IMG/VR virus record: IMGVR_UViG_3300032174_000002
Location: 21,091 to 85,090 of that record
Length of the DNA stretch: 64,000 nt
Origin: a virus
Strand: one strand, 5' to 3'
Part shown: one piece after another, positions 1-64,000 of the stretch
Layout: each line of letters opens with the position of its first letter
Numbering within the stretch: the stretch's first letter is position 1
Notes under the pieces: generated by a model
Told to the model about the DNA's origin: nothing
The model's input: the letters and a program-made list of their open reading frames with translations, nothing else
Databases searched by the model: none
Made by a program: the position numbers and the translations under genes

Positions 1-165
1 GTGCACCTCGACGGTCAGCGGTGTCGTCGTGCTTGCCGGCACCCACGCGCCCGGACCTCGATGCAGAAAGTGCATCGCCAGGGCGTCGGCCGCCATTGCG
101 TCCTTCGCTCTGGCGTAAAGCTCTCCGTTGATGCGGACCTCGTACGGAAGATCGTCCTTGTCCAT
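1..165 (-). CDS. Hypothetical protein, truncated at window edge (MDKDDLPYEVRINGELY...)
   Basis: ATG at 165 with GGAGG upstream; frame open to the edge. Confidence 0.5.
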   Translation of the reverse strand, partial: MDKDDLPYEVRINGELYARAKDAMAADALAMHFLHRGPGAWVPASTTTPLTVEVH

Positions 166-194
166 CTGCCTCCCCCTCTTGTTCCTGAAGATCC

Positions 195-617
195 TCACCG
201 CCGCCCCGTCTTCGGCCGGCCCCCGGTGAGCGCCAGCACCTCCTCTGGCGATATCGGCTCGCCCGACAGCTCCGCCGCCGCCCGGGCCTTCTGCTGCGCC
301 AGCTCTGCCACCCGGGCACGCTCCTTGTCCTCGGCCTTGACCGCGCCGGCGACGCCCGCCCCGGCCTGCCGCGCCCGCGCCGCCTGGACCGCATCGCCCA
401 TCCATTTCACCGATGCCCAGCCCCGCCACAGCACGATCGCGTGCGGCCGGTAGCCCGCCAGCCCGAGGAGCAGCAAGCCCCCCGAGAGCGGCCACAGCCA
501 GGTCGCCCGAAAGGCCCAGGCAAGCCCCCAGGTCGCCAGCCCCCAGCCGGCCAGGAAGGCGGCCAGGGTGAGGGTGGCGGCACGGCTGCCAGTGGCGAGG
601 AGGCGGGGGAAGGGCAT
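195..617 (-). CDS. Hypothetical membrane protein
   Basis: Two hydrophobic segments; coupled to upstream ORF. Confidence 0.55.
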   Translation of the reverse strand: MPFPRLLATGSRAATLTLAAFLAGWGLATWGLAWAFRATWLWPLSGGLLLLGLAGYRPHAIVLWRGWASVKWMGDAVQAARARQAGAGVAGAVKAEDKERARVAELAQQKARAAAELSGEPISPEEVLALTGGRPKTGRR

Positions 618-1141
618 CAGATCGGCATGCGGTGGCCGGCCGCGCGCGCGTGGTCCAGACTGCGGATATGCCCAGCCGTCTCGCTCTCCGAAAGCCTGTC
701 ATTGGCGTCCGCCAGCGCTTCGAGGTGGGCGGCGTGGCCGCTCAGGCTTCGCGCCAAGCACCGCGCATCGCGGTAGTCGTCGCCCGAGGCGCGCCCCTCC
801 CCGAGGATTGACTCGAAGCGGCCAAGGATCGCATCGAGTTCCCGCTCGGCTCTTGCCGCAGCCGCGATCATGGCTCGCCTCGTCGCCGGCGTCGCCCGCG
901 CCTCGGCCGCCGCGATCTCTCGCTCCACCGAGTCCATGGGAGCCTGCTCCGGTGCGGCGGCGTCCGCCGTGGTCCTCCACAGCTCGGCGACGTTTCCCCA
1001 GGCAATCAGCCTGGTGCCGCCAACGATCACGCCGAGAAACGCGCCGTGCATGTCGGAGAGGATGCGGCACTCACCCTCCACGAGCCTGCCGGCTCTCGTG
1101 TGTACCTCGCCGGCAAAGGGCTCCCGCCAGTCGTCCGTCAT
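617..1141 (-). CDS. Hypothetical protein
   Basis: GGAGG RBS; immediately downstream of terminase. Confidence 0.6.
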   Translation of the reverse strand: MTDDWREPFAGEVHTRAGRLVEGECRILSDMHGAFLGVIVGGTRLIAWGNVAELWRTTADAAAPEQAPMDSVEREIAAAEARATPATRRAMIAAAARAERELDAILGRFESILGEGRASGDDYRDARCLARSLSGHAAHLEALADANDRLSESETAGHIRSLDHARAAGHRMPI

Positions 1142-1145
1142 CTGC

Positions 1146-2630
1146 CTACCCTCCCTGCGCCGCTCTCGGCGCTGCTCGGCCGAAGCTGTAGTGCCTCGAC
1201 GCCTTGGGGCTCAGCCCGGCAAGCTCGAACATCAGCCACGTAGCAGCATCTAAACGATTGGGGCTCGCCTCGCCGCGCTTGCCGGTGTACGACAGCATCT
1301 CATCTTCCAGCTTTCGGAGATGGTCGTAGGTGTAGAGCCGCTTCTTCGGGTCCCACTTCGCGACGTGGTGGACGCGCCCCTGCTCGTAGAGGGCAGACAC
1401 CGGCTCGGCCCGCGCCATCTTGTTGACCGCGGCGTGGACCTTGCGGACGGGGAGGTTGATGTTCGCGCCGCGGAGCGTCGACTCCACCAGGTCGCCGCCG
1501 TTGTTCACCTCGGCCACCAGGCGGTCGCCAGCGATCTCCGCCATCAGCGCCGCGGCCGAGCTCGCCCAGGCCTCGGCCGGCATCACGCCGGACCAGTCGT
1601 CGGTGATGTAGAAGTGGGGCGGCGCCGGCTTGGCGGGAGGGGCCACGGCCCGCGCCAGACCTCGCTTGCCGGCCACGATGCCGCACTCGTCCGACGCCGA
1701 CGTCGCCGTCACCGACGGGTCCAGCCCAACCACCACCCGGTCGATCTCCTCCTCCCACCACTCGCCGTCCTCGCCCGCCGGCGCCTTCACCCGGTGAGCC
1801 GGCACTCGCTCGACTCGGTGGTCGTTGATCATGCCCCAGGTCCAGAGAGCGCCCGGCACGTCCTCGAGGATCTCGGCGGCCAACTCCTGGCGCCCCAGGC
1901 GCGTGCCTTCCATCGGTGCCACGACCTCCTCGATAAACTCGGCCGCCAGGTTGGCCTCGTTCTCCCTGGTATGGCCGCGGGTCACGATCGTGCTGGCCTT
2001 GGCCATCAACTCGCGAAGCAGCTTGATCGGCTTCGGGGTGGTGGTGATGAGGATCTGCGGCTGGCCCTTGCGGCACATCAGGAGCAGGTTCGACCAGACC
2101 TCTTCGAGGCGCTTGTAGGCGGCGAGCTCGTCCGCCCAGAAGCCGTCGAGGTTGGGGCCGCGGAAGCGGTCCGGTTCGTCGGCGGAGAACAGGTGGGCCT
2201 TCGCCCCGTTGTCCCAGGTGATCGTTCGCTTTGTGGGCTCGTAGCGGGGTCGGAAGGCCGGGTCCGAGCAGGCAAGGATGCCGGTCGGTCCCTCGACCAC
2301 GACGCCGCGGAGGTCACCCGCCGTCGGAGCCGACACCCCGAAGCGCTTCCACTCTCCCGCCTCCACCTTGTCGAGGACGGCGTTTGACCCGACTTTCGTC
2401 TTTCCCCAGCCGCGCCCGGCCAGCCACATGAGGATGAAGAACCCGCACGCCGGCAGGAACTGCCCGTTGCTCCGCTCGTCCCGGTCGAGCGTCGGGTTCC
2501 GCGGTCGTCCGGCCCCCTCCTGGCCCACCGCATGCCAGCGCTTCCGCCTCTCGGTGTCGAGAGGAGCGTTCCTGAGCATGAAGAGGCGCCAGAACTCCTG
2601 GCGGAGGGGGATGGGGGAGAGGGCGGGCAT
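1146..2630 (-). CDS. terL: Terminase large subunit
   Basis: Walker A AGRGWGKT, Walker B FWADE, ITTTPK coupling motif, nuclease motifs VGLDPS, EVNNGG, K-x-x-RAEPV, SPNRLDA; start approximate. Confidence 0.93.
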   Translation of the reverse strand: MPALSPIPLRQEFWRLFMLRNAPLDTERRKRWHAVGQEGAGRPRNPTLDRDERSNGQFLPACGFFILMWLAGRGWGKTKVGSNAVLDKVEAGEWKRFGVSAPTAGDLRGVVVEGPTGILACSDPAFRPRYEPTKRTITWDNGAKAHLFSADEPDRFRGPNLDGFWADELAAYKRLEEVWSNLLLMCRKGQPQILITTTPKPIKLLRELMAKASTIVTRGHTRENEANLAAEFIEEVVAPMEGTRLGRQELAAEILEDVPGALWTWGMINDHRVERVPAHRVKAPAGEDGEWWEEEIDRVVVGLDPSVTATSASDECGIVAGKRGLARAVAPPAKPAPPHFYITDDWSGVMPAEAWASSAAALMAEIAGDRLVAEVNNGGDLVESTLRGANINLPVRKVHAAVNKMARAEPVSALYEQGRVHHVAKWDPKKRLYTYDHLRKLEDEMLSYTGKRGEASPNRLDAATWLMFELAGLSPKASRHYSFGRAAPRAAQGG

Positions 2631-2778
2631 GGAACCAGCTAGCCGTGATCGATGGCGACCACGAAGCGGCGAGGGTCGAGCCCGCGGCACCGATTCGAGA
2701 GGGTGGCGAACTCGGGCGGCCAAGACCGCACCTCGTCCCTGTCCACGAACCAGTCGGTCACCTCGCGCGTGGTCGCCA

Positions 2779-3723
2779 TCAGTTAGCTACCTCCCCCGGC
2801 GTCATCACCGGCGCCATCCGCTTCACGTCCACCAAGAACCTGGAATGCGCCTTGCGCTCCTCTGCCTCCGCGACCTCGGGTGCCAGCATCGCCGCCAACG
2901 CCGCCGACTTCGCGGCCTCGAAGCCGGCCCTGTAGATCCCTGCCTCCACGCTGCCGGGAGGATAGGGCAGCTCGAGCGGGCAGAGCAGCGCCTCCACGGC
3001 CGCCTTCGCCTGCGCCAGCAGCGCTTTGATCGCCGCGGCCTGCTGGTGGAGAGTCTCCTGCACCATATCGGCATACCGGACCACCAGCATCTGCAGCTCC
3101 TCGAGCGTCAGCACCGCCCGGGCCCGGACTGCGATCTTGGTCTCGGTGTCGACCAGGCGGCGGGACGTTTCGATCGTTCGCCGGGCCTCTCCTTCTGCCT
3201 GGATCGCGGCCTGCCGGCGCTGCTCGGCGGTCGCCCCGGCCTCGAGCGCCGCCTCGAGCCGGGCGAGGATGCGGACCGCGGCATCGGGGTCGCCAGCGAC
3301 AGCTTGGAGCTCGTCCAGGATCTCCCGGGCCTCGAGCAGCGCGGCGCCGATCGCGGCCACGGCCGCCCCGGAGCCAGTGCGCTTCATCTGCTCCGAGAGC
3401 AGGAGGGCGGCGAGCGCCTTCTCTTCGACCAGCTGCGCGGCCTGGGGGTCGGCGAGCAGGCGCTGGTGGGCCTCCCGCAGCTCTTCCGGGATGGCGAGGG
3501 CATACTTGCTGTACGCACCCGTCTTGTAGTTGCCGTTCGCCGGCCCGACCGGGTTTCGACCGCCGTGGCGCCAACAGCGGTCCCTGCCGGGCTCGCAGGG
3601 CTTCTTGCATGGCGTCCCGCCTGGGATGCCGCGGCGGGCGTGACCTTTGATGGGGAAGTTGCAGCGGGGGCGCCCCCCTAATTTCAGAGCGCGGTCCTGC
3701 GGTTCGGAGCCTGGATCTGCCAT
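2779..3723 (-). CDS. Putative terminase small subunit (HGGxSTG-like)
   Basis: C..RCWRHGG..GPANGNYKTGAYSKY motif then helical region; upstream of terL. Confidence 0.7.
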   Translation of the reverse strand: MADPGSEPQDRALKLGGRPRCNFPIKGHARRGIPGGTPCKKPCEPGRDRCWRHGGRNPVGPANGNYKTGAYSKYALAIPEELREAHQRLLADPQAAQLVEEKALAALLLSEQMKRTGSGAAVAAIGAALLEAREILDELQAVAGDPDAAVRILARLEAALEAGATAEQRRQAAIQAEGEARRTIETSRRLVDTETKIAVRARAVLTLEELQMLVVRYADMVQETLHQQAAAIKALLAQAKAAVEALLCPLELPYPPGSVEAGIYRAGFEAAKSAALAAMLAPEVAEAEERKAHSRFLVDVKRMAPVMTPGEVAN

Positions 3724-3941
3724 CCGGTCACCGGCTGCGGAGGCGCCCTACGACCATTGGCGCTCGAACTCTTGCCGTCCGGGGTGGCCGGCGGCGCTAT
3801 CGGCTGCGCAGTCCCTGTACCCGGCCTCGTGGGACTCATACCAAGTGCCGAGAATGCCGTAGCGGAAGCCATTCTCGCCGGCGAAGCTCAGGAAAGTATC
3901 CACCACCGCTCCTGGCGTTCGCTCGACCATGGTCACCGCGC

Positions 3942-4271
3942 TCATCGCCCGAATCCAGCGCGCGGCGGCCCGATCGAGATGCCCTGCTCGAGATCCCGCA
4001 GCCGCACGAACGCCGGCGCGCCGTTCTCGCCACTGGCCCACAGCCAGGCCAGCGATTCGTACTCGGTCAGCCAGGGCTCATTCTGTGGGTAGAAGTTACT
4101 GCACTCGACGATCTTGCTCTGGATCACCGGCGGCGGATGGCCCGCCGCGAGGCACCGCCGGACCGTGTTGCCCCGGCTGTCGCGCTGCGTCCAGCAGGAC
4201 TTGCAGGAGGCGCAGAGCGGCAGGGAGAGGTCCTTCGGAGTGGCCTTGTCGATGCGGATGGCGGGTGGCAT
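3942..4271 (-). CDS. Hypothetical Cys-containing protein
   Basis: CxxCxxC, plausible composition. Confidence 0.55.
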   Translation of the reverse strand: MPPAIRIDKATPKDLSLPLCASCKSCWTQRDSRGNTVRRCLAAGHPPPVIQSKIVECSNFYPQNEPWLTEYESLAWLWASGENGAPAFVRLRDLEQGISIGPPRAGFGR

Positions 4272-4409
4272 GGGCTGGACTGCTTGCCGGGTGGCTCCTT
4301 GCCCACGTGGGGCGGCTCCACGCTACCGAGGTGGCCTGCCGGAGCCCGGCGGCTCCGTGGGGTTCCGGGTGGCTCACCCGGCCGTCGTTGCCGAGGCGAC
4401 GGGGACGTT

Positions 4410-4446
4410 CAAAGGCGGGGCGGCGACCCGCGCGAGCCGCCGCCCC
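4410..4446 (-). terminator. Probable intrinsic terminator
   Basis: GGGGCGGCGGCTC-GCGC-GGGTCGCCGCCCC hairpin followed by GCCTTTG, just after the Ig-like gene. Confidence 0.45.
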
Positions 4447-4459
4447 TTCGCGCGTTGGC

Positions 4460-4801
4460 TCAGGCTCCCGGCGCGGGAGCGGGGGCAGCGGGAGCGGCGG
4501 GAACCGCGGTCGGCGCGGCCGCCGTCAGGTTCAGCCCAGTCGCCGGCTCGGAGACGTCGTAGTCCTGGCTCGCATCCAACTCGGCGCCCACCGTGTTGGT
4601 CGCCTTGACGTTGACGGTCGCCTTGCCGGGCGCCACCGCGACGGCCACGCAGGAGAGGCCGTCCGCGGCCGGCGTGACGGTCAGGATGTTGGTGTCGGAG
4701 CTGGACCATGCGATGCCGGTCACCGGCTCCGGCTCGCCCTTCGCGCCCAGCGGGTTGATGGCCAGGGCGTCTTCCTGGCCGACGCTCATCGGGATCGACA
4801 T
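4460..4801 (-). CDS. Ig-like (Big_2-type) domain protein
   Basis: WSSSDTNILTV...AVAPGKATVNV motif; GAGGAG RBS. Confidence 0.75.
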   Translation of the reverse strand: MSIPMSVGQEDALAINPLGAKGEPEPVTGIAWSSSDTNILTVTPAADGLSCVAVAVAPGKATVNVKATNTVGAELDASQDYDVSEPATGLNLTAAAPTAVPAAPAAPAPAPGA

Positions 4802-4992
4802 GTCTTTCGCTCTCCTCAGATTCAAGATGGTTGCGCCGGTACTGGCGCCTCCGGGCGGTCGCGCCGCCAGGGCCTCGAGATCCTCCTGGAGCTCTTCCAG
4901 GGCGAGCCACAGAACCGTCGCGCTACCTTCCCGTCCAGGGATGGCGAAGTGCGCGGCGGCCTCGTGGAGATGGCGGTGCATTGTCGGCAACG

Positions 4993-5022
4993 ATCATCGC
5001 GCAGTCGTTGCGGCGGCGTCAA
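4993..5022 (-). promoter_or_regulatory. Candidate promoter
   Basis: TTGACG-18-GATGAT; same CGATGATCGT -10 context as at 47463-47472. Confidence 0.35.
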
Positions 5023-5328
5023 GGGCTGAACGGAAGCCGAGCCTGTCTACCTCTGCACCGTCGCCGTGCAGTACTGCAGGGTCGCGGTGCAGACCCCCCC
5101 TCCTTCACACCCGCCTCTCCCTCACCGTCAATCCCCTGCGTTCCGCCACTCGGTGCGGGTGCGCTCCCACCGGCAGGTCCGCCCCGTTGTACTCCCAGGC
5201 GGCCAGCACCTCGCGGCGCCGGGAGCCGGTCAGGAAGCGGGGGTGCCAGTCGAGCGCCTCCCGCTCTTCCATCTCGTGGTGCGGCCGTAGGGCCGCGATC
5301 AGCATCAGCTTGGTCGGGATGGGTATCA

Positions 5329-5523
5329 TCACACCCCTTTGGCGAGCGGCCGCTGCGGGAGAGACTGCCACCGGGCCGCGTGCTGGACCGGCTGGCCGCT
5401 GGTGGGCGCGGTCAGCTGGATCGGGATCTTGCCGGCCTGCTGGCCGCCCACCAGGCAGGGATGGCCGCGGGTGGCTCCGCAGTGCGGGCAGGGGACGGAG
5501 AGGGCGGCGGCGGGGTCGGTCAT
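5329..5523 (-). CDS. Small zinc-finger protein
   Basis: PCPHCGATRGHPC...H motif; ATGA overlap with queC stop. Confidence 0.55.
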   Translation of the reverse strand: MTDPAAALSVPCPHCGATRGHPCLVGGQQAGKIPIQLTAPTSGQPVQHAARWQSLPQRPLAKGV

Positions 5524-6092
5524 CGGTCCTGCCTGCACGAGTCGCACTCTCCGCACTGCGTACCGTCCTGGCGCGGCTCGTAGCAAGACCAGGTGTCGGC
5601 GATCACCACCTGAAGTGCGACCGCGAGCGCGCGGACTTCGGAGCGCAGCATACCAACGAGCGGCGCGCGGACGACAACGCCGCCGTCGAGCGCGAGGACG
5701 ACCGAGAGAGCCGCCGCGAATTCCGGCCGGCAGTCAGGATAGCTCGCCTGGTCCGCGCCACTGGCGCCATACCAGACCTCCCGGGCTCCGATCTCCGGTG
5801 CCGAACTGGCCGCCAGCGCAATCAGGATCAGGTTCCGGCAGGGGATGACTCGCGGCCCGGAGGCGCCGACGCCATTCGCCAGGGCCGCCGCGGCCGGGAA
5901 TGCGGCTCGCAGTTCGACTAGGCGGCTACCATTCCTGCCGCACCAGCGCTGGGCAGCTTCGCGCTCCTGTTCCACCGCCGGCTGGCCGTAGTCCACAAAC
6001 GCCGCGGCGGCCAGGCGACCGGCTCGCGCCGCGATCGTCGCCAGCACTGTCGAGTCCAGGCCACCGGAGAACAGGACCGCCACGTCCTTCAT
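5520..6092 (-). CDS. queC: 7-cyano-7-deazaguanine synthase
   Basis: SGGLDS PP-loop, DYGQ, P-x-RN, YPDCRPEF, TWSCY, CGECDSC. Confidence 0.92.
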   Translation of the reverse strand: MKDVAVLFSGGLDSTVLATIAARAGRLAAAAFVDYGQPAVEQEREAAQRWCGRNGSRLVELRAAFPAAAALANGVGASGPRVIPCRNLILIALAASSAPEIGAREVWYGASGADQASYPDCRPEFAAALSVVLALDGGVVVRAPLVGMLRSEVRALAVALQVVIADTWSCYEPRQDGTQCGECDSCRQDR

Positions 6093-6718
6093 GGTGCGCC
6101 TCGGTAGTTGATGACCTTCTGGTGGCGGGCACCGTCGAGCAATCCGATCGTGCTGGCGAACCGCGTCACGCTGGTGCCGTCGAAGGAGTCAGCCCCGGCG
6201 AGTTGGCACAGCCAGATGCGCCGAGCCGTGTTCACGCGCCCGACGTGGAGATGGCAGCCGCGTTTCCGCGCCAGGTCGCCCCAGGCCGGAAGCGTGCGCT
6301 CCTTCCATCCGGTGTCACCCCCGACGAAGATGCCGACGTTCGCCGAGAGGAGCGGCGCCACGTCCTGCGGCTCCATCCCGTTCTGCACCGGGACGAGCCG
6401 CCTGCCTCCGAAACGTTCGAGGCGCGGCAGCCACGACTCGGACAGCCGCAGCGAAGTGAGGCCGCCGCATACGATGTCGGGCGCCACCACGAAATCCGCC
6501 CCGGCACCGAGCAGGTCGAGCGCTCGCGAGAAGGCTCCGGCGTCGAACGGTTCGCCGCGCTGGAAGGCGGTCCAGGCCCCGTTGTCGAGGGCGTACCTCG
6601 CGAAGCCCTCCGTTCGTAGCGCACCGGTCGCCGACACCATCAGGCCCCAGCCGCACTCGCGGAGCACCGCGAGATTCCTGGCTGTGCCGGTGCGGGAGGC
6701 GTAGGGCATGAGCGCCAC
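6089..6718 (-). CDS. DpdA/TGT-like guanine transglycosylase
   Basis: LDNGAW, PDIV, PVQNG, FVGG, HVGRVN, DSFDGTS motifs of the TGT fold; coupled to queC. Confidence 0.75.
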   Translation of the reverse strand: MALMPYASRTGTARNLAVLRECGWGLMVSATGALRTEGFARYALDNGAWTAFQRGEPFDAGAFSRALDLLGAGADFVVAPDIVCGGLTSLRLSESWLPRLERFGGRRLVPVQNGMEPQDVAPLLSANVGIFVGGDTGWKERTLPAWGDLARKRGCHLHVGRVNTARRIWLCQLAGADSFDGTSVTRFASTIGLLDGARHQKVINYRGAP

Positions 6719-7198
6719 CTACTCGCCCCCTTCCGGCGGCGGCAGCTTCATCTTCCCGAGCAGCCGCCCGGCCTTGGCGAACGCCACCCGCAGCCGATCG
6801 AGGTCCTCGGCCTGGTCGGCTTCGTAGGCTTCCCGGAGGAGCAGCAGCCCGTCCACCGCGACGGCTACGATCTCGTCCGGGGAGGGGAGGGGAGGTTCGA
6901 GGCCGAGCAGCTCGGCCAGAGCGGTCACAGCGCCGGCGGCGTCTCGCCAAGCAGGGATGCGCTCGTGGGCAGCGGCTAGAATCTCCCCGACCGGGCAACC
7001 GCTCCACTGCGCACCCTTGACACTCAGGAGCGCGCCGATCTGGTACACGATGTCGCCGGAGAGCTTCCCCGCGATCTGCGCTTTCTCCATCTCCTCGCGC
7101 GATTCCTCCCAGGCCCATCGGGCGACATCGCGGGCCTCTGCGCCGACCCGCTTTGCATCCTCGCCAGCGCTCGTGACCCACCACTCATCGAAGGTCAT
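6719..7198 (-). CDS. Hypothetical protein
   Basis: MTFDEWW start typical of phage ORFs; overlapping operon. Confidence 0.55.
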   Translation of the reverse strand: MTFDEWWVTSAGEDAKRVGAEARDVARWAWEESREEMEKAQIAGKLSGDIVYQIGALLSVKGAQWSGCPVGEILAAAHERIPAWRDAAGAVTALAELLGLEPPLPSPDEIVAVAVDGLLLLREAYEADQAEDLDRLRVAFAKAGRLLGKMKLPPPEGGE

Positions 7199-7557
7199 CG
7201 GACGCCCCACCCGAGACCCTTGACCGCCCGCACGCTCGGCGCCAAGGCCAGGTAGTAGTGGTCATCCGCCGGGCGCCCTGTCGCTTCTTGGTAGAACTCG
7301 TACGCCGCCCGGGCGAAGCAGAACGAGCAGCATCCAGGCTCGGCCCAGCCACAGACCAACTGCTCGGAGTGGCTCCCGTCGAGCGTGGTCACCTCGACGA
7401 CGCAGGCACGATCCTGGGTGCAGCCGCAGCAGTAACACGCCGGCCGCGTGCAGACCGGGCAGCGGAAGCCGTTGTCGGCTGCGGAGCTCGCCTGGAGGAC
7501 GGTGCCGCAGCCCTGGCAGGGGACAGGGAGCGGGTGGAAGGGGAGGGGAGCGGTCAC
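7195..7557 (-). CDS. Cys-rich hypothetical protein
   Basis: Multiple CxxC; CGCTQDRAC..CGW...CSFC. Confidence 0.55.
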   Translation of the reverse strand: MTAPLPFHPLPVPCQGCGTVLQASSAADNGFRCPVCTRPACYCCGCTQDRACVVEVTTLDGSHSEQLVCGWAEPGCCSFCFARAAYEFYQEATGRPADDHYYLALAPSVRAVKGLGWGVR

Positions 7558-7910
7558 CGCTGCGCCTCCACGGCGGCCTGGTCCTGAATGGCGACGAAGG
7601 AGACGGCGATGGCTTCGTCCTCGGTCAGCAGCCCCCGCTGAGCGTCATCGAAGATGTCCGAGAACCGCTGCGCCAGTTCCGCCCGCAACGCCGGCTGCGG
7701 CCCGCGGCGCTCGACGGCCAGCTGCCAGCCGCGGCAGGGTTCGCCCTCGCGCTGCGCCTCGTGGCAGCAGAACGTCTCGCCGGACAGGACGCAGAGCATG
7801 GCCACCAGGCGCGTGTCCTCGGAGAGCGAGGCCGGCGTCCCGCGGCGGAAGGCGCAGGTGGCGCAGCGCTCCGTAGTGCTGGCTCCCGGCGACGCCGGCT
7901 GGTCAGGCAT
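7554..7910 (-). CDS. Cys-rich hypothetical protein
   Basis: CATCAFR...FCCH...CRGW motif seen in phage proteins. Confidence 0.6.
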   Translation of the reverse strand: MPDQPASPGASTTERCATCAFRRGTPASLSEDTRLVAMLCVLSGETFCCHEAQREGEPCRGWQLAVERRGPQPALRAELAQRFSDIFDDAQRGLLTEDEAIAVSFVAIQDQAAVEAQR

Positions 7911-8353
7911 GCGCTCTCTCCCGCTCGACCGCGACGTCGAGCCAGCCGACGTCCGGGTCCTGCCGTAGCCGCTTCTCCCAAGCTCGGTGCAGGCCGGGGT
8001 CCGCCGCGCAGGCTTGGAGGTAGGCCTGCTGCAAGACGGCGCCGAGTTGGCGCCAGGCGGCGATCTCCTCGCGTGTCGCCTCGACGAGACGACGGGTCGC
8101 CGCGGCGAGCGGGGATTCGAGGAGGGCGGTCACGGCGTCCGCTCCCATCGCTCGGTCGCCGCCTTGCGCGACTGCCGCGCCTTCGGCTGCCGGTGGGCCG
8201 GATACCGTGCTGCCGGGAGGCTGGCGTCCTGGGCGCCGGCGAGGAGGCGCTCGACCTCACGGAGGGCGGCGACGATCTTTGCTGAGCGGCCCGGCGCCGT
8301 CACGTGGAGGGCGTCCACCTCGTCAACCAGCTCCCGCAGTTTCGTGGTGTCCA

Positions 8354-8716
8354 TCACGGCACCGTCACCCAATGTGGAATCTGCTTCCCCTCGGAGATCA
8401 GCACCAGCTTGACGCCGCCCTTCCAGCCGGAGATCTCCCGGAAGTGGCAGACCGCCAGATCCAGGAAGCCGAGGCCGACCGACTTCACCCGCTCGACATC
8501 CACCGAAGCTGAGAAGTGGGTGACCTCGGCGCCCTCGATCAGCTCCCGGGAGACGATCAGCCGGGTGCCGTCCTCGAAGTCGAAGACATGGCGGGGGTCC
8601 TTGCCTGGCGTCTCCCGCTCGCCGCGCTCGATCGCCGCGGCGTCGACCAGCTCGGCGACCGCGGCGGGGTAGCGGCCGGCGAGCAGCGTCGTCGGCTCGG
8701 GGCGGATCGGCAGCAT
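8354..8716 (-). CDS. Hypothetical protein
   Basis: Globular composition; TGATG coupling with upstream HTH gene. Confidence 0.55.
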   Translation of the reverse strand: MLPIRPEPTTLLAGRYPAAVAELVDAAAIERGERETPGKDPRHVFDFEDGTRLIVSRELIEGAEVTHFSASVDVERVKSVGLGFLDLAVCHFREISGWKGGVKLVLISEGKQIPHWVTVP

Positions 8717-8967
8717 CAGACCCTCTCCGCCCGCTGCTTCAACCGCAGGCCCTCGTACCGCCCGAGAATCTTGGGCGTGCAGGACCGGCGGCCCAACTCG
8801 ATGTCGGAAATGTATGCCGGTGAGAAACCCACCAGGTCCGCGAAGTCGCGCAGGGACAGCTCGGCGCCTTCCCGCTGGCGCCTCAGCCAGGCCGGCCGGA
8901 CGCGCTTGATCTTGCCGGCGCCGCAGCATCTGCCGCACTCCTCCTCGGTGAACTTGGGTTCGGCCAT
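8716..8967 (-). CDS. XRE-family HTH regulator with N-terminal CxxC
   Basis: LSLRDFADLVGFSPAYISDIELGRR; TAGCGT -10 box 7 nt before ATG. Confidence 0.8.
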   Translation of the reverse strand: MAEPKFTEEECGRCCGAGKIKRVRPAWLRRQREGAELSLRDFADLVGFSPAYISDIELGRRSCTPKILGRYEGLRLKQRAERV

Positions 8968-9345
8968 GGCGTGTACGCTAGCATATGCCGCGACGGCCGC
9001 GCAACCCATGTTGTTTCACCGGGAGGTTTCACGTGGAACGTCGGAGCCGGCCGTAGGCATCGCCGTCCGCCAGGCGTTCCGCCGCCTCCGCGGCTTGAAG
9101 TCCTCGCAGCACCCGGAGAGCAGCTGTGGACTGTCCCAGGGCTCGCCCTCCCCGAAGACCACCCACAGCTCGGCGTTGCAGCCAGGACAGCCCGACCAGC
9201 CCCAACCCCAGCGGACCTCGACGTGCCAGCCGCATCGCCGGCAGACCAGCAGCCAGTTGTCGCCGTCGAGCGATGGGCGGCCTTCGGGGCCGTCGTGGGC
9301 CGGGACGTCGAAGCCGGGGTGCCGGCGGGGGTGCATCGGAGGTGG

Positions 9346-9423
9346 TGGTCAGCGCGGGAGGATTTGAACCTCCGACCCCTCGCTCCCAGGGCGAGTGCTC
9401 CGGCCAAGCTGAGCTACGCGCTG
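9346..9423 (-). tRNA. tRNA-Pro(TGG)
   Basis: Full cloverleaf CAGCGCG/CGCGCTG, T-loop TTCAAAT, anticodon loop CCTGGGA, encoded ACCA. Confidence 0.9.
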
Positions 9424-9630
9424 ACATTGCCCCTGCGCCGTCTTCCCCCGGCGCTTTGACGGGCGGGCCGCCCGGGCCATTTGTCTCACCAGAGTTGCCG
9501 ACGGGCTATTACCCGCCAGACAAGCACCGCGAATCGAACGCGGCTCCCTTCGCTCCAGCCCTCGGCCAGCGAGACGGATACGAGCCGTCCCTACCTCGGC
9601 CCCGCGCGGCGGGACTCAGGAAGAGGCGGC
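9424..9630 (-). ncRNA. Candidate multi-hairpin structured RNA between tRNA-Trp and tRNA-Pro
   Basis: About seven hairpins including CCGCG-TTCGATT-CGCGG (T-arm); ends can pair; no convincing ORF. Confidence 0.55.
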
Positions 9631-9706
9631 TGGCGGGACCGGCAGGAATCGAACCTGCCCGCGGGGTTTTGGAGACCCTGCCGCCGGCCTTGGGTCATGC
9701 GATCCC
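9631..9706 (-). tRNA. tRNA-Trp(CCA), degenerate D-arm
   Basis: Acceptor GGGATCG/CGGTCCC, loop CTCCAAA, GCAGG-TTCGATT-CCTGC, GCCA end. Confidence 0.75.
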
Positions 9707-9708
9707 GA

Positions 9709-9786
9709 TGGTTGCGCGGGCCCGAGTCGAACGGGCGACCTGTAGGTTATGAGCCTACCGAGCTTCCACGGCTGCTCCACCGCGCA
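9709..9786 (-). tRNA. tRNA-Met(CAT), initiator-derived
   Basis: Full cloverleaf, D-stem GAGC/GCTC (A11:U24), loop CTCATAA, ACCA end. Confidence 0.9.
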
Positions 9787-9795
9787 GGCTGAAGT

Positions 9796-10596
9796 CTACA
9801 GCATCCAGGGCTGCTCGGGGACCGCTGATGCTGCGACCGACGCCGGCGCCACGCCCTCGCGCTTCTCCGCCGCCCGCGCCTGCTCGACCGCCACGGCAAA
9901 CGCCTCCGGGTGCTGGTCCTGCGCCAGGACGACGCCCGGCCGGCGCACCCACCGGCCCTTGACCTCGCCCGGCACGAGCCAGTGGTGGTACCACCGCGAT
10001 GGTGCCATGTCGAAGTGGCGAAGGTCGGCGATGGTCACCCAGCCCCGGACCTCGAGGAGAGCCAGGAGCCGCAATGCCCGCACCTTCCATTCGGTGAGGC
10101 GGATCGGGGACGAGACGCCGGCGGGGACGGTCGGAACGACGGGGGGAAGCCAGGCCGGCTGCTCGAAGTGCTGCGGCGGCCAATGCTCGAGCAGGACCTC
10201 GAGGGCGGGCCAGACGATGCGCTCCGGCTCGCCGACGACGACATCGCCGCGGCGGGACTCCCAGCCGCTGCGGACCCGCGGCGCGATCACCCGGAAGCCG
10301 TAGCCCTCCGCGACGGTCTCGAGGTCCCCGTCATGCTCCGGCACCAACAGCCCGATGAACTGCGGGCCGAAGGTCCGCGGCGCCCAGCCCCTCAGCCCGG
10401 CGCGCTCGACCGCCTGCGCCACCAGGTGCAGGTTCGCCCGCAGCTTCGCCTCGATCCCGATCTGCACCTCGCCCTTGACGAGCAGGAGATCCCAGCCGCT
10501 CGTCTCCGGGTACGGAACCCAGCCCTGCTCACGGCAGGCGGCGGCGAAGCTCTGGCAGAGGAGGAACTCGGAGGCGAAGAGGGGGGAGCGCTTCAT
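9796..10596 (-). CDS. Phage protein with PD-(D/E)xK-like motif
   Basis: YPET.GWDLLLV...QIGIEAK. Confidence 0.55.
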   Translation of the reverse strand: MKRSPLFASEFLLCQSFAAACREQGWVPYPETSGWDLLLVKGEVQIGIEAKLRANLHLVAQAVERAGLRGWAPRTFGPQFIGLLVPEHDGDLETVAEGYGFRVIAPRVRSGWESRRGDVVVGEPERIVWPALEVLLEHWPPQHFEQPAWLPPVVPTVPAGVSSPIRLTEWKVRALRLLALLEVRGWVTIADLRHFDMAPSRWYHHWLVPGEVKGRWVRRPGVVLAQDQHPEAFAVAVEQARAAEKREGVAPASVAASAVPEQPWML

Positions 10597-10952
10597 GGGC
10601 GCCGAGGCCCCTTGAACAGCTCCTGTTGGACGGCGGGCGCCCTGGCGCTCCATGTCGCCGCATGAACCGGACAGAGATCGTAGTCCTCCCCGATCACCGT
10701 CCGGCAGCACCAGCACAGCGGAAGATCGCACGTCTTCCCGCCGCCCACAGGCTGATCGCAAAGGAAGTCGGCCGAATGGCCGCACCGGCAGACCGGCTCC
10801 GGCTTGATCTTGCCGCAGATGAAAACCGGCCCCTCGAATCGCGGCATCAAGCGAGTCTCGGCCTCCGGGATCGGGATCTGCCCGGCGGCGCGGGTCACGT
10901 CCGCCAACGTCTCGACCGGCGCGGACGGGCAGGGGAAGTAGACGCAGGACAT
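10593..10952 (-). CDS. Cys-rich zinc-binding phage protein
   Basis: CRCG..ADFLCD.P....TCDLPLC..C.......DLCPVH. Confidence 0.6.
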   Translation of the reverse strand: MSCVYFPCPSAPVETLADVTRAAGQIPIPEAETRLMPRFEGPVFICGKIKPEPVCRCGHSADFLCDQPVGGGKTCDLPLCWCCRTVIGEDYDLCPVHAATWSARAPAVQQELFKGPRRP

Positions 10953-10960
10953 GGCGGGAA

Positions 10961-11032
10961 TGGCCGGCCCGGTTTCAGGGCTGGAGTCGAACCAGCGGGC
11001 GCCCACTCCCGGGTCCCTTCCGGCACCGGCCG
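10961..11032 (-). ncRNA. Candidate tRNA-like 72-nt RNA
   Basis: Starts 6 nt after TATAAT; paired ends, GCTGG-TTCGACT-CCAGC T-arm, 3' GCCA. Confidence 0.5.
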
Positions 11033-11038
11033 AAGGCG

Positions 11039-11044
11039 ATTATA
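11039..11044 (-). promoter_or_regulatory. Consensus -10 box (TATAAT) heading the tRNA/late leftward unit
   Basis: Perfect TATAAT in very GC-rich DNA; no canonical -35. Confidence 0.55.
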
Positions 11045-11466
11045 TCCGATCCCCCCGCGCCCGATTTCGTGGGCCTTTCTGTCCCGCCTCGTGTCCATGC
11101 CATCCCTCGCTGCCGCATGCACTTGCGGCCGTTCTGTCCGCTTCCGTGTCCCGCCTGACGTCCAGGAACTCGGCGCACGCCAGCGCCTGGTCCGCGCACT
11201 GCCGGCAGTGGCAGAGGTGCTCGAGGACGCCGCGAGCTCGCCACCGCCAGGCGAGCCGCGGCCGGTGGCTGAGGTGGGCGATGAGCAGCGCGGGGGCCGG
11301 GTGCCAGCCGGGGTCCGGCGGATCGGAGCGACCGGCAAAGCGCGGGCCTCCGCGCCAGTATCGCCGGGCAAGACTGGCGCAGGCGGCGCGGATGAGGGAG
11401 TCGAGCTCGGGAGCGTCCATGCCAGGCAAAGACACCGCTGCTGGCGGATTGTTTAGACAGGGGGAC

Positions 11467-11495
11467 TTGACGTTTGCGCAGCGCTGGTGTAACGT
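11467..11495 (+). promoter_or_regulatory. Sigma70-type promoter, leaderless
   Basis: TTGACG-17-TAACGT, ATG 6 nt downstream. Confidence 0.65.
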
Positions 11496-11501
11496 ACCGA
11501 C

Positions 11502-11696
11502 ATGGCCACCAACCGCGACACCCATTCACACTTCTGCCCACACTGCTCGCAGCATGTACAGTGCCCGACGACCGAGCACGGCGGCCCGTGCCTCACCCCG
11601 CCGCATGTGGCGATGACCTGCAACCCGTGCGCGGAGCGGATGGTCTGGCCGGCGATCGCCGCCGCGGCCGCTCGCCGCCAGCCCGCAACCACCTGA
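11502..11696 (+). CDS. Small Cys/His-rich protein
   Basis: HSHFCPHC..C..C..CNPC; directly behind promoter. Confidence 0.5.
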   Translation: MATNRDTHSHFCPHCSQHVQCPTTEHGGPCLTPPHVAMTCNPCAERMVWPAIAAAAARRQPATT

Positions 11697-11724
11697 CCCA
11701 GCCCGAGAGGCCGGAGGGACCGAC

Positions 11725-12312
11725 ATGGACGCATATCGCTACGAGGTGAAGTACTTCGACGCCGAGCTGAGCAGGCAGGGGAGGGGCGGCGTGCGCGTCC
11801 GCTCCTTCACCAGCTACGATGCGGCGGCCACGTTTGCCGCCGCGAACAAGCTCTACGCCCAGCCCTGCACCGTGTTCGACCGGCAAGAGTTGGCGGCGGG
11901 CACCAGCTTCGAGGCCTCCTCGCCCTGCCAGCTCGGCGGCGACCTGGTGGCGCTGGCGCAGCGCTACGCCCCGGCGCTCCCGAAGGAGGTGCGCGCCATC
12001 CTGATGCTGGCGGCCCGGATCTACCAGGAGTCGGGCGAGCCCGACCTGTCGATCCGCTGCCAGGAGACGGCGGCCGGGATCAAGGAGGCGACTGCGCTGC
12101 CGAGGTCACGGCCGTTCGTCCCGAGCGCGGCCGCGGCGGAGCGCCGGCGCGTCGCCGATCCGTCCTATGTCCCGACGCTCGACGAGGCGCTCCGGCATCC
12201 CGACGCTTTCGTCGAGGGGATGATCGAGACCGCCGGCGAGGTGCGCCTCGGTGCCGGCCGCTGCCCGGCGAGCTTGCTGGCGCCGGTTACACCGCGCGGG
12301 AACCGCCGGTGA
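11725..12312 (+). CDS. Hypothetical protein
   Basis: GGAGG RBS; GC-biased third positions. Confidence 0.6.
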   Translation: MDAYRYEVKYFDAELSRQGRGGVRVRSFTSYDAAATFAAANKLYAQPCTVFDRQELAAGTSFEASSPCQLGGDLVALAQRYAPALPKEVRAILMLAARIYQESGEPDLSIRCQETAAGIKEATALPRSRPFVPSAAAAERRRVADPSYVPTLDEALRHPDAFVEGMIETAGEVRLGAGRCPASLLAPVTPRGNRR

Positions 12313-12578
12313 TCCTCTACCACGGCGAGCGCCGCACCCCGAAGGAACTCGCGGCCATCCTGGTCAGGGAGAAGCTCGAGGAGCTACCGGCCGACTGGAC
12401 GCCGGAGAACATCCCAGGCGAGCAGCCGACGCCGGGCGAGCGCCTGGCGGTCATCGAGCAGATCGCCAAGTACCGGGCGCGCTTCTACAAGATCCTGTCG
12501 GTCATGGACGGCGAGGAGCCGGCGGACCTCGGCGCCGCTGGTCAGGTGCTGCGCGACATCCTGGAGCCGCGGTCATGA
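12309..12578 (+). CDS. Hypothetical protein
   Basis: GTGA overlap. Confidence 0.55.
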   Translation: MILYHGERRTPKELAAILVREKLEELPADWTPENIPGEQPTPGERLAVIEQIAKYRARFYKILSVMDGEEPADLGAAGQVLRDILEPRS

Positions 12579-12799
12579 GCGCCGCCTATCACTGCGACGC
12601 CTGCGGCAAGCTCGCCGAGCCCACGGATATCGTCTCCTTCGAGAATGTGGACACCTGGAAGAACGAGACGGATGGCGAGGCGTCCTGGAGCCGTATCGAC
12701 ATCTGCCGCGCCTGCTGGCCTCGCCCCTTCGGCGAGGTGCTCCAGGCGGCCTGCATCGGCTTCGACAAGAGGGCGCCGAGGAAGAAGGCGCGGTCATGA
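12575..12799 (+). CDS. Zinc-ribbon protein
   Basis: CDACG...DICRAC; ATGA overlaps. Confidence 0.55.
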   Translation: MSAAYHCDACGKLAEPTDIVSFENVDTWKNETDGEASWSRIDICRACWPRPFGEVLQAACIGFDKRAPRKKARS

Positions 12800-13176
12800 C
12801 CGCCCTCCGCTGGATTGGCCTCGGCATCCTGGCCTACGGCTTCCTGTGCTTCGAGTTGGGAGTCTGGTGCGGCAGCCGCCGGTTCGAGGCTCAGACTCGG
12901 GAGTTGCGCGCGAAGGCTGCGCGGGTGGCACGGAGGCTGGCCCCACTTCTGCTCCTGTCCGTGTTGCCGGCGGCTGGCTGCGGTCCGATCGCTACGCCGC
13001 CAGATCGCGGCGCCGCAGCGGTCAGCGCCCTCGCTTACGTCCGCGACGACAGATCCAATCTCTGTTTCGCGGTGGTCACCAGCAACAGCTTCGGCGGCTG
13101 GATGATCACGTCGATCGCCGGCATTCCCTGCACCCCTGAAGTGATGCGGCTGGTCGGCCGCGGGAGCATCCAATGA
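12796..13176 (+). CDS. Membrane/lipoprotein-like protein
   Basis: N-terminal TM and internal LLLLSVLPAAGC lipobox-like segment. Confidence 0.5.
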   Translation: MTALRWIGLGILAYGFLCFELGVWCGSRRFEAQTRELRAKAARVARRLAPLLLLSVLPAAGCGPIATPPDRGAAAVSALAYVRDDRSNLCFAVVTSNSFGGWMITSIAGIPCTPEVMRLVGRGSIQ

Positions 13177-13359
13177 GAAACGCAAGGAAGCAGCGCGAAG
13201 CGCGGCGAGCGCGGACGCGGCAGCAAAACGCGCAGCTCGAAGGTGACGGCGCCCTACGGGACACCATCGAGGCGCCCTCGCATGAGTCGCCGGACGAGCC
13301 CTACGATTTTGCCGCCGACGACCTGGCCTTCGACGCCGCCAGGGAGAGGAGCATGGGCC

Positions 13360-13869
13360 ATGGCCGCTCCCGCGATTGAGACCATCCTGTCGCAGATCCG
13401 CAACCTCGAGCACGCCGCCTACCGCGCGGCGGCTGCGGCCTGCCAGACCGCCCGGCTCCACGTCGGGACCGCCGAGCGCCGATGGGAGAGGACCGAGCGC
13501 GAGCAGATCGAGCGCCGGGAGCTGGGCCTCCGCGCTGGCCAGATCGAGACCTTGCGCCGGAAACTCGCCCGGATCGAGGCGCGACTCCATGCAGCCGTCG
13601 CTCCCTGCGCCTCGTGTGGCGAGGACGCACCGGCCGGCGCCACCATCTGCCCCGAGTGCGGCGCCGATCCGGCCGCCAAGACAGCCGCCTGCTCCAACTG
13701 TGAGGGGACCGCCGAGTACGAGCGCCAGACCGGCAGGGCACCCTGGCTGACCGTGACGGAACCTTGCCGACACTGCACCGATGGCCAGGTCGAGGCTCCC
13801 TTCCTACTCGAACGGGTGCGGGCTCTCGGGGAGCCGTGGGCGATGGAAGCGGCGGGAGGGCCGCGATGA
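13360..13869 (+). CDS. Coiled-coil plus zinc-ribbon protein
   Basis: Four CxxC pairs; GGAG RBS. Confidence 0.55.
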   Translation: MAAPAIETILSQIRNLEHAAYRAAAAACQTARLHVGTAERRWERTEREQIERRELGLRAGQIETLRRKLARIEARLHAAVAPCASCGEDAPAGATICPECGADPAAKTAACSNCEGTAEYERQTGRAPWLTVTEPCRHCTDGQVEAPFLLERVRALGEPWAMEAAGGPR

Positions 13870-14669
13870 GGCTCGACCCCGAAGTCCGCGAGGTCCTCGA
13901 CCACGGCGCCCTCTTCGTCGCCAACCATAGCGGCGGCAAGGACAGCCAGGCGATGCTCATCCGGCTGCTTGAAACGGTGCCGCGCGAGCAGCTCGTGGCC
14001 GTGCACGCCGCCCTTGGCGAGGTCGAGTGGCCCGGCGCTTTGGAGCACGCCGAGCGCCAGGCGCAGGATGCCGGGCTGCCGTTCCTGGTCGCTCGCGCCG
14101 GCATCTCGCTGCTCGAGATGGTCGAGCGCCGCTACAGCCGGCGGCCGGAGGTCCCGTCCTGGCCCTCCGCCTCGACGCGGCAGTGCACCTCCGATCTGAA
14201 GCGCGGGCCGATCGCGCGCGAGGTCCGCCGGTTCGCCAAGGCGCACGGCTTCTCGGTGCTGGTCAACTGCCTGGGCATCAGGGCGGCCGAGAGCCCCCGC
14301 CGCGCCGTCGCCGCAACCTGGTCGGCAAACGCCCGCGCGACGACGCATCGCCGGCAGTGGTTCGATTGGCTGCCGATCCACGCCATGAACACGGTGGAGG
14401 TCTTCGAGACGATCCGCGCGGCCGGCCAGCAGCCCCATCCCGCCTACGCCGGCGGCAACGAGCGGCTGTCATGCATTTTCTGCATCTTGGGCTCCGCCGC
14501 GGACGCTCGTAACGGCGCCATCCGCCACCCCGACCTGTTCGCCCGCTACGTCGAGCTGGAGCGCCGGACCGGCTACACAGCGCACCAGTCGCGCCGGAGC
14601 CTCGAAGAGGTCGCCGGCCTGACCGTCGAGCAGGCTCGCGAGCTGCATGCCGCGGAGGCTCCGCGATGA
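13866..14669 (+). CDS. PAPS reductase (DndC-like PP-loop) family protein
   Basis: SGGKDS, CTSDLKRGPI, GIRAAESPRR, HPAY, RLSCIFC. Confidence 0.85.
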   Translation: MRLDPEVREVLDHGALFVANHSGGKDSQAMLIRLLETVPREQLVAVHAALGEVEWPGALEHAERQAQDAGLPFLVARAGISLLEMVERRYSRRPEVPSWPSASTRQCTSDLKRGPIAREVRRFAKAHGFSVLVNCLGIRAAESPRRAVAATWSANARATTHRRQWFDWLPIHAMNTVEVFETIRAAGQQPHPAYAGGNERLSCIFCILGSAADARNGAIRHPDLFARYVELERRTGYTAHQSRRSLEEVAGLTVEQARELHAAEAPR

Positions 14670-14934
14670 CCTTCATGCCCTACGGCACCCTGACCGACAA
14701 CGCCCCGATCCACCCAGGACGGAAGCCGAGGAGCAACCGCCAGGTCTTCCGGGTTACCAAGTCGCCGATCTGCGAGTACAACCCGGCTGGCAAGAATTGG
14801 GTGGCGATGCTGTCCGACCGCTTCCATGGCCTCGCCGTCGTCGAGGTGGACGTCTACCTGCCTGGCGCCCCCTCCCTCCGGCTTTGTGATGACTGTGCTC
14901 GACGGTTCCCGCGGCGTAGGGTGCGGGCGCTGCG

Positions 14935-15270
14935 ATGAAGCTGGTCTGCCTCCTGCTCGGCGGCCCGACCTACACGATCGACGGGATGCCCTTTGAGTGG
15001 CACCCTCGCCTCGGCCCCGCCCTGCTCGGCAAGAAGGGCCAGGTCCTCGCCAGCCAGCCAGGCCCGCGGCACCGCTTCTGGAAAGCGATCGATTGGTGGC
15101 GGGAACAGGGCTGCCGGGTGACGGACGCAGGGGTCTGCATCTACGAGGAGCCGCCGGCGCCGGTCTACGTACAGATCGTCGGTCGCCATTACGCCGAGGT
15201 GGCGCCCGGCCGAACGCCGGAGGATGTGCGCCGCGAATGGCTGGCGAAGATCGAACGGGAGCCGCGATGA
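14935..15270 (+). CDS. Hypothetical protein
   Basis: FEWHPRLGP motif; ATGA overlaps. Confidence 0.55.
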   Translation: MKLVCLLLGGPTYTIDGMPFEWHPRLGPALLGKKGQVLASQPGPRHRFWKAIDWWREQGCRVTDAGVCIYEEPPAPVYVQIVGRHYAEVAPGRTPEDVRREWLAKIEREPR

Positions 15271-15713
15271 TGCGCCGCTCCCCGCTCCGCCGCATCGGCA
15301 AGAAGACGGCCGCCAGGATGGCCCATGGAACGCCACGCCGTCCGCTCCCGGCCCGCAACCCCGAGCGCCAGGAGGCGAGTTACAGGCGAAACTACGCCGG
15401 TCCTCTGCCCGGCGACTACCGGCTACGTATCGTGGTGATGCCCTGTGCGGCCTGCGGGCGCCGGGCACCCTCCGAGCCGGCCCACGTCCGCGCCCGCGGG
15501 ATGGGAGGGGCCAAAGGGTGCTGGAGGGACCTGGCGCCGCTCTGCGGGCCGCGGTTCGGCGACGTCGGCTGTCATCGGCTCTTCGACGGCGACAGGGCCG
15601 CCTTCCGGGCGCGCTTCCCCGGCCTCGACCTGGCGGCGATCGCGGCCGAGCTCGCCGCGGCGTACCTGGCGGAATTGGGGCTCGCGGTGGACGCTCCCCC
15701 AGCGCTGCGCTAA
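15267..15713 (+). CDS. HNH-like (Ref/DUF968-type) nuclease
   Basis: PCAACG..SEPAH....GMG.....PLC.....CH. Confidence 0.65.
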   Translation: MMRRSPLRRIGKKTAARMAHGTPRRPLPARNPERQEASYRRNYAGPLPGDYRLRIVVMPCAACGRRAPSEPAHVRARGMGGAKGCWRDLAPLCGPRFGDVGCHRLFDGDRAAFRARFPGLDLAAIAAELAAAYLAELGLAVDAPPALR

Positions 15714-15725
15714 CCTTCCATCCTG

Positions 15726-16058
15726 ATGAGCGACCCCGCGAAGCCCCTCACCCCCTCCGAGATGGGCCGCCGCGGAGGCGCCCGGTCGACGGCTGCCCAG
15801 AAGGCCGCGGGCCGGCGCAACCTCCGCTCGGCGGCGAGGGCCCGGAAGCGGGCGCTCCGCGCCCAGGCCGAGGCGGCGGCCCAGATTCCGATCGGCAACA
15901 CGGTCGACGAAAAGCTGGCGGCGGGGAGGGAGATGCTCGCCGGCGGGGCGTCCCTGGCCGCGGTGGGACGGCGCCTGAAACTCTCCCGGGAACGGGTACG
16001 GCAGGCTCTCGGAGAGTTTGCCGCCGAATGCCGGGCGGCGCGGCGGCGGCCGGAGTAA
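15726..16058 (+). CDS. Sigma70 region-4-like HTH protein
   Basis: SLAAVGRRLKLSRERVRQ. Confidence 0.6.
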   Translation: MSDPAKPLTPSEMGRRGGARSTAAQKAAGRRNLRSAARARKRALRAQAEAAAQIPIGNTVDEKLAAGREMLAGGASLAAVGRRLKLSRERVRQALGEFAAECRAARRRPE

Positions 16059-16253
16059 CCGCCTCTCAACTCAGGCGGGATCCCCGCAGGTTGATGCTCG
16101 GGCTTCCGGGAAGGATTCGCTCGACCTTGAGCCGCCCCTGGCAGGGATCGCAGCCGGCCGGCTTGTCCCCGCACATACCGCCACGCCTCCGGCTAGCAAA
16201 CCCCTCGAGCCATCGACAGCCGCAGCGTTCGCAGATCAGGTGGACGTCGGCCT

Positions 16254-17003
16254 TCATGGAGCCGCCATGAGCGATCCCTGGACCGCCGCGAGGCTCAGAT
16301 CGGCGACGAGGCCGCCGACGATGCGCCGGTAGAAGCCGTCCCCCCACTCCCGCAATTCCTCATCCCCGAGATTGGTGGTGATGATCGTCGGCCGGCTCTG
16401 CGACTGCCGCTCCTCGAGCAGCGTCCAGACCCGCTCATGGCGGTTGTAGGAGAACGACTCCCGCCGGCGCAGGTCGTCGATGACCAGGATGCCGGCGCAG
16501 GCGTAGTTCATCATCGCCTCGTCCTGGAAGGCGTCGAGGTTCAACTGGTGGGCGGGGAGCCAGCGGCCGATCCGGCCGGCGCGCAGCACCTCGTCGAACA
16601 TGGCGGCCGCGATGTGGGTCTTGCCGATGTTTGAGACGCCGCGGACCAGGAGGATGGGCAGGTAGCTCTCGTCGCGCGTCCAGAACCGGAAGGCGGCCAC
16701 GGCGGGCGGCATCCGCATCCGGCTGCCATCCCAGGTCTCCCAGGTCATCCGGCAGTAGGAGGCGGGGACGCCAGACCGGCGCCGGTCGTCGCGCGCCTTG
16801 TCGGGGTTGAAGTGCATGAAGGTCGCCTCGCTCTTGCACTTCTCGCAGCCGCCGTTCGCGAGCTCGTACTGCGTCATCGCGGCACCGCACGGACAGAGTT
16901 TGCCGCTCGGCGAGCCGAGCCACCGCTCGATCCCCTCAGTGCTGGTCTCGGGACAGCGGCTCGCCACGTCCCGGTAGTGCCGGGGGGCTATCGATGGCTG
17001 CAT
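16254..17003 (-). CDS. DnaC/IstB-like AAA+ helicase loader
   Basis: GxxxxGKTH, LVIDDL, PTIITTNL; follows initiator gene. Confidence 0.8.
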   Translation of the reverse strand: MQPSIAPRHYRDVASRCPETSTEGIERWLGSPSGKLCPCGAAMTQYELANGGCEKCKSEATFMHFNPDKARDDRRRSGVPASYCRMTWETWDGSRMRMPPAVAAFRFWTRDESYLPILLVRGVSNIGKTHIAAAMFDEVLRAGRIGRWLPAHQLNLDAFQDEAMMNYACAGILVIDDLRRRESFSYNRHERVWTLLEERQSQSRPTIITTNLGDEELREWGDGFYRRIVGGLVADLSLAAVQGSLMAAP

Positions 17004-18021
17004 CTCGGTTCTCCTGTGGTTTCTTGAACATGCCGGCAGCTTCCATGCGTCGGATCTCCGCCTCGGCGCGGGATGCCTCGGCGGGGCTCATCTCGCGCGG
17101 TTTGAGGGTGCCTGGCGGCAGTTGGTTCTCGCGGGGGACGTCGAAGCGGCGGCCTTGAAGGCCTGACCCCGGCCGCGATGCGCCGTTCCCGTTCGCCGCT
17201 CGCTCGGTCGGTTGGTGATCCTGGGTGTCTCCGCACCGCTTGCCGAGCCAGGTGGCCATCCCCTCGTAGGTGCGTCGCTTGGCAGCGTGGTTGCGCGACC
17301 AGAGACGCAGGGCGGACAGGCGCTGCCGCACATCGACCCCCGGATAGGCGCGCTCGAGCTCGCTGACCAGGGCCGCTCTGACGCCGTACTCCACGGCCGA
17401 GCCGGCGTGCCCCCACCGCTCGTCTGGCGCCAGGCCTGCTGAGGACGTGTCCGCCAACTCCCTCCTCGGAGCCAAGTAGTGATCGGCGAGTTTCGGCGGC
17501 TGACCAGCGATCGGGATCCAGATCACCACGTCGGGGGCGCCCCCCGGCGGCCCCTTTCGCCGCTCAGCATCGTGCTCGCGCGCGCTGCTGCCGAGCCGAG
17601 GAGCGGGAGGGGTAAGGGGTGGGGATTGGGGGGTCTGGGGGGAAGGGGGCGGGGATGGGGGGGGTGAGGGGTCATGCCCATCTCTCCGGTGCCCTGCCGG
17701 TGCCCTGCCGGTGCCCTGCCGGTGCCCTGCCGGTGCTACGGCTGTGCCATCAGCCTGCCGGTGCCCTGCCGGTGCCCTGCCGGTGCCCTGCCGGTGCCCT
17801 GCCGGTGCTACGGCTGTGCCATCAGCCTGCCGGTGCCCTGCCGGTGCTACGGCTGTGCCCTGGCCGGTGCCAGGAGCGTCAGCATACGGCGTCCCCGCTG
17901 AATCAAGCGCCGCCTGAAGTAGCTGGCGAACGACCTCGGCGATACCAATGCCGCGGCGCCTCGCCTCAATCTCGAGCCGGAAGAGCACCGGCTCCGGTAA
18001 GTCGAGCGTGCGCTGCTTCAT
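16936..18021 (-). CDS. Putative replication initiator (lambda O-like position) with internal repeats
   Basis: Upstream of DnaC-like gene; internal direct repeats; C-terminal AYPGVDV...W..N..KR....WL domain. Confidence 0.65.
   Translation of the reverse strand: MKQRTLDLPEPVLFRLEIEARRRGIGIAEVVRQLLQAALDSAGTPYADAPGTGQGTAVAPAGHRQADGTAVAPAGHRQGTGRAPAGHRQADGTAVAPAGHRQGTGRAPAGHRRDGHDPSPPPSPPPSPQTPQSPPLTPPAPRLGSSAREHDAERRKGPPGGAPDVVIWIPIAGQPPKLADHYLAPRRELADTSSAGLAPDERWGHAGSAVEYGVRAALVSELERAYPGVDVRQRLSALRLWSRNHAAKRRTYEGMATWLGKRCGDTQDHQPTERAANGNGASRPGSGLQGRRFDVPRENQLPPGTLKPREMSPAEASRAEAEIRRMEAAGMFKKPQENRDAAIDSPPALPGRGEPLSRDQH
17686..17871. repeat. Iteron-like tandem repeat, probable origin
   Basis: (CCGGTGCCCTG)x4 + 28-mer, twice (72-bp unit), then a partial third unit. 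Confidence 0.85.
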
Positions 18022-18242
18022 CGGCCCGCAGCCCCCGCATCCGCCGAGCGGAGGGGCTCGACGAGATCTGGCGGGGGTGGGGCACTTCGGCTGCGTAGGC
18101 TGGCGTCAAACTCGATGGCGTGGCGCGTGTGGATAGCGATGCAGCGCCGTAAGTAAGACTGGAATGGGACCGCCTCGAGCGCCGCAGCCTTCCGCGCGTC
18201 TGACAGGAGGTCATCGTCCAGGATAAGGGTGAACCTCGGCAT
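18018..18242 (-). CDS. Ribbon-helix-helix-like regulator
   Basis: RFTLILDDDLL...AAALE.VPFQSYLR. Confidence 0.5.
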   Translation of the reverse strand: MPRFTLILDDDLLSDARKAAALEAVPFQSYLRRCIAIHTRHAIEFDASLRSRSAPPPPDLVEPLRSADAGAAGR

Positions 18243-18725
18243 GGCGTGATCTCCGCAGAAAGTAGGAAGGAGATAGTACGGCTGGCGGCGCGCCGGCGTC
18301 AAGTTCTAGGCCGAACCTCCGCCGCGGCCTCCTCGAGCCGCCGCGTCCGCTTCCCGCACCAGCAGACCACGGCTCCTGGCGGGAAGGCGTGGCCATCGGC
18401 GCACCTGGCGTCGACCATGGCCACACTGAAGGGCTCCCGCTTCGACGGCCGGAGGGTAGCCAAGAGATCGTCCACCGCGGCTCGCAGCGTAGGGCTGCCG
18501 CTGGCGATCGACGCCAGGGACGGCCTGATGGGCGCGGAAGGGGAAGATCGGGCGTCCTGTGGCATCCTGCGGGCTGGCGGCTCCCGAGCCACCGCCTCGA
18601 GGAGCGGCCCGAACTCGCCGGCGCCATCGAGCAGCATCGCGAGGATCTCCGGCCCGGTCATCGAGTCGAGGGTGCCGCGGCCCTGGGCGGCCATGGCGGC
18701 GCCGAGCCAGCGCTGGACCTGGGCT

Positions 18726-19493
18726 TCAGCTTCGGTCATCGGGAACCTCCTTCGGCCGACGTCGCCGGCGTCGAATCGAGTCCGCCAGGCGATGCCGGAC
18801 CGGCGGCCTGGTCAAGCCGTCCTCCCGCAACCAGGTGCACACGGTCGGCAGCGACACGCCCACCGCGGCGACGATCTCCCGGAGCTTCTTGCCGGCGATC
18901 CGGAGCTGCATCACCTGGATGCGTCTCTCCCGCCTTGCCCGCGCCTCCGGCGTGTCGGCCTCCCACTGCGCCCGGCGGGTCGCCTCCGCGGCATCGCAGC
19001 GGTCCTCGGCCTCGAGGTGCCGCTTGACCGCGTTGCGGCTGATGTCGAGCTCTCGGGCGATGCGGTGGACGCTCCACCGGCGCTCACGGGCGAGCTCGCG
19101 CGCCACGGGGCCGATCGCCTCGTAGTCGCGGCCGTTGCGGCGGCCGTTCTGGATCACGTCGGCCTGGCTCTTGGTGCGGAGCACGCCGGCGCGGCGCAGG
19201 TAGTCGAAGACGGTCTGCTGCGACGGGGCCGGATCGACGCCGGCGGCGCGGAGTCTCGCGACCACCCCGCGACAGGACAGCCGCTCCTCGACGTAGAGGC
19301 GCCGGGCCTCGAGCATGGTCCGGGCCGTGAAGCAGTTCTGGTCGGCGATCCGGCTATTCCGTTTCAGGACGCCGTAGGCCCATCCAGGGCTGACGCCGGC
19401 GGCGCGCGCGGCCGCGGTGTGGCTGCTGGTCCGGGCGTAGTTGGCGAGCACTCTGGCGCGGTGCCAGGCGCCGTAGATCGGGCGGCGGCTCAA
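18726..19493 (-). CDS. Multi-HTH DNA-binding protein
   Basis: Several HTH-like segments (SVHRIARELDISRNAV; LREIVAAVGVSLPTV); TTG start inferred. Confidence 0.6.
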   Translation of the reverse strand: MSRRPIYGAWHRARVLANYARTSSHTAAARAAGVSPGWAYGVLKRNSRIADQNCFTARTMLEARRLYVEERLSCRGVVARLRAAGVDPAPSQQTVFDYLRRAGVLRTKSQADVIQNGRRNGRDYEAIGPVARELARERRWSVHRIARELDISRNAVKRHLEAEDRCDAAEATRRAQWEADTPEARARRERRIQVMQLRIAGKKLREIVAAVGVSLPTVCTWLREDGLTRPPVRHRLADSIRRRRRRPKEVPDDRS

Positions 19494-20172
19494 TCTTGCT
19501 CCTTCGCTGACATGCGCCTGTAGTAGCCGCGGTTCACCGGATCGATCAGCGCGGCCAGCATCCCAAACTGGTCGTGCTTGTAGCGCACCCACGGCTGGCC
19601 GGGCTCGCTGGCCTCCTGCAACTCGAAGCCCAATACGGCGCCGGTTCGGACAAGCCGCCAGATCGTGCTTTCCTCTGTGCAGCCCCAGCGCGCCGCCACT
19701 CCTGGGTCGTCCCTGTGCGGCATCACCTCACCTCGAGGTTGAGGCAGCGGCAGGCCGGATCGCCGCACACGCCGCCGGTGTAGTTGATGCTGTGCGCCGG
19801 ACCGTGGGCATCGCGGCGGTGACCGCAGCGGCAGACCTGGCGGTCGGTCCGCTCCTGCTCGTCACGGCGCAGGTCCTGCCAGGCTTCGAGGAGGAGCTTG
19901 CGGGCTTGCTGCACCTTTGGGTGGGCCAGGTAGGTGGCGTCACTGACCATCGGCGCTCCCTCCTGGCGCTCGGCGGCCGAGAGCGGCTGCGCAGGCCCGG
20001 CACTTGAAGCTCTCCTGGACCGCCTTGTACATCGGCGGCGAGAGGTTCGACGACTCCCAGCCGCGGCAGAGCGAGACGCGGAAGCCGTCGCGGTCCACGC
20101 CGACCGGGAGGAAGTGCGCCTTGCGGGCGCCGCGCGGCCACCACCAGCCCTCGGAGAAGGCGTCGGGCTCCT

Positions 20173-20973
20173 TCACTCGCCCTCCTCTCCGTGGACGGCC
20201 AGGGTTGGCGTGCGGGTGGTCTCGTCCCAGCCGCGCTCAAAGGTGGTCCCGCGGGCGCCGGCGAGGGGGAGCGCCGCCTGCCGCGTCTCCTCGATCACCC
20301 GCTGGCGCACGCCGTTGACGAAGTCGGGATCTCGATCGAAGCCAATGAAGAGCCGATCGCAGCGGATAGCCGCGATCGCCGTTGATCCTCCACCCATGAA
20401 GGGATCGAGCACGAGACCGCCGCGCGGCGACACGAGCCGCACGGCACGCTCCATCAGGTCGACAGGCTTCTCGGCTGGATGGTCTGTCAGCGTCGACGCG
20501 TTCCCTCCACCCCAGGCGCAGCGCCACAGATCCGGCTCGGAGGCGCTCGCCGCCTGGAAGTCGTTGAGTTGAAGAACCGTGAAGGTTTCGTAGCTCCTGC
20601 TTAAGACACCGCCGAGTCCCATGCGCTCCTTGTCCCAGACGCCGATCGCTGGCGCGCGTCGGATGCCGAGCTTCGCCGCAGCCTGGTCGAGTTCGAGGCA
20701 GCCGCGCCAGTCGAGCGTCATCCAAACCGCCCCATCAGGCCGGAGGACGCGCAGCCACTCCCGCAGATGCTCGCGCAGCCACGCCGCGAAGAACTGCGTC
20801 TCCTTGATCGAGCGCACGGTGCGGGAATTGGCGATCGACGACTCGCCGGCGATGGCGTAGGGCGGATCGGTCACAACCGCATGGACGGAGCCGGGCGACA
20901 ACTCGGAAACAAGCTCGAGCGCCTCACCCAGGAACAACTGGACGCCGGGCTGCTCGTGGTAGAGCCGCGCCAT
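20173..20973 (-). CDS. DNA N6-adenine/N4-cytosine methyltransferase (beta class), orphan
   Basis: TDPPY, HPAEKP, VLDPFMGGGST. Confidence 0.9.
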   Translation of the reverse strand: MARLYHEQPGVQLFLGEALELVSELSPGSVHAVVTDPPYAIAGESSIANSRTVRSIKETQFFAAWLREHLREWLRVLRPDGAVWMTLDWRGCLELDQAAAKLGIRRAPAIGVWDKERMGLGGVLSRSYETFTVLQLNDFQAASASEPDLWRCAWGGGNASTLTDHPAEKPVDLMERAVRLVSPRGGLVLDPFMGGGSTAIAAIRCDRLFIGFDRDPDFVNGVRQRVIEETRQAALPLAGARGTTFERGWDETTRTPTLAVHGEEGE

Positions 20974-21713
20974 CAGAACAAAGTCCCCGACCGCCGCGCC
21001 GCCGGCTTCACCACCTTCGGAGCCGCCCAGCCAGGTCGCCCCGTCGCCGGCGCCAGCCCCAGCTCGATCAGTGCCGCCAGGCCGATAAACGCCGCGTCGG
21101 AGGCGTCGTAGCCAGGGAAGCTGTGCACGGCCCCCCAGCGAGCCCGAGCCGCGGCCAGCACCTCCTCCTTGCCGGTTCCCGATCCGCCGCCCTTCCCGAG
21201 CGCGGCCATCTTCACGGAGGCGATCGGCTGGGACTTGACCTCCAGTTGGTTCTCGGCGCACCAGGCGAGCAGGATGCCCTCGGCGGCGCCGTAGGCATGC
21301 GCCGCTGCGATATTGGTCGGCCGCGGCTTGTGGATGGTCGCTGCGACACCGGCGATGTCGTCGAGGACCGCCTCGATCGCGGCTCGGTCACCGGGCGGCA
21401 GCGTCCGGGAGCGCTTGTATCCTTCACGGGCCAACCGCAGGATGCGCTCCGCCGCGGTGGTCGGCTCGTCAGCTGCGGGGCTCATGTGCGCTCGGACTTC
21501 CTCGTAGGCGCAGAGGTCAGGGCGCCCAGATGCCAGCGCCTCGTCGAGCTTCTGGCGGAGCCTGATCCAGCGGACGCCCGGCGATTCCTTCCGGTTCCGG
21601 TCCGCGATCGACCACGTTCCAACGCCGGTAAGGTCGGCGCCGCCGCCCGGGCGAGCCAAGAGTCTGGCCCAGCCGACGAAGGAGCCGCCGAGATCCAACG
21701 CCAGGATCTTCAT
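20973..21713 (-). CDS. RuvC-like Holliday junction resolvase
   Basis: ILALDLG, AYEEV, VK...GKG...KEEV, DASDA. Confidence 0.8.
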   Translation of the reverse strand: MKILALDLGGSFVGWARLLARPGGGADLTGVGTWSIADRNRKESPGVRWIRLRQKLDEALASGRPDLCAYEEVRAHMSPAADEPTTAAERILRLAREGYKRSRTLPPGDRAAIEAVLDDIAGVAATIHKPRPTNIAAAHAYGAAEGILLAWCAENQLEVKSQPIASVKMAALGKGGGSGTGKEEVLAAARARWGAVHSFPGYDASDAAFIGLAALIELGLAPATGRPGWAAPKVVKPAARRSGTLF

Positions 21714-21931
21714 CCGCTGCCCTCCGCCACCAGCCGGTTCACCGCCTCGATCGCCGCCCGCTTGGCTGCCTCGTGCTCTGCCTTCGCTACCTGGTTCGTC
21801 GGCTCCCGCTGCCGCCGACCCCAGGTCCGGTAGACCTCGCGCTGCAAGGGCTTGGGGACGAGGCGCCAGTGCTTGCCGCAGAGCAAGAGGTGGGACGGGA
21901 CGACGGCCGAGCAGCCCGAAACATCGCACAT
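21710..21931 (-). CDS. Small zinc-binding phage protein
   Basis: C..GC.......LC..HW..VP..LQ. Confidence 0.6.
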   Translation of the reverse strand: MCDVSGCSAVVPSHLLLCGKHWRLVPKPLQREVYRTWGRRQREPTNQVAKAEHEAAKRAAIEAVNRLVAEGSG

Positions 21932-22798
21932 CAGGTGGACCTCACCTGATCGAATTCCACGACCTCATCCAGCGACTCCGCGGCCGAAGTTATCAGGTTC
22001 GATGGATCATTGCAGTTGCTCAAGACGACTACGCGCGCGCCATCGCCCGCGGTGCCAGGCACGTCCGAGATCAGCGCCCAGGCCCGGCCGGCGAAGTGAG
22101 CGTTGAGCAGGAGGAAGAGTTGCCTGTCGCCGGGCGAGATGCTCACCGCTTCCGCCTCCTGCCCGGATGAGCAGGACCACGGCGGCCCTTGCTCGGCCGC
22201 GGTCCTGCGTCGTTGTGGACCTTCGGGTGCGCGATCGCCGGAAAGGCCGGCGCAGGCTGTTCCCCGATCGGTCGCGGGATGGGCGGCCAGCGGGCACGAT
22301 CCATCGCAGCGGGCGGCTGCTCGCCTACCGGAAGGGCACGCCGCCGCTGGCGGATCGGGCGCCCGTACTTGCGAGGAGGACCGGAGATCACTACCAGCTT
22401 TCCTCAAGCGCCTCGAACTCATCGCGCGGCATCTCGTAGCAGCGGATCGTCACCGCAGGCCCAGGAGTTGTGGCCGCCTCGTTACTCCCGTCCCACGCAA
22501 GCTCGGCCGCCTCAGTTGCCGCGCGGCCGGCAGCCTCGGCGGAATCGACGACGAGGTAATCGTAATCGCGGTTCGGGTGCGGCGCCACCTCCCAGACGCG
22601 GACACTATCCGCCATCGCTCGGTCCCTTCTCGCGCCCACCGTTCAGCAGCTCGGTGAGTAGGGTAGCGTTCAGGTCGCTGGCTGCCGCCTGGCCTGCGCG
22701 CCGGGCCTCCGGGGAGCTATCCAGCGATTCCAGGATGGTGATCGCCGCCTTGACGCGGCCGGCGTCGTGGAGGATGGCGTGGGTGGGCTTGCCGGCCA

Positions 22799-23239
22799 TC
22801 ACCATTCCGCCTCGGTAGAATACTTGTAATCGTCGCCGTCGTCGTCACCGATCGCATTCGGCAACCCATACTTGATCGCCACCGCCTTGAACAGCGGCAG
22901 CCCGTACTGCGCGTAGCTGTCGAAGTCCCGCAGTTCGGCGTCGTCGAGAACCCACATCCACATCTTCACCGTCTCGTACATGAGCGAGGCCGAGATGCCG
23001 CGACGGTTCAGCGCCTTCTCGAAGCCGAAGGCCAGATCCTCGGCGAGTTGCGCGACGACCGCCTCCTGCGTCCATGGCTTCGGCGGCTTCGGCTCGGCGC
23101 CGTCCTTCAGCTTGAAGCCGAGCGCCTCCCAATCGGCGACAGGGAAGAAGTCGCACAGCCGCGCGTAGTCGCGGCCATCGAGAGTCTGGCTCTCCTTGCC
23201 GCCCTTGATCGCTTCCAGCACCTGTGCCTGCGTCAGCAT
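22799..23239 (-). CDS. Conserved phage hypothetical protein
   Basis: LDGRD..RL, FGFEKALNRRGISASLM, YGLPLFKA. Confidence 0.65.
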   Translation of the reverse strand: MLTQAQVLEAIKGGKESQTLDGRDYARLCDFFPVADWEALGFKLKDGAEPKPPKPWTQEAVVAQLAEDLAFGFEKALNRRGISASLMYETVKMWMWVLDDAELRDFDSYAQYGLPLFKAVAIKYGLPNAIGDDDGDDYKYSTEAEW

Positions 23240-23250
23240 CGGGCCTCCGC

Positions 23251-23967
23251 TCAGCAGAACCGCGAGATCCCCGTCACGCCGGGAATCGGAGCCGGCGTGC
23301 TGTTCATAACCTCCTTCATGGCCTTGGCCTGCGCGTTCAGGGCAGGCATGGCGGGGAGGAGGTACTGCGACCGCTGCGCCGGGTTCTCGGCCACCCACTT
23401 GATCAGGGCCGGAAAGTCGGTCACCTCGGCGCTCCACGTCTTGCGCACGTTGACGCCCATCGGCGCCGGCGGCCTCGCTGCGGTCACCACCGGGGCGGCC
23501 GGCAGGATGGTCAGCGCGGCCTCGGCGGCTGCGGGTCGGCCGGCATCCTGGTAGCGTTGGGCGCGTTCGAGCGCCTCCTCCTCGACCACTCGCTGCGCGG
23601 CGGCGCGGGCCAGTCGCGCCTCGTCCTCGATCCGGCGCCGCTCCGTCTCCCGCCAGGCGCCGAGCTTCGCCTTGAGCGTCCGGCGTGCCCGCTCGAAGGC
23701 TCCGGCCAGGCGGTCTCGCAGCGCCACGTTTGCCTTCCAGGCCCGGTGGCTGGCCTCGCAGGCAGGCTCGACTAGGGCCAGGGCTTGCTTCTCGTGGTCG
23801 GCCCACTCCCGTTCCAGGGTGCAGGCTTGCTCGTGGTCCTCGGCTGTCAGAATCTCGATCTCCTTCGCGCGCTGCTCGACGGCGGAGCCTTCCGTCTCCA
23901 CCTTCGCCAGGGCCTGCGGATCGATTCTGGGTGCGGGTTCTTCGACTAGGACTGCCGGTGCATTCAT
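23251..23967 (-). CDS. Coiled-coil phage protein in recombination module
   Basis: Helical repeats then RKTWSAEVTD; GGAG RBS. Confidence 0.65.
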   Translation of the reverse strand: MNAPAVLVEEPAPRIDPQALAKVETEGSAVEQRAKEIEILTAEDHEQACTLEREWADHEKQALALVEPACEASHRAWKANVALRDRLAGAFERARRTLKAKLGAWRETERRRIEDEARLARAAAQRVVEEEALERAQRYQDAGRPAAAEAALTILPAAPVVTAARPPAPMGVNVRKTWSAEVTDFPALIKWVAENPAQRSQYLLPAMPALNAQAKAMKEVMNSTPAPIPGVTGISRFC

Positions 23968-23980
23968 GGCTGATCTCCGG

Positions 23981-24733
23981 TTATGCGCGTTCCAGATAGG
24001 CGTTGCTTACGACCTTCAGGCACACTCGGCCGACTTCCGGCGCGGCCCGTTCCGTCATCGGCTTGACCACGATGCCCTCGCGGAGATGATTCGCGCCCGG
24101 AACCTTCGAGGGTCCCTCGGCCAACGCCAGGATGGCTTCCAGATCAAATGGCGCGCCGCTGGCGATCGTAGGCACCCACGGGAGCGCTGGCGCGAGGTCG
24201 CGGGCCTCCTGCGCGTTGATCCATTCGCTGCCGCTCAGCAGATCGAAGACGGCGATGCAAGCCTCGCCCGGCTTGGAGCCGTACTTGAGATCCTGGACCT
24301 GGCCGTAGACCTCGCAATAAACCGCGATCTCGGGATGATCGATGAGGAACCGCTTGACCTCGGCGCCGCCGGCCGTGGTGACCAGCGCCTTCCACCAGAG
24401 ATTGCCCTCGTTGTAGCGCTTCCATTCAGTGCGGCTGCCGGCGTGGAAGTTCTCGCCGTCGAAGACGTACCGGCCATTGGCGCCGTGAATCTTCTCGGTC
24501 ACATAGACCAGCTCGCCAGGCTCGAAGACGGCAGCGTAGCGGCGCAGGCTCTCCACGTCGAATTCGGGGACGATCGAATCGGGCGGAATGTAGGCGCCGA
24601 TCGCCCGGCCCGACCAGTCCTCGGTGCGGACGCAGCAAGTGTAGCCGCTGAACACCTTGACCACGCTCAGCGTGTCAGCGTTGGGGTGGGGCAGCAACTC
24701 GATCGGCACCACTTCGACCCGGTGATCGCTCAT
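23981..24733 (-). CDS. ATP-dependent RNA ligase (Rnl2/DRB0094-like)
   Basis: PHPNADTL N-terminus, motif I TEKIHGAN, EVYG, FD, REGIVVKP, LKVVS..YL. Confidence 0.88.
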   Translation of the reverse strand: MSDHRVEVVPIELLPHPNADTLSVVKVFSGYTCCVRTEDWSGRAIGAYIPPDSIVPEFDVESLRRYAAVFEPGELVYVTEKIHGANGRYVFDGENFHAGSRTEWKRYNEGNLWWKALVTTAGGAEVKRFLIDHPEIAVYCEVYGQVQDLKYGSKPGEACIAVFDLLSGSEWINAQEARDLAPALPWVPTIASGAPFDLEAILALAEGPSKVPGANHLREGIVVKPMTERAAPEVGRVCLKVVSNAYLERA

Positions 24734-25380
24734 CCCTTGCCTCCGTTATTGTAACTATTTGCGGCCCGCCAGTTCCACACCGCCGCGGCCCCCCGGAAGA
24801 TGTTCAGCGCCGCCCCGTCCTCGTCCTCGACCAGGTGATGCCGCGGCATCTCGCCGTTCCCGCCCAGCGGTACCAGGAAGCATGGACAGTGCATCAACTC
24901 GACCGGGTCGACGTCGAGGTCGCCAGCCCTGGCCGCCTCGATCAGCAGCCCCCGGTAGCCGCCGGCAACTTGCAGGCGGTGCCCGGGCTCGACGCCATCT
25001 CCTTTCCAGTCCACGATGGCCAGCAGGTGCTGGAAGAACCGGCCGGCGTAGTCGGGCATGCCGGCGTATTGCCACGTCTCGCTGGCGAGCGGCGTCTCCC
25101 AGAGGATCGGGCGGAGCTTGGCGGCTTCCTTCAAGCGCAGGAACTTCTCATAGCGCGGGAGGACGTGCTCGGCGCCGGCGAAGTCCCAGTCGATCTCGAG
25201 GCCCGAGAAATCGAGGTCCACGACCTTGTGCGTGGCCGTCCCGCGTTGACGGTAGAACGGGTCGAGGAAAGAGAGATCCTTCAGCATCCCCATGCCGGTG
25301 AGGATCTGCGTCACGCTCGGCAGCACTCGGCCGGCGAGGGTGTACTGATGCAGATCCTCGTTGAAGTCGGGGGCGGTCAT
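24730..25380 (-). CDS. PD-(D/E)xK exonuclease
   Basis: PSVTQIL, RGTATH, YAG.PD, IVDWK, Q...Y. Confidence 0.75.
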   Translation of the reverse strand: MTAPDFNEDLHQYTLAGRVLPSVTQILTGMGMLKDLSFLDPFYRQRGTATHKVVDLDFSGLEIDWDFAGAEHVLPRYEKFLRLKEAAKLRPILWETPLASETWQYAGMPDYAGRFFQHLLAIVDWKGDGVEPGHRLQVAGGYRGLLIEAARAGDLDVDPVELMHCPCFLVPLGGNGEMPRHHLVEDEDGAALNIFRGAAAVWNWRAANSYNNGGKG

Positions 25381-25809
25381 GGTCGCGCCGGCGGTTCCTT
25401 CCGACCGAAGAGTTCGGCCACGACCCACAGCAACAGGATCGCCAGGGCCGCGAGGTGGCCGAGGGCGGCGTTCACCGCCTCGACCCCCGCGCCTCGCGCA
25501 GCCGCTCCTGGTCGCCGAGCAGCTTCTCCTCGGCCGACGGCGAGAGGCGCACGCAGCCGTTCTCGACCGTGACCCAGCCGTGGTCCTCCATGATCGCGAT
25601 CACCTGCAACTCGCAGCAGTGGAACTGCCGCAGGCCGATCGAGCGCGTGGCCGGCCGGCTGACCGTAGCGTTGGCGAGCAGCAAGACGATGCCGGCGAAG
25701 ATGTAGCGGTACTCGTCGCCGAAGGATGTCCCCTTCCAAGTGGTGGCGATCTCCTCCCACCGGCGCTCGGCAAGAACCTTGTGGCCGGGGATGCCGTAGA
25801 CGCGATCGC

Positions 25810-26190
25810 TCATCGCCAATCCTCCTTGAACGCGGCGAGGCCGCCCAGCAGCTCGATCACCGCGGCGAGCTGCTCGCGCACCCAGGCCTCAACCAGCGCC
25901 TTCACCTCGGCCGTTGTCAGCGCCTCGAACTTGGCATCGCGCCAGACCAGGTGCTCGCCGCCGGCGAGACGAAGGAGGATGGAGGCATGGGCGCTCGGCG
26001 TTGGGCCATAAGGCCACGAGCCGACCTTGCCGGTCCTGCTGTCGAACGTCATCGCCCCGCCACCCTCTGGTCCCGGCCAGTACCGGGTGCTGATGCTCAG
26101 GAGCGGCCCGTCATAGTCCTTCTTGCCCTGGCAATCGTCGGTCCAACTGGCGGCCGGCCGCAACTCGGTGATCGCACTCTCGCCGCTCAT
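25810..26190 (-). CDS. Hypothetical protein
   Basis: GGAGG RBS; globular composition. Confidence 0.55.
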   Translation of the reverse strand: MSGESAITELRPAASWTDDCQGKKDYDGPLLSISTRYWPGPEGGGAMTFDSRTGKVGSWPYGPTPSAHASILLRLAGGEHLVWRDAKFEALTTAEVKALVEAWVREQLAAVIELLGGLAAFKEDWR

Positions 26191-26567
26191 CAGATGACCT
26201 CCTGGACCGGAGCCGGAGCCGGAGGCAGCAACGGCGGGATGGTGAAGGGGTCCGACATCTCTAGCGCGACGTTCATGAAGCCGATGAAGCAGGGAACGCA
26301 TCCAGCGGAAGGCGCGCGGGTGGCCGCAGGCGCGGCAGGTGATCGGCGGCGTCCACCGCTCGATCCCGGCCGCGATGCGCCGCGCCTCGAACGAGGTGCC
26401 GATGCCGGTCATGATGGCGTCGGAACAGCGCTGCGAGCAGACGCAGGGCTCGATCGGCTCGCCGCGGCAGCCGCAGTCCACGCCGCTGCAACAGAGGATC
26501 GGCTCGAAGTCCGGTACGGGGCGCCCGCAGCACTCGCAGGAAGCGATCGGGCGATGGGCGGGAGGCG

Positions 26568-26867
26568 TCACGAGTTGCACCACCTGATGAACGACGCGTG
26601 TAGCCAGTAGATGCCCTCGCACAGCTTGAAGAGGAGCGCGAGGAAGGTGACCACGCCGAGAGCGATCATCATGGTCCAGCGGGGCATGTAGAGCGCCATC
26701 CACCAGCCCATGTCCGGCTCGGCCCCGGAAAGCTTCATGATGACGCCCAGGCCCTCGGTGCCGATGAATACAACGGCGGCGAGCGCGCAGAGCACCACCT
26801 TGGCTGCGACGCTGATCGCTCGCCCGGCACCGAGGTAGAGCGACAGGAGGAATCGCTTGACTGTCAC
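26568..26867 (-). CDS. Membrane protein
   Basis: Two hydrophobic helices. Confidence 0.55.
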   Translation of the reverse strand: MTVKRFLLSLYLGAGRAISVAAKVVLCALAAVVFIGTEGLGVIMKLSGAEPDMGWWMALYMPRWTMMIALGVVTFLALLFKLCEGIYWLHASFIRWCNS

Positions 26868-27132
26868 GGCTCCTCCTGGTTCGGCCCGAAGTGCATCGTC
26901 TCGCACTCGCCGCACAGCCACGCCCGGCCGCGGAGAAGCTCGGCCCGGCTGGCGTCTCTCCCGAGCCGCTCGGCAAGCGCGTAGTCCGCGGCCGATCCCT
27001 GGTAGATCAGCGGCTCGCCCAGGGCGGCAGCCTTCACGCCATGCTCGAAGGCGGCGCGCGTCCGCTGGTGGAGTAGGGTTCCGTCCTCCTGGCGGAAGGG
27101 CAGATCCTTCGCCGTGAAGTGGTCGGCCGCCA

Positions 27133-27414
27133 TCAATCCGCCTCCCAGTTCTCACGTTCGTAGAGCGATTCGGCCGTCTCGCCGGCTACGACCTCGCCGG
27201 CCACGCCCGGCACTGCAGGAATTTCCCTCGCCCGGATGACCGGCTCGTCGCTCATGAGCACGACAGACTCCGGTTCCTCGGTGCCGTCGTAGTCCGCGCC
27301 CCACTCGACGGCGATCGCCGCGCGCCAGGCGAGCACGGCCTCCGCGAACGAAGGCGCCTCGACGTAGCGCTCCTGGCCATCGAACAGCACCAGGTAGAGC
27401 TTGGCCGCGCTCAC
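27133..27414 (-). CDS. Hypothetical protein
   Basis: GTGA overlap with SSAP-like gene. Confidence 0.5.
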   Translation of the reverse strand: MSAAKLYLVLFDGQERYVEAPSFAEAVLAWRAAIAVEWGADYDGTEEPESVVLMSDEPVIRAREIPAVPGVAGEVVAGETAESLYERENWEAD

Positions 27415-28436
27415 GGCGTCGGCCTCGCCGTGGCGAACAGCCCGCAGATCAGCTCGTAAGGAGGCCCGGCCGCGATCTCCTCCAGCGTCTTCCCGCAGCC
27501 GGCCTGCACCTCGGCGCGGATCTCGGCGGCGCTGTAGCCAGACTGCATGCCGATGGCGATCAGGCGCTTGACTTGGCGCTCGGAGATGACGCCGGAGCTG
27601 TGCCACTTCGCGCGCGCCGGCTCCCACCGCTCGACCGGGATGAGACGGTCGGCCGGCAGTTCGTCGTCGCTGCCCGGCTCGCGGGCCGCCGCCGAGGGCG
27701 CGCCGTTCGCCGTGGCGGGTCCTGCCGGGGGGCTGGCTGCTGCGGCCGGCGCCGCCGCCTTCCCGTTGGCCGCCGCCGGCGTCCCCACAGTCCGCGGCGC
27801 CGCACCGTCGGTCCCGTCCAGCCCCTCCGGCAGGTCCTCGATGTCCTGGTCGAAGATGTCCGAGGCGGCCGTGCTCGACTTCGCGCAGTCCACCCGCCCC
27901 CGCTTCGTCGCCATCTTGAGGACGGTGTTCGCGATGTCGGCGGGCTCGACCCGCACCTGGTCGATCTGCCAGGGACCGCGCTCCCCCTTCATCCACTTCC
28001 GCCGCCGGCGGTCGGCCGGCGTCTCGTTCCACTCCTGCTGGCAGACCGCCTTCCGCCAGCGATACTTCTCCTCGTCGGAGGAGCACTCGCCGACGCCCTC
28101 GCCGACGATCAGCCCGGAGGCGATCGCCCGCGCCCGGACGTGGACCCGATAGTGGACCCGCTCCGGCAGGGCGCTCAGATCCTCGATGGTGATCTCCGGC
28201 GCGAGCTGGAAGGTGACCATGAGCTGCTCGGCGCCTGGCTGCCAGAGCGAGGGCTTGAGGCTGCCAACGATCTTGCCGTAGTGGGTCCCCTCCTGCATCA
28301 CTTCGCGCATCACCTGCTGGACGAGGCGAGTGCGGGCTACGACCTCCGCGACGGTCAGGCGCTGCTCGCCGCTGTGCCGGAGCGGGACGAGGGCGCCGGT
28401 GGGCTGGGGCTGCTCTTCGACGGTGGTAGTGGTCAT
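27411..28436 (-). CDS. Putative single-strand annealing/recombination protein
   Basis: HYG, KPSL..PGAE, NTVLKMA.KR..VD, SDIF.QDIED; same unit as exonuclease. Confidence 0.6.
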   Translation of the reverse strand: MTTTTVEEQPQPTGALVPLRHSGEQRLTVAEVVARTRLVQQVMREVMQEGTHYGKIVGSLKPSLWQPGAEQLMVTFQLAPEITIEDLSALPERVHYRVHVRARAIASGLIVGEGVGECSSDEEKYRWRKAVCQQEWNETPADRRRRKWMKGERGPWQIDQVRVEPADIANTVLKMATKRGRVDCAKSSTAASDIFDQDIEDLPEGLDGTDGAAPRTVGTPAAANGKAAAPAAAASPPAGPATANGAPSAAAREPGSDDELPADRLIPVERWEPARAKWHSSGVISERQVKRLIAIGMQSGYSAAEIRAEVQAGCGKTLEEIAAGPPYELICGLFATARPTP

Positions 28437-28484
28437 GGCTGGGTCCTTTCGAGGCGCCCACGCACCGGCCAGCGCCCAGCCGCA

Positions 28485-28513
28485 AGAATAGAGCGGACCG
28501 TGCGCTCTGTCAA
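28485..28513 (-). promoter_or_regulatory. Leftward sigma70 promoter
   Basis: TTGACA-17-TATTCT. Confidence 0.75.
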
Positions 28514-28539
28514 GCGATGCGACTCTCCGTTGCCTTGAC

Positions 28540-28568
28540 TTGACAACGCGGACGAACTTCCCTACCAT
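28540..28568 (+). promoter_or_regulatory. Rightward sigma70 promoter, leaderless
   Basis: TTGACA-17-TACCAT, ATG 7 nt downstream. Confidence 0.75.
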
Positions 28569-28575
28569 CCCGGGC

Positions 28576-28815
28576 ATGGCAAACACCTCCTCACCGCGGA
28601 CCGACATCGCCAGGGCGCTCCGGGTCGCACGGGCGCGCCTTGGCATCGAGCAGGCCGAGATGGCGGAGCGCACCGGATGCAGTGCGTCCATGGTGTCGCT
28701 GCTCGAACGGGGTATGCGAGCCCCCAGCGCCGAGCTGCTGGCCGCCTACGCAGCCACCGCCGGCGTCCCTCTGTCGGAGATGCTCCGGTGGGGAGAGGAG
28801 GCGAGCGCGCCATGA
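28576..28815 (+). CDS. XRE/Cro-like HTH regulator
   Basis: LGIEQAEMAERTGCSASMVSLLERG. Confidence 0.85.
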   Translation: MANTSSPRTDIARALRVARARLGIEQAEMAERTGCSASMVSLLERGMRAPSAELLAAYAATAGVPLSEMLRWGEEASAP

Positions 28816-29090
28816 GCCGCACGCCGATCAACGATCTCGCCGAGCTGCTCCACAAGGAGGTGCTGCCGCGGATCTACGGCAAGCCCGTCCAGTTCGTGAT
28901 GCTGGTCTTCACCGACGAGCCGGAGGGAGCGGGAGGCGTCCGCGCCGACTGGATCTCGACCGTCAAGCGCGAGGACGCCAACACGGCCGTCGCCGAGTGG
29001 CTCCAGCGGATGGACCCGGAGATGGCCAAGCGCGTCTTCGACCGCCTGTTGCAGCAGAACCTTACCGGACCCGAGAGGGTCCAGGGATAG
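28812..29090 (+). CDS. Hypothetical protein
   Basis: ATGA overlap. Confidence 0.6.
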   Translation: MSRTPINDLAELLHKEVLPRIYGKPVQFVMLVFTDEPEGAGGVRADWISTVKREDANTAVAEWLQRMDPEMAKRVFDRLLQQNLTGPERVQG

Positions 29091-29109
29091 CCGAAAGGAG
29101 CCAGCCACG

Positions 29110-29763
29110 ATGACCACCAGGAAGAGAGCGAGGAAGCCGCCGGCAGCGAAGCCAGAGCCCGCGAAGGAAGCGGCTGAGGGACCGACAATCGAGTCGCTGC
29201 GCGCCGACGCGACCAGGCTGTCGGGCCAACTCCTGGCGGCGCAGGCCCGCGTCAAGGCGATGAGAGAGGCGCTCATCTGGTGCAGCGGCGCCAGCGACTT
29301 CGCGCCGCCGGACTACTCGGGCGCGCCGGAAGGAGGTCCGCCGAAGACTCCGGCCGGGAAGGCATATGAGGGATGGGAGAAGATCTGCCGCCCACTCCTC
29401 GCGAAGGAAGCCGCCGCAGCACCGGAGCCGGCAGCCGCAGCAGCGCCCCCAGAGCCGGAGAAGGCGGAAGCCGCCGCGCAGCCGGCCGAGGACGAGGCGA
29501 AGCGCCAGGCCGCGCGCGACGAGTTCAACCGCGCCTTCACCTTGAACGCCGAGGTCCGCATCGACTCCATCGTCGGATCGGAGCCGGCCCGGAGCCTCGA
29601 AGGCGACCTCCGCTCCTACATCGCCTTCCTGGAGCGCAAGTACGGGATGACGGTCCATGCCATCGACTACCAGAAGCGGCCGCGCGGCGAGTACATGCGG
29701 GCTACCACTACGTTGCTGCCGGAGAAGAGGCGCAGCGGCAACTGGTTCGCCTTGGCCGGCTGA
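29110..29763 (+). CDS. Hypothetical protein
   Basis: AAGGAG RBS. Confidence 0.6.
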   Translation: MTTRKRARKPPAAKPEPAKEAAEGPTIESLRADATRLSGQLLAAQARVKAMREALIWCSGASDFAPPDYSGAPEGGPPKTPAGKAYEGWEKICRPLLAKEAAAAPEPAAAAAPPEPEKAEAAAQPAEDEAKRQAARDEFNRAFTLNAEVRIDSIVGSEPARSLEGDLRSYIAFLERKYGMTVHAIDYQKRPRGEYMRATTTLLPEKRRSGNWFALAG

Positions 29764-29766
29764 GCC

Positions 29767-30435
29767 ATGGCGGAGCCCCGCATCATCACCGCCTTCGACG
29801 AGATCGCCCAGCTGGCCATCCGGCTGGGCGTCGTGCCGCTCAACGCCCGGCCGGGCTGCTGGGAGTTCCAGGTGGACGAGCATTGGTGGATCGCGGTCAA
29901 CGGCCACCGCGAGTCGCTGAAGTGCTCGAAGGGTGTCGCGGTCGAGCCGTTCAACGCTTACGTGGAGTTCAACGGCTGGCCCGCGGGCAGCTTCAACCCG
30001 GCCGGCGGGATCATGGCGGCCGGAGAGGCGGCGAACGAGGATGCCTTCATCGCGGCGCTGCGGGCTGCGGTTCCGGCGCTACGACGCCCAACGCCGGCGG
30101 ATGGCCGAGGTTCCGACCTCCCTGGTGCCGGCCTCTGCTGGCGAGGTGCGGGAGTTGATCGGGCGGCTGTTCGGAGGCGCCGGGCGATGAGAGCGGCGAA
30201 GGATTGGGACTGGCGCAGCCGGCACGAGCGCATCCTGGCCCTCCTGGGACGCAACGCCAACGCCGGCGTGGATGGCGTCGCGACCGTGCGAGAGATCGCC
30301 CAGCAGCTCGACGTCGGCTATCAGCTCACCCTCCGCGACCTCTGGGCGCTCGCTTCCCAGGGCAAGATCACGATGAAGCGCCGCGAGCGGGACGGGCGGC
30401 TATTTCCTTCGATCCGACAGGAGAATGCTCTATGA
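29767..30435 (+). CDS. Hypothetical protein; C-terminal part winged-HTH-like (may be a separate gene from 30187)
   Basis: ATVREIAQQLDVGYQLTLRDLWAL. Confidence 0.5.
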   Translation: MAEPRIITAFDEIAQLAIRLGVVPLNARPGCWEFQVDEHWWIAVNGHRESLKCSKGVAVEPFNAYVEFNGWPAGSFNPAGGIMAAGEAANEDAFIAALRAAVPALRRPTPADGRGSDLPGAGLCWRGAGVDRAAVRRRRAMRAAKDWDWRSRHERILALLGRNANAGVDGVATVREIAQQLDVGYQLTLRDLWALASQGKITMKRRERDGRLFPSIRQENAL

Positions 30436-31099
30436 AGGACAGCGATTCCGGGACGCAGAAAGGCCTGCTGCGCAGCCGCCAGACCCTCGAAGCGGTTATG
30501 GCGTTCCTCCACGAGGTCAAGTCGTTCGACATCGCGCCGGTCAAGATCGCCTTCGACAAGGCGCGGCGGCACTGCAAGGCGCTCGGCCAGGATCTCTTCG
30601 AGGCGGACATGGCCTCGCAGCTGCGGGCCGGCGGCCCACCGGCCGGCCCCTGTTCGAGCAGGAAGCCGAGGAGCGCGCCGCGGCCGACCGGGCCGAGCTG
30701 GTACGGCAGGCGACCGGCGATGCGCCTCCCGATGCCGTGCCCGAGGCCGAGAAGAAGAAGCGCGGCCGACCCAAGAAGCGGGCGCCCGAGGGACCGCCAG
30801 CCGAGGATGCTGCGCCGCCCGAGGTCACCCCGGAGCCGCCGGCCGAGGAGCCCCAGGCCTCGGAGCGCGCCACGGTCACCTATGAGCTGCGCCGCGACAC
30901 CAACATGGGCGGGGCCACCTACGCCTGCCGCCTGGTGAGCCGGGGCGGCCCTCCCGTTCTGACCGGCCTGTCTCGGCCGATCGAGCCCCGCGAGCTGGCG
31001 GCCATGACGCTGGAGAATCTTCCCTCCCTGGCCTACGACGAGACGCCCGAGATGCTCGGATGGGCGGCGGGGCAACTGCGGGCGATCGAGCCCGGCTGA
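30432..31099 (+). pseudogene. Hypothetical gene with apparent -1 frameshift near 30650 (AT-hook-like KKRGRPKK)
   Basis: Coding-like frame switches at GGCCCCTG. Confidence 0.45.
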
Positions 31100-31157
31100 G
31101 CCGGTAAAATCCCGCGCCGGTTGTAAAAAGCCGGCGAGATTCCGATGAGGTGAAGCG

Positions 31158-32015
31158 ATGCAGCGATACACGCAGGAGTTGATTACCAGCGTCGGACACC
31201 CAGAGGATGGACACACCGCGCAGGCAACCGTCGAGCCGGTGATGGTGCCGCGGCCGGCCGGCGAGTGGGTGCGGTTCGCCGACGTACCCCTGGCGACGAT
31301 CACCGCACTCAACATCGCCGAGCGCGACTGCGAAGCGGCCGTCGGCAAGGCGACAAACGCCGAACGCGAGCGCGATGCGGCCCGCCAGTCCTTCGCCGAC
31401 ACCGAGAATGCGCGCCTCGCTTTACTCGCCGAGTTGCGCATCGTCCAGGTCGGCAGGGACACGGCGCAGCGTGAAGTGGTGCGTGAGCACGACGGCAGGG
31501 TCGCGGCTGCCCGCGAGCGCGACGCCGCACTGAAGCTCGCCGAAGAACGCTCCCTGGCGGCAGGGATAGCCGAGGAAGCGCTACGGAAGGATGCAGCCGT
31601 CATCCAAGCCCTGAACGCGCAGTGCGAAGCGGACAGGGCCAGGGCAGGCGCCGCGGAGAAGGCGTTGGAGACAGCGCGCGCGGACCGGGACGTCCTCACC
31701 CGCATGCTGGCCGAGACTCGCGCGGACGCCATCCTGCTCGCGGCGTTCCCGCGCCTCCGGGAAGTCATCGCCGGGCCTAGTGCCGCGCCGGTAGAACGGC
31801 CAGGCGGCGGCTGGAGCTACGACATGGAAGCCGCGCCGCGAGACGGCAGTTCCAGGGACACGATCGAGTTGGCGACGGAGGAGGGCGTCCTGGTCGGCTT
31901 CTGGCACCTCAGTCGCGAGTGGCTGGCGCCGCGCAGTCTTGCGCCCTTGCCGACTCCGTACGCCTGGCGCCGCGTGCGAATTCCACCGCGGCCGGCCGCC
32001 ACCGAGGGGAGCTGA
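31158..32015 (+). CDS. Coiled-coil protein with C-terminal APRDG (DUF551-like) domain
   Basis: ERD heptads; WSYDMEAAPRDG...P.AWR. Confidence 0.6.
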   Translation: MQRYTQELITSVGHPEDGHTAQATVEPVMVPRPAGEWVRFADVPLATITALNIAERDCEAAVGKATNAERERDAARQSFADTENARLALLAELRIVQVGRDTAQREVVREHDGRVAAARERDAALKLAEERSLAAGIAEEALRKDAAVIQALNAQCEADRARAGAAEKALETARADRDVLTRMLAETRADAILLAAFPRLREVIAGPSAAPVERPGGGWSYDMEAAPRDGSSRDTIELATEEGVLVGFWHLSREWLAPRSLAPLPTPYAWRRVRIPPRPAATEGS

Positions 32016-32018
32016 GGC

Positions 32019-32252
32019 ATGGAGATCACGCTCCGCAGCACCAGCAAGATCGTCACCGTCAACGGTAACGTGCAGGCGCGGGTTTGGGAGGGAGCGACCG
32101 CTTCGGGAACGCCGATCACGGCCCTGGTGACCCGGATCGTCGTAGCGGAAGACGCCGGCGCCGAGCGGCATGCCGAGTTCGAGCGCGAGCTGCAAGAGAC
32201 CGCCGCGCCCACGGGCGTGAACGAGGCATTCCCTCTCCGCCTGATCCTCTGA
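32019..32252 (+). CDS. Hypothetical phage protein
   Basis: ARVWEG.T.SG motif. Confidence 0.6.
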   Translation: MEITLRSTSKIVTVNGNVQARVWEGATASGTPITALVTRIVVAEDAGAERHAEFERELQETAAPTGVNEAFPLRLIL

Positions 32253-32454
32253 TGCGCCGCTCCCCGAAATCCCGCTTGCGCCGCCGGCGCCAGGACCCCG
32301 GCCCCAAGCCGGTCGTCTTGGAAGACGGCGACCCGCGCATCGTACCTGACTGGACCGGGCAATGTACCGTCTGCGGCAACTCGCCCATCGTGCCGCTGAC
32401 CGGCCTGTGCGGGCCCTGCACTTGGGGCGAGGCCGAGACGGCTGGAGGAAACTG

Positions 32455-32784
32455 GTGACCGAGCGCGTCATGACCCCTGGCCACCTCCTCGCCGGCCCCG
32501 CGGAGGACCACTACGTCCTCCGGGTCGTGGGCGACATGGCGGCAGAGGACGGCATCCAAGACGGAGACCTCCTGGTGCTGCTGCGGGCCGAGGCGCGCCC
32601 GGGCGACGTCGCCGCGGTGCTGGTCGGCGGGGACTGCTACCTGCGCCGCTACTTCCCGGAGGGCGCCACGGTCAGGCTGGATGCGCTCGGCCGCGGTAGG
32701 CCCGCGATCTCTGTCCCGGCCGCGGATATCAAGGTCCAGGGCGTCGTGGCCGGGCTGATGCGGAAGTACCGGAGGGGAGCGTGA
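32455..32784 (+). CDS. Stand-alone LexA/S24 peptidase-like domain, catalytically inactive
   Basis: YVLRVVGD-MA, GIQDGDLLV, GDVAAVLV, LRR, VQGVVAGLMRKY align to the LexA C-terminal domain. Confidence 0.8.
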   Translation: MTERVMTPGHLLAGPAEDHYVLRVVGDMAAEDGIQDGDLLVLLRAEARPGDVAAVLVGGDCYLRRYFPEGATVRLDALGRGRPAISVPAADIKVQGVVAGLMRKYRRGA

Positions 32785-32971
32785 GGGCCCTCTCCCGCCT
32801 CGCCAGGCATCTCGGCAAACGGACGCGCTGGTGCCTGTTCGTGGCAGCGAGCGCGGCCACCGCCAACCGCCTCGGGACCTGGCCTGCGCCAGCGGACTGC
32901 GCCAGCCGCGCCGATGAGCTCGAGGCCGAGTATCAGGAGCGCTTCGGCAGGAAGCGCAAGAAGGGGGCTGC

Positions 32972-34699
32972 TTGACCGTGAAGTTGCATCTCGCCGCCGA
33001 CCTGGCCCTACCGCTCGACGCCTGCACGCAGACCTTCCTGGTGGTCGGCAAGCGCGGGAGCGGCAAGACCAACACCTGCGGTCGGCTCGCCGAGCAGCTG
33101 CATCACGCGAAGCTGCCCTTCGTCGTAGTCGACCCGGTGGACTCGTGGTGGGGCCTCAAGGCGGCGCAGGACGGCCGCGGGCCCGGTCTCGACGTCTACG
33201 TCTTCGGCGGCAGCCATGCCGACCTGCCGCTCGAGGCGACCGGCGGCAGCTTGGTCGCCGACGTCGTGATCGAGAACCGCATCTCGGCCATCCTCTCGAT
33301 CAAGCACTTCAGCGGCCGGGAGCGCTCCCGTTTCGTCTCCGACTTCGCCGACCGGTTGTTCCGCAAGAACGCCGGCGAGCCGGTGCATCTCTTCCTCGAG
33401 GAGGCCCACGAGGTGGCGCCGCAGCAGATCCCGAAGCGCGAGGGCGCCGAGGAGATGCTGGGCCGGGTGACGCGGATCTGGAAGCTCGGCCGCTCTTCGG
33501 GGATCGGCGGCTCCGCGATCACGCAACGGCCGGCCAGCTTGTCGAAGAACATCACGACCCAGGCCGAGATTCTGATCGTGCATCGCCTGATCGGCCCGCA
33601 GGACGTGGCCGCCATCAAGGAGTGGATCAAGTACCACGGCGAGAGCGAGGAGATCCTGCCGACCCTCTCTGGCCTCAAGACCGGCGAGGCGTGGGTGTGG
33701 GCCCCCGACTTCCCGGAGAGCGCGCCGATCGGGCTGCGCCGGGTGCAGATCCTGAAACGCGAGACGTTCGACTCCTCGGCAACTCCTACCGGCCACCGCG
33801 TCGAGCCGCGGGAGTTGGCGCCGGTCGACATCGCCGGCATCAGCTCGAAGATGGCGGCCACGATCGAGCGAGCGAAGGCCGAGGACCCGAAGGAGTTGCG
33901 GCGGCGGATCGCGGAGCTCGAGCGCGCGCTGGTGGTGGCCGAGAAGAAGGCGGCGGTCGAGCCGATCGTCACCCAGCGCGTCGAGGTGCCGGTCCTGGCG
34001 CTGGACATCGCTGTGCGCCTGACCCGCGACGCCGGCGCCATCCAGGCGGCGGCCGAGGGGATGGCGAGGACGGCGGCCGAGATCGCTGCGGGAGTTCAGC
34101 GAGCGCAGGCCGCAGGCGAGGCGGCCACGCGCCGGCCCATCGCGGCACCAGCGCCCGTCCGTGCCGCGGTCCCGCGGCAGGCACCCCATGCGCGCGCCAC
34201 CCAGCCGCGGCAGGGAGGCCCCGCACCTGCCGAGAACGGTCGCCTCCCCGTCGGCGAGCGCCGCATCCTGACCGCCATCGCTCAGTACCCGGAGGGGGCG
34301 AGCCGCGAACAGCTGACCATCCTCACCGGCTACAAGCGGTCCTCGCGAGACACCTACCTTCAGCGCCTCGGGGCTCGCGGCCTGGTCGACGCCGCCGGTG
34401 GCGGCATGCTGATGGCCACCGGCGCAGGCATGGCCGCCCTTGGCGATGACTTCGAGCCCCTCCCGACCGGAGCGGCCCTGCAGTCCTACTGGCTCGACCG
34501 GCTCCCGGAGGGCGAGCGCCGCATCCTCGCCATCCTGATCGGCGCCTATCCGCGGGCGGTGCAGCGGCCCGACCTCGACGAGGCGACTGGCTACAAGCGC
34601 TCGAGCCGTGACACCTACTTGCAGCGGCTGGGCTCGCGCCGGCTGATCACGGCCGCCGGGCCCGGCGAGGTGCGGGCGAGCGAGGGGCTGTTCGGATGA
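32972..34699 (+). CDS. HerA/FtsK-superfamily (DUF87-like) ATPase with tandem C-terminal winged helices
   Basis: GKRGSGKT, VDP, FLEEAH, GR..GIG, TQRPA; duplicated GERRIL...TGYKRSSRDTYLQRL. Confidence 0.8.
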   Translation: MTVKLHLAADLALPLDACTQTFLVVGKRGSGKTNTCGRLAEQLHHAKLPFVVVDPVDSWWGLKAAQDGRGPGLDVYVFGGSHADLPLEATGGSLVADVVIENRISAILSIKHFSGRERSRFVSDFADRLFRKNAGEPVHLFLEEAHEVAPQQIPKREGAEEMLGRVTRIWKLGRSSGIGGSAITQRPASLSKNITTQAEILIVHRLIGPQDVAAIKEWIKYHGESEEILPTLSGLKTGEAWVWAPDFPESAPIGLRRVQILKRETFDSSATPTGHRVEPRELAPVDIAGISSKMAATIERAKAEDPKELRRRIAELERALVVAEKKAAVEPIVTQRVEVPVLALDIAVRLTRDAGAIQAAAEGMARTAAEIAAGVQRAQAAGEAATRRPIAAPAPVRAAVPRQAPHARATQPRQGGPAPAENGRLPVGERRILTAIAQYPEGASREQLTILTGYKRSSRDTYLQRLGARGLVDAAGGGMLMATGAGMAALGDDFEPLPTGAALQSYWLDRLPEGERRILAILIGAYPRAVQRPDLDEATGYKRSSRDTYLQRLGSRRLITAAGPGEVRASEGLFG

Positions 34700-35108
34700 G
34701 GCTCGTCGACGAGCAGTACGTCAGCCCCGCGGAGGCCCGCGAGCAAGGGGAGGCGGCCGCCAGGCGCCAGGCCGACCTCGAAGAGCCAACCCTTACACCT
34801 CTCCGATGCCGAAGACGAGGAGCGCGCCTTCAACCCGCCCGCTGCACGCGCCTGGAATGCCGGCTGGACCCGGGAGAGACTGCGGCAGCTGGCAACGCTT
34901 ACCGGGCCGAAGAAGGCACCTGCATGAGCACCCGCCGCCTCGCCTTCCCGGCCCATCTCGCCGGCGTTCCCGTGGTCGACCTCCGCCACCTGCGCGAGTC
35001 TCGCCAGCCGGTAGCCGCCTACCTGGTCGGCGCCGAGCACCGCGGCGAGGGCGCCATGCTCCTGGCCCACCTGCGCGGCACGCTGCACGTCCACCCCGAG
35101 GCCAGCCG

Positions 35109-36002
35109 GTGAACGGTCGCCACTGGACGCCGCTCGAGGACGGCCAACTGCGCCGGCTCTATCCGGTCCTGCCGCGCGTCGACCTCGAGCGCTTCTTCCA
35201 GCGCCGCATGACCGCGATCTGGACGCGGGCGGCCGTCCTCGGCTTGAGCCGCGGGAAGTGGACGGAGGCCGAGAAGGCCGCGCTGCGCCGCCTCTACCCG
35301 ACCCTCCCGGCTCCGGATCTCGAGCGGTACTTCCGCCGGCCCATGGGCGCCATCTCGCAACAGGCGATGAAGCTCGGCTGTCAACGCCGACCGCCTGGCG
35401 GACGCTTCGGCCCCGGCCATCCCACATACCGCTGGAACGCCGGCAAGAAGATCGGCTCTCGCGGCCGCACGGCCGAGACCCAGTTCAAGCCACGACAGAT
35501 CTCGAACACCTGGGTGCCGATCGGGACCGTGGTCATCGACACCGAGGGCTACCGCAAGATCAAGGTATCCGACGACCGCACCGTGCCCTCGCGCTTCAAC
35601 TGGCGGTTCTGCCACGTCCTGCTCTGGGAGCGCCACCGCGGCCCGGTGCCGCGCGGCCATGTCGTCACCTTCCGTGACGGCGACCGCTCCCACATCCGGA
35701 TGCCGAACCTCGAGCTGATTACCCGCCGCGAGCTGCGGCGCCGCAACAGCATCCACGCCCTCTACCCGCCCGAGCTGAAGGCGGTCATCTACCAACTCGC
35801 CGGACTCAAGCACCGGATTACCATCAAGGAGAGGAAGCTACGCCATGCCCAAGACAAGAACGCTGGAGGACCTCCGGGAGCTGCTATTCAGCGCCGCCGA
35901 ACGGCTCGAGAAGGCGGACGGCGACGCCCTCGAGGCCGAGTTGAAGCGCGCCAAGGCCACCGGCGAGATCGGCAAGGTGCTGATCGCAACCGGCAGGCTT
36001 GA
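35109..36002 (+). CDS. HNH endonuclease with N-terminal WT..E..LRRLYP repeats
   Basis: PIGT...GY..IKV, H..LWE...GPVP.GH...F.DGD....NL. Confidence 0.8.
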   Translation: MNGRHWTPLEDGQLRRLYPVLPRVDLERFFQRRMTAIWTRAAVLGLSRGKWTEAEKAALRRLYPTLPAPDLERYFRRPMGAISQQAMKLGCQRRPPGGRFGPGHPTYRWNAGKKIGSRGRTAETQFKPRQISNTWVPIGTVVIDTEGYRKIKVSDDRTVPSRFNWRFCHVLLWERHRGPVPRGHVVTFRDGDRSHIRMPNLELITRRELRRRNSIHALYPPELKAVIYQLAGLKHRITIKERKLRHAQDKNAGGPPGAAIQRRRTAREGGRRRPRGRVEARQGHRRDRQGADRNRQA

Positions 36003-36144
36003 GCTGGAGCATCTCCGGCAGACCGGGCGAGAGAGCGTACCAGCCAAGTTCCTGGGCTCGCGCACGGCCGCCCGGGTCGAGCAGGAGAGCAACGGCCCGC
36101 GCGCCCTGGCCGCTGCGCCGCCGGCGGGAAGACGGCCAGCGTGA
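35845..36144 (+). CDS. Phage protein commonly following this HNH type
   Basis: LEDLRELLF...EL.RAKA. Confidence 0.55.
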   Translation: MPKTRTLEDLRELLFSAAERLEKADGDALEAELKRAKATGEIGKVLIATGRLELEHLRQTGRESVPAKFLGSRTAARVEQESNGPRALAAAPPAGRRPA

Positions 36145-38153
36145 AACCTGTGGGAACGCTTGATCCTGAAAGGAACCCGTACATGACCGAACCAGCCACC
36201 AGTCCCGTCGGCCAACTGCTCCCGATCACCCACCTCCACCCCAACCCCTGGAGCAAGCGCCGGAAGAGCGCCGCGACGGCCAAGGAGGACGCCGAGCTCG
36301 CCGCCAGCGTCCGCGAGCTGGGGATCCTGGAGAACCTCCTGGTGCGCCCGCTCCCAGAGGACGCCGCGAAGGAGTTGAAGCTCAAGGACCCGGCCGGTCA
36401 CTACCAGGTGGTCGCCGGCAAGCGCCGCCTGCAAGCCGCCCTCGACGCCGGGCTCGACCTGGTGCCCTGCACGGTCCGCGACCTCGACGACCACCGGGCG
36501 CGCGTCATCACCATCTCGGAGAACCTGCACCGGCTGGACATCCACTGGCTCGACGAGGCGCAGGGCGTCGCCGGGCTGCTCGAGGAGTTTGGAAACCAAG
36601 AAGCGGTCGCCGTCGAGCTCGGCCGCTCGGTTGGCTGGGTGGCGCGCCGCAAGCGCCTGCTCGATCTCTCGCCGGCCTGGCTGGCGATCGCCGAGGACCC
36701 GGAGGGGCAGCCCGAGACCTCCATGAAGGGCTTCGCCGCGGCCTGGGGAACCGCCCACTTCGAGCAGATCGCCATCCTCGAGACGGAGGCCCAGGACGAC
36801 ATTCTCGAGCCGCAGATGCAGTGGCAGCTCCGGGACGCCCGCACCGCCGGGCAGCTGGCCCAGCTGATCGCCGCCCGCACTCGCGCGCTGTCCTCGTTCC
36901 CGTGGCCGTTGAGGGACGCCGAGCTCTACCCGGCGGCCGGCGCCTGCTCGACCTGCCCGATGCGCTCGTCGCAGAATCCCGGCCTCTTCGACGACCAGGA
37001 GGCGGCCGAGGGCGGCAAGCCCACCAAGAAGCCGCGGGGCCACGGCGCCGACCGCTGCCTGAACCCGAAGTGCGCCGACGAAAAGGCCCGGCGCTTCGTC
37101 GAGCGCCGCCACGCCGAGCTGAAGGCGGAACACTCGAAGGTGCTGTTGATCAAGGGCGACGGCCACGACGCGCGCCAGGCGCCGGCGGGGGCCATCAACA
37201 GCTGGGAGGTCCAGAAAGTCAAGGAGGGCGACAAGGGCGCCGTGCCGGCCGTGATCGCGTCGGGCCGGGACGCCGGCCGGGTGCAGTGGGTCAAGCCGCC
37301 CTCCTCGGGCCGCGCCGAGAGAGCCGCCACCAAGGCCGCCGGCGGCAAACCGGAGAAGACGCCGCTCGCCGACCGGAAGGCCGCGCTCGCCCGCCGGCGG
37401 ATGGGCCACGCGATCGATGCCATGAAGGCCGCGATCGTCCAGCAGCCGGCGCCGGCGCTCGAGGTCTGCATCCGCTTGGCGATCACGGCCGGGACGAAGC
37501 AGGCGAACGACGCGACCGGCGGCTACCACTACGGCTTCGACGAGCTGCTGCCGCGGTGCGAAGGGAACACCGCCCACGAGGCCCGGCGGCTGCTGCTCGC
37601 CGGCACCGGCCAGAACGATACGATCGTGGGGGAACTCGAAGACCGGGCAGACCGCGAAGAGAACGCGGCGGCCAGCCATCGCGATCGCCGCGACACCTCG
37701 GCGCGTGTGTGGGAATCCTTTGTGGCCCTCGGCCAGTTCACCGGGGGCGTTGACGCTACCGCCGAGATGCTCGCCGCTTACCTCTGGGCGCGCGTTCTCC
37801 CGACGCTCTACGGCCGGATGACGCCGACCGGGATGCCGGATCACGTGAAAGTGGCCTACGCTGAGGCCGAGAGGACCGCCGCCCTGGTCGGGCTCAAGGC
37901 CAAGGTCTACCTCGAGCAGGCCACCGTAGCGTTGCCCGATCCGAAGGGCTGGGCGAAGGAGGAGGCCGAGGAGGCGGCGAAGAAGCCGGCGCGCGAGCCC
38001 AAGCAGAAGAAGGCCCCTCGTGCGGTGCGCGAGAAAGCCAAGAGGGAAGCCATGCCGCCGATCACTGATGAGGCCGCGCGGCTGATCCACTCGCTCCACC
38101 CGCCGGCGAAGGCCAAAGGGAAGGCCGGCCGCGGTAAGAAGGCGAAGTCGTGA
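36141..38153 (+). CDS. parB: ParB/RepB/Spo0J family protein, long form
   Basis: ELAASV..GIL..LLVRP, YQVVAGKRR, ISENLHR.D, HTH, CSTCP, CLNP.C. Confidence 0.85.
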   Translation: MKPVGTLDPERNPYMTEPATSPVGQLLPITHLHPNPWSKRRKSAATAKEDAELAASVRELGILENLLVRPLPEDAAKELKLKDPAGHYQVVAGKRRLQAALDAGLDLVPCTVRDLDDHRARVITISENLHRLDIHWLDEAQGVAGLLEEFGNQEAVAVELGRSVGWVARRKRLLDLSPAWLAIAEDPEGQPETSMKGFAAAWGTAHFEQIAILETEAQDDILEPQMQWQLRDARTAGQLAQLIAARTRALSSFPWPLRDAELYPAAGACSTCPMRSSQNPGLFDDQEAAEGGKPTKKPRGHGADRCLNPKCADEKARRFVERRHAELKAEHSKVLLIKGDGHDARQAPAGAINSWEVQKVKEGDKGAVPAVIASGRDAGRVQWVKPPSSGRAERAATKAAGGKPEKTPLADRKAALARRRMGHAIDAMKAAIVQQPAPALEVCIRLAITAGTKQANDATGGYHYGFDELLPRCEGNTAHEARRLLLAGTGQNDTIVGELEDRADREENAAASHRDRRDTSARVWESFVALGQFTGGVDATAEMLAAYLWARVLPTLYGRMTPTGMPDHVKVAYAEAERTAALVGLKAKVYLEQATVALPDPKGWAKEEAEEAAKKPAREPKQKKAPRAVREKAKREAMPPITDEAARLIHSLHPPAKAKGKAGRGKKAKS

Positions 38154-38518
38154 GCGGCATTTACTCCGCGACGGCGGGCCAGCGGGAGCGAGTCCTCCTG
38201 GGCGTCTCGCTGCTGATCTTCCTGCTCGGCGGGATCGCCATCGGCTTCGCCGGCGCGGCGGTGATCATGGGCCACGGAAGCCGCCAAGCGCCGACGGTGA
38301 AGGCTCCCGCAGTCGCGCCGGGCGATTGGGGCGGCGCGCGCGTTACGCTCAGCACCGGCGAGCAGGCCCACGGCTTCAAGGTGTCCGGCGCCACGGATAC
38401 CGTCTTCGTCTTTACCTTCCCCGAGGGCAATAACTGCCTCGTCCGACTCCAGCCGGCCCCAGGCGACCGGACGGCTGCCGCTGCCATGGCCTGCACCTGG
38501 TTGAAGGCAGCCCCGTGA
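38150..38518 (+). CDS. Membrane-anchored protein
   Basis: N-terminal TM helix. Confidence 0.55.
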   Translation: MSGIYSATAGQRERVLLGVSLLIFLLGGIAIGFAGAAVIMGHGSRQAPTVKAPAVAPGDWGGARVTLSTGEQAHGFKVSGATDTVFVFTFPEGNNCLVRLQPAPGDRTAAAAMACTWLKAAP

Positions 38519-38774
38519 CGCTCACCTGCACCGTCTGCGGCTTCGAGATCCCGGACCCTCCCGGCCGGAAGTACCTGGTGGTGTTCCCGCTGCCCTGGGG
38601 CGGCATCCGGATCGAGGTCGGCTGCGACCCCACCACGAGGTGGACGCCAGCGGCGCGATCGCCGTCTTCTCCAGCGCCGGCTGCTGCAACACGTGGCTGG
38701 ACAACGTCTGGCACCCGCACCTCGCCGGATGCCAGCACGACGACCCGCGGGGAAAGGCCGTCAGTCAGGCCGTC

Positions 38775-39464
38775 ATGACACCCCGCGATCCTGCCGCCTT
38801 GGTGGCCGCCTGCCGTGTTCCCTCGCACGTCCGGGAGGCAGAGGCAGGCCCCTGGCACCTCCGTCGTTTAACGCCCATCCCGGAGTTCCTGGCGCTCTAC
38901 GATGGCCTGGTGCCCCCGCTCGCTCCCTATGCCGACTACGTGGCGCTTTTCCGCCACTCCCTCGCCACCATGCACCTCGAGGGTTCGCCGGGCGAGGTGG
39001 TGATGGAAGATAGCCCCAGGGAGCTGCGCCGCCACCTGCCGCTGCTGATGGCCGCCCGCGGGCGCGTCCTCGTCTCCGGCCTGGGGCTCGGCTGCGTCGT
39101 CCGCGGGCTGCTCTCCCTGCCGGAGGTGGAACACGTCGACGTCGTGGAGATCGACCGCCACGTCGTCGAGCTGGCCGGCGGGGAGTTCGCCGGGAGTCCC
39201 CGTTGCACTCTCCGGTTAGGCGATGCGCTCACGGTCAAGTGGCCGCGCGGCGCCCGCTGGGGCTTCGCCTGGCATGACTGCTGGGACGAAGGCGGCCACC
39301 TGGCGCTGCTGCACGCGAAGCTCCTCAACCGCTACCGGCGGATGGCTGCCAGGCAAGGCGCCTGGGGGATGCCGCGGTGGTTCCGGCGCCGGGCTTGCTG
39401 GATGCTCGGCTCGCCGCGGCGCCAGCGCGGCAGGTCAGCCGCGGAGGGCAGGCATGCCGCCTGA
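38775..39464 (+). CDS. Class I SAM-dependent (spermidine-synthase-like) transferase
   Basis: GRVLVSGLGLG, VVEID, GDA, WHDCW. Confidence 0.75.
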   Translation: MTPRDPAALVAACRVPSHVREAEAGPWHLRRLTPIPEFLALYDGLVPPLAPYADYVALFRHSLATMHLEGSPGEVVMEDSPRELRRHLPLLMAARGRVLVSGLGLGCVVRGLLSLPEVEHVDVVEIDRHVVELAGGEFAGSPRCTLRLGDALTVKWPRGARWGFAWHDCWDEGGHLALLHAKLLNRYRRMAARQGAWGMPRWFRRRACWMLGSPRRQRGRSAAEGRHAA

Positions 39465-39650
39465 TCACCGCCCCGTCTCGCGCCGCCGCAACCCGGTGCG
39501 CTTCCTGCCCTCCGACCCCGAGGAGCGTCAGGCCGAGATCGCGAAGGAGGAGGCCGCTATCCGCCGGCAGGTCGGGACCTGGGGCCTTGACCTTCAGGAC
39601 CCGGCAGGGGATGGCGCGGCGATCGGCAACCCGTCGCCGAAGAGGTCCTG

Positions 39651-40085
39651 ATGACCAGCCGCCCGCACCGCAGTCTCGCCCGCTCCCTCGAGGCACTGGC
39701 CAGCGAGTACCGCCTCGGCGTCGTCGAGCTGCTCGCGAAGACGGGGAGCGCGAGCCCCTCCGAGATCCAGGCCGCACTGCCGCATCTCTCGCAACCCTCC
39801 GTCTCCCGCCATCTCCGGACCCTGCTCGATCGCGGCGTCGTCGAGCAGTCCCGAGACCTGGCCTCCCGCAACCACTGCGGGCTGCGCTACCGGCTGGCCG
39901 CCGAGGCGTTGGATCTGGTGCTGGCGCTGCGCCGCCTCGCGAACGAGATCGAAGCCGGAATCGTCGCCGAGTACTTCCCGATGGGCGTCGCCGACGTCGC
40001 GGAGCGGCACCGGCAGCAGACCGCCGCTGCCGAGCTCGGGGCCGGGCACACGCGGGGCAGCTCGCCCCAGGAGCCGCCGCCGTGA
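39651..40085 (+). CDS. ArsR-family HTH regulator
   Basis: ALA..YRL.VV.LL, LSQPSVSRHLRTL..RGVV. Confidence 0.8.
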   Translation: MTSRPHRSLARSLEALASEYRLGVVELLAKTGSASPSEIQAALPHLSQPSVSRHLRTLLDRGVVEQSRDLASRNHCGLRYRLAAEALDLVLALRRLANEIEAGIVAEYFPMGVADVAERHRQQTAAAELGAGHTRGSSPQEPPP

Positions 40086-40832
40086 AGCCGCTCACCGTGC
40101 TGACCTACGAGATCGCCGGCCGGCGCAACCGCGCGCTGAAGGCGATGGACCTCGCCGGCGACGACCTCGAGCAGGCGCGCCGGCTGCACGACCGGGCGCA
40201 GGCCCTGCTGGACCGCGCCATCCGCGAGCCGCTCGAGCGAGTTGAGCGGCCATCATGAGCGATCGACTGAAGCTCGTCCGGCCGGCGTTCCAGGTGCCGC
40301 AGCCCGATCGGTTCACGACATACCACCATGACTGCGGGGGCTGCCCGCGCGTGGATGGCTGCCGCGTGCCCGTGCCCGAACGCCAGCGTGCCGGCGAACA
40401 GGGCTAGGACCGCGACCAGCATCGCGACTCCCAGCTTGCGCATCGTCTCGTCCTCCTTGGTTGGTCGACCATGTCGGGGATCGGCGCCCCCGGTTCACCA
40501 GATTCTCAGTCTACTTCAGCTCCGCGGCGGTTCCCATCAGGCAGCTGGCAATCGCTCGCGCCTCGCCCTTGCGCATCAGGACGGGCGTGGAGATCTGCGT
40601 GCTCGTCTCCGGCTTGCCCTCCTCGCCGGCGTCTCCGGTGATGACGTGCATCACCACGTAGTCGCCTGGGCGAAGCGCTCGCCGATACCGATGGAGCAGC
40701 GATGGATGTCGAGCACGGCGCCATCGCCGGTCGCGTGCCCTGCGGTCAGATCGAACCTCGCGTTCATGCTTCGTCTCCTTGTACGCGGCCGTCACGGTCG
40801 CCGCGGAACCGTCGCGAGCTGGAGCGCTCGCC

Positions 40833-41723
40833 CTACCCCGGGAACGCCAGCCAGGCGATGACGCCCATCAGGTTCCCGGCGGTGTTGACGTGCTGCCAGG
40901 ACTTGCCGGAGACGGTGTCCTTCACGACCACCGTGAAGCCGGCGTCGGTCGAGGCGTTCAGCTTGACTGAGTGCCCGGCCGCTCCGTTGTCCAGCACGGT
41001 CACGAACACCTCCGGGATCTGCGGGCCGAAGAACCAGAACCAGCCGACGCCCGGGAACATGGTGACCGCCTGGCCGGCCCCCTTCCTGCCCGATCGGCCG
41101 GCCGGCTCCTCCCAGTGCGGGATGCGGACCTCGAAGCGGCCGCCGAGGAGCTTGAGGACCTGCCCCGCCTCGGCCTTGCCACGCTCGCTCTGCGGCGCCT
41201 GGTCGGGATGTGCCACGTCCCATGCGTAGAGCTCCTCCTGATGCTGGGCGGCCGCCGCCTCGCTGGCCTTCTTGGCGTCGTCGAAGCCGGCCCCGGAGGC
41301 TCCCGGAGGGCCGCCGGCCAGTGTCGCGAGGTGGTCCCACAGCGCGGCGCCGTTGAAGGCGACGTACTTCGCGACGGCGACGTCGTCCGCGGTCACGGCA
41401 TACTTGCCGACGAGATCGGCGTCGAGCCCTAGGGGGTTCGACGGATCGTTGGCCACCGCGGACAGCGGGTTGGCGGCCGCGGCGCCGCTGAGCCCTTCGT
41501 TGACGGTATCGCCGTAGACGTGGCCCTGGAGCTCGGGGACGCCGAGCATGGCTGCCACGGCGGCGTTCTGGGCTGTGACGGATTCCGGCGTGCCGTCGGT
41601 CGCCGGCACGATGATGGATGGGTCCCAGGACTTCGCGACGCGCCCCCCGCCGGCGGAGGCCAGATAGAGGACCTGCTTGCAGCCCTTGGCGACGGCGTAC
41701 CCACGAACGGTGCGGATGGACAT
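40833..41723 (-). CDS. Protein with Acidobacteria-type C-terminal beta domain
   Basis: GGRFEV...G.FWFF.P..PEV.V.VLD...DTVSG...N..G. Confidence 0.7.
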   Translation of the reverse strand: MSIRTVRGYAVAKGCKQVLYLASAGGGRVAKSWDPSIIVPATDGTPESVTAQNAAVAAMLGVPELQGHVYGDTVNEGLSGAAAANPLSAVANDPSNPLGLDADLVGKYAVTADDVAVAKYVAFNGAALWDHLATLAGGPPGASGAGFDDAKKASEAAAAQHQEELYAWDVAHPDQAPQSERGKAEAGQVLKLLGGRFEVRIPHWEEPAGRSGRKGAGQAVTMFPGVGWFWFFGPQIPEVFVTVLDNGAAGHSVKLNASTDAGFTVVVKDTVSGKSWQHVNTAGNLMGVIAWLAFPG

Positions 41724-41764
41724 GATTGGCTTTCTCCCTCTCCGCTCGACGAGCGGGTAGTTGA

Positions 41765-42031
41765 CTAAGGCTCTGGCGGCTTCCACTGGCCGCGGCCGCG
41801 CATTGGCGCCAGCGTGCCGGTGTCCGCGAAAGCGCCGAGCCACTCGATCAGCTCGCGCGCCAGCTTCCTGGTGAGGTGCATCCTGCCGTCGCCCTGACCC
41901 AGCCAGATACAGTAGTCGGTCGCGAGGGACGACTCCTGAATGGAGCATGCCGCGCCCGAGGCGTCCTTGAAGTCAGACCGCAGAAAGCCGCGCTCAGTGG
42001 GCTTTGCGAGCTTGATCGCGCGGCGGCTCAC
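41765..42031 (-). CDS. Conserved small phage protein
   Basis: T.RGF...F.D..G..CSIQESSLAT..IWLG...RMHLTR. Confidence 0.65.
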   Translation of the reverse strand: MSRRAIKLAKPTERGFLRSDFKDASGAACSIQESSLATDYCIWLGQGDGRMHLTRKLARELIEWLGAFADTGTLAPMRGRGQWKPPEP

Positions 42032-42867
42032 GGCACCCCGCTCCGCCACTCCGGCGTGACCGCACCGCGCGCGCCGAGTACCCGGCCATACACCGCCCCG
42101 AGAGCTCCGGCCGGCGCCGGCTCCGCGAAGACCTGGACACTTCCCTGCCACGTGATGCGTCCGGTTCTGACGGTGTCCTTCGCGACGTGGATTTCGGCCC
42201 CCAGGCCGGCCGCCGTAGTCGAGTAGGTGTAGGTGGGGCCGCCGCCGATCCGCCAGCCTTCCGAGAAGTGGGACAGCTCGAGGAATCCAGGGCGCTCCTC
42301 CGTGAACACCAGCCTGGCCTTCCCGGTCGTGTCGGAGAGCAGCACCTCGGCGTTGCCGCGCACCCTGAGGTGGCCGGTCGTGTCCCGGCACTCGAAGGTC
42401 GCGTGATCCAGCGGGTCCAGCTTGCAGGGGATGGCGCCCGGCCCCCAGATCCGGTGCTCGCCGGCGGCCGGAGCCGGCAGGCCGGTGTCCTTGTGGATCT
42501 GCGCCTCCTGATCGGGCGTCGCCACGCGCACCTTGACCGGAGCGGCATCGGTCGGTCGGTCGTTCTCGGCGAGGGTCTGCGGCGGCCCGCCGAAGGGGTG
42601 GCGCAGCGAGCGCTTGCCCTTGACCCTGGACTGCGGCACCTCCGCCGGCGCCCCTCGCGTCGGCAGCTGCGCCCCCTGGACGGCCTTCGCCGCGCGCCCC
42701 AGGGCGATCGCCGGCCCCGCGACCGACTGCAGCTCTCCGTGCCACTGCCGGTAGGCGAGCCCGACCACGACCAGGACGCAGCCGAGGACGACGATCGCGA
42801 TCAGCCGGATGGGGTGCAGGAGGATGGTGCCCAGGGCGTGCAGGGAGGAGCGCAGCGGGTTGTTCAT
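42028..42867 (-). CDS. Membrane-anchored protein, possible spanin-like lysis accessory
   Basis: N-terminal TM, C-terminal amphipathic beta strands; downstream of endolysin. Confidence 0.45.
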   Translation of the reverse strand: MNNPLRSSLHALGTILLHPIRLIAIVVLGCVLVVVGLAYRQWHGELQSVAGPAIALGRAAKAVQGAQLPTRGAPAEVPQSRVKGKRSLRHPFGGPPQTLAENDRPTDAAPVKVRVATPDQEAQIHKDTGLPAPAAGEHRIWGPGAIPCKLDPLDHATFECRDTTGHLRVRGNAEVLLSDTTGKARLVFTEERPGFLELSHFSEGWRIGGGPTYTYSTTAAGLGAEIHVAKDTVRTGRITWQGSVQVFAEPAPAGALGAVYGRVLGARGAVTPEWRSGVP

Positions 42868-43457
42868 GATGGCGCCGGCGGCGGAGCTTCCTTCGGTCGC
42901 GGATCGACAAAGGCCGGCTCCGGGTACTCGCTGGGCACCGCCGGGGCGAAGAATTGCTCCCCGTCTGGCATGATGAGCAGCCATCCGGATTCGGCTGGGT
43001 GCGTCTGCTTGTCGCCGACGACCAGTAACCACTCGGAGGCTTCGCGCAGCCGCTGGGCGTTGACCTGTGTGATGCGATGGGCGGCGTGAACGCTATCCCC
43101 GACTTGCTTCCAGTTGGATGGCTTCCATGTGGCCATTAGGTCCCCTCCCCGCCCGTCCGGCAGAGGTAGCCCCAGGCCGGGTCCCGCGCCGTCCAGGCCT
43201 GGCGATCGGCCTGCCGCTCGCGCTCGGCGACGATCGGCGCGATGGTCGCCTCCAGGACCTCGATGCGGGCGCCCAGGGTCACTTGCGGTCCTTCTCCGGC
43301 ACGACCCGCCAGTCGGGGTCGCCTCCACTCACGCGGCCCACGTCCCGCACCGGGTTGTCCCGATTGTGGGGGATGATTTCGAGGTGGCCGTCCCCGCGGA
43401 CCTTCCCCTGCCAGCGCCGGCCGGAGTGCCTGTTCTCGACCGTGACGTCTCTGTCGC

Positions 43458-43712
43458 TCATCCTCTTCCTCCCTTCTCGCCCGCGGCTGCCGGAGCAGCG
43501 GGGAGCGGCTCGAAGTTATCGGCGAAGTACTGTGCCGCGACGAGCCACTGGTCGGCGTGGTTCTTGGGGTTCCTGGCGATCATGTCGCCGGCTTTCGGAG
43601 AGCCTGCCGCCTTGTCGGGAGCGGAGATGCTTACCGCCGCGAGATCCTCGCCCGGCTCCCAGGGACGCAGTTCGGCGATCTGCTTGCGGCGATATTGCTG
43701 GAAGTTGCTCAT
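43458..43712 (-). CDS. Conserved small phage protein
   Basis: GSPK.GDMIARNPKNH.DQWLVA..YF.DNFE. Confidence 0.7.
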   Translation of the reverse strand: MSNFQQYRRKQIAELRPWEPGEDLAAVSISAPDKAAGSPKAGDMIARNPKNHADQWLVAAQYFADNFEPLPAAPAAAGEKGGRG

Positions 43713-44125
43713 GGCGTTTGTCCTCCCCGGCGCCACGGCGGACAAGTATGGGAGCAGGGCAGGGTCCTTGATATGCAGGCGCAACTCTCGACTCCGCCGC
43801 ACGAGAACGGCTCCTCGCTGGCGGCGACGACGCGCCTCAGATCCGAGAGCTGATGCAGCGTTTCCTTGCTCAACCTCAATTACCAACTACGTTCTTCTTC
43901 ATGACGTTCCCCCCTTTAGCCGCGGTTGTACGGCCTGCGCCTGCTGCGCGGCGAAGCGCTCCATGCCGAGCCTGAAGAAGCGCGCCTCGATGGCCTCCAC
44001 GGCGTCGCGCTTGAAGTCGGTCAGGCAGACGCTGCGCTGCATCTCGCCGTCGTCGCCGTAGAGCGCCTCCGGAGGGCAGCCGTGGCGCAGCCAGAGGAGC
44101 CGGCGCAGGACAAGCTCGCTGCCCG

Positions 44126-44470
44126 TCACGGCTTGACCTCGATGACCGGAGGCGCCGGCCCCTGCGCCGCGGCGATGGCGACCTTGGCCGCCACATGCTT
44201 GTTGAAGGATCTGTACGCGAGGAGCGCCGGCACCAGGATGCCGAGCTCCGCCGCCACGCCCTGCCAGGCGCGCTCACAGAACCACTGCGCGTGCGGCCAG
44301 CCCGCGATCGCCAGCACCCACGCGACCGTGATGACGATGCACTGGGCCACGACGATGCCGATGAACCAGGGGCTAGCCCCGCCCTGGCTGGCCGGGTCGC
44401 TGGCCTGGAAGGGCGCTGGCGCCTGCCCGGGGAGCAGGGAGCGCAGCGAGGCGAGGGAGGGGAGATTCAC
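44126..44470 (-). CDS. Putative holin
   Basis: Two TM helices just downstream of endolysin. Confidence 0.5.
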   Translation of the reverse strand: MNLPSLASLRSLLPGQAPAPFQASDPASQGGASPWFIGIVVAQCIVITVAWVLAIAGWPHAQWFCERAWQGVAAELGILVPALLAYRSFNKHVAAKVAIAAAQGPAPPVIEVKP

Positions 44471-44630
44471 GGCCCGAGCTTCCTGGCGACCACTGGCGGT
44501 GGGATCGTGGGGCATTCTCGCCAGATGCCGCCGAAGTTACGGAGTCCCGGGGCGGTTGGGGCGTCCCCCCTCCAGCCGCCGAGCAGCTTCATGCTCTTGA
44601 TCGTCGCCTGCTGACCGGCCGAGCCGTCCG

Positions 44631-45452
44631 CTAGCATTCCAACGCCTCCCTCGCCTTGGCGTAGTACGCCTCGCGGCTCGCCAGGCCGTTCAGGCCGCCG
44701 TTGATGGCGCGGGTGATGGCCTGGAAGGCCCACGCCTGATCGGCGGAGTCCGCGAGCCGGTTGCAGTCGTGCGTCGCCCAGTACCGGCCAGCGATGCGGA
44801 AGCCAACCCTCGGCGTCGCCGCCAGGTCCGGGTTGCCTACGAGATCCACACCGAGGGCCGCGCCCATCCCTCGGTAGCCGTCCAGCCCAGTCAGCTCAAT
44901 CGGCCCCCGCCCGCGGTATCGCCAGCCGTCCCCCGACTCCTCAGGCCCGTTGCCCATACGGTTCGCGTACACCCTGTTCGCGATGCGCTCCGGCTGGCGG
45001 GCGTAGGCGGCGGCTGTCTCGGCGTCGAAGTGGGTCGGGAAGGTGGCGAGCAGCGCCGCCGCCGAGTAGTTGAGGTTCTCGGTCCACTCCCTCAGCTCCG
45101 CCGACTCGTGGGCCAGCTGCGCCAGGAAGGCGGCGGCGCGGAGCCGGGTGTCGATGGCGAACTCGACCATGGCGCCGGTGAGGTAGGGCAGGTAGGCAGC
45201 GAGCACTCCCTCGCGCTGGTGAGGCATGATCTGGCCGAGAGCCGGCAGCGGCAGCATGAAGACGTCGGGATAGCCTGCCCCCGCCGGAGCCTCCGGGACG
45301 GCAGGCGCTACGCTGCCGGCCTGCACTACCTCCACGGAGGACGGCGGGGTGCTGCGCGCGTCAGCGGTGTCCAAGGGCGCTGACGCTCCGTTGCCGAAGA
45401 TCCGCTGGAGGATCCCCGCGGCGGCGCTGACGAGATCGTCGAAAAAGCTCAC
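44631..45452 (-). CDS. Endolysin, glycoside hydrolase family 19
   Basis: AFLAQ..HES, ENLNYS, NRMGNG..SGDGWRYRGRG.I.LTG, INGG.NG. Confidence 0.93.
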   Translation of the reverse strand: MSFFDDLVSAAAGILQRIFGNGASAPLDTADARSTPPSSVEVVQAGSVAPAVPEAPAGAGYPDVFMLPLPALGQIMPHQREGVLAAYLPYLTGAMVEFAIDTRLRAAAFLAQLAHESAELREWTENLNYSAAALLATFPTHFDAETAAAYARQPERIANRVYANRMGNGPEESGDGWRYRGRGPIELTGLDGYRGMGAALGVDLVGNPDLAATPRVGFRIAGRYWATHDCNRLADSADQAWAFQAITRAINGGLNGLASREAYYAKAREALEC

Positions 45453-45645
45453 CGCTGGCCCACCTCCTGTGCGATGTGCTGGCGCTTCTCGGTGTGCCGC
45501 TCCCATCGATGCACCCGGCGCTTCGTCGCTCGGCAGCGTGGCGAGCAGCACGGACAGACACCGCCGCGCCGCGACCAGAGATCATCGCCAGCGTGGCCGC
45601 GCTGCATGCCGCCTCTGCCTCTCGGGCCGATGACCACGCCGCGGC

Positions 45646-46824
45646 TCATGGCCCACCCAGTACGGCCACCAGCGACCAGACCGCCGCCGCGATGACGCCG
45701 AGTTCAATCAGGGAGGACACCAGGCAGCCAGCGGGGCCGCTCTTTGGCATGACGCTCCCGCCTGCGATGGTGGGAGCGCGACCACCAGGGCCAGGCGCCG
45801 GAGGCGGGGCCTGCGCGGCCGCGGCGACCGCCCCGTCCGGCACGATGCTCCCGCTGCCGAGGTGGTAGACCTTGATCGGGGCGGCAGGAAGCGGCACGTC
45901 CACTGCCTTGAAGATCGTTGAGGTGTAGTAAGCGGCCCCCTGGACGACCGCCGCAGCGTGGTCGTCGACCTCGCGGATCCTATCCACCTTGCCGTCCTTC
46001 TCGACAGCGCCCCACGGCGGGGTGGGCGCCCAGGTCGTCGCCCGGTTCGGCGCCGAGCCGAGGGCGCGCTTGCCGATGAGCACCGGCAAGGTGTTCGCGT
46101 CCACCCCGCGGTCGAGCGTTACCATGGCCGAGTCGGAGCCGACGAAGAAGGTGACCGGGGTTGCGAGCGCCCATTTGGGATTGGCGAGGGGGCGCGATCG
46201 GAGCTGCTCGAGCTCCGGCATGATCGCCCGGATCAGTAGGCGGTCGAGCGTCGGCGGGTTCGTAGCTGGCGCCGGCCCGCGCCCTGCAACAAAGTCGCTC
46301 GTCTCATCGCAGATCGTCCAGAGGTGCAACCCAGGCAGGGCGCTACGCTCGCCGGTGATCGGCGCTCCCGTCCACGACCAGAACCGCCAGAGGTCCAGCC
46401 ACTCCCAGGCGAGAGCGGCCAGCGCGGGACTGCCCTTACGCGCCAGCACCGCGGCGCTCACCAGGAAGAAGTACCAGTAGCCGCCGTCGCGGCTTCCGAC
46501 CTCCTTGCCCATCCACCCGAGGGTGGCCTTCATCTTGCCGAGCCAACTGAGCATAAGCGCGTCGGCGCCGGCTTGGCCACGCGCCACCGCATTTGCCCCC
46601 GCCACCATGGAGTAGTTCCAGGAGCCGCCGCGCAGAGCGCCATCCATGTCGCCCTGGATCGCCGCGTTGCTGTAGGCGCCGGAATCCCCGGCAGGCCAGA
46701 GCTGGCCGGCTTCGATCCACTGCCCAGCGATGAAGGGATGGGGAATACGTCTCGGGGGCCGCACGCCCAGCCAGGCCGCGAGCGAGGACTGGTTGCTCTG
46801 GACGTTCTGGGTGCCGTCGCTCAT
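45646..46824 (-). CDS. Hypothetical protein with C-terminal TM anchor
   Basis: 392-aa ORF, GGAGG RBS. Confidence 0.6.
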   Translation of the reverse strand: MSDGTQNVQSNQSSLAAWLGVRPPRRIPHPFIAGQWIEAGQLWPAGDSGAYSNAAIQGDMDGALRGGSWNYSMVAGANAVARGQAGADALMLSWLGKMKATLGWMGKEVGSRDGGYWYFFLVSAAVLARKGSPALAALAWEWLDLWRFWSWTGAPITGERSALPGLHLWTICDETSDFVAGRGPAPATNPPTLDRLLIRAIMPELEQLRSRPLANPKWALATPVTFFVGSDSAMVTLDRGVDANTLPVLIGKRALGSAPNRATTWAPTPPWGAVEKDGKVDRIREVDDHAAAVVQGAAYYTSTIFKAVDVPLPAAPIKVYHLGSGSIVPDGAVAAAAQAPPPAPGPGGRAPTIAGGSVMPKSGPAGCLVSSLIELGVIAAAVWSLVAVLGGP

Positions 46825-47465
46825 GGCATCCCTCCCGCAGGCGCCAGCCCGGCTGTGGTCCACTGCACGAAGAGGTAGGCGAGGGAGCCGGCGGCCAGCA
46901 GCCCGACGCCCCACAGGACAGCGAGCCCGACACGGCGCCAAGAGACCGGCGGCCGAGACAGCCGGCGGCGCTCGCGATTCAGGCGCTCTTGTTCCTGGCG
47001 GGCGATCCGGTTGAGGTAGCGGTCGCGCTCGGTCACCAGAACCTCAGCGCGGCGACGATCCGCCGCAGTTGAGCGCGCCAGCCGATCAGCACTGAGGAGA
47101 TCTGCTGGCCATCCAGGTAGGTCGTCAGCCAGCCGCGGTGGAGCGTGGCGGCGAGGTGGTGCCAGCCGCCATCGGCCGGACAGACGTGCTGCTCGACCGT
47201 CGTGCCGGCGAGCTTCCAGACGCGGAGGCCGGAGATGTTCACCGCTTCCTCCGGCGTTCGACCTCGCGGCGCCCCGCCTTCGTGAGCGGCCACCAGGGCC
47301 GACGCGGGTCGCCGCTATTCAGGCAGCGCACCAGGCCGCGGTCCAGGAGAGCGCGCAACGCCCGCGACCGCCTGCCGATCCTGGCCTTGCCGCGGGTCGA
47401 GGAGAGATCCCGCAGGAGATCCAGTGCTCGGTGTCGAAGCTCGGGGAGGGTTGCCATGGGATACG

Positions 47466-47494
47466 ATCATCGTCCTATCGTCGCGCGTAGTCAA
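47466..47494 (-). promoter_or_regulatory. Candidate promoter, leaderless
   Basis: TTGACT-17-GATGAT, ATG 8 nt downstream. Confidence 0.45.
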
Positions 47495-47523
47495 GAGGTG
47501 CTTTAGTGAAGGCTGCCTACTCT

Positions 47524-47727
47524 TCACGCCCCGTTCTCCCGCGCCTCCTGCGCCAGCACCCGCCGCGCCCGCTTGTCGATCCGCGCATCCAGGAAGTCCC
47601 GCAGGATCACCCGCGCCAGTTCCGCGAAGGAGGGGAAGCCGTCCTCCTTGGCCGCCTGATCGGCCCGGGCCGCCAGGACCTCTCCGTAGTCCACCGTCCG
47701 CCTGCCTGTCTGTGGTGCCATGTTCAC
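47524..47727 (-). CDS. Ribbon-helix-helix regulator
   Basis: RRTVDYGE.L....DQAAK..G..SFAELAR..L. Confidence 0.55.
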   Translation of the reverse strand: MNMAPQTGRRTVDYGEVLAARADQAAKEDGFPSFAELARVILRDFLDARIDKRARRVLAQEARENGA

Positions 47728-47738
47728 CCCCTGAACGC

Positions 47739-47814
47739 AGGCTACCGCGGCGCTGTCCAGTTGTCAAGCGCCAGAGCATAGGGCTTGACAAGTCCACGCG
47801 GACTATCGTAGACT
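47739..47814. promoter_or_regulatory. Back-to-back sigma70 promoters
   Basis: Minus TTGACA-17-TAGCCT (47767-47739); plus TTGACA-18-TAGACT (47785-47814). Confidence 0.7.
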
Positions 47815-47852
47815 GATCACAGTCAACGGCCCCGAGAGGGCAAGGAGAAGGC

Positions 47853-48209
47853 ATGAGCGACCATCCGCACTTCCGCATCGTCTCCTACGGCTGCGGCTAC
47901 TACGCCGTCCACACCCGCGCTGACGTGTACGGCGCCAGCGTGCCGATCCACGAGCCCGAGGTGCCGGACTGGGGCACGCTCTGGCACCGCTGCTGCGCCA
48001 TCATGGCCGCCGCCGAGCCGTCGCCGGAGTTGCTGCGCGAGTTGCGCGTCAAGCGCGCCGCCGCAGTGGGTGCCAGCGCCGCCAGCTGCGCCCGGCATGG
48101 CCTGGCGTGGAACGCCGCTTACCTGGCCCGCCAAGCTGCGAGGTGGGCCGAGTGCGCCCTGTCCGGTGACTTGACGCCGGCCTGCCCGCAGATGTGCAGC
48201 GCCACCTGA
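47853..48209 (+). CDS. Hypothetical protein
   Basis: AAGGAG RBS after promoter. Confidence 0.55.
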   Translation: MSDHPHFRIVSYGCGYYAVHTRADVYGASVPIHEPEVPDWGTLWHRCCAIMAAAEPSPELLRELRVKRAAAVGASAASCARHGLAWNAAYLARQAARWAECALSGDLTPACPQMCSAT

Positions 48210-48407
48210 CCACTACCGGGCCGCAAGGCCACGAGGAGAGAGCGATGTTTCCGCCCTGCGCACCATGCATCGAAGCATCCGAAGTGTCCACCACCGCCAA
48301 CGACCGCGCCTGGTGGCTGTGGCACTTCACTGGCCAAGCCCTCGCCGGACTGCTCGCCAGCGACGACGCCCCGAGGCCGGGATGGAGACCGCTGGAAGGG
48401 AGGAGCC

Positions 48408-48764
48408 ATGAGCGTCCGCGCGTGGGAGGAAGAAACGCCGGAGTACCGCGCCCACCAGTTGCGCCTGGACGCCTGGCGGCGCAAGGGCCAGCGCTTCGGC
48501 CGCGCCGTCATCCTGACCTTCATCGTCGGCGCCGTCGCGGGCTTCGCGGGCGCTATGCTCGGCATCGGCACCGCCGAGATGGAGCGTGAGAACCGGCCGC
48601 TCGTGCAGCGGACCGCACTGCCGCCGGCCGAGCTCGCCCGCTCGCTTCGGGAGTGGATGGCCAAGTGCGAGGGGGAGCGCTTATGGTGCCGCGACGGCAG
48701 CCACGGGGCCGCCTGCGACTTCAACCGCGACCGCTGCTACGCCTCGTGGAGAGAGAAGCCGTGA
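48408..48764 (+). CDS. Single-TM protein with C-terminal Cys cluster
   Basis: GGAGG RBS; TM; C..C..C..C. Confidence 0.55.
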   Translation: MSVRAWEEETPEYRAHQLRLDAWRRKGQRFGRAVILTFIVGAVAGFAGAMLGIGTAEMERENRPLVQRTALPPAELARSLREWMAKCEGERLWCRDGSHGAACDFNRDRCYASWREKP

Positions 48765-48945
48765 GCCGCCGCGCCCAGCGCTTGGCCGCCTTGTCGCTTC
48801 CCGCCGGCTGGGCCGAGCAGGTCCGGGACGGCTGGTGGCTGGTCACCGACGACGAGGGCCAGGTCCGCGTCGCCGTCAAGCTCGACCGTGATACCATGCC
48901 TGTCAACGAAGCACCGACAGACGGACCCCTTGAAGGAGGGCCTGC

Positions 48946-49335
48946 ATGAGAAGCGCCAGAGTCGTTCTCGCCGCCGCCTTGCTGTGCGCCCTCGCCGCGG
49001 CGTCTCTCCGCGCCGACATCAGCTATTTCACCGTCCAGGGCCGGGCCTGCCGGACCTCCTACGGCTGCGAGCCGGGCGGCCCGTGCTACTTCACCGTCGC
49101 CGTGGTCACGGTCGTGGACGGCCGGGAGCAGGTCCCGGTCCTGGTGAAGTGCGACCCCGCCTTCCCCGACGTCGCCGCGGTCTGCCAGCAGGTAGTCGGC
49201 GTCGGCCGGTGCGTCGCCTTCTCCGGCCCCATCCTGGCATCGATCAACGCCTGCCCGACGCTCGACGCCCGCAGCGCGAACATCCCGCCGGACTGGGAGT
49301 GCACGCCGTTCCCGATTCCCTACGGACCTTGCTGA
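48946..49335 (+). CDS. Secreted Cys-rich protein
   Basis: Signal peptide ending SLRA; many Cys; AAGGAGG RBS. Confidence 0.65.
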   Translation: MRSARVVLAAALLCALAAASLRADISYFTVQGRACRTSYGCEPGGPCYFTVAVVTVVDGREQVPVLVKCDPAFPDVAAVCQQVVGVGRCVAFSGPILASINACPTLDARSANIPPDWECTPFPIPYGPC

Positions 49336-49431
49336 GGAAGAAGCGCCACCCGCCACCGAGCCGCGCACCACGGCACCCCGCTGATCCCCGCCACCCGCCC
49401 AGCCTGCCACCGCCTTCCCGCCAACTCAACC

Positions 49432-49466
49432 AGGGGCGCCGGCCGATCCGAACGGCCCGCGCCCCT
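49432..49466. terminator. Hairpin between convergent genes
   Basis: AGGGGCGC...GCGCCCCT stem with inner GGCCG/CGGCC. Confidence 0.4.
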
Positions 49467-49479
49467 CCCGCCTCACCTT

Positions 49480-49875
49480 TCAGTGCCTGAGAACGAACCA
49501 GATCAGAGCCGGAACGGCAACAAGCAGGCCGCCAAGTAGGCCCCAGACGCCCGATTTGACTTTCAGCGCCGAGATGTCGGAACCTGTCGCGGCCTGAAGC
49601 GCTGCGAGCTTGTCGGCGAGCTCCTCGGCCAGGCGGCGCGCCTCGTCGCTGACGCCCTGCGCCAGGCGGCGCGCCTCGTCGCGGACCTCCTGCTGTTCGC
49701 GCCGCAGCCTTTCCAGTTCGTCCGTCCGGAAGGCGTCGATTCTCTTGCCGATCAATTCCCGGACGTCCTGAATCGACTGTGCCACGCGATCCTGCGCCGA
49801 CTCGATCCGGCCGATATCGCGAGTGATCCGTTCCTTGAACTCGCCCCACCCGGAGAGCTCGAAGCCGTCCCCCAT
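49480..49875 (-). CDS. Coiled-coil protein with C-terminal TM
   Basis: DEARRLA repeat; hydrophobic tail. Confidence 0.65.
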   Translation of the reverse strand: MGDGFELSGWGEFKERITRDIGRIESAQDRVAQSIQDVRELIGKRIDAFRTDELERLRREQQEVRDEARRLAQGVSDEARRLAEELADKLAALQAATGSDISALKVKSGVWGLLGGLLVAVPALIWFVLRH

Positions 49876-49876
49876 T

Positions 49877-50251
49877 TCAGGACTTCTTCCTGATGACGGC
49901 GCAGAAGTAGATGCCGTCGGTCACCACCAGCGGCGCCAGGTTGATCTCGACCGGGAACTCCTCGCCGCTGCGGTTGATGGCGGTGAGGGTCAGGCCGACG
50001 CCCATGGGGCGCACGCGGGGCTCCTTGACGAAGCCGGCGAAGTGCGCACGGTGGCGCTCGTGCAGAGGCTCGGGCAAGAGCGACTCGATCGGCTTGCCGA
50101 TCATGAAGGCTCTGGGGTGCCCGAAGAGTAGCTCGAGTTGGCGGTTCGCCAGGACGATGGTGCCGGTCCGGTCGGCGATGACCACGGCGTCAGGAAGCGA
50201 CTCGACGATCTCGGCGAGCAGTTCGGGGTCGGGTAGGGCACGCTGGGCCAT
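49877..50251 (-). CDS. Stand-alone PAS (S-box) domain protein, FixL-like
   Basis: ESLPDAVVIAD..G.I..AN..LE.LFG, LLPEP...RH, RPMG.G, GEEFPVEI.LAP. Confidence 0.88.
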   Translation of the reverse strand: MAQRALPDPELLAEIVESLPDAVVIADRTGTIVLANRQLELLFGHPRAFMIGKPIESLLPEPLHERHRAHFAGFVKEPRVRPMGVGLTLTAINRSGEEFPVEINLAPLVVTDGIYFCAVIRKKS

Positions 50252-50532
50252 CAGGAGCTCTCCTCTCTCGCCGGCGCTTTCCCGGCAAACTCGCCGGCAT
50301 ACAGGGCCACCATTCGATCGCCGATCGCCGCGGCCCGCAGTTCGGCGCCCGCGCCCCAGCCGTCAAGGACCGCCCTGGCGGTTCCGAGCGGCGCGAGATC
50401 CCACCGGGCGAAGATCATGGCGGCGAGCTTGGCCGCCTTCGTCTTGCTGAACCCCCAGGTGCGGATCTCGCCGGCGAGCGCCGCCTCCGCCTCCTCCGGC
50501 GAGCAGCCGAGCCGCAGCGGGTTTTTACTCAT
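50251..50532 (-). CDS. Hypothetical protein
   Basis: Coupled ORF. Confidence 0.5.
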   Translation of the reverse strand: MSKNPLRLGCSPEEAEAALAGEIRTWGFSKTKAAKLAAMIFARWDLAPLGTARAVLDGWGAGAELRAAAIGDRMVALYAGEFAGKAPAREESS

Positions 50533-50827
50533 CGCCGGGTTCACCGGACGGCGGCTCGGCCGCGAGCGGCGACAAGAAGGGGCGACGCACCGCCCCGCGA
50601 TTCGCTTCGATGAGCGCCAGCACCGCGCCATCGATGTCCCGAGCCAGCGCCATTGTAGGGTCGTGGACAGCGCAAATCCTCGCGAGCACCGGCGACACGT
50701 CCACCCCGGCGAGCTCGAGCTCCTCAAGGCTCTTGGCCGCCGTCTCGCAGACGTGACCGAGGTACCGAGCGGCGCGCGCGGCCGCCCCGGCGTTATGAAG
50801 CAGCTTTGCATCGGCGCCCCCCGGCAT
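50525..50827 (-). CDS. Hypothetical protein
   Basis: AGGAGG RBS. Confidence 0.5.
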   Translation of the reverse strand: MPGGADAKLLHNAGAAARAARYLGHVCETAAKSLEELELAGVDVSPVLARICAVHDPTMALARDIDGAVLALIEANRGAVRRPFLSPLAAEPPSGEPGDE

Positions 50828-50831
50828 CTTT

Positions 50832-51248
50832 CTACCTCCTTGGCGCGAGAGGGCGCCAGCCGTTCTCGGCGAGCTTCTCTCGCAGCGTTTGCATCTCGAT
50901 CCTCTGGGTCTCGAGGTTCTGATTGGTGACGGCCAGGGACTGACCCTGCGCCGCGACGGTGGCGGCGAGCACCGCGACCTGCTGAGCCTTCGCCTCCTTC
51001 TCGGCCTGCAGCTGCTCGACCTGGTGCTGCAACGCCGCGACGGCTCCCTCGCGCAGTCCATCGCTATGCTGCCAGGCCCCGTAGCTGCCGATCAGGCCGA
51101 CGGCGAGCGCGCCGAACGCGATCCACGCCCCGACGCTCATGCCGATGTGGCGTTGCAGATGCTCGGTCACTTCGCGAATCCTTGTCCACCGAGACCGGCG
51201 AGGCGGCACCAGCGAAAGAGTCCGGTCCGGGATCGCATCGGTTACCAC
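50832..51248 (-). CDS. TM plus coiled-coil protein (holin/spanin-like)
   Basis: One TM then heptads; follows tail genes. Confidence 0.5.
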   Translation of the reverse strand: MVTDAIPDRTLSLVPPRRSRWTRIREVTEHLQRHIGMSVGAWIAFGALAVGLIGSYGAWQHSDGLREGAVAALQHQVEQLQAEKEAKAQQVAVLAATVAAQGQSLAVTNQNLETQRIEMQTLREKLAENGWRPLAPRR

Positions 51249-51282
51249 GCGCCCACCCGGTCGGTCGTTGAATTGATCACGG

Positions 51283-52647
51283 TCACAGAACCTCCTTGAG
51301 CTTATACGACTGGGAATTTCTCGAGAAGCGCGGATTCTTGACCGGCGAGAGCCCGTCGTGGCGACACCAAAGTATCTGGTTGTAGTACTTGCCCGGCGCC
51401 GCCGGATCGGGGATCCAGAGAAAGTTTCCGGTGATTCCCACCGACCCCTGCTGCTGCGAGAAGATCTCGTCCCACGCCTCGGCGTCCCTGAGAGAATTGC
51501 AGACGAGCTCGCCGATCCGCCGCTTCGGCCGCACCTCGAACCACTCCTGCCCGCCGGGTGTTTCGCTCACCGGCGACTTGTCCTCCCAGGAGATGCCCCA
51601 GCCGTAGTCCATGTTCACGAACGGCTGCACCGCATCCGCGACCACCAGCCGGCCGGCCTGCGCGTAGCCCGGCGAGCCGTTCAGGTCCACCTGGTCCACG
51701 AGGACCGTCCCGCCGGCGCCGGCGACGCTGACGGGCGTCGGGAGCACCCAGGCGAGGTTGAATACCCGCGCCACCTGCGTCGTCACGAATTGCGGGTAGG
51801 CGATGACCAGGTCACCGGAGTCGGCCAGGTAGCCGTTGTGCTCGGCCTGCCACTCGACCGCCGAGAACTCCACCGTCTGCGTCGAGCCGTGGACGCCGGT
51901 GAGCCGGAGGCCGGCCTGTGTCGTCGAGAGGCCGGTCGCCAGCAGGGAAGCGTTCCAGCTCACCTGGACGAGTTGGCCGCCAGTCCTCGTGATCGCGATC
52001 CCGGACGCCAGGTTGGCGGTGAAGACGCCGGCCTCGAAAAGATCCACGGAGAGCGTCGGGTCCGTCCCGCCGGAACCGCTCCGGCGGCACCAGATGTTGA
52101 AGGTCTGGAGGTTCGCCCCGGGCTTGAGCGGCAGCAGGCCATGGTCCGTCTGAGGGAGGTCGAACTGCCACCGCGCATCCGTGTTCGCGGTCGGCGAGAT
52201 CGCGGTCAGCCAGCTCGTCGCCGGCAGCCAGACGCTGGCGCTCGGCGCGCCGACCAGGTTGGCGAAGAGGTTGGGAGCAAACGCCACCGGGCGCACGATG
52301 ATCGAGAGCGGGCTGCCGAAGGAGCTGCCGTAGGCGCGCGCGCGCCACTTGCGGAGCAGGCCGCCGATCACCGGACGCGCAGCATCGGCGACGAGCGCGA
52401 CGACCGCGACGCGCGAGTCGATCGTCGCCTGAACCGGAGGCGCCGAGTACTGCAGCCACCGCGAGCCCGGATAGCCGAGCGGCGAGGCGACGACCCCGGG
52501 CACCAGGTCCGCCGCGCTCCGCCACGGGCTCGTGATCTGCGGGTATCGGAGATTCGCGACGTCCGATCCCGGTGCGGTGCTGCCGGCCGAGAGGCCGGCG
52601 CCGGCCAGGTCGACCGAGTTCGGAAGCGTGAAGAGCATCGAGGCCAT
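51283..52647 (-). CDS. Tail protein
   Basis: Beta-rich; GRLV...QP.VNMDYGW...W.D.S...TPGG..F motif of phage tail proteins. Confidence 0.7.
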   Translation of the reverse strand: MASMLFTLPNSVDLAGAGLSAGSTAPGSDVANLRYPQITSPWRSAADLVPGVVASPLGYPGSRWLQYSAPPVQATIDSRVAVVALVADAARPVIGGLLRKWRARAYGSSFGSPLSIIVRPVAFAPNLFANLVGAPSASVWLPATSWLTAISPTANTDARWQFDLPQTDHGLLPLKPGANLQTFNIWCRRSGSGGTDPTLSVDLFEAGVFTANLASGIAITRTGGQLVQVSWNASLLATGLSTTQAGLRLTGVHGSTQTVEFSAVEWQAEHNGYLADSGDLVIAYPQFVTTQVARVFNLAWVLPTPVSVAGAGGTVLVDQVDLNGSPGYAQAGRLVVADAVQPFVNMDYGWGISWEDKSPVSETPGGQEWFEVRPKRRIGELVCNSLRDAEAWDEIFSQQQGSVGITGNFLWIPDPAAPGKYYNQILWCRHDGLSPVKNPRFSRNSQSYKLKEVL

Positions 52648-55253
52648 CAGCCCTGCCCCCAGACACCGAGCCCGACCGAGCCCAGTTGCTGCGCCTGGTC
52701 GAACGACAAGACGACAAAGTTGCGGGGCAGCCCCAGGCGCGGCCCGGCGCCCCCCGGCAGGCTGTAGCTGATCGCCGCCTTCTCGTTGACGTCCGAGCTG
52801 TACGGCAGGGTATGACCGCCGATCTTGTAGAGGTCGCTCCGCACCGAGAACAGCGCGAGCAGGCGCTTGGCCTCGACCAGCGCGTCCGCGTAGAAAGCAT
52901 AGTTGGCGAGGACGATCAGCGCCCCGGCCTGGCTGTAGGTGGTCAGAACCTGGGCGTCCTGTGCCAGGGCATAGCGGTACTGCCGCAGGCAGAAGGCCAG
53001 GCGGGGCGGATTCGAGAGCGCGATGCCGGTCAGCTGGTTGGCGGAGGAGTTGCTGGAGTTGTAGTTCTGGGCATAGGCCACCGCGACCCGGTACACCGGG
53101 ACGGTCTGGAGCTCGGCCGTCCACTGCGGCTTGGTCTCGATCGAGGTGTAGTCGAGCGAGACCGCCGGCGCGCCGGCCGGGACGCCCCCGAACCTGGCGA
53201 TCTGGAAGAGGTTGCCGATCCGCTGGAAGCCGAAGAGGGCGCCCACCGTCGACGCGACTTCGTTGCAGACGTCCTGCAACGTGCGCCCGGCACCGAGTAG
53301 GGCGCTGTTGAACGGATCCGGCGAGGACGCCGCGCTGTCCTGGACGGCGATGCCGATCGTGGCGCCGTTGGCGGCATCCATGGCCGCGAAGGCAGCTGTG
53401 TCGAGGTCGGCAGGGTCGGCGAGCAGCCCGTGGCGCACGACGACGCGGCGCATGATCTGGCCGGCCGTCTTGACGTAGCCGTGCGGGCCGCCGTTGTCGC
53501 CGCGCACCCACGCGCTGATCGTCCCGGCCGGGTTCTGGAGCAGCGTGAAGTAGCCGCGCGCCGGGTCCGCCGCCCACTGCGCTGTCCCAGCCTCCGTCGC
53601 GATGGTGACCGGAGGGCCGGCCGCCTGCGTCGTGATCGGCGCGCCGACGAGGTTGAAGATGATCGCCGTGGCGCCGGGGGCAGGCCGCACCGACGCGATC
53701 TGGAAGGTGCCGTCGTTGACGCCGCCGGCGCTCCCGGAAATCGTCACCGTCATGTTCGGAGTCGCCGCCCCGGGGATGACCGGGGGGGCCGCTGCTGCTC
53801 CTGGCGTGAAGATCCCCGGCGCGAAGACGCTGAAATCCGCGCCCGCGGCGGCGATCTGGTTCGGCGCCTGGAAGGCGACGTCCGCGCCGGTGTAGGAGAA
53901 CGGGGGCCGGAGCCAGGCGCCCTTGTCGGAGACGCCCTTGATCAGCTGCACGCTGCCGTCGTGGACCTGGTAGATGAGGCTCGGCGGGTCGACCAGGATC
54001 GCCGGCAGCTCGGGGACCTCGCCGTAGCAGAGCGGGAGCGCGGTGCCGGCGATGTTCGGGTCCGACCAGTCCGCGACGTCCCATGCCGGCTGCCCGAAGA
54101 GGATGCCGGTATGGCCGCCGGTCGTGCTGTCGTAGACGTAGGCGCGCTGACCCTCGCGGCAGCCGGCGTCGAGGACGAGGCCGGCCTCGTTGCCGGCCAT
54201 GCGCTTGCGCATCCCGTCCTGGATTTGCGCCTGCGTGCGGGCCACGGACCAGATCCGCAGCGCCGACATCCGGTTGCCGGCGCCGATCCCATTGAGCACG
54301 AGCCCGGCGGACGGGAAGAGGGCGGTCAGGTACGTCCCCGCTCCCGGCGTGCCGAGCGAGCCCGAGAGCCCCGAGGCCGATGCCAAGAGCACGCCGTTGA
54401 TGTACACGGCGATCGTCTGCGCGGCATGGTCGTAGGCAAAGGCGACGTGCTGCCACCCCAGGGTGATCGAGCCGGCCGGCGTCGAGTACATGCCGATCCC
54501 GGTCAATCCGATGGCCAGGTAGTCGAGCGGCAGCTGGAAGTACCAGCCGTGCGAGGCGTCGGACATCGAGAGCGGCGTGCTGTTGCCGCCGGTCCCGGTC
54601 AGGTAGAGCCAGAACTCGACCGTGACCGAGCCGGTCTGCGCCGGGAAGGTCGGCCAGACGACCTTGTCGCCGTAGGCCCCGACCTCGACGCACGGCGGGC
54701 TGTAGGTGTCGGCCGGCTGGCTCTGGATCGGCTTGGCGAACGTCCAGTCCCGTGACCGCAGGTGGAGCGTCGCCCGCAGCGGGTCGACGAGCATGTCGCC
54801 GGCGCCGACGCCGTCGAGGACGGTGCCGTAGTCGGAGAGCGCCAGGACCGTGCCGTTACTGAGCGAGCCGCCGAGCTGCAAGAGCGCGCGGCGGCCGTCG
54901 AAGGCGAGCTGCCGCAGGTTGTCGAGACCGCCGTCGCCGTTGCCGAACCCGACCTGCCCCAGGTCCGGCGTCGCGTAGCCCCCGATCTGGTTGCCGCTGT
55001 ACATGCTGCGCTTGACCATCGGGATCCCGTCCTCGGTGATCCGGCCGGCGTACTCCATCGTGGCGGGGTTGTCGCCGGGCTGGGACGTGAAGCCGTGCGA
55101 CGAGAAGTAGCGCGGGAGGATGGCTCCCCAGTCCGCCCCGCCGGGGTTCCAGGCGCAGCCGGTCAGCGCGAGCGCCGTGCCGCCGGTCGCGCTGACGGCG
55201 AGGGCCGACGGAGCGCCGTCCGCCAATCGCCAGTACTGGACCAGGGTGGGCAT
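52647..55253 (-). CDS. Tail tip/hub protein with LamG domain (C-terminal part of apparently split gene)
   Basis: FSSHGF.S.P.D.PA...Y.GRI, N.DGGLD, PLCYGEV, YQVHDG; LamG WQHVA..YING. Confidence 0.75.
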   Translation of the reverse strand: MPTLVQYWRLADGAPSALAVSATGGTALALTGCAWNPGGADWGAILPRYFSSHGFTSQPGDNPATMEYAGRITEDGIPMVKRSMYSGNQIGGYATPDLGQVGFGNGDGGLDNLRQLAFDGRRALLQLGGSLSNGTVLALSDYGTVLDGVGAGDMLVDPLRATLHLRSRDWTFAKPIQSQPADTYSPPCVEVGAYGDKVVWPTFPAQTGSVTVEFWLYLTGTGGNSTPLSMSDASHGWYFQLPLDYLAIGLTGIGMYSTPAGSITLGWQHVAFAYDHAAQTIAVYINGVLLASASGLSGSLGTPGAGTYLTALFPSAGLVLNGIGAGNRMSALRIWSVARTQAQIQDGMRKRMAGNEAGLVLDAGCREGQRAYVYDSTTGGHTGILFGQPAWDVADWSDPNIAGTALPLCYGEVPELPAILVDPPSLIYQVHDGSVQLIKGVSDKGAWLRPPFSYTGADVAFQAPNQIAAAGADFSVFAPGIFTPGAAAAPPVIPGAATPNMTVTISGSAGGVNDGTFQIASVRPAPGATAIIFNLVGAPITTQAAGPPVTIATEAGTAQWAADPARGYFTLLQNPAGTISAWVRGDNGGPHGYVKTAGQIMRRVVVRHGLLADPADLDTAAFAAMDAANGATIGIAVQDSAASSPDPFNSALLGAGRTLQDVCNEVASTVGALFGFQRIGNLFQIARFGGVPAGAPAVSLDYTSIETKPQWTAELQTVPVYRVAVAYAQNYNSSNSSANQLTGIALSNPPRLAFCLRQYRYALAQDAQVLTTYSQAGALIVLANYAFYADALVEAKRLLALFSVRSDLYKIGGHTLPYSSDVNEKAAISYSLPGGAGPRLGLPRNFVVLSFDQAQQLGSVGLGVWGQG

Positions 55254-55265
55254 CTCGCGTCCGCG

Positions 55266-55550
55266 CTACTTCCCGGTGACGCCGGCGTCCGGAGCCGCGG
55301 CCAGCTTTGCCTGCGCCTCGGTCAGGCGCGCCTCGGCGTGGGCGGCGGCGATGTCCTTCGCCCACGACAGGCCCAGGCCCAAGCCGAGATACACGAGTAG
55401 GGCCGGCCAATCGTCTCTCCACATCGTCATGGCGCCGGCGTGGCCGAGGGTCGCCCAGATGAAGCTGAAGACCACGCTGAAGGTGATCGCGTTCTTCGGC
55501 ACCCACGACGGGAGGCCGCCGGGGGCTGGCTGCTGCGGGTCGTCGCTCAT
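55266..55550 (-). CDS. Small two-TM protein (holin-like)
   Basis: AAGGAG RBS; two hydrophobic helices. Confidence 0.55.
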   Translation of the reverse strand: MSDDPQQPAPGGLPSWVPKNAITFSVVFSFIWATLGHAGAMTMWRDDWPALLVYLGLGLGLSWAKDIAAAHAEARLTEAQAKLAAAPDAGVTGK

Positions 55551-55585
55551 TTGCGCTCCTTGGATGTCGTGGTAGCGTTCGCTCC

Positions 55586-55993
55586 ATGACGACGCCGTTC
55601 GCCAGGACCTTCAACGCCGGCCTCTGGGGCGCCGTGGCGCTCTTCCTCGCCCTCGAGGCGTGCCACTACGGGCGCCAGGCGCTGGTGGCGCCGGTGGTGG
55701 TTACCTACGTCTGCGCCTCGATCGCCGCGGCCGACGCCTACGGCGAGTACCGCGCCCGGGACCTGGCGGCCGGGCGGATCGTCCTGTCGATCGGGTGCTA
55801 CACCGCGCGCGGCCTGCCGGAGCCGTACACTCAGCAGCTTCTCAAGATCGACTGGGCCGACGAGGTGGTTTTCCTTCGCGGCACGGAGGAGTCGATTCTG
55901 CTGCTGCAATACCTGACCCGCGCTCGCTCTTCCGGCAAGCCTGTGCACGAGATCTGGCCGGCCGCCGGGCCGCGACTTTTCCGCCGCAGCTGA
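55586..55993 (+). CDS. Hypothetical membrane-anchored protein, opposite strand (moron-like)
   Basis: TAGCGT -10-like box 7 nt before ATG; N-terminal hydrophobic helix. Confidence 0.5.
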   Translation: MTTPFARTFNAGLWGAVALFLALEACHYGRQALVAPVVVTYVCASIAAADAYGEYRARDLAAGRIVLSIGCYTARGLPEPYTQQLLKIDWADEVVFLRGTEESILLLQYLTRARSSGKPVHEIWPAAGPRLFRRS

Positions 55994-56004
55994 GACTCGG
56001 CCGC

Positions 56005-57849
56005 TCACTTCCCCGCCCAGTTCTTGATGACGCTTGATTCTGTGCGCGCTCTCACCCAATTTAGATGGCAGGTGGTGTTGTCCCGAACGAAGTAGAAGAA
56101 GCTCGGCGGCGCGCTCAACAGGGTCGTGGTCGTGGCGACCACGTTGAAGATCTTGCAAGTTTCATTCGAGAACGCGAACGTCAGCACCCCCGTCGACGCG
56201 ATGTACCGCAACTGCACGCATCCCGAGAGGGTGTTGGCGTCTACCCCGATGCTGCCGCTAGGGACGGAGATGTTGGCCAGGCCAGCCGCGGCGTAGGAGG
56301 TGGCCGTTTGCCACGCCGGCGCACCGCTGGAAGTGAAGTAGCCGAAGTAGAGTTTCGTCGGCGAAGCTAATGTGCCCGTCAGAACGCCGATGCCGCATCC
56401 GTTGCCGAGGTTCGACAGGTCTACTTGAGCCGTGACCGTGAAGTCCACGGTCCCGCTGCTCGGCGCCCCCAGGCCTCTCACCTGGAAATTGCAGCTTGTA
56501 CAACCCGCGAGGGTGGCGCCCTCCATTTCCAGGGTCTCTGTGGCAGTGCCCTGGTTCTGCCAGGTCCAGCTCTGCCTGGCGACGTTTCCGGGCCAGGTTT
56601 CACAGACCGAAGAACCGGTGAAACAGGAGGTGGGCTCGGTTTCCGGGTCATAGTGACCCGGGCCGCTGGCGGTCCCGACCACGTCCCAGTTGGCGCCATT
56701 CGAGACGACGGCCAGGAACGCTCCCTGGTAGGCGAGTGCCGCCGGCGTAGCGCCGTCGACGGTCTGGGCCGAGGTGGTGGCGACGGAGCACAGGTTCGTG
56801 CTGGAGTCGGTCTTCTTGATGAGGTGCGCGGTGCCCGTGGCACCCGCCGCGGCAGCGTCGGGGAGTGTCTCGGTGAATGCCCCGCCGGCGGCGTTGCATT
56901 CGGTGTAGCTCTCCGTCTGCGGGATGGAGTAGTTGGCGGTCTGGCTGGTCAGGACCGGCGACTGGTACGAGCCGTCTGCGCTCGAGCCGTTGGAGACGAA
57001 GCGCTGGCCGGCGATGCCGGCGCTCGCGGCCGCTACCGCGCCGGTGCCCTCGCCGAGCAGGGGGCCATGGGCCGTGAGCGTCGTGTCGCCAGTCCCTCCA
57101 TGCGGAACGGTGTTCGGGTCCAGCGTCGCCGCTGGCGCGAACACTACCCCGTTCGTCTTCGTGCAGGTGATCGCGTTGCTTCCCGAGGTCGTGCAGTCGC
57201 CGCTCATCTCGGCCGCCGTCATGGGCGAGCCGCCGCGCATCACGCCGGCCAGCGTGCTCACCGTCCCGCTGCCGCCCTGGTTGGTGGGCAACGCCGCGGA
57301 CAGGTGCGTCGCACAGACCTGCGGCGCCGTCGCGGAGCCGCACAAGTCATTGGCCAGCTCGAGGATGCCCTTGATGCTGCTGGTGGCGTCCACCGGCGCC
57401 GGCGGTACGGCCCAGGTCGCGTCCTCGCGCAGGTAGCGCGTCACCCCCGCCGAGCCGCCGGGATCCGGCACGATGCCGCGTGCATGGCTCCCGCCGGAGG
57501 CGACAAAGTCGGAAAGGTTCGCGAGCGGCACGACCGTTGCCGTCCAGGTGCAGGTGATCGCCGCCACGCCAGCGGCGGCTGTCGCCGGGCTTGGCGTGCA
57601 GCTGAACTGCGCTGGCAACGCCAAGGTGAAGGATTGGAACGCTGGCCCCAGGAGATCCACCGCGAGCTGGTACTGGTCGCGGCTGATGCCGAGCTTCGAC
57701 ACCAGGTAGGCGTCCGTCGGCGCCGGACTCGTGTCGTGGATCAGGCCGCGGATCGTGGAGTTCTGGGCGCCGGCCGGGAGCGCCACGAAGGCGGCCAGGA
57801 GCGCCGCCAGGATGGTGCGCGGGATGCGTCGATCGATCATCATCGCCAT
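56005..57849 (-). CDS. Tail fibre-like protein with N-terminal signal peptide
   Basis: DAT..KGILEL.NDL, GGTG repeats, YLREDATW, TLP.A...IKKTD; lower-GC C-terminal domain. Confidence 0.7.
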   Translation of the reverse strand: MAMMIDRRIPRTILAALLAAFVALPAGAQNSTIRGLIHDTSPAPTDAYLVSKLGISRDQYQLAVDLLGPAFQSFTLALPAQFSCTPSPATAAAGVAAITCTWTATVVPLANLSDFVASGGSHARGIVPDPGGSAGVTRYLREDATWAVPPAPVDATSSIKGILELANDLCGSATAPQVCATHLSAALPTNQGGSGTVSTLAGVMRGGSPMTAAEMSGDCTTSGSNAITCTKTNGVVFAPAATLDPNTVPHGGTGDTTLTAHGPLLGEGTGAVAAASAGIAGQRFVSNGSSADGSYQSPVLTSQTANYSIPQTESYTECNAAGGAFTETLPDAAAAGATGTAHLIKKTDSSTNLCSVATTSAQTVDGATPAALAYQGAFLAVVSNGANWDVVGTASGPGHYDPETEPTSCFTGSSVCETWPGNVARQSWTWQNQGTATETLEMEGATLAGCTSCNFQVRGLGAPSSGTVDFTVTAQVDLSNLGNGCGIGVLTGTLASPTKLYFGYFTSSGAPAWQTATSYAAAGLANISVPSGSIGVDANTLSGCVQLRYIASTGVLTFAFSNETCKIFNVVATTTTLLSAPPSFFYFVRDNTTCHLNWVRARTESSVIKNWAGK

Positions 57850-57868
57850 GAAGTCCCTCTTCTCTCGT

Positions 57869-58609
57869 TCAGCCGAGGTCGAGCACATCGCCGCCCCCGT
57901 CGATCTGCAAGAAGCTCGAGTCGTCGATCATCAGGTTGGCGCCGAGCCCCGGGTTGTAGTACGGCAAGCCGTGCGACCAGTACCACGGCTGCACCTGCGT
58001 CGAGTTGAGCGCGCCGGCGTAGACCTGGAAGTCGCTGACCTCGCCGTCGAGGTACTGGTTGGCGCCGACCGGATCGCGCAGGACGGAGCAGGCGTTGCCG
58101 GGCGCGTTGAAGGTGCCGCTGACCGTGGCCTGCCTGCGCAGCAGGGCCAGGTAGCCGGGCAGGCGCTCGACGGGCGGCGCCATCGTCAGACTGTAGAGCG
58201 ACAGCGTCGCCGGGTAGCTATCGACGTCGAGGACGGCATAGAGGTACGTCCACATGCCCGGCGGTACCGAAACGATCATGCCGGCCCAGGTGGCGAGGAA
58301 CTGCGTCCCGGCGTCGTTCGAGACGACCGCCTCGGCCAGGTTCGTGCCGCTGCTGCTGAGACGGAGGAACCGCTGGCCCGCCGCGGCCCCGTCGCCGCCG
58401 AAGCCGGCGATGTACTTGGCCGCGATCGCCGAGGTCCTCGGCTTGACCCAGCAGCCCCAGGACATCGAACCAGCCGGCGCTGCGACCGTCGCCGCGCCGT
58501 AGCTGGCCACGCCGTCCCCGACGAGCGACGGGGCGACGTGCGCGACGTCGTAGGGCCAGAGCGTGCAGAGCCATGCTTTCGTCGCCAGCGGATCCGCCAG
58601 CAGCGCCAT
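57869..58609 (-). CDS. LamG-domain tail protein (N-terminal part of apparently split gene)
   Basis: SWGCWVKP, WTYL.AV, LDGEVSDFQVY..ALN..QV. Confidence 0.7.
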   Translation of the reverse strand: MALLADPLATKAWLCTLWPYDVAHVAPSLVGDGVASYGAATVAAPAGSMSWGCWVKPRTSAIAAKYIAGFGGDGAAAGQRFLRLSSSGTNLAEAVVSNDAGTQFLATWAGMIVSVPPGMWTYLYAVLDVDSYPATLSLYSLTMAPPVERLPGYLALLRRQATVSGTFNAPGNACSVLRDPVGANQYLDGEVSDFQVYAGALNSTQVQPWYWSHGLPYYNPGLGANLMIDDSSFLQIDGGGDVLDLG

Positions 58610-58620
58610 GTAGTTGGCGG

Positions 58621-61600
58621 TCAAGCTGCCCTCCCGGCGCGCTGAACGCTGCCAACGACGGCCATGGCGCGGGTGAGCTCGGCCTGGCGTCGTTCGACTT
58701 CGGCCACGCGACCAGCGAGAACAGCGGCCTCGGCCCGCTGCTGATCCCGGAACGCGGCGAGCTCGGCGACGACCGCCTTGCCGTCTGCCGTGAGCTGGTC
58801 GCCCTGGGGCGGCGCCGGCACCAGCCGCACCGAAACCACGGCCGCCGGCGAGAGCGGCGGTACAGCGCCCCAGGGCGAGAGCGGCGCGGTCGCAGCGTCG
58901 CGCGCCGCATATCGGTCGGCCGGGTTCTGCCCGCCGGTGCCAGTCGCGATCAGGCGCAGCGCCGCGGCGGCGGCGGTGCCGGCGACCGCGGTCGCGTTCA
59001 GGGCATCCGCCGCGGCCCGGGCGGCCGTGGTCCCGGGATCGTTGACCGTGGCGCCGGTGGGTGATGGCGGCGGTGCAATCGCGCCGCCGGGCGCGCCGCT
59101 GCCGGTACCAGGATAGAACCCCGCCGGCAGCCCGGAGGGGAGCGCTCCGCCGGACCAGTAACTCGGCGTCGTGACCGGCAGGCCGAGCTTCTGCTCGAGC
59201 GCCTGGAGCTGCGTCAGGACCGCGTTGAACATCAACGTGTACGGGCCGCTCGAGCCGTACTCGTCGCGCAGCGCCGTGAGGTAGTCCGTCGCCGCCTGCT
59301 GCGCGTTCGACACCGCGGTCGCGTCGGCGCCAGGGGCGTTGGCGAGCCCGAGGTCTCGCTGCCACTCGGCAGCGGCCGCCGTCACCCGCTCGGCCGGCGT
59401 CAACGGCGAGATCGCCGTGTTCTGGCGCAGCGAATCAATGAACTTCTGCAGGGCATCGGCGGCGGACTGCGCGGAGGAGGCGAGGTTGCCCTGGGCGGCC
59501 GTCGCCGAGCTCGCCCCGGCGTTGAGCTTCGCCCAGTCCGGGGTGTTCGCCGGGTCGGCGAAGAACGCCTCGATCCCGCTCACCTGGTCGGCGAGTGCCT
59601 GGGTGATGACGCCCTGCGCCAGGAGGATGTCCGTCTCCTCCTGAAGCTGTGCCAGCTTGATCTCGAAGTCGATCTGCTCGAGTTGCTCCTTGACGAGCTC
59701 GGCCTGCTTGGTGTTGCCCGCCGCGGTGTAGATGCCCTCGACCATGGTGAGGACGTCGGCCGACCCTTGCTGCGCGATCTGCTGCATCTCGCGGTTGAAT
59801 TCGGCAGCGGAGATCGCGCTGTCCGCGAGCCCGGTCCGTAGGGCCTCGATGGCATCGCTGAACTTCTTGGCGTCGGCGGCCGTCGTATCGAGCGGGAGCG
59901 ACAACCCGCCGACGACCTGCATGACCAGATTCTTTTCGTCCTGCAGCTCGGCGACTCGAACGCGGTGGAGTTCCGCCGAGCCGGCGCCCAGATCCTGCTC
60001 GGTCTTGTAGATGTTGGCGAATTGCGTATGGATCGCCGACAGCCCGACCGCGAAGGTCGAAAGCCCATGAGCCTGCTGGACCAGCGGGGTGACTACCGCA
60101 TCGGTCTGGGCCTGCGTTTGCAGCCGCAGCAGGGCGATGTCCGCCGCGCGGGCCGCCTCCTCGTCCTTGTATGCCTGGCTGCTCTTCTTGAGCCCCTTCT
60201 CCTGCTCGTCGATGTCCCGGTTGATCTTGAGAACGGCGGCGTCGAACGGGAGCATCCCGAACTGCGTCAACGCGAGGAGCGCCTGCGCCAGCGTCTGGGC
60301 GGCGGAGGCAAGCGAGGTGACCGAGGATGACGCCGAGCCACCAGGCGCGTGGAGATCGCCGGGCTTGATCGTGAGGCCGGCCAGCTGCTTCAGCAGGTCC
60401 TCGTCGCTCTGGATCGCCGCGTTGATCGAATCGAGCAAGAGCTTGTTGGCGTCGTCGATCACGCCAGCCGACTTGGCCTGGATGGTGGCGCTGTCCACGG
60501 TCGCCCGCGCCACGAGCCCGAGTCCGGTGATATACGCGCCCTGGCCGGCGATCGATAACGCCTCGACTTGCAGTTGGATGATCTGTTGCTTGACGCTCGC
60601 CTCCTGCAAGGCGAGGGCGTTGTTGTACGTCTCCATGTCGAGCTGCTGCTGCTGTTTCGCAGTCAGCCTCTTGCCCTCGATGGAGTCGCGCTCCTTCTCG
60701 TCAAGCGCGACGATCCCCGAGTTCACGTCGCCCAGCATGGTCCCGAGGTCGGCGAGCGACAGGCCCATGTTGACCAGCGCGATGTTCTCGCTGATCACCT
60801 GGTTGCCGAAATTCGCCATGTCGGTCGTGATCTGGGAGATGGCGCCGTGCGCGCCGGCGATCACCTGCTGCAGGACCTGGACGTTGCCCAGGATCTGGTT
60901 GGGGTCGACCGAGCCGCTCAGGTTCTTGACGTAATCCTGGATGATCTTCGGCAGGTTGCCGAGGTTGGCCTTGTTGAAGGCCGCCGCGATACCGTGATCG
61001 ATCGCGGACTGCATGGACTGGAAGCTGCCGATGATCGTGTTGCCGACCGTGACCTGGAACTCGAGGCCGTTCTTCGACACCTGGACGGCGATCGCCGGCA
61101 GGCTCTGGATAATCTGTCCGGTGGCCTTCTCGAAACCCTCGAAAAACTGTTGCAGGCTCTGAACGACCTGCTGCGACTGCTGATCGAAGGAGGTGAGACT
61201 GGCGCCCGCGGCGCCGAGGCCAACGCTGGGTGTGCCACCTACCTGGTTGTAGGAGGCGCCCGGCTGCACGCCGCCGAAGGTCATCCCGGGACCGAAGGTC
61301 GTGTTCGGGTCCGGGCCGGCCTTGCTCAGGAAGCCGGTGATGACGTTGTAGACCACCCAACCGGCGAAGGCGACAGCGCCGGCGTAGAGCAAGCCAGAGG
61401 CGCCAACGCCGCTCGCCAAGCCGCCACTACCACCGCCACCGAACAGCGAGGCGATGCCGCTGATGAGGCCCCCGCCGCTGCTCGAGGCCCCGGCGGCGGC
61501 CGTCGATGCCGCCGCCTCCGTCTGTAGCGCCGCGGCGAGGTCGAACTCCTGCGCGTTATTCGTGAACAGGCCGGAGTTCTCGCCGAACCACTGGAATTCC

Positions 61601-64000
61601 TGCTTGGAGAAGTCGGTCTGGAGCGAGGCCGAATTGCCGAGCATCGAGCCGGCACTCGCAAGCTTGTCGCCGGCGCCTCCCAGGATGCCGCCGAGGCCAC
61701 CGAGCGGGCTGCTGCCGGTGAGCGCCCCAACAAAGGTCCCGAACTGCGACACGGCCGACTGGAACTGCGCGGTCGCGCCGCCTCCGGGGCCGCCGCCGAA
61801 GAGCGCCGTCTGCAAGGTCGCGCCCTGGCCAAAGAGCCCCTGCACGATGCTCGACTCGGCCTCGTGCGCCGCCATGTTGGCGAGCGCGTCGACGACGGTC
61901 TTCTCCATCCCCTGCCAGATGGATTTCCAGGTGACCGCCATGCCGGCCGCCGATTCGCCGACGGCCTGGAACAGCGTCTCCCAGTCCTTGCTGACCGCGT
62001 CGGCGACCGACTTCTCGTCCGCGGCCCGTTGCTGCAACACGGCGGAGAGCTGCCTGTACGCCTCGATCTGCCGGGAGACGCCGGCGAGGTCGGCCGCCAG
62101 CAACTGGGCCTTGACCTGGCCCTCCTGGGTCGCCAGGTTGATGCTATTCCTGTGGATCTCCTGGAGCAGCAGCTCCTGGTAGGCGACGAAGCCCTCGGCC
62201 GTGAACAGCGATTGGTACTGCTGCGCGAGGCCGCCGACCGCCGGGTTGATCTGGGCGTAGAGCCCGAGGTCGGCCTCGAGCTTCGCGACTTCGCTCTCGG
62301 CTCCCTGGAGGGCGCCCTCGCGCACGGCGGCCAGCCCCTGCTCGCCGGCGGTCAGATCCTTCGTCCCCTGGAGCTGGAAGCCCAGCAGCGAGATCTCGAG
62401 GCGGCGCGCGTCCAGGAAGCCGCCGGAGAGGTTCTCCCGCTTCGCCTGGGTGTCTGCGGCGGTGACGATCGCGTTGGCGCGCGAGTAGTCGTTCGAGCGG
62501 GAGAGGGCATCGGCAAGGGCGGCTTCGGCGGCGCGCTGCTCGTCGGTCGCCTTGATGTTGTAGCCGATCTGGGCGACCTGGCTGCCGATCGCGATCGAGG
62601 CCAGCGCCGCGTTGCGGGCGCGCTCGAGCTCCCGCTGCCCCTCCTCGGACAGGATCGGGATCCCCGCCGCGGCGAGCGCCACGCGCTCCTTCTCGACCGC
62701 GGCCGCGATGATCCCGGCAGAGGTGCTCTGGCTGGTCGCATCCGCGAGCTTCGCCTGGCCGAGCGCGGCGGCGGCGATCTCGGCCTCGCCCTCCTTGTAG
62801 GTCAGGGCGTTGCGGAGCTTGCTGGCGGTGTTCTGGTCGATCGCCGCCCCGGCGGCGCGGAGCGCGACCTCCTCGGCCTTGGTGACGACCAGCCCCTTGT
62901 CCTTCGCCTCGGTCTCGAGCTTCGCGATCTCGGCCTCGGCCTGCATGGCGCCGGCGTGGAGGCGGGCGGCGCCCGTCCCGAGCAGTTCGGCGTCCGCCTC
63001 GATGGCGAGCTTCGCCGCGCGTTCCTGCATGCCGACGATCACCTTGTTGATCGAGTCGGTGAAGTTGGCCTGTTCCTTCGTGGCCTTGGCGACGCCCGCG
63101 CCGTACAGGGCGTCGCCCTCGCCCAGGAGGTCGAGGACGGCCATGAGGTCGTAGGACTGCTTCGTCGTCAGCTGCTGCTGGGCTTGGAGCTTGGCCAGTT
63201 CGTCGCGCAGCTTGACCAGGCTGCCGCTCGCGCCGCCGGCGGACGGCTGCGCGATCGCACCCCCGCCGCCGTCGCCCATCGCGCTGGCCATCGCGATCGC
63301 GAGCTTTTTTTCCTCCTCGATCTGCGCCTCGATGGCGACGATCTGCTTCTTGACGGCCTCGATCCGGACGACCGCCGCGGTCTCGGCCGCGAGGGCGGTT
63401 TTCAGGTCGGCCTCGGCCAGCTGCCGCGCGGCCTCGCGCTGCTGCTTCGACCAGTCGTCGATGTTGGTGAAGTCGCCGTGCAGTCGCTCGAGGGCGGTCC
63501 CGAACTGGTCGAGGAAGTCGGAGATCTTGGCGGCGGAAGCGAACTCGCGGTCCTGGGCCGCGGCCGCCGCATCGACCTCGAGCACGTAGTTGTGCATGGC
63601 GACGGCAAGGCCGCCGACCGCGACCAGCGCCAGGGTGACTGGATTGGCCAGCAGGGAGGCGGTGAAGGCGTCGGTCGCCGCGGCGGCGCCCTCGGTGGCG
63701 GCGGCATCGGCGGCGACGGCCCCGGCGTGGAGGGTCGCCGCCGCGGCGGCATCGCCGGAGGCCACCGCGGAACTGCTGACGGCCGCCCCGTAGGCGTCGT
63801 AGATCACGGCGCCGGCGGCGGTCGCGGCTCCGGCCGACGTCGCGGCGCCGGCGAGCTCTCCCTCCCCGGCCGTGAGCGCCAGGCTCGCGGCCGCCGCCCG
63901 CTCCATGGCCCCGGCGGCCAGGGTCAGCGCCGGTACCAGCTCGACCAGCGCCGCCGCGGAAGCCGCGGACGCCGCCGCTTCGGCGGCCTGCGCCGCGGCC
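58621..64000 (-). CDS. Tape measure protein (5' end outside window)
   Basis: >1760 aa Ala/Gln-rich helical ORF, LLANPV motif, upstream of tail genes. Confidence 0.88.
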   Translation of the reverse strand, partial: AAAQAAEAAASAASAAALVELVPALTLAAGAMERAAAASLALTAGEGELAGAATSAGAATAAGAVIYDAYGAAVSSSAVASGDAAAAATLHAGAVAADAAATEGAAAATDAFTASLLANPVTLALVAVGGLAVAMHNYVLEVDAAAAAQDREFASAAKISDFLDQFGTALERLHGDFTNIDDWSKQQREAARQLAEADLKTALAAETAAVVRIEAVKKQIVAIEAQIEEEKKLAIAMASAMGDGGGGAIAQPSAGGASGSLVKLRDELAKLQAQQQLTTKQSYDLMAVLDLLGEGDALYGAGVAKATKEQANFTDSINKVIVGMQERAAKLAIEADAELLGTGAARLHAGAMQAEAEIAKLETEAKDKGLVVTKAEEVALRAAGAAIDQNTASKLRNALTYKEGEAEIAAAALGQAKLADATSQSTSAGIIAAAVEKERVALAAAGIPILSEEGQRELERARNAALASIAIGSQVAQIGYNIKATDEQRAAEAALADALSRSNDYSRANAIVTAADTQAKRENLSGGFLDARRLEISLLGFQLQGTKDLTAGEQGLAAVREGALQGAESEVAKLEADLGLYAQINPAVGGLAQQYQSLFTAEGFVAYQELLLQEIHRNSINLATQEGQVKAQLLAADLAGVSRQIEAYRQLSAVLQQRAADEKSVADAVSKDWETLFQAVGESAAGMAVTWKSIWQGMEKTVVDALANMAAHEAESSIVQGLFGQGATLQTALFGGGPGGGATAQFQSAVSQFGTFVGALTGSSPLGGLGGILGGAGDKLASAGSMLGNSASLQTDFSKQEFQWFGENSGLFTNNAQEFDLAAALQTEAAASTAAAGASSSGGGLISGIASLFGGGGSGGLASGVGASGLLYAGAVAFAGWVVYNVITGFLSKAGPDPNTTFGPGMTFGGVQPGASYNQVGGTPSVGLGAAGASLTSFDQQSQQVVQSLQQFFEGFEKATGQIIQSLPAIAVQVSKNGLEFQVTVGNTIIGSFQSMQSAIDHGIAAAFNKANLGNLPKIIQDYVKNLSGSVDPNQILGNVQVLQQVIAGAHGAISQITTDMANFGNQVISENIALVNMGLSLADLGTMLGDVNSGIVALDEKERDSIEGKRLTAKQQQQLDMETYNNALALQEASVKQQIIQLQVEALSIAGQGAYITGLGLVARATVDSATIQAKSAGVIDDANKLLLDSINAAIQSDEDLLKQLAGLTIKPGDLHAPGGSASSSVTSLASAAQTLAQALLALTQFGMLPFDAAVLKINRDIDEQEKGLKKSSQAYKDEEAARAADIALLRLQTQAQTDAVVTPLVQQAHGLSTFAVGLSAIHTQFANIYKTEQDLGAGSAELHRVRVAELQDEKNLVMQVVGGLSLPLDTTAADAKKFSDAIEALRTGLADSAISAAEFNREMQQIAQQGSADVLTMVEGIYTAAGNTKQAELVKEQLEQIDFEIKLAQLQEETDILLAQGVITQALADQVSGIEAFFADPANTPDWAKLNAGASSATAAQGNLASSAQSAADALQKFIDSLRQNTAISPLTPAERVTAAAAEWQRDLGLANAPGADATAVSNAQQAATDYLTALRDEYGSSGPYTLMFNAVLTQLQALEQKLGLPVTTPSYWSGGALPSGLPAGFYPGTGSGAPGGAIAPPPSPTGATVNDPGTTAARAAADALNATAVAGTAAAAALRLIATGTGGQNPADRYAARDAATAPLSPWGAVPPLSPAAVVSVRLVPAPPQGDQLTADGKAVVAELAAFRDQQRAEAAVLAGRVAEVERRQAELTRAMAVVGSVQRAGRAA

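Follow-up and report, generated by a model that had tools for sequence, protein, structure and literature searches.

A phage-encoded LexA C-terminal domain without a catalytic dyad, apparently derived from the LexA of a probable acidobacterial host clade

A gene of a soil phage was found whose 109-aa product, P0001, amounts, judging from its sequence, to a slightly shortened form of the C-terminal autocleavage fragment of LexA. The gene lies in the 64,000-nucleotide stretch of DNA analysed here (the window), which comprises bases 21091-85090 of the 85,090-bp virus record IMGVR_UViG_3300032174_000002, a record with direct terminal repeats and a G+C content of 70%. P0001 is recognisable as a member of the S24 fold family but not as a peptidase, both residues of the catalytic dyad being replaced. 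Its relationships indicate that it is a copy of the C-terminal half of LexA from Thermoanaerobaculia or Holophagales.

A LexA C-terminal domain that has lost its catalytic residues

P0001 matches the Pfam family PF00717, Peptidase_S24 (E 1.3e-9; 38.2 bits, cut-off 23.3), and its best solved relative by sequence is the T. maritima LexA 3k2z (E 2.4e-11, HMMER). The same LexA is the best fold match in the PDB: the AF2 model of P0001 (pLDDT 94.7, pTM 0.84) aligns with it over 102 columns with a TM of 0.84 and an rmsd of 1.5 A. The next fold matches are M. tuberculosis LexA C-domains, UmuD', and lambda CI C-domains. The initial annotation had called the protein a mimic of the LexA C-terminal domain. 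This was supported and could be sharpened, in that P0001 is closest to the LexA of the probable host clade and that its best NCBIfam model is lexA. The match to this model, TIGR00498, covers profile positions 110-202 of 203 and scores 49.4 bits, below the cut-off of 110.95.

The annotation had also read from the letters that the nucleophilic Ser, the catalytic Lys, the helix-turn-helix (HTH) domain, and a correctly placed Ala-Gly site are all missing while the dimerisation tail is retained. Each of these points was confirmed. In HMMER alignments to LexA chains, the Ser column of the G-x-S-M motif is occupied by Met28 (GDMA), and the column of Lys162 of P. aeruginosa LexA is occupied by Arg64 (YLRRY). 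The sole Ser of P0001 is at position 86, and Lys occurs at 93 and 104 only. Pfam returns PF00717 alone for both the 109-aa protein and a 140-aa extended frame; in the whole phage, PF01726 gave a single sub-threshold match of 11.7 bits at another gene. The only Ala-Gly pair of P0001, at residues 13-14, falls about 20 residues past the host cleavage bond in the alignment and thus is not a cleavage site. Of the 12 positions of the tail VQGVVAGLMRKY, which corresponds to strand beta11, 10 have the residue of the host LexA consensus.

The probable host clade

Relatives were sought by a pattern scan over one genome per species. Of its 105 matches, 83 proved to encode relatives; the 80 loci retained are nearly all from Thermoanaerobaculia, Holophagales, or unclassified Acidobacteriota MAGs. 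When these were read upstream, a full-length LexA with a start codon was found in 76 of the 80 loci. The N-terminal motif was missed in the other four; L077 and L081 are out of frame there, and L082 has an HTH-bearing N-terminus. The 76 host LexA proteins share the HTH domain, the Ala-Gly bond, G-E/D-S-M, and L-K-R, and one host-clade LexA scored 181.1 bits on TIGR00498 (cut-off 110.95). With the C-terminal domain of 64 host-clade LexA proteins, namely those of 195-225 aa among the 76 extracted, P0001 has 40-56% identity (median 51%), and its N-terminus lies about 10 residues past the host Ala-Gly bond. Since P0001 is closest to the LexA of Thermoanaerobaculia/Holophagales, this clade of Acidobacteriota is indicated as the probable host of the phage.

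A complete gene in a rightward operon

The initial annotation had placed the LexA mimic at 32455-32784, and these coordinates proved right for the 109-aa product (Table 1). The GTG start overlaps the TGA of the preceding 68-aa ORF (GTGA), and the stop codon overlaps the GTG at 32781 of the following ORF. Because of the former overlap, the S24 gene is probably translationally coupled to the 68-aa ORF. GC3 is 0.92 within the gene. Upstream of 32455, it is 0.71 in the in-frame extension versus 0.84 in the overlapping Zn-ribbon frame, and this drop supports the start at 32455 and the 109-aa reading. A contig of 85,104 bp from a second assembly encodes a protein (P0152) identical to P0001.

Table 1. 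Features of the S24 gene and its surroundings (window coordinates).
Feature	Position	Strand	Remark
Sigma-70-like promoter TTGACA-17-TACCAT	28540..28568	+	consensus match only
77-aa ORF, widespread small phage protein family	32019..32252	+	same operon as S24 gene
68-aa ORF, Cys-rich (CxxC...CxxC) Zn-ribbon	32252..32458	+	GC3 0.85
Shine-Dalgarno-like GGAGGA	32444..32449	+	5 nt ahead of GTG 32455
S24 gene (P0001, 109 aa)	32455..32784	+	GTG start 32455, TGA stop 32782-32784
64-aa ORF	32781..32975	+	GTG overlapping S24 stop; Pfam match sub-threshold only

From 28677 to 34699, the ORFs of the plus strand are closely packed. The ATG at 28577, which is 8 nt past the TACCAT of the promoter in Table 1, starts an XRE-type gene (its HTH was recognised by eye) that is apparently leaderless. 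This promoter and the XRE-type gene probably head the rightward operon, with the S24 gene 3.9 kb downstream.

Several features of the surroundings may be recorded here. The region 28485-28579 has back-to-back sigma-70-like promoters, TTGACA-17-TATTCT leftward and TTGACA-17-TACCAT rightward. It resembles a switch region, yet searches of the phage found neither a tyrosine integrase nor a serine recombinase, and a temperate lifestyle has no support from these empty searches. Beyond the 64-aa ORF, a 575-aa protein (32972-34699) has a HerA/FtsK-like ATPase N-terminus (Pfam HerA_C, 24 bits) and a C-terminus with two repeats of about 60 aa resembling winged-helix domains. Its PHROG label, 'terminase large subunit', covers the ATPase part only, and a separate terminase large subunit is encoded at window positions 1146-2723.

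Is the S24 gene part of a conserved cassette? The 77-aa protein is 44% identical to the product of L002:8536-8766 (E 3e-18), and its family occurs in 22 other viral contigs (L084-L105) with a G+C content of 42 to 69%. An S24 homologue was found in none of these 22 loci. The 68-aa Cys-rich ORF has no PHROGs family match, and the small Cys-rich neighbours of the S24 homologues are similar neither to it nor to each other. Thus, a three-gene cassette of the 77-aa protein, the Zn-ribbon, and the S24 protein was rejected, because the 22 other loci lack the S24 gene and the Cys-rich neighbours are dissimilar. The 77-aa protein is without specific link to the S24 gene.

Related proteins without the N-terminal half

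I performed an exhaustive HMMER search of 1.84 billion representatives, which gave 1286 matches at E <=1e-3, the nearest being 119 aa in length with 57% identity. Among the best 150 of the 1286 matches, Ser and Lys are both kept in 115, at least one is absent in 30, and the Ser column is gapped in 5. In total, 17 forms without the N-terminal domain (94-131 aa) were gathered, four of which come from IMG/VR viral contigs (the record studied here, L002, L003, and L127). Five of the 17 (P0002, P0012, P0018, L003, and L127) start within about 3 residues of the host cleavage bond, and thus copy the natural C-terminal autocleavage fragment of LexA. No LexA N-terminal domain was found upstream of the short-form gene at the L002, L003, and L118 loci.

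The dyad is complete in eight of the 17 short forms, while three have lost Ser alone and six have lost both residues. The nine Ser-less forms have Met, Ala, Asn, Gly, or Thr in its place. The initial annotation had asked whether homologues consistently lack Ser and Lys, and this held only in part: the nearest homologue, P0002, keeps both, but Ser is absent in more than half of the short forms. Since Ser was lost in nine forms with five different replacements, P0001 is not a lone decayed gene. To go by these residues, catalysis is dispensable among the short forms.

In a quick tree of 88 rows and another of 40 rows, both star-like, the short forms group with the host-clade LexA at weak support (SH-aLRT 81), and the interior of the group is star-like as well. 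The end branches of the short forms are 0.25-2.4 in length versus 0.004-0.24 for host LexA. No relative of P0001 close enough for dN/dS was found. A word-index search confirmed P0001 alone among 60 candidates, and a phage GenBank collection yielded one record with 37% identity. A metagenome scan with P0001 alone confirmed 0 of 598 stretches, and a scan with three Met-forms gave two short contigs only, both carrying P0008.

The genes next to the short forms were named by eye from their translations. A YqaJ-like exonuclease gene and a RecT-like gene precede the S24 gene of L002, and the S24 gene of L118 also has a YqaJ-like exonuclease gene nearby. That of L003 is flanked by a nuclease-like gene on one side and an ATPase gene on the other. 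The RecT-like protein of L002 (6898-7986) and the ATPase of L003 (8550-9914) are mutually unrelated; as seen by eye, their C-terminal tails of about 45 residues are both acidic and similar, and may be a common docking tail.

Two further observations concern truncated sequences. In the viral contig L129, a LexA-C-domain-like sequence at 8001-8126, between large genes, is limited to about its first 40 residues; it is 50% identical to residues 2-42 in the alignment of the short forms and is possibly a remnant. Other short S24-only proteins (P0036/P0048, P0041, P0062, P0130, P0124, and P0132) group with different long LexA or repressor lineages, and several of them keep Ser and have Arg for Lys. 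Further lineages may also have given rise to forms that lack the N-terminal domain, and some of these proteins may be gene-call fragments.

The dimer surface and the rewritten positions

According to the excerpt of PMC11787620, the P. aeruginosa LexA dimer is formed by antiparallel pairing of beta11 (V201, I202, R203, R204), and R105, I106, F110, F111, and G130 are further interface residues. Mapped via host LexA, the nine interface positions read M,T,L,L,G,L,M,R,K in P0001 and T,V,L,L,G,L,M,R,K in the host consensus. P0001 equals the consensus at seven of the nine, versus 55 of 105 positions overall, and the differences are Met6 for Thr and Thr7 for Val. Over the 17 short forms, the mean identity to host is 0.72 at the interface versus 0.52 at all positions (permutation p 0.014), and it is 0.54 at eight active-site positions. 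When host-invariant positions only are compared, the values are 0.75 for the interface versus 0.64 (p about 0.10). Interface conservation thus appears just modestly above background, and the interface residues also lie in a core strand. P0001 keeps the beta11 strand used for LexA dimerisation; the pairing itself is a prediction.

P0001 keeps 41 of 65 host-invariant positions, that is, positions conserved in at least 95% of hosts. On the other hand, 15 positions that are invariant across the 64 hosts are altered in P0001. They cluster in the G-x-S-M turn, in the A-T-L-K strand together with strand 52-55, and in loop 76-84.

A candidate LexA operator and the gene content of the phage

The host lexA promoters (L004-L080) lie about 40 nt before the start codon, have the form TTGCAT-17-TATACT-6/7-ATG, and are apparently leaderless. 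Their spacer contains a direct repeat, TTACGC-N4-TTACCGC, in which N4 is variable and the repeats are much less so. This element is a candidate for the LexA operator of Thermoanaerobaculia. In complete genomes, it is found without mismatch ahead of a gyrB/parE-like gene and an XRE gene, and with one mismatch ahead of an Lhr-like helicase gene (names by eye). Counts at one mismatch in the hosts are not above those of a reversed control pattern, and the recA promoters of four host genomes have at most a half-site-like element, in three of the four.

The window has six matches to the candidate operator at up to 3 mismatches, versus 8.8 expected. In the whole 85-kb phage, no site was found at one mismatch or fewer, and two were found at 2 mismatches. 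Thus, insofar as the candidate operator is the true one, there is no visible sign that the phage uses LexA to control its own genes. Neither a phage RecA nor a second S24 protein was found in the phage.

Discussion

What may a phage gain from half a LexA? The reading that I favour, tentatively and at a little short of an even chance, is that P0001 pairs with the host LexA to form one-headed dimers which bind DNA poorly, so that the SOS response is de-repressed or kept on. P0001 would be made early, from a host-type promoter, and would pair with LexA monomers, mainly newly made ones, via the conserved dimer surface. The mixed dimer would have a single DNA-binding domain and hence bind SOS operators poorly. 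LexA-repressed host genes would then be de-repressed, or kept on once infection has triggered SOS. P0001 itself would not be cut at the RecA*-stimulated cleavage site as LexA is, because it has neither the site nor the dyad. A phage that lacks RecA might in this way gain additional recombination and repair functions of the host.

There is a precedent for such pairing. In E. coli, a heterodimer of LexA and the LexA C-terminal domain (CTD) is inactive or binds DNA more weakly, LexA dimers are tight and dissociate slowly, monomers are supplied by new LexA, and the cleaved fragments are cleared by ClpXP and Lon, as the excerpt of PMC3159453 has it. Since dimer exchange is slow, a pure heterodimer poison would act on new LexA only; thus P0001, given the fragment heterodimers of E. 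coli and the origin of the monomers, should chiefly trap new LexA. The fact that eight of the 17 short forms keep the dyad counts against the heterodimer reading, and a function common to the family could differ from it. Also against it are the modest conservation of the interface, the two interface residues that differ from the host, the lack of a candidate operator site at up to one mismatch in the phage, and a host assignment that comes from similarity. The initial annotation had supposed this mechanism to be undescribed. That is not so for the mixed dimer as such, which is known from E. coli (PMC3159453, excerpt), but a phage-encoded C-terminal-only LexA was indeed not found in the literature, as covered by titles and abstract openings.

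Taken over the whole family, the short forms permit a broader and more doubtful speculation, namely that Thermoanaerobaculia phages repeatedly took the post-cleavage half of LexA as a 'pre-cleaved LexA' that switches or locks SOS on without RecA. Dead forms such as P0001 would then be heterodimer poisons that cannot be removed, while the forms with a dyad and without a cleavage site (L127, L002, L003, and P0002) might cleave the host LexA in trans. Kim and Little reportedly described such trans cleavage by a C-terminal fragment of LexA in 1993.

The anatomy of P0001 would fit a dominant-negative heterodimeriser and a decoy for activated RecA (RecA*) alike, and the latter is the main rival, if a rather unlikely one in my estimate. 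Here, the loop-less domain would sit in the groove of the activated RecA filament, or would hold the cleavage loop of LexA in trans. Cleavage of LexA and of prophage repressors would be blocked, and SOS, SOS-linked defences, or prophages would stay off. RecA* does bind LexA C-terminal domains, and a decoy would equally be expected to have lost Ser and Lys. The excerpt of PMC11787620 describes a pocket for RecA Phe202 that is lined by Y117, L119, and V159 and opens on loop exit; the equivalent pocket of P0001 (Y20 and L22, identical to host, and C61) would be permanently open without the loop. Phage or plasmid inhibitors of RecA-stimulated cleavage also exist, GIL01 gp7 (PMC4551915, excerpt) and 434 Hex (PMC3564112, excerpt) being examples. 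However, the RecA* contact involves the loop residues I85, A96, and Q98 as well, and it is the closed loop that is selected (PMC11787620, excerpt), whereas P0001 is without the entire cleavage loop. In addition, the host-invariant strand 52-55 and loop 76-84 are rewritten in P0001.

The heterodimer might also be formed with another S24 protein, so that P0001 would poison XRE-S24 repressors of the host or its prophages which control prophages, tailocins, or defence. Extra S24 proteins do occur in two of the four complete host-clade chromosomes (three matches in G001 and two in G004), and the XRE gene has the same candidate operator as lexA. I nevertheless regard this as improbable: the identity of P0001 is highest to LexA proper, LexA is the sole S24 protein in G002 and G003, and the phage has no S24 repressor of its own. 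Little credence is likewise given to P0001 being a decaying, functionless remnant of a captured lexA fragment. Both catalytic residues are gone, the end branch of P0001 is long (0.67-1.17 versus 0.004-0.24 for host LexA), and the 15 invariant positions have changed, as a remnant would have it. But the frame is intact with a high GC3, a Shine-Dalgarno-like sequence, and start and stop overlaps with both neighbours; the predicted fold is confident; 41 of the 65 host-invariant positions are kept; the identical sequence recurs in the second assembly; and Ser loss recurs in the short forms with five replacements. A role as a ready-made polymerase manager of the HumD/UmuD' type, working with a Y-family polymerase, is disfavoured as unlikely, its chance being very small. 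The best PHROG is phrog_811, 'UmuD-like protein' (E 9.3e-11), UmuD' chains are among the fold matches, and a phage-borne UmuD'-like protein is reportedly known in P1 HumD. Against this, the UmuD model NF007621 gives 25.5 bits versus a cut-off of 110, and the HumD model NF051876 has no match to P0001 at E 0.01. The Y-family polymerase domain PF00817 was not found in the phage, and the UmuC C-terminal domain PF13438 was found in none of the four complete host-clade chromosomes, with a positive E. coli control; in two of these chromosomes, LexA is the sole S24 protein.

The known tools by which phages act on the SOS switch differ in kind from P0001 and include a small LexA binder (GIL01 gp7), a DNA-binding half (gp6), LexA-controlled antirepressors, and UmuD'-like proteins. 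A phage copy of the dimerising half of the host LexA would be the missing counterpart to these tools. If the heterodimer reading is true, P0001 would act as an uncleavable dominant-negative subunit, independent of DNA damage. It would then offer a simple natural means of uncoupling SOS from RecA, would help to test why LexA fragments are so quickly destroyed in cells, and would serve as a host marker for uncultured phages of Acidobacteria. It would also illustrate that an S24 domain without its Ser/Lys dyad may have changed function and need not be decaying.

How does P0001 compare with the systems already described? It resembles the bacterial LexA C-terminal domain or fragment in fold, in the beta11 strand, and in its start just past the Ala-Gly bond. 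Unlike the natural fragment, P0001 is a separate phage gene product, about 10 residues shorter, and not a product of RecA*-stimulated cleavage; unlike the LexA C-domain, it has Met for Ser, Arg for Lys, rewritten active-site strands, and a rewritten loop 76-84. P1 HumD was reportedly described by McLenigan et al. in 1999 as a phage-encoded UmuD'-like protein. Like P0001, it is a phage-encoded S24 fold made without the cleavable N-terminal part. However, HumD is derived from UmuD and works with UmuC, whereas P0001 is LexA-derived and does not match the HumD model, and a UmuC partner was not found in the phage or in the four host-clade genomes. No published family of phage proteins consisting of a LexA C-domain without the N-terminus was found.

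Among the phage proteins that act on LexA or its relatives, GIL01 gp7 is, like P0001, a small phage protein, and it acts on host LexA. Yet it enhances DNA binding by LexA and inhibits RecA-mediated autocleavage, which is opposite to the direction proposed for P0001 (PMC4551915, excerpt). The 434 Hex protein also modulates RecA-stimulated autocleavage of an S24 repressor, but it acts on the 434 and P22 repressors and not on LexA (PMC3564112, excerpt). Both gp7 and Hex are set apart from P0001 here by their descriptions and not by sequence. A further parallel is GIL01 gp6, a phage-borne truncated homologue of the host LexA which is thought to have been acquired from a host (PMC6182141, excerpt). 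The two are mirror images: gp6 is the DNA-binding half of LexA (PMC6182141, excerpt), whereas P0001 is the C-terminal domain only and, unlike gp6, cannot bind DNA through a LexA-type HTH. What is particular to P0001 is that it apparently comes from the LexA of its own probable host, truncated at about the cleavage boundary.

Follow-up and report, generated by a model that had tools for sequence, protein, structure and literature searches.

A putative tail-tip hub gene divided in two by three inserted genes in a complete soil phage genome

The hub or tail-tip proteins of phages are essential to the infection machine, in which they are tightly packed. Morons and superinfection-exclusion genes occur in tail regions, for example llp beside the receptor-binding gene of T5 and gp15 among the tail genes of HK97; to our knowledge, known morons are located between genes and never inside one. 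Tail-tip proteins can themselves be decorated: the proteins known as evolved Tal and evolved Dit have loops into which carbohydrate-binding modules are inserted, and evolved Tals are described as carrying two decorating modules in the gp27-like N-terminal domain (sections of PMC7291167 drawn on here). Genes in pieces are described in T4-like phages, where nrdA of Aeromonas phage Aeh1 is split by mobE and the T4 topoisomerase gene by mobA, with gene 43 of phage 25 as a further case (sections of PMC2988022 drawn on here, citing Friedrich et al. 2007).

The window analysed here, a 64,000-nucleotide stretch of IMG/VR record IMGVR_UViG_3300032174_000002, belongs to a complete soil phage genome in which the gene for the tail-tip plug (hub) is divided in two by three inserted genes. 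The hub gene consists of two ORFs, 57869-58624 (251 aa) and 52647-55253 (868 aa), with approximately 2.7 kb between them. All ORFs of a preliminary description of this DNA are present in the sequence, and the tail fibre, opposite-strand gene and two-TM gene that it placed between the halves correspond to a fibre-like gene, a plus-strand gene and a gene with two hydrophobic segments. The features of the locus, in the order of transcription of the hub, are as follows.

58621..63999, minus strand: tape-measure-like gene, at least 1761 aa, cut off by the window edge, with a TGA stop overlapping the TTG at which the N-half starts
57869..58624, minus strand: N-half of the hub gene (P0016), 251 aa from the most likely start, TTG 58624; P0001 is the version from ATG 58609
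58547..58624, minus strand: hub N-terminal segment, residues 1-26, helix and strand beta1
57872..57961, minus strand: new C-terminal tail of the N-half, 30 aa, followed by the TGA stop at 57869-57871
55254..57940, no strand: insert of ~2.7 kb, absent from relatives
56005..57849, minus strand: cargo gene 1, fibre-like (P0003; called product P0163), 614 aa from ATG 57849, with GAGGGA upstream
55586..55993, plus strand: cargo gene 2 (P0004), 135 aa, hydrophobic in one or more N-terminal segments and ending in a small domain
55266..55550, minus strand: cargo gene 3, 94 aa, containing two hydrophobic segments and preceded by a strong AAGGAG Shine-Dalgarno sequence
52647..55253, minus strand: C-half of the hub gene (P0002), 868 aa
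55119..55247, minus strand: LamG1-completing strands, C-half residues 3-45, two strands as in the fused relatives
51283..52647, minus strand: downstream conserved 454-aa gene, with an ATGA overlap with the hub stop; also found after the fused hub in contigs L004 and L005

The tape-measure-like gene matches no Pfam or PHROG family, and its name therefore reflects position, size and Ala/Gln/Glu-rich composition only. The downstream 454-aa gene belongs to phrog_8610 (unknown function; E 3e-15). The gene order tape-measure-like gene, hub and 454/479-aa gene is kept in L004 and L005, without the insert.

Five relatives (P0006-P0009 and P0017) carry the gene that follows the tape-measure-like gene as a single ORF of 1057-1111 aa. 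Residues 2-216 of P0001 match residues 7-229 of the contiguous, 1111-aa P0006 (164/223 identical; E 9e-103), and residues 6-868 of P0002 match its residues 248-1111 (605/871 identical); in P0007, P0008, P0009 (encoded on a 2.09-Mb contig) and P0017, both halves match head to tail and uninterrupted in the same manner. Four of the 11 matches of P0002 are proteins of 1065-1111 aa that span 99-100% of P0002 and also take in P0001, head to tail. The preliminary description had proposed a split tail-tip gene, to be checked by aligning the halves to contiguous homologues, and this alignment bears the proposal out: one ORF in the relatives is represented by two collinear, head-to-tail ORFs in this phage. 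Fusion is the state of the nearest relative (~70% identity) as well as of every more distant one (41-58%), and the split is therefore derived. Among 1960 candidates of similar length, no stand-alone P0001-like protein was found besides P0001 itself, and across the complete, directly terminally repeated 85-kb genome only the two pieces match the hub, with no second copy.

The breakpoints were mapped by BLASTN and MAFFT against L004, the contig of P0006, and L005. DNA identity to L004 is ~76-78% on either side of the insert; the alignment stops at ~58021/57940 and restarts at ~55250/55185, so that 197 nt in L004 face 2.8 kb here. The left breakpoint of the insert lies between 57962 and ~57937, and the right one between 55253 and 55247.

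The split is known from one genome only. Neither a second genome with the split nor a near-identical genome without the insert was recovered in database searches: tblastn of both halves against 50,697 GenBank phage records gave no match, the sole match in a genome-contig search was an unrelated LamG, a metagenome search with P0001 recovered only the P0006 contig again, and viral-contig searches with P0006 and P0007 each returned the query's own contig only. Among the papers listed by literature searches, no title or abstract opening gave an account of a gene cassette interrupting a hub gene.

The AF2 model of P0006 (pLDDT 83.2, pTM 0.73) resembles solved tail-tip hub chains (Foldseek E 5e-15 to 1e-6; VIA Z 15.8-17.9 over 284-470 aligned residues), a comparison made on this fused relative and not on the phage's own halves. 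Foldseek matches include chains 7zqp_b (E 5.4e-15) and 7zhj_b (E 2e-14) of T5 pb3, as well as the tips of lambda, Chi, JBD30, T1 and RcGTA; in VIA, T5 pb3 scores Z 15.8 (470 aligned residues, rmsd 3.9, model 1..1111 against chain 4..712) and 6tba_8A scores Z 17.4. We take 7zhj and 7zqp to be T5 pb3, 8k35 and 8xcg lambda gpJ, 6tba the RcGTA g15 'megatron' and 8gtc roseophage R4C. By sequence, Pfam contains no Tal or gpJ family match at E<=1, only Laminin_G_3, and a profile search of the PDB returned LamG-type domains only. On this structural match, the split gene is predicted to encode a siphophage-type baseplate hub or tail-tip protein of the T5 pb3, lambda gpJ and RcGTA kind. The likeness extends to its place directly after a tape-measure-like gene; the differences are that the hub chains have no sequence-level match here and that the protein is encoded by two genes.

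The two halves divide the domains of this protein unevenly. The N-half contains the N-terminal helix and strand beta1 of the hub, the first LamG module (LamG1) up to but not including its two final strands, and a new tail at its C-terminus. The C-half contains those two final LamG1 strands, a hub N-domain that lacks beta1, the second LamG module (LamG2), a middle region and the hub domains of the C-terminus. Pfam Laminin_G_3 is found in the N-half (E 3.7e-8) and at residues 195-345 of the C-half (E 7e-13), which also matches phrog_8917 (unknown function) over residues 552-866 (E 2e-45). The beta1 segment starts 45 of 46 aligned family members, P0002 being the sole member without it; in 40 of the 46 it runs directly into the hub domain with no LamG1, and in five LamG1 lies between beta1 and hub. 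LamG1 is an insertion in the N-terminal hairpin of the hub, after beta1, and the N-terminal tail-tip motif noted earlier, which is real, corresponds to beta1 (strand E15-22 of the P0006 model; pLDDT 79-88).

The cut itself maps to residues 230-247 of P0006, overlapping a stretch with pLDDT<50 (233-241). The Pfam Laminin_G_3 model ends at the DFQVY..QV region, before the cut, and the last two strands of the LamG fold lie beyond it; the earlier claim of a cut inside LamG accordingly holds for the structural fold, ahead of its last two strands, but not for the Pfam model, outside which the cut falls. A cut at this point leaves beta1 and most of LamG1 on the N-half, and the last LamG1 strands and the rest of the hub on the C-half. 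BLASTP of LamG1 against LamG2 was too insensitive and a profile comparison was used instead: by hhalign, LamG1 is collinear with LamG2 including the tail element (99.7%, E 3.6e-26, 194 columns). LamG2 taken together with its own tail element (model 426-642) corresponds to entire pentraxin/LamG structures (Z 20-24). On an HMM of the LamG2 tail, C-half residues 3-45 score 27.3 bits, in agreement with the earlier observation that ORF 52647-55253 opens with a LamG continuation, which here constitutes the last two LamG1 strands.

Both halves are intact. The preliminary description gave the N-half as 57869-58609; the ORF is real, but its start most likely lies five codons upstream of ATG 58609, at TTG 58624, which has a strong GGGAGGG Shine-Dalgarno sequence, overlaps the upstream gene's stop as TTGA and yields MTANY... 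as in the relatives. The Shine-Dalgarno sequence of the C-half is weak. Frameshifts and internal stops are absent from both halves, GC3 is 0.94 in the N-half and 0.945 in the C-half, and dN/dS against P0006 is 0.30 and 0.31 respectively (0.27-0.29 between fused relatives), values that integrate the entire divergence from P0006, such that a recent insertion would leave no visible decay even if the N-half were useless. The beta1 segment, with 25/26 residues identical to P0006, is the best conserved stretch of the N-half. As to the new tail, its first ~8 residues may be linker-derived, and its last ~22 have no counterpart in the alignments with relatives. A diverged copy of the LamG tail strand, duplicated at the insertion site, was considered for this tail (..FLQIDGGG..) and rejected: it scores -0.2 bits on the LamG2-tail HMM, and 350 of 2000 shuffles score as high.

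Of the three explanations offered by the preliminary description, namely a natural split protein, a spliced or excisable cassette and a mis-assembly, the first is the best supported, given that the relatives are fused, that the halves are intact and equally constrained, that the genome holds no other hub copy, and that each half carries strands of a domain mostly located on the other. The favoured reading, which we regard as reasonably probable, is that the hub gene underwent a derived fission ("gene in pieces"), that its halves come together again by reciprocal strand complementation, and that the insert is moron-like cargo. The ancestor would have been one ORF of ~1100 aa, encoding a hub of the T5 pb3, lambda gpJ or RcGTA g15 kind that bore two LamG lectin-type modules, of which the first was set in the hub hairpin joining strands beta1 and beta2. 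It would have resembled evolved Tals in that modules were inserted in the hub, the first in the N-terminal hairpin, and relatives with an empty loop exist; evolved Tals differ in that their modules are mostly BppA-type, in single chains, in phages of Gram-positive bacteria, whereas here the inserted LamG is itself cut by a cassette and its sugar binding is putative.

Foreign DNA of 2.7 kb would then have entered the flexible stretch just ahead of the last two strands of LamG1, replacing ~18 linker codons; with no repeats and no recombinase, the route would have been illegitimate recombination. Expression signals would have worked on both sides after the insertion: the N-half would have kept its Shine-Dalgarno sequence and TTGA coupling while gaining a 22-30-aa tail and a stop, and the C-half would have gained an ATG 12 nt beyond the point where the last cargo gene stops. 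Without rejoining, the polypeptides would reassemble via two reciprocal complementations, beta1 of the N-half completing the hub N-domain on the C-half, and residues 3-45 of the C-half completing the LamG1 sandwich on the N-half, to give a hub of three N-half/C-half heterodimers. Secondary structure, model confidence and homology point to these beta1-hub and tail-LamG1 contacts. In a model of P0001 alone (pLDDT 47.1), beta1 and the last LamG strands are unformed or of low confidence (pLDDT 26-39 versus 79-88 in the fused context), a weak point of consistency given that this model was built from 6 aligned sequences and its poor quality may reflect only that.

As with T4-like genes in pieces, a region contiguous in relatives is here split into two polypeptides, each with its own start and stop. 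The T4-like cases are enzymes split by one homing-endonuclease gene that must reassemble; in contrast, the split protein here is a structural part of the virion, the three intervening genes include no endonuclease, and reassembly is proposed. With its breakpoints known, fused sister genes for comparison and pieces interdigitating in two domains, this natural cut constitutes a test of how far such a protein depends on covalent continuity. If the halves reassemble, the site would be a natural permissive point for cargo genes or exchangeable lectin arms on a siphophage tail tip, useful for host-range evolution and laboratory phage engineering, and genes in pieces would extend from homing-endonuclease-split phage enzymes to a virion structural protein and another kind of insert.

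An unlikely alternative is that the N-half is a recent relic that has yet to decay, or a free lectin outside the hub, and that the C-half alone works as the hub in the manner of the LamG1-less family members. LamG1 is dispensable for the family, given that 40 of 46 aligned relatives work without it, and the restriction of the split to a single genome, the inability of dN/dS to date the event and the poor model of P0001 alone are in keeping with this reading. Against it, beta1, which the C-half lacks, is present in all 45 other aligned members and is the best conserved part of the N-half; the N-half also retains its strong Shine-Dalgarno sequence and coupling to the upstream gene, and the C-half retains two well conserved orphan LamG1 strands. 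Within the favoured reading of reassembling halves, it seems distinctly unlikely that the split is adaptive instead of a surviving accident; the LamG module would then have become a detachable arm clipped on by reciprocal strand exchange (beta1 one way, two LamG strands the other), with the new 22-30-aa tail or the fibre-like protein adding a binding function.

It is highly unlikely that the insertion inactivated the hub and that the genome is a dead end, i.e. a defective or very recently damaged variant. A single lineage carries the split, and assembly might fail for a hub whose chain is interrupted in two domains; however, the genome is complete with direct terminal repeats and was assembled at ~23x, two runs contain all sampled words, and neither half has frameshifts or internal stops, with start, stop and ribosome-binding signals gained or kept exactly at the breakpoints of both.

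Removal of the cassette to restore a contiguous hub, whether through site-specific DNA excision or inversion or at the RNA level, is extremely improbable, and the spliced or excisable cassette of the preliminary description finds no support. The sole hint of continuity is a reading frame shared by the last cargo ORF and the C-half, between which stand a single TAG and four codons; read-through is unlikely, however, as TAG serves as a regular stop in 6 of 32 larger ORFs and the window contains no suppressor tRNA. Tyrosine (PF00589) and serine (PF00239) recombinases are absent from the whole 85-kb genome in searches whose positive controls worked, as are HNH nucleases, the homing-endonuclease type covered genome-wide, and the three cargo proteins match no nuclease or recombinase family in Pfam or PHROG. 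Direct or inverted repeats flanking the insert do not exceed chance-like matches (12-41 nt at 70-90% identity), so that the earlier statement that no recombinase or terminal repeats are seen is upheld for the insert and extends, for recombinases, to the genome as a whole. No Rfam intron was detected at E<=1 in 50000-60000, nor a Pfam intein domain in the five proteins of the locus, and each half has its own stop and start. The contigs examined contain no insert-free joined form, and one cargo gene lies on the opposite strand.

Mis-assembly or a chimera of two phages, the third explanation offered earlier, is scarcely credible: although this is a metagenome assembly, the stretch 54800-58700, both junctions included, recurs with 0 differences in a Logan contig of 84,849 nt that was built separately, at an even depth of ~23 and with no loose ends clustered at the junctions (the two runs that contain all sampled 31-mers may both be source samples, such that this support is not fully independent; run X2 has only short pieces over the stretch, and no RNA run is listed as containing it), no junction repeat could cause a false join, and the codon usage of the insert is phage-like (GC3 0.87-0.93).

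The insert is read as a moron-like accessory cassette, encoding a fibre-like protein whose export is probable and two small membrane proteins. Like morons, it comprises extra genes of deviating composition: the three cargo genes are absent from the examined portions of two related records (56% and 80% complete), and GC dips to 0.62-0.65 at 55750-56500 versus ~0.70 around, codon usage being otherwise phage-like. The likeness to morons further includes small membrane or exported-type proteins among tail genes, with one gene on the opposite strand. The cassette differs in lying inside a gene and in showing no similarity to known exclusion or defence proteins. A simple scan for sigma-70 promoters and intrinsic terminators detected none, though the promoter type of the host may differ. 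A role in superinfection exclusion or receptor masking is possible, as a guess. The three cargo proteins have nothing significant in Pfam, PHROGs, NCBIfam or PADLOC and no paralogues within the window.

Cargo gene 3 ends in a TAG stop 12 nt before the ATG of the C-half. Homology of its C-terminus (..AAAPDAGVTGK, TAG) to the ancestral linker was considered and rejected as a low-complexity coincidence, the Ala-rich stretches being ~10 codons offset and non-collinear by eye. Cargo gene 2 runs towards cargo gene 1, their ends 11 nt apart, and has a GC3 of 0.90; its product, which has no relative in IMG/VR, contains a hydrophobic stretch at residues 32-49 and has only weak structural leads in the Atlas (under its reliability marks). 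The product of cargo gene 1 has a DUF5907 repeat under the cut-off (E 5e-5) and Atlas neighbours of fibre type, all below 0.9 and thus under the Atlas reliability marks. Its residues ~122-164 (627-aa numbering) form a fibre motif that is widespread in phages and is encoded in 28 of 31 IMG/VR pattern matches, the common stretch being only ~35-150 aa. A hydrophobic stretch at residues 22-41 gives its N-terminus the look of a Sec-type signal peptide.

The tail-tip hub gene of this phage occupies two ORFs separated by three others. The source virus record is complete (85,090 bp, with direct terminal repeats; the window is its bases 21091-85090), G+C of the window is ~70%, and third-position G+C is 0.87-0.95 in all seven ORFs of the region, the range of real genes in this genome. 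In minus-strand order, these are:

58621 to beyond 63999, minus strand: tape-measure-like gene
57869-58609 (or 58624), minus strand: N-half of the hub, 246 (or 251) aa
56005-57849, minus strand: fibre-like ORF of the insert, 614 aa
55586-55993, plus (opposite) strand: ORF of the insert, 135 aa
55266-55550, minus strand: ORF of the insert, 94 aa
52647-55253, minus strand: C-half of the hub, 868 aa
51283-52647, minus strand: downstream ORF, 454 aa

The most likely start of the N-half, judged from sequence, is TTG 58624, which is preceded by a GGGAGGG Shine-Dalgarno, overlaps the stop of the upstream gene (TTGA) and yields a product (MTANY...) matching relatives. The tape-measure-like gene is very long, encoding at least 1761 aa in the window (58621-63999, minus strand) and 2461 aa in a relative (L005 2619-10004), and had no match in Pfam or PHROG.

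The split is real. The preliminary description held that one gene had been divided into two ORFs by an insert, and both halves indeed align head to tail with contiguous relatives. Querying a word index with the 868-aa protein returned 11 matches, four of which (P0006-P0009; 1065-1111 aa) cover 99-100% of the query and carry ~240 additional N-terminal residues, the counterpart of the 246-aa ORF. Residues 2-216 of the N-half align with 7-229 of P0006 (164/223 identical), and residues 6-868 of the C-half with 248-1111 (605/871 identical). An exhaustive HMMER search with P0006 recovered a fifth form with both halves in one ORF (P0017), and a search for stand-alone proteins of N-half size matched only the N-half itself. 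On the contigs of P0006 and P0007 (L004 and L005), the tape-measure-like gene, the fused hub and a 454/479-aa gene follow one another with nothing between. DNA identity between the window and L004 is 76-78% on either side of the insert, while at the split 2.8 kb stands against 197 nt; in the protein alignment, ~18 linker codons (P0006 230-247) are exchanged for ~2.7 kb. The fused form is found in the nearest relative as well as in the more distant ones, which identifies the split as the derived state. P0009 is encoded on a 2.09-Mb contig, so the hub family probably also occurs in a prophage of a bacterial chromosome.

Position and modelled fold identify the protein as a baseplate hub of the Tal type. 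An AlphaFold2 model of P0006, made with a 46-sequence alignment (mean pLDDT 83.2, pTM 0.73), resembles solved siphophage tail tips, including those of T5 (7zqp_b, E 5e-15; 7zhj_b, E 2e-14), DT57C, lambda, Chi, JBD30, T1 and the RcGTA particle. A second structural comparison gave Z 15.8-17.9, with the T5 chain spanning model residues 1 to 1111. In sequence libraries the hub is recognised only through its two LamG domains and a PHROG without a name. Relatives share a family-wide N-terminal pattern, consisting of a short helix and strand (..LLADP.A.R..L....PYD) and, within ~10 residues, the hub motif (..Y.S..GF.T.P.D.P.N..). Our family alignment of 46 members was hand-picked (P0006, the C-half, P0009 and 43 others of <1,200 aa from 150 listed HMMER matches), omitting the LamG-repeat giants and the remainder of the 150. 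The hub N-domain is present in 46/46 and the N-terminal strand segment (beta1) in 45/46, the sole exception being the window's C-half, and a LamG domain lies between them in 5/46; the first LamG module (LamG1) is thus an insertion in the hub's first hairpin. The minimal family member (~500 aa) has beta1, the hub N-domain and C-terminal domains; LamG1, LamG2 and the middle region all look like optional insertions in the P0006 family.

The cut falls inside a LamG domain, as originally proposed, though past the end of the Pfam model. LamG1 plus 40 residues beyond its Pfam end (..L.EYWELDDG...LTLTG.AWNP..) is collinear with LamG2 and its post-domain element (profile comparison: 99.7%, E 3.6e-26, 194 columns), LamG2 with that element (P0006 model 426-642) can be superposed over the whole of pentraxin and LamG structures (Z 20-24), and an HMM built from the tail element of LamG2 gives the N-terminus of the C-half 27.3 bits. 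These results place the cut within the modelled LamG1 fold, ahead of its last two strands, in a segment with pLDDT <50 (233-241) in the P0006 model. With LamG1 nested inside the hub, the halves are predicted to interdigitate: beta1 and most of LamG1 are on the N-half, and the end of LamG1 and the remainder of the hub on the C-half. The L..YW.L.DG element, which ordinarily precedes Laminin_G_3 domains, forms the last strands of the fold in P0006-family modules.

The best explanation, which we favour with some reserve, is a split hub that would reassemble without covalent rejoining of its halves. Several observations count for function: the reading frames of both halves are uninterrupted, and their start and stop signals coincide with the breakpoints; beta1 is 25/26 identical to P0006; no further copy of the hub exists in the complete genome; and the phage was abundant enough for assembly at ~23x. 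dN/dS against P0006, a comparison that cannot date the split, also counts for function (0.30 for the N-half and 0.31 for the C-half; 0.27-0.29 among fused relatives). The functional reading is limited by the split being known from one genome only. A model of the N-half alone is poor (pLDDT 47.1, 6 sequences), with beta1 and the last strands unformed, which agrees with dependence on the C-half but may reflect the shallow alignment only.

A spliced or excisable cassette, also suggested initially, finds little in its favour: no repeats bracket the insert, Rfam gave no families at E<=1, and one cargo gene lies on the opposite strand. The reported absence of recombinases and terminal repeats was confirmed, the former genome-wide, where tyrosine recombinases, serine recombinases and HNH nucleases are all missing (positive controls worked). 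Mis-assembly is contradicted by an 84,849-nt Logan contig that covers 54800-58700 with no differences or joints, and by two runs, possibly both source samples, that contain all sampled words of the split region. We infer that the arrangement is no artefact, intron or excisable element. The 94-aa ORF and the C-half share a reading frame (55251-55268, minus strand), TAG and four codons apart. TAG is an ordinary stop here (6/32 larger ORFs), the window's only tRNAs are tRNA-Pro and tRNA-Met, with no suppressor, and the shared frame is probably translational coupling or chance.

Evolved Tal proteins have domains inserted in the hub (PMC7291167), and LamG1 is likewise inserted in the first hairpin; decorated with lectin modules, the fused ancestor is elaborate but of an ordinary hub type. 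Among phage enzymes there are known cases of genes split by homing endonucleases whose halves reassemble (PMC2988022). The present case differs in involving a structural hub, a three-gene cassette without an endonuclease and a cut in a nested domain. Among the papers listed by our literature searches, no title or opening of an abstract describes a hub gene split by a gene cassette. What makes the present case especially valuable is the precision with which its close fused relatives delimit the event.

We read the cassette as moron-like cargo, possibly for exclusion or receptor masking; this reading is the least secure element of our account. G+C dips within it, and its three genes are absent from the examined parts of two related phage records. 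Similarity of the fibre-like protein to fibre genes of 28 IMG/VR contigs, and to 13 database proteins, is confined to a 35-150-aa motif. Its N-terminus (three arginines, a 13-residue hydrophobic core, then PAGA-Q) is odd for a virion fibre and reads as a putative Sec-type signal peptide. Such a signal would exclude the protein from virions that assemble in the cytoplasm, and it may act as an exported protein that masks receptors. The 135-aa and 94-aa proteins are small, with hydrophobic segments, and family searches matched neither. The C-terminal ~80 residues of the 135-aa protein have weak Atlas structural neighbours among small Rossmann-like domains (DUF2493, TIR/ThsB-like, YpsA, DUF4406; TM 0.44-0.50 by query), a lead only. 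A GH19-type endolysin lies ~7 kb downstream of the hub (44631-45551, minus strand; phrog_181 E 9e-76, Glyco_hydro_19 E 1.5e-10), so the insert's two-segment membrane protein need not be the phage holin.
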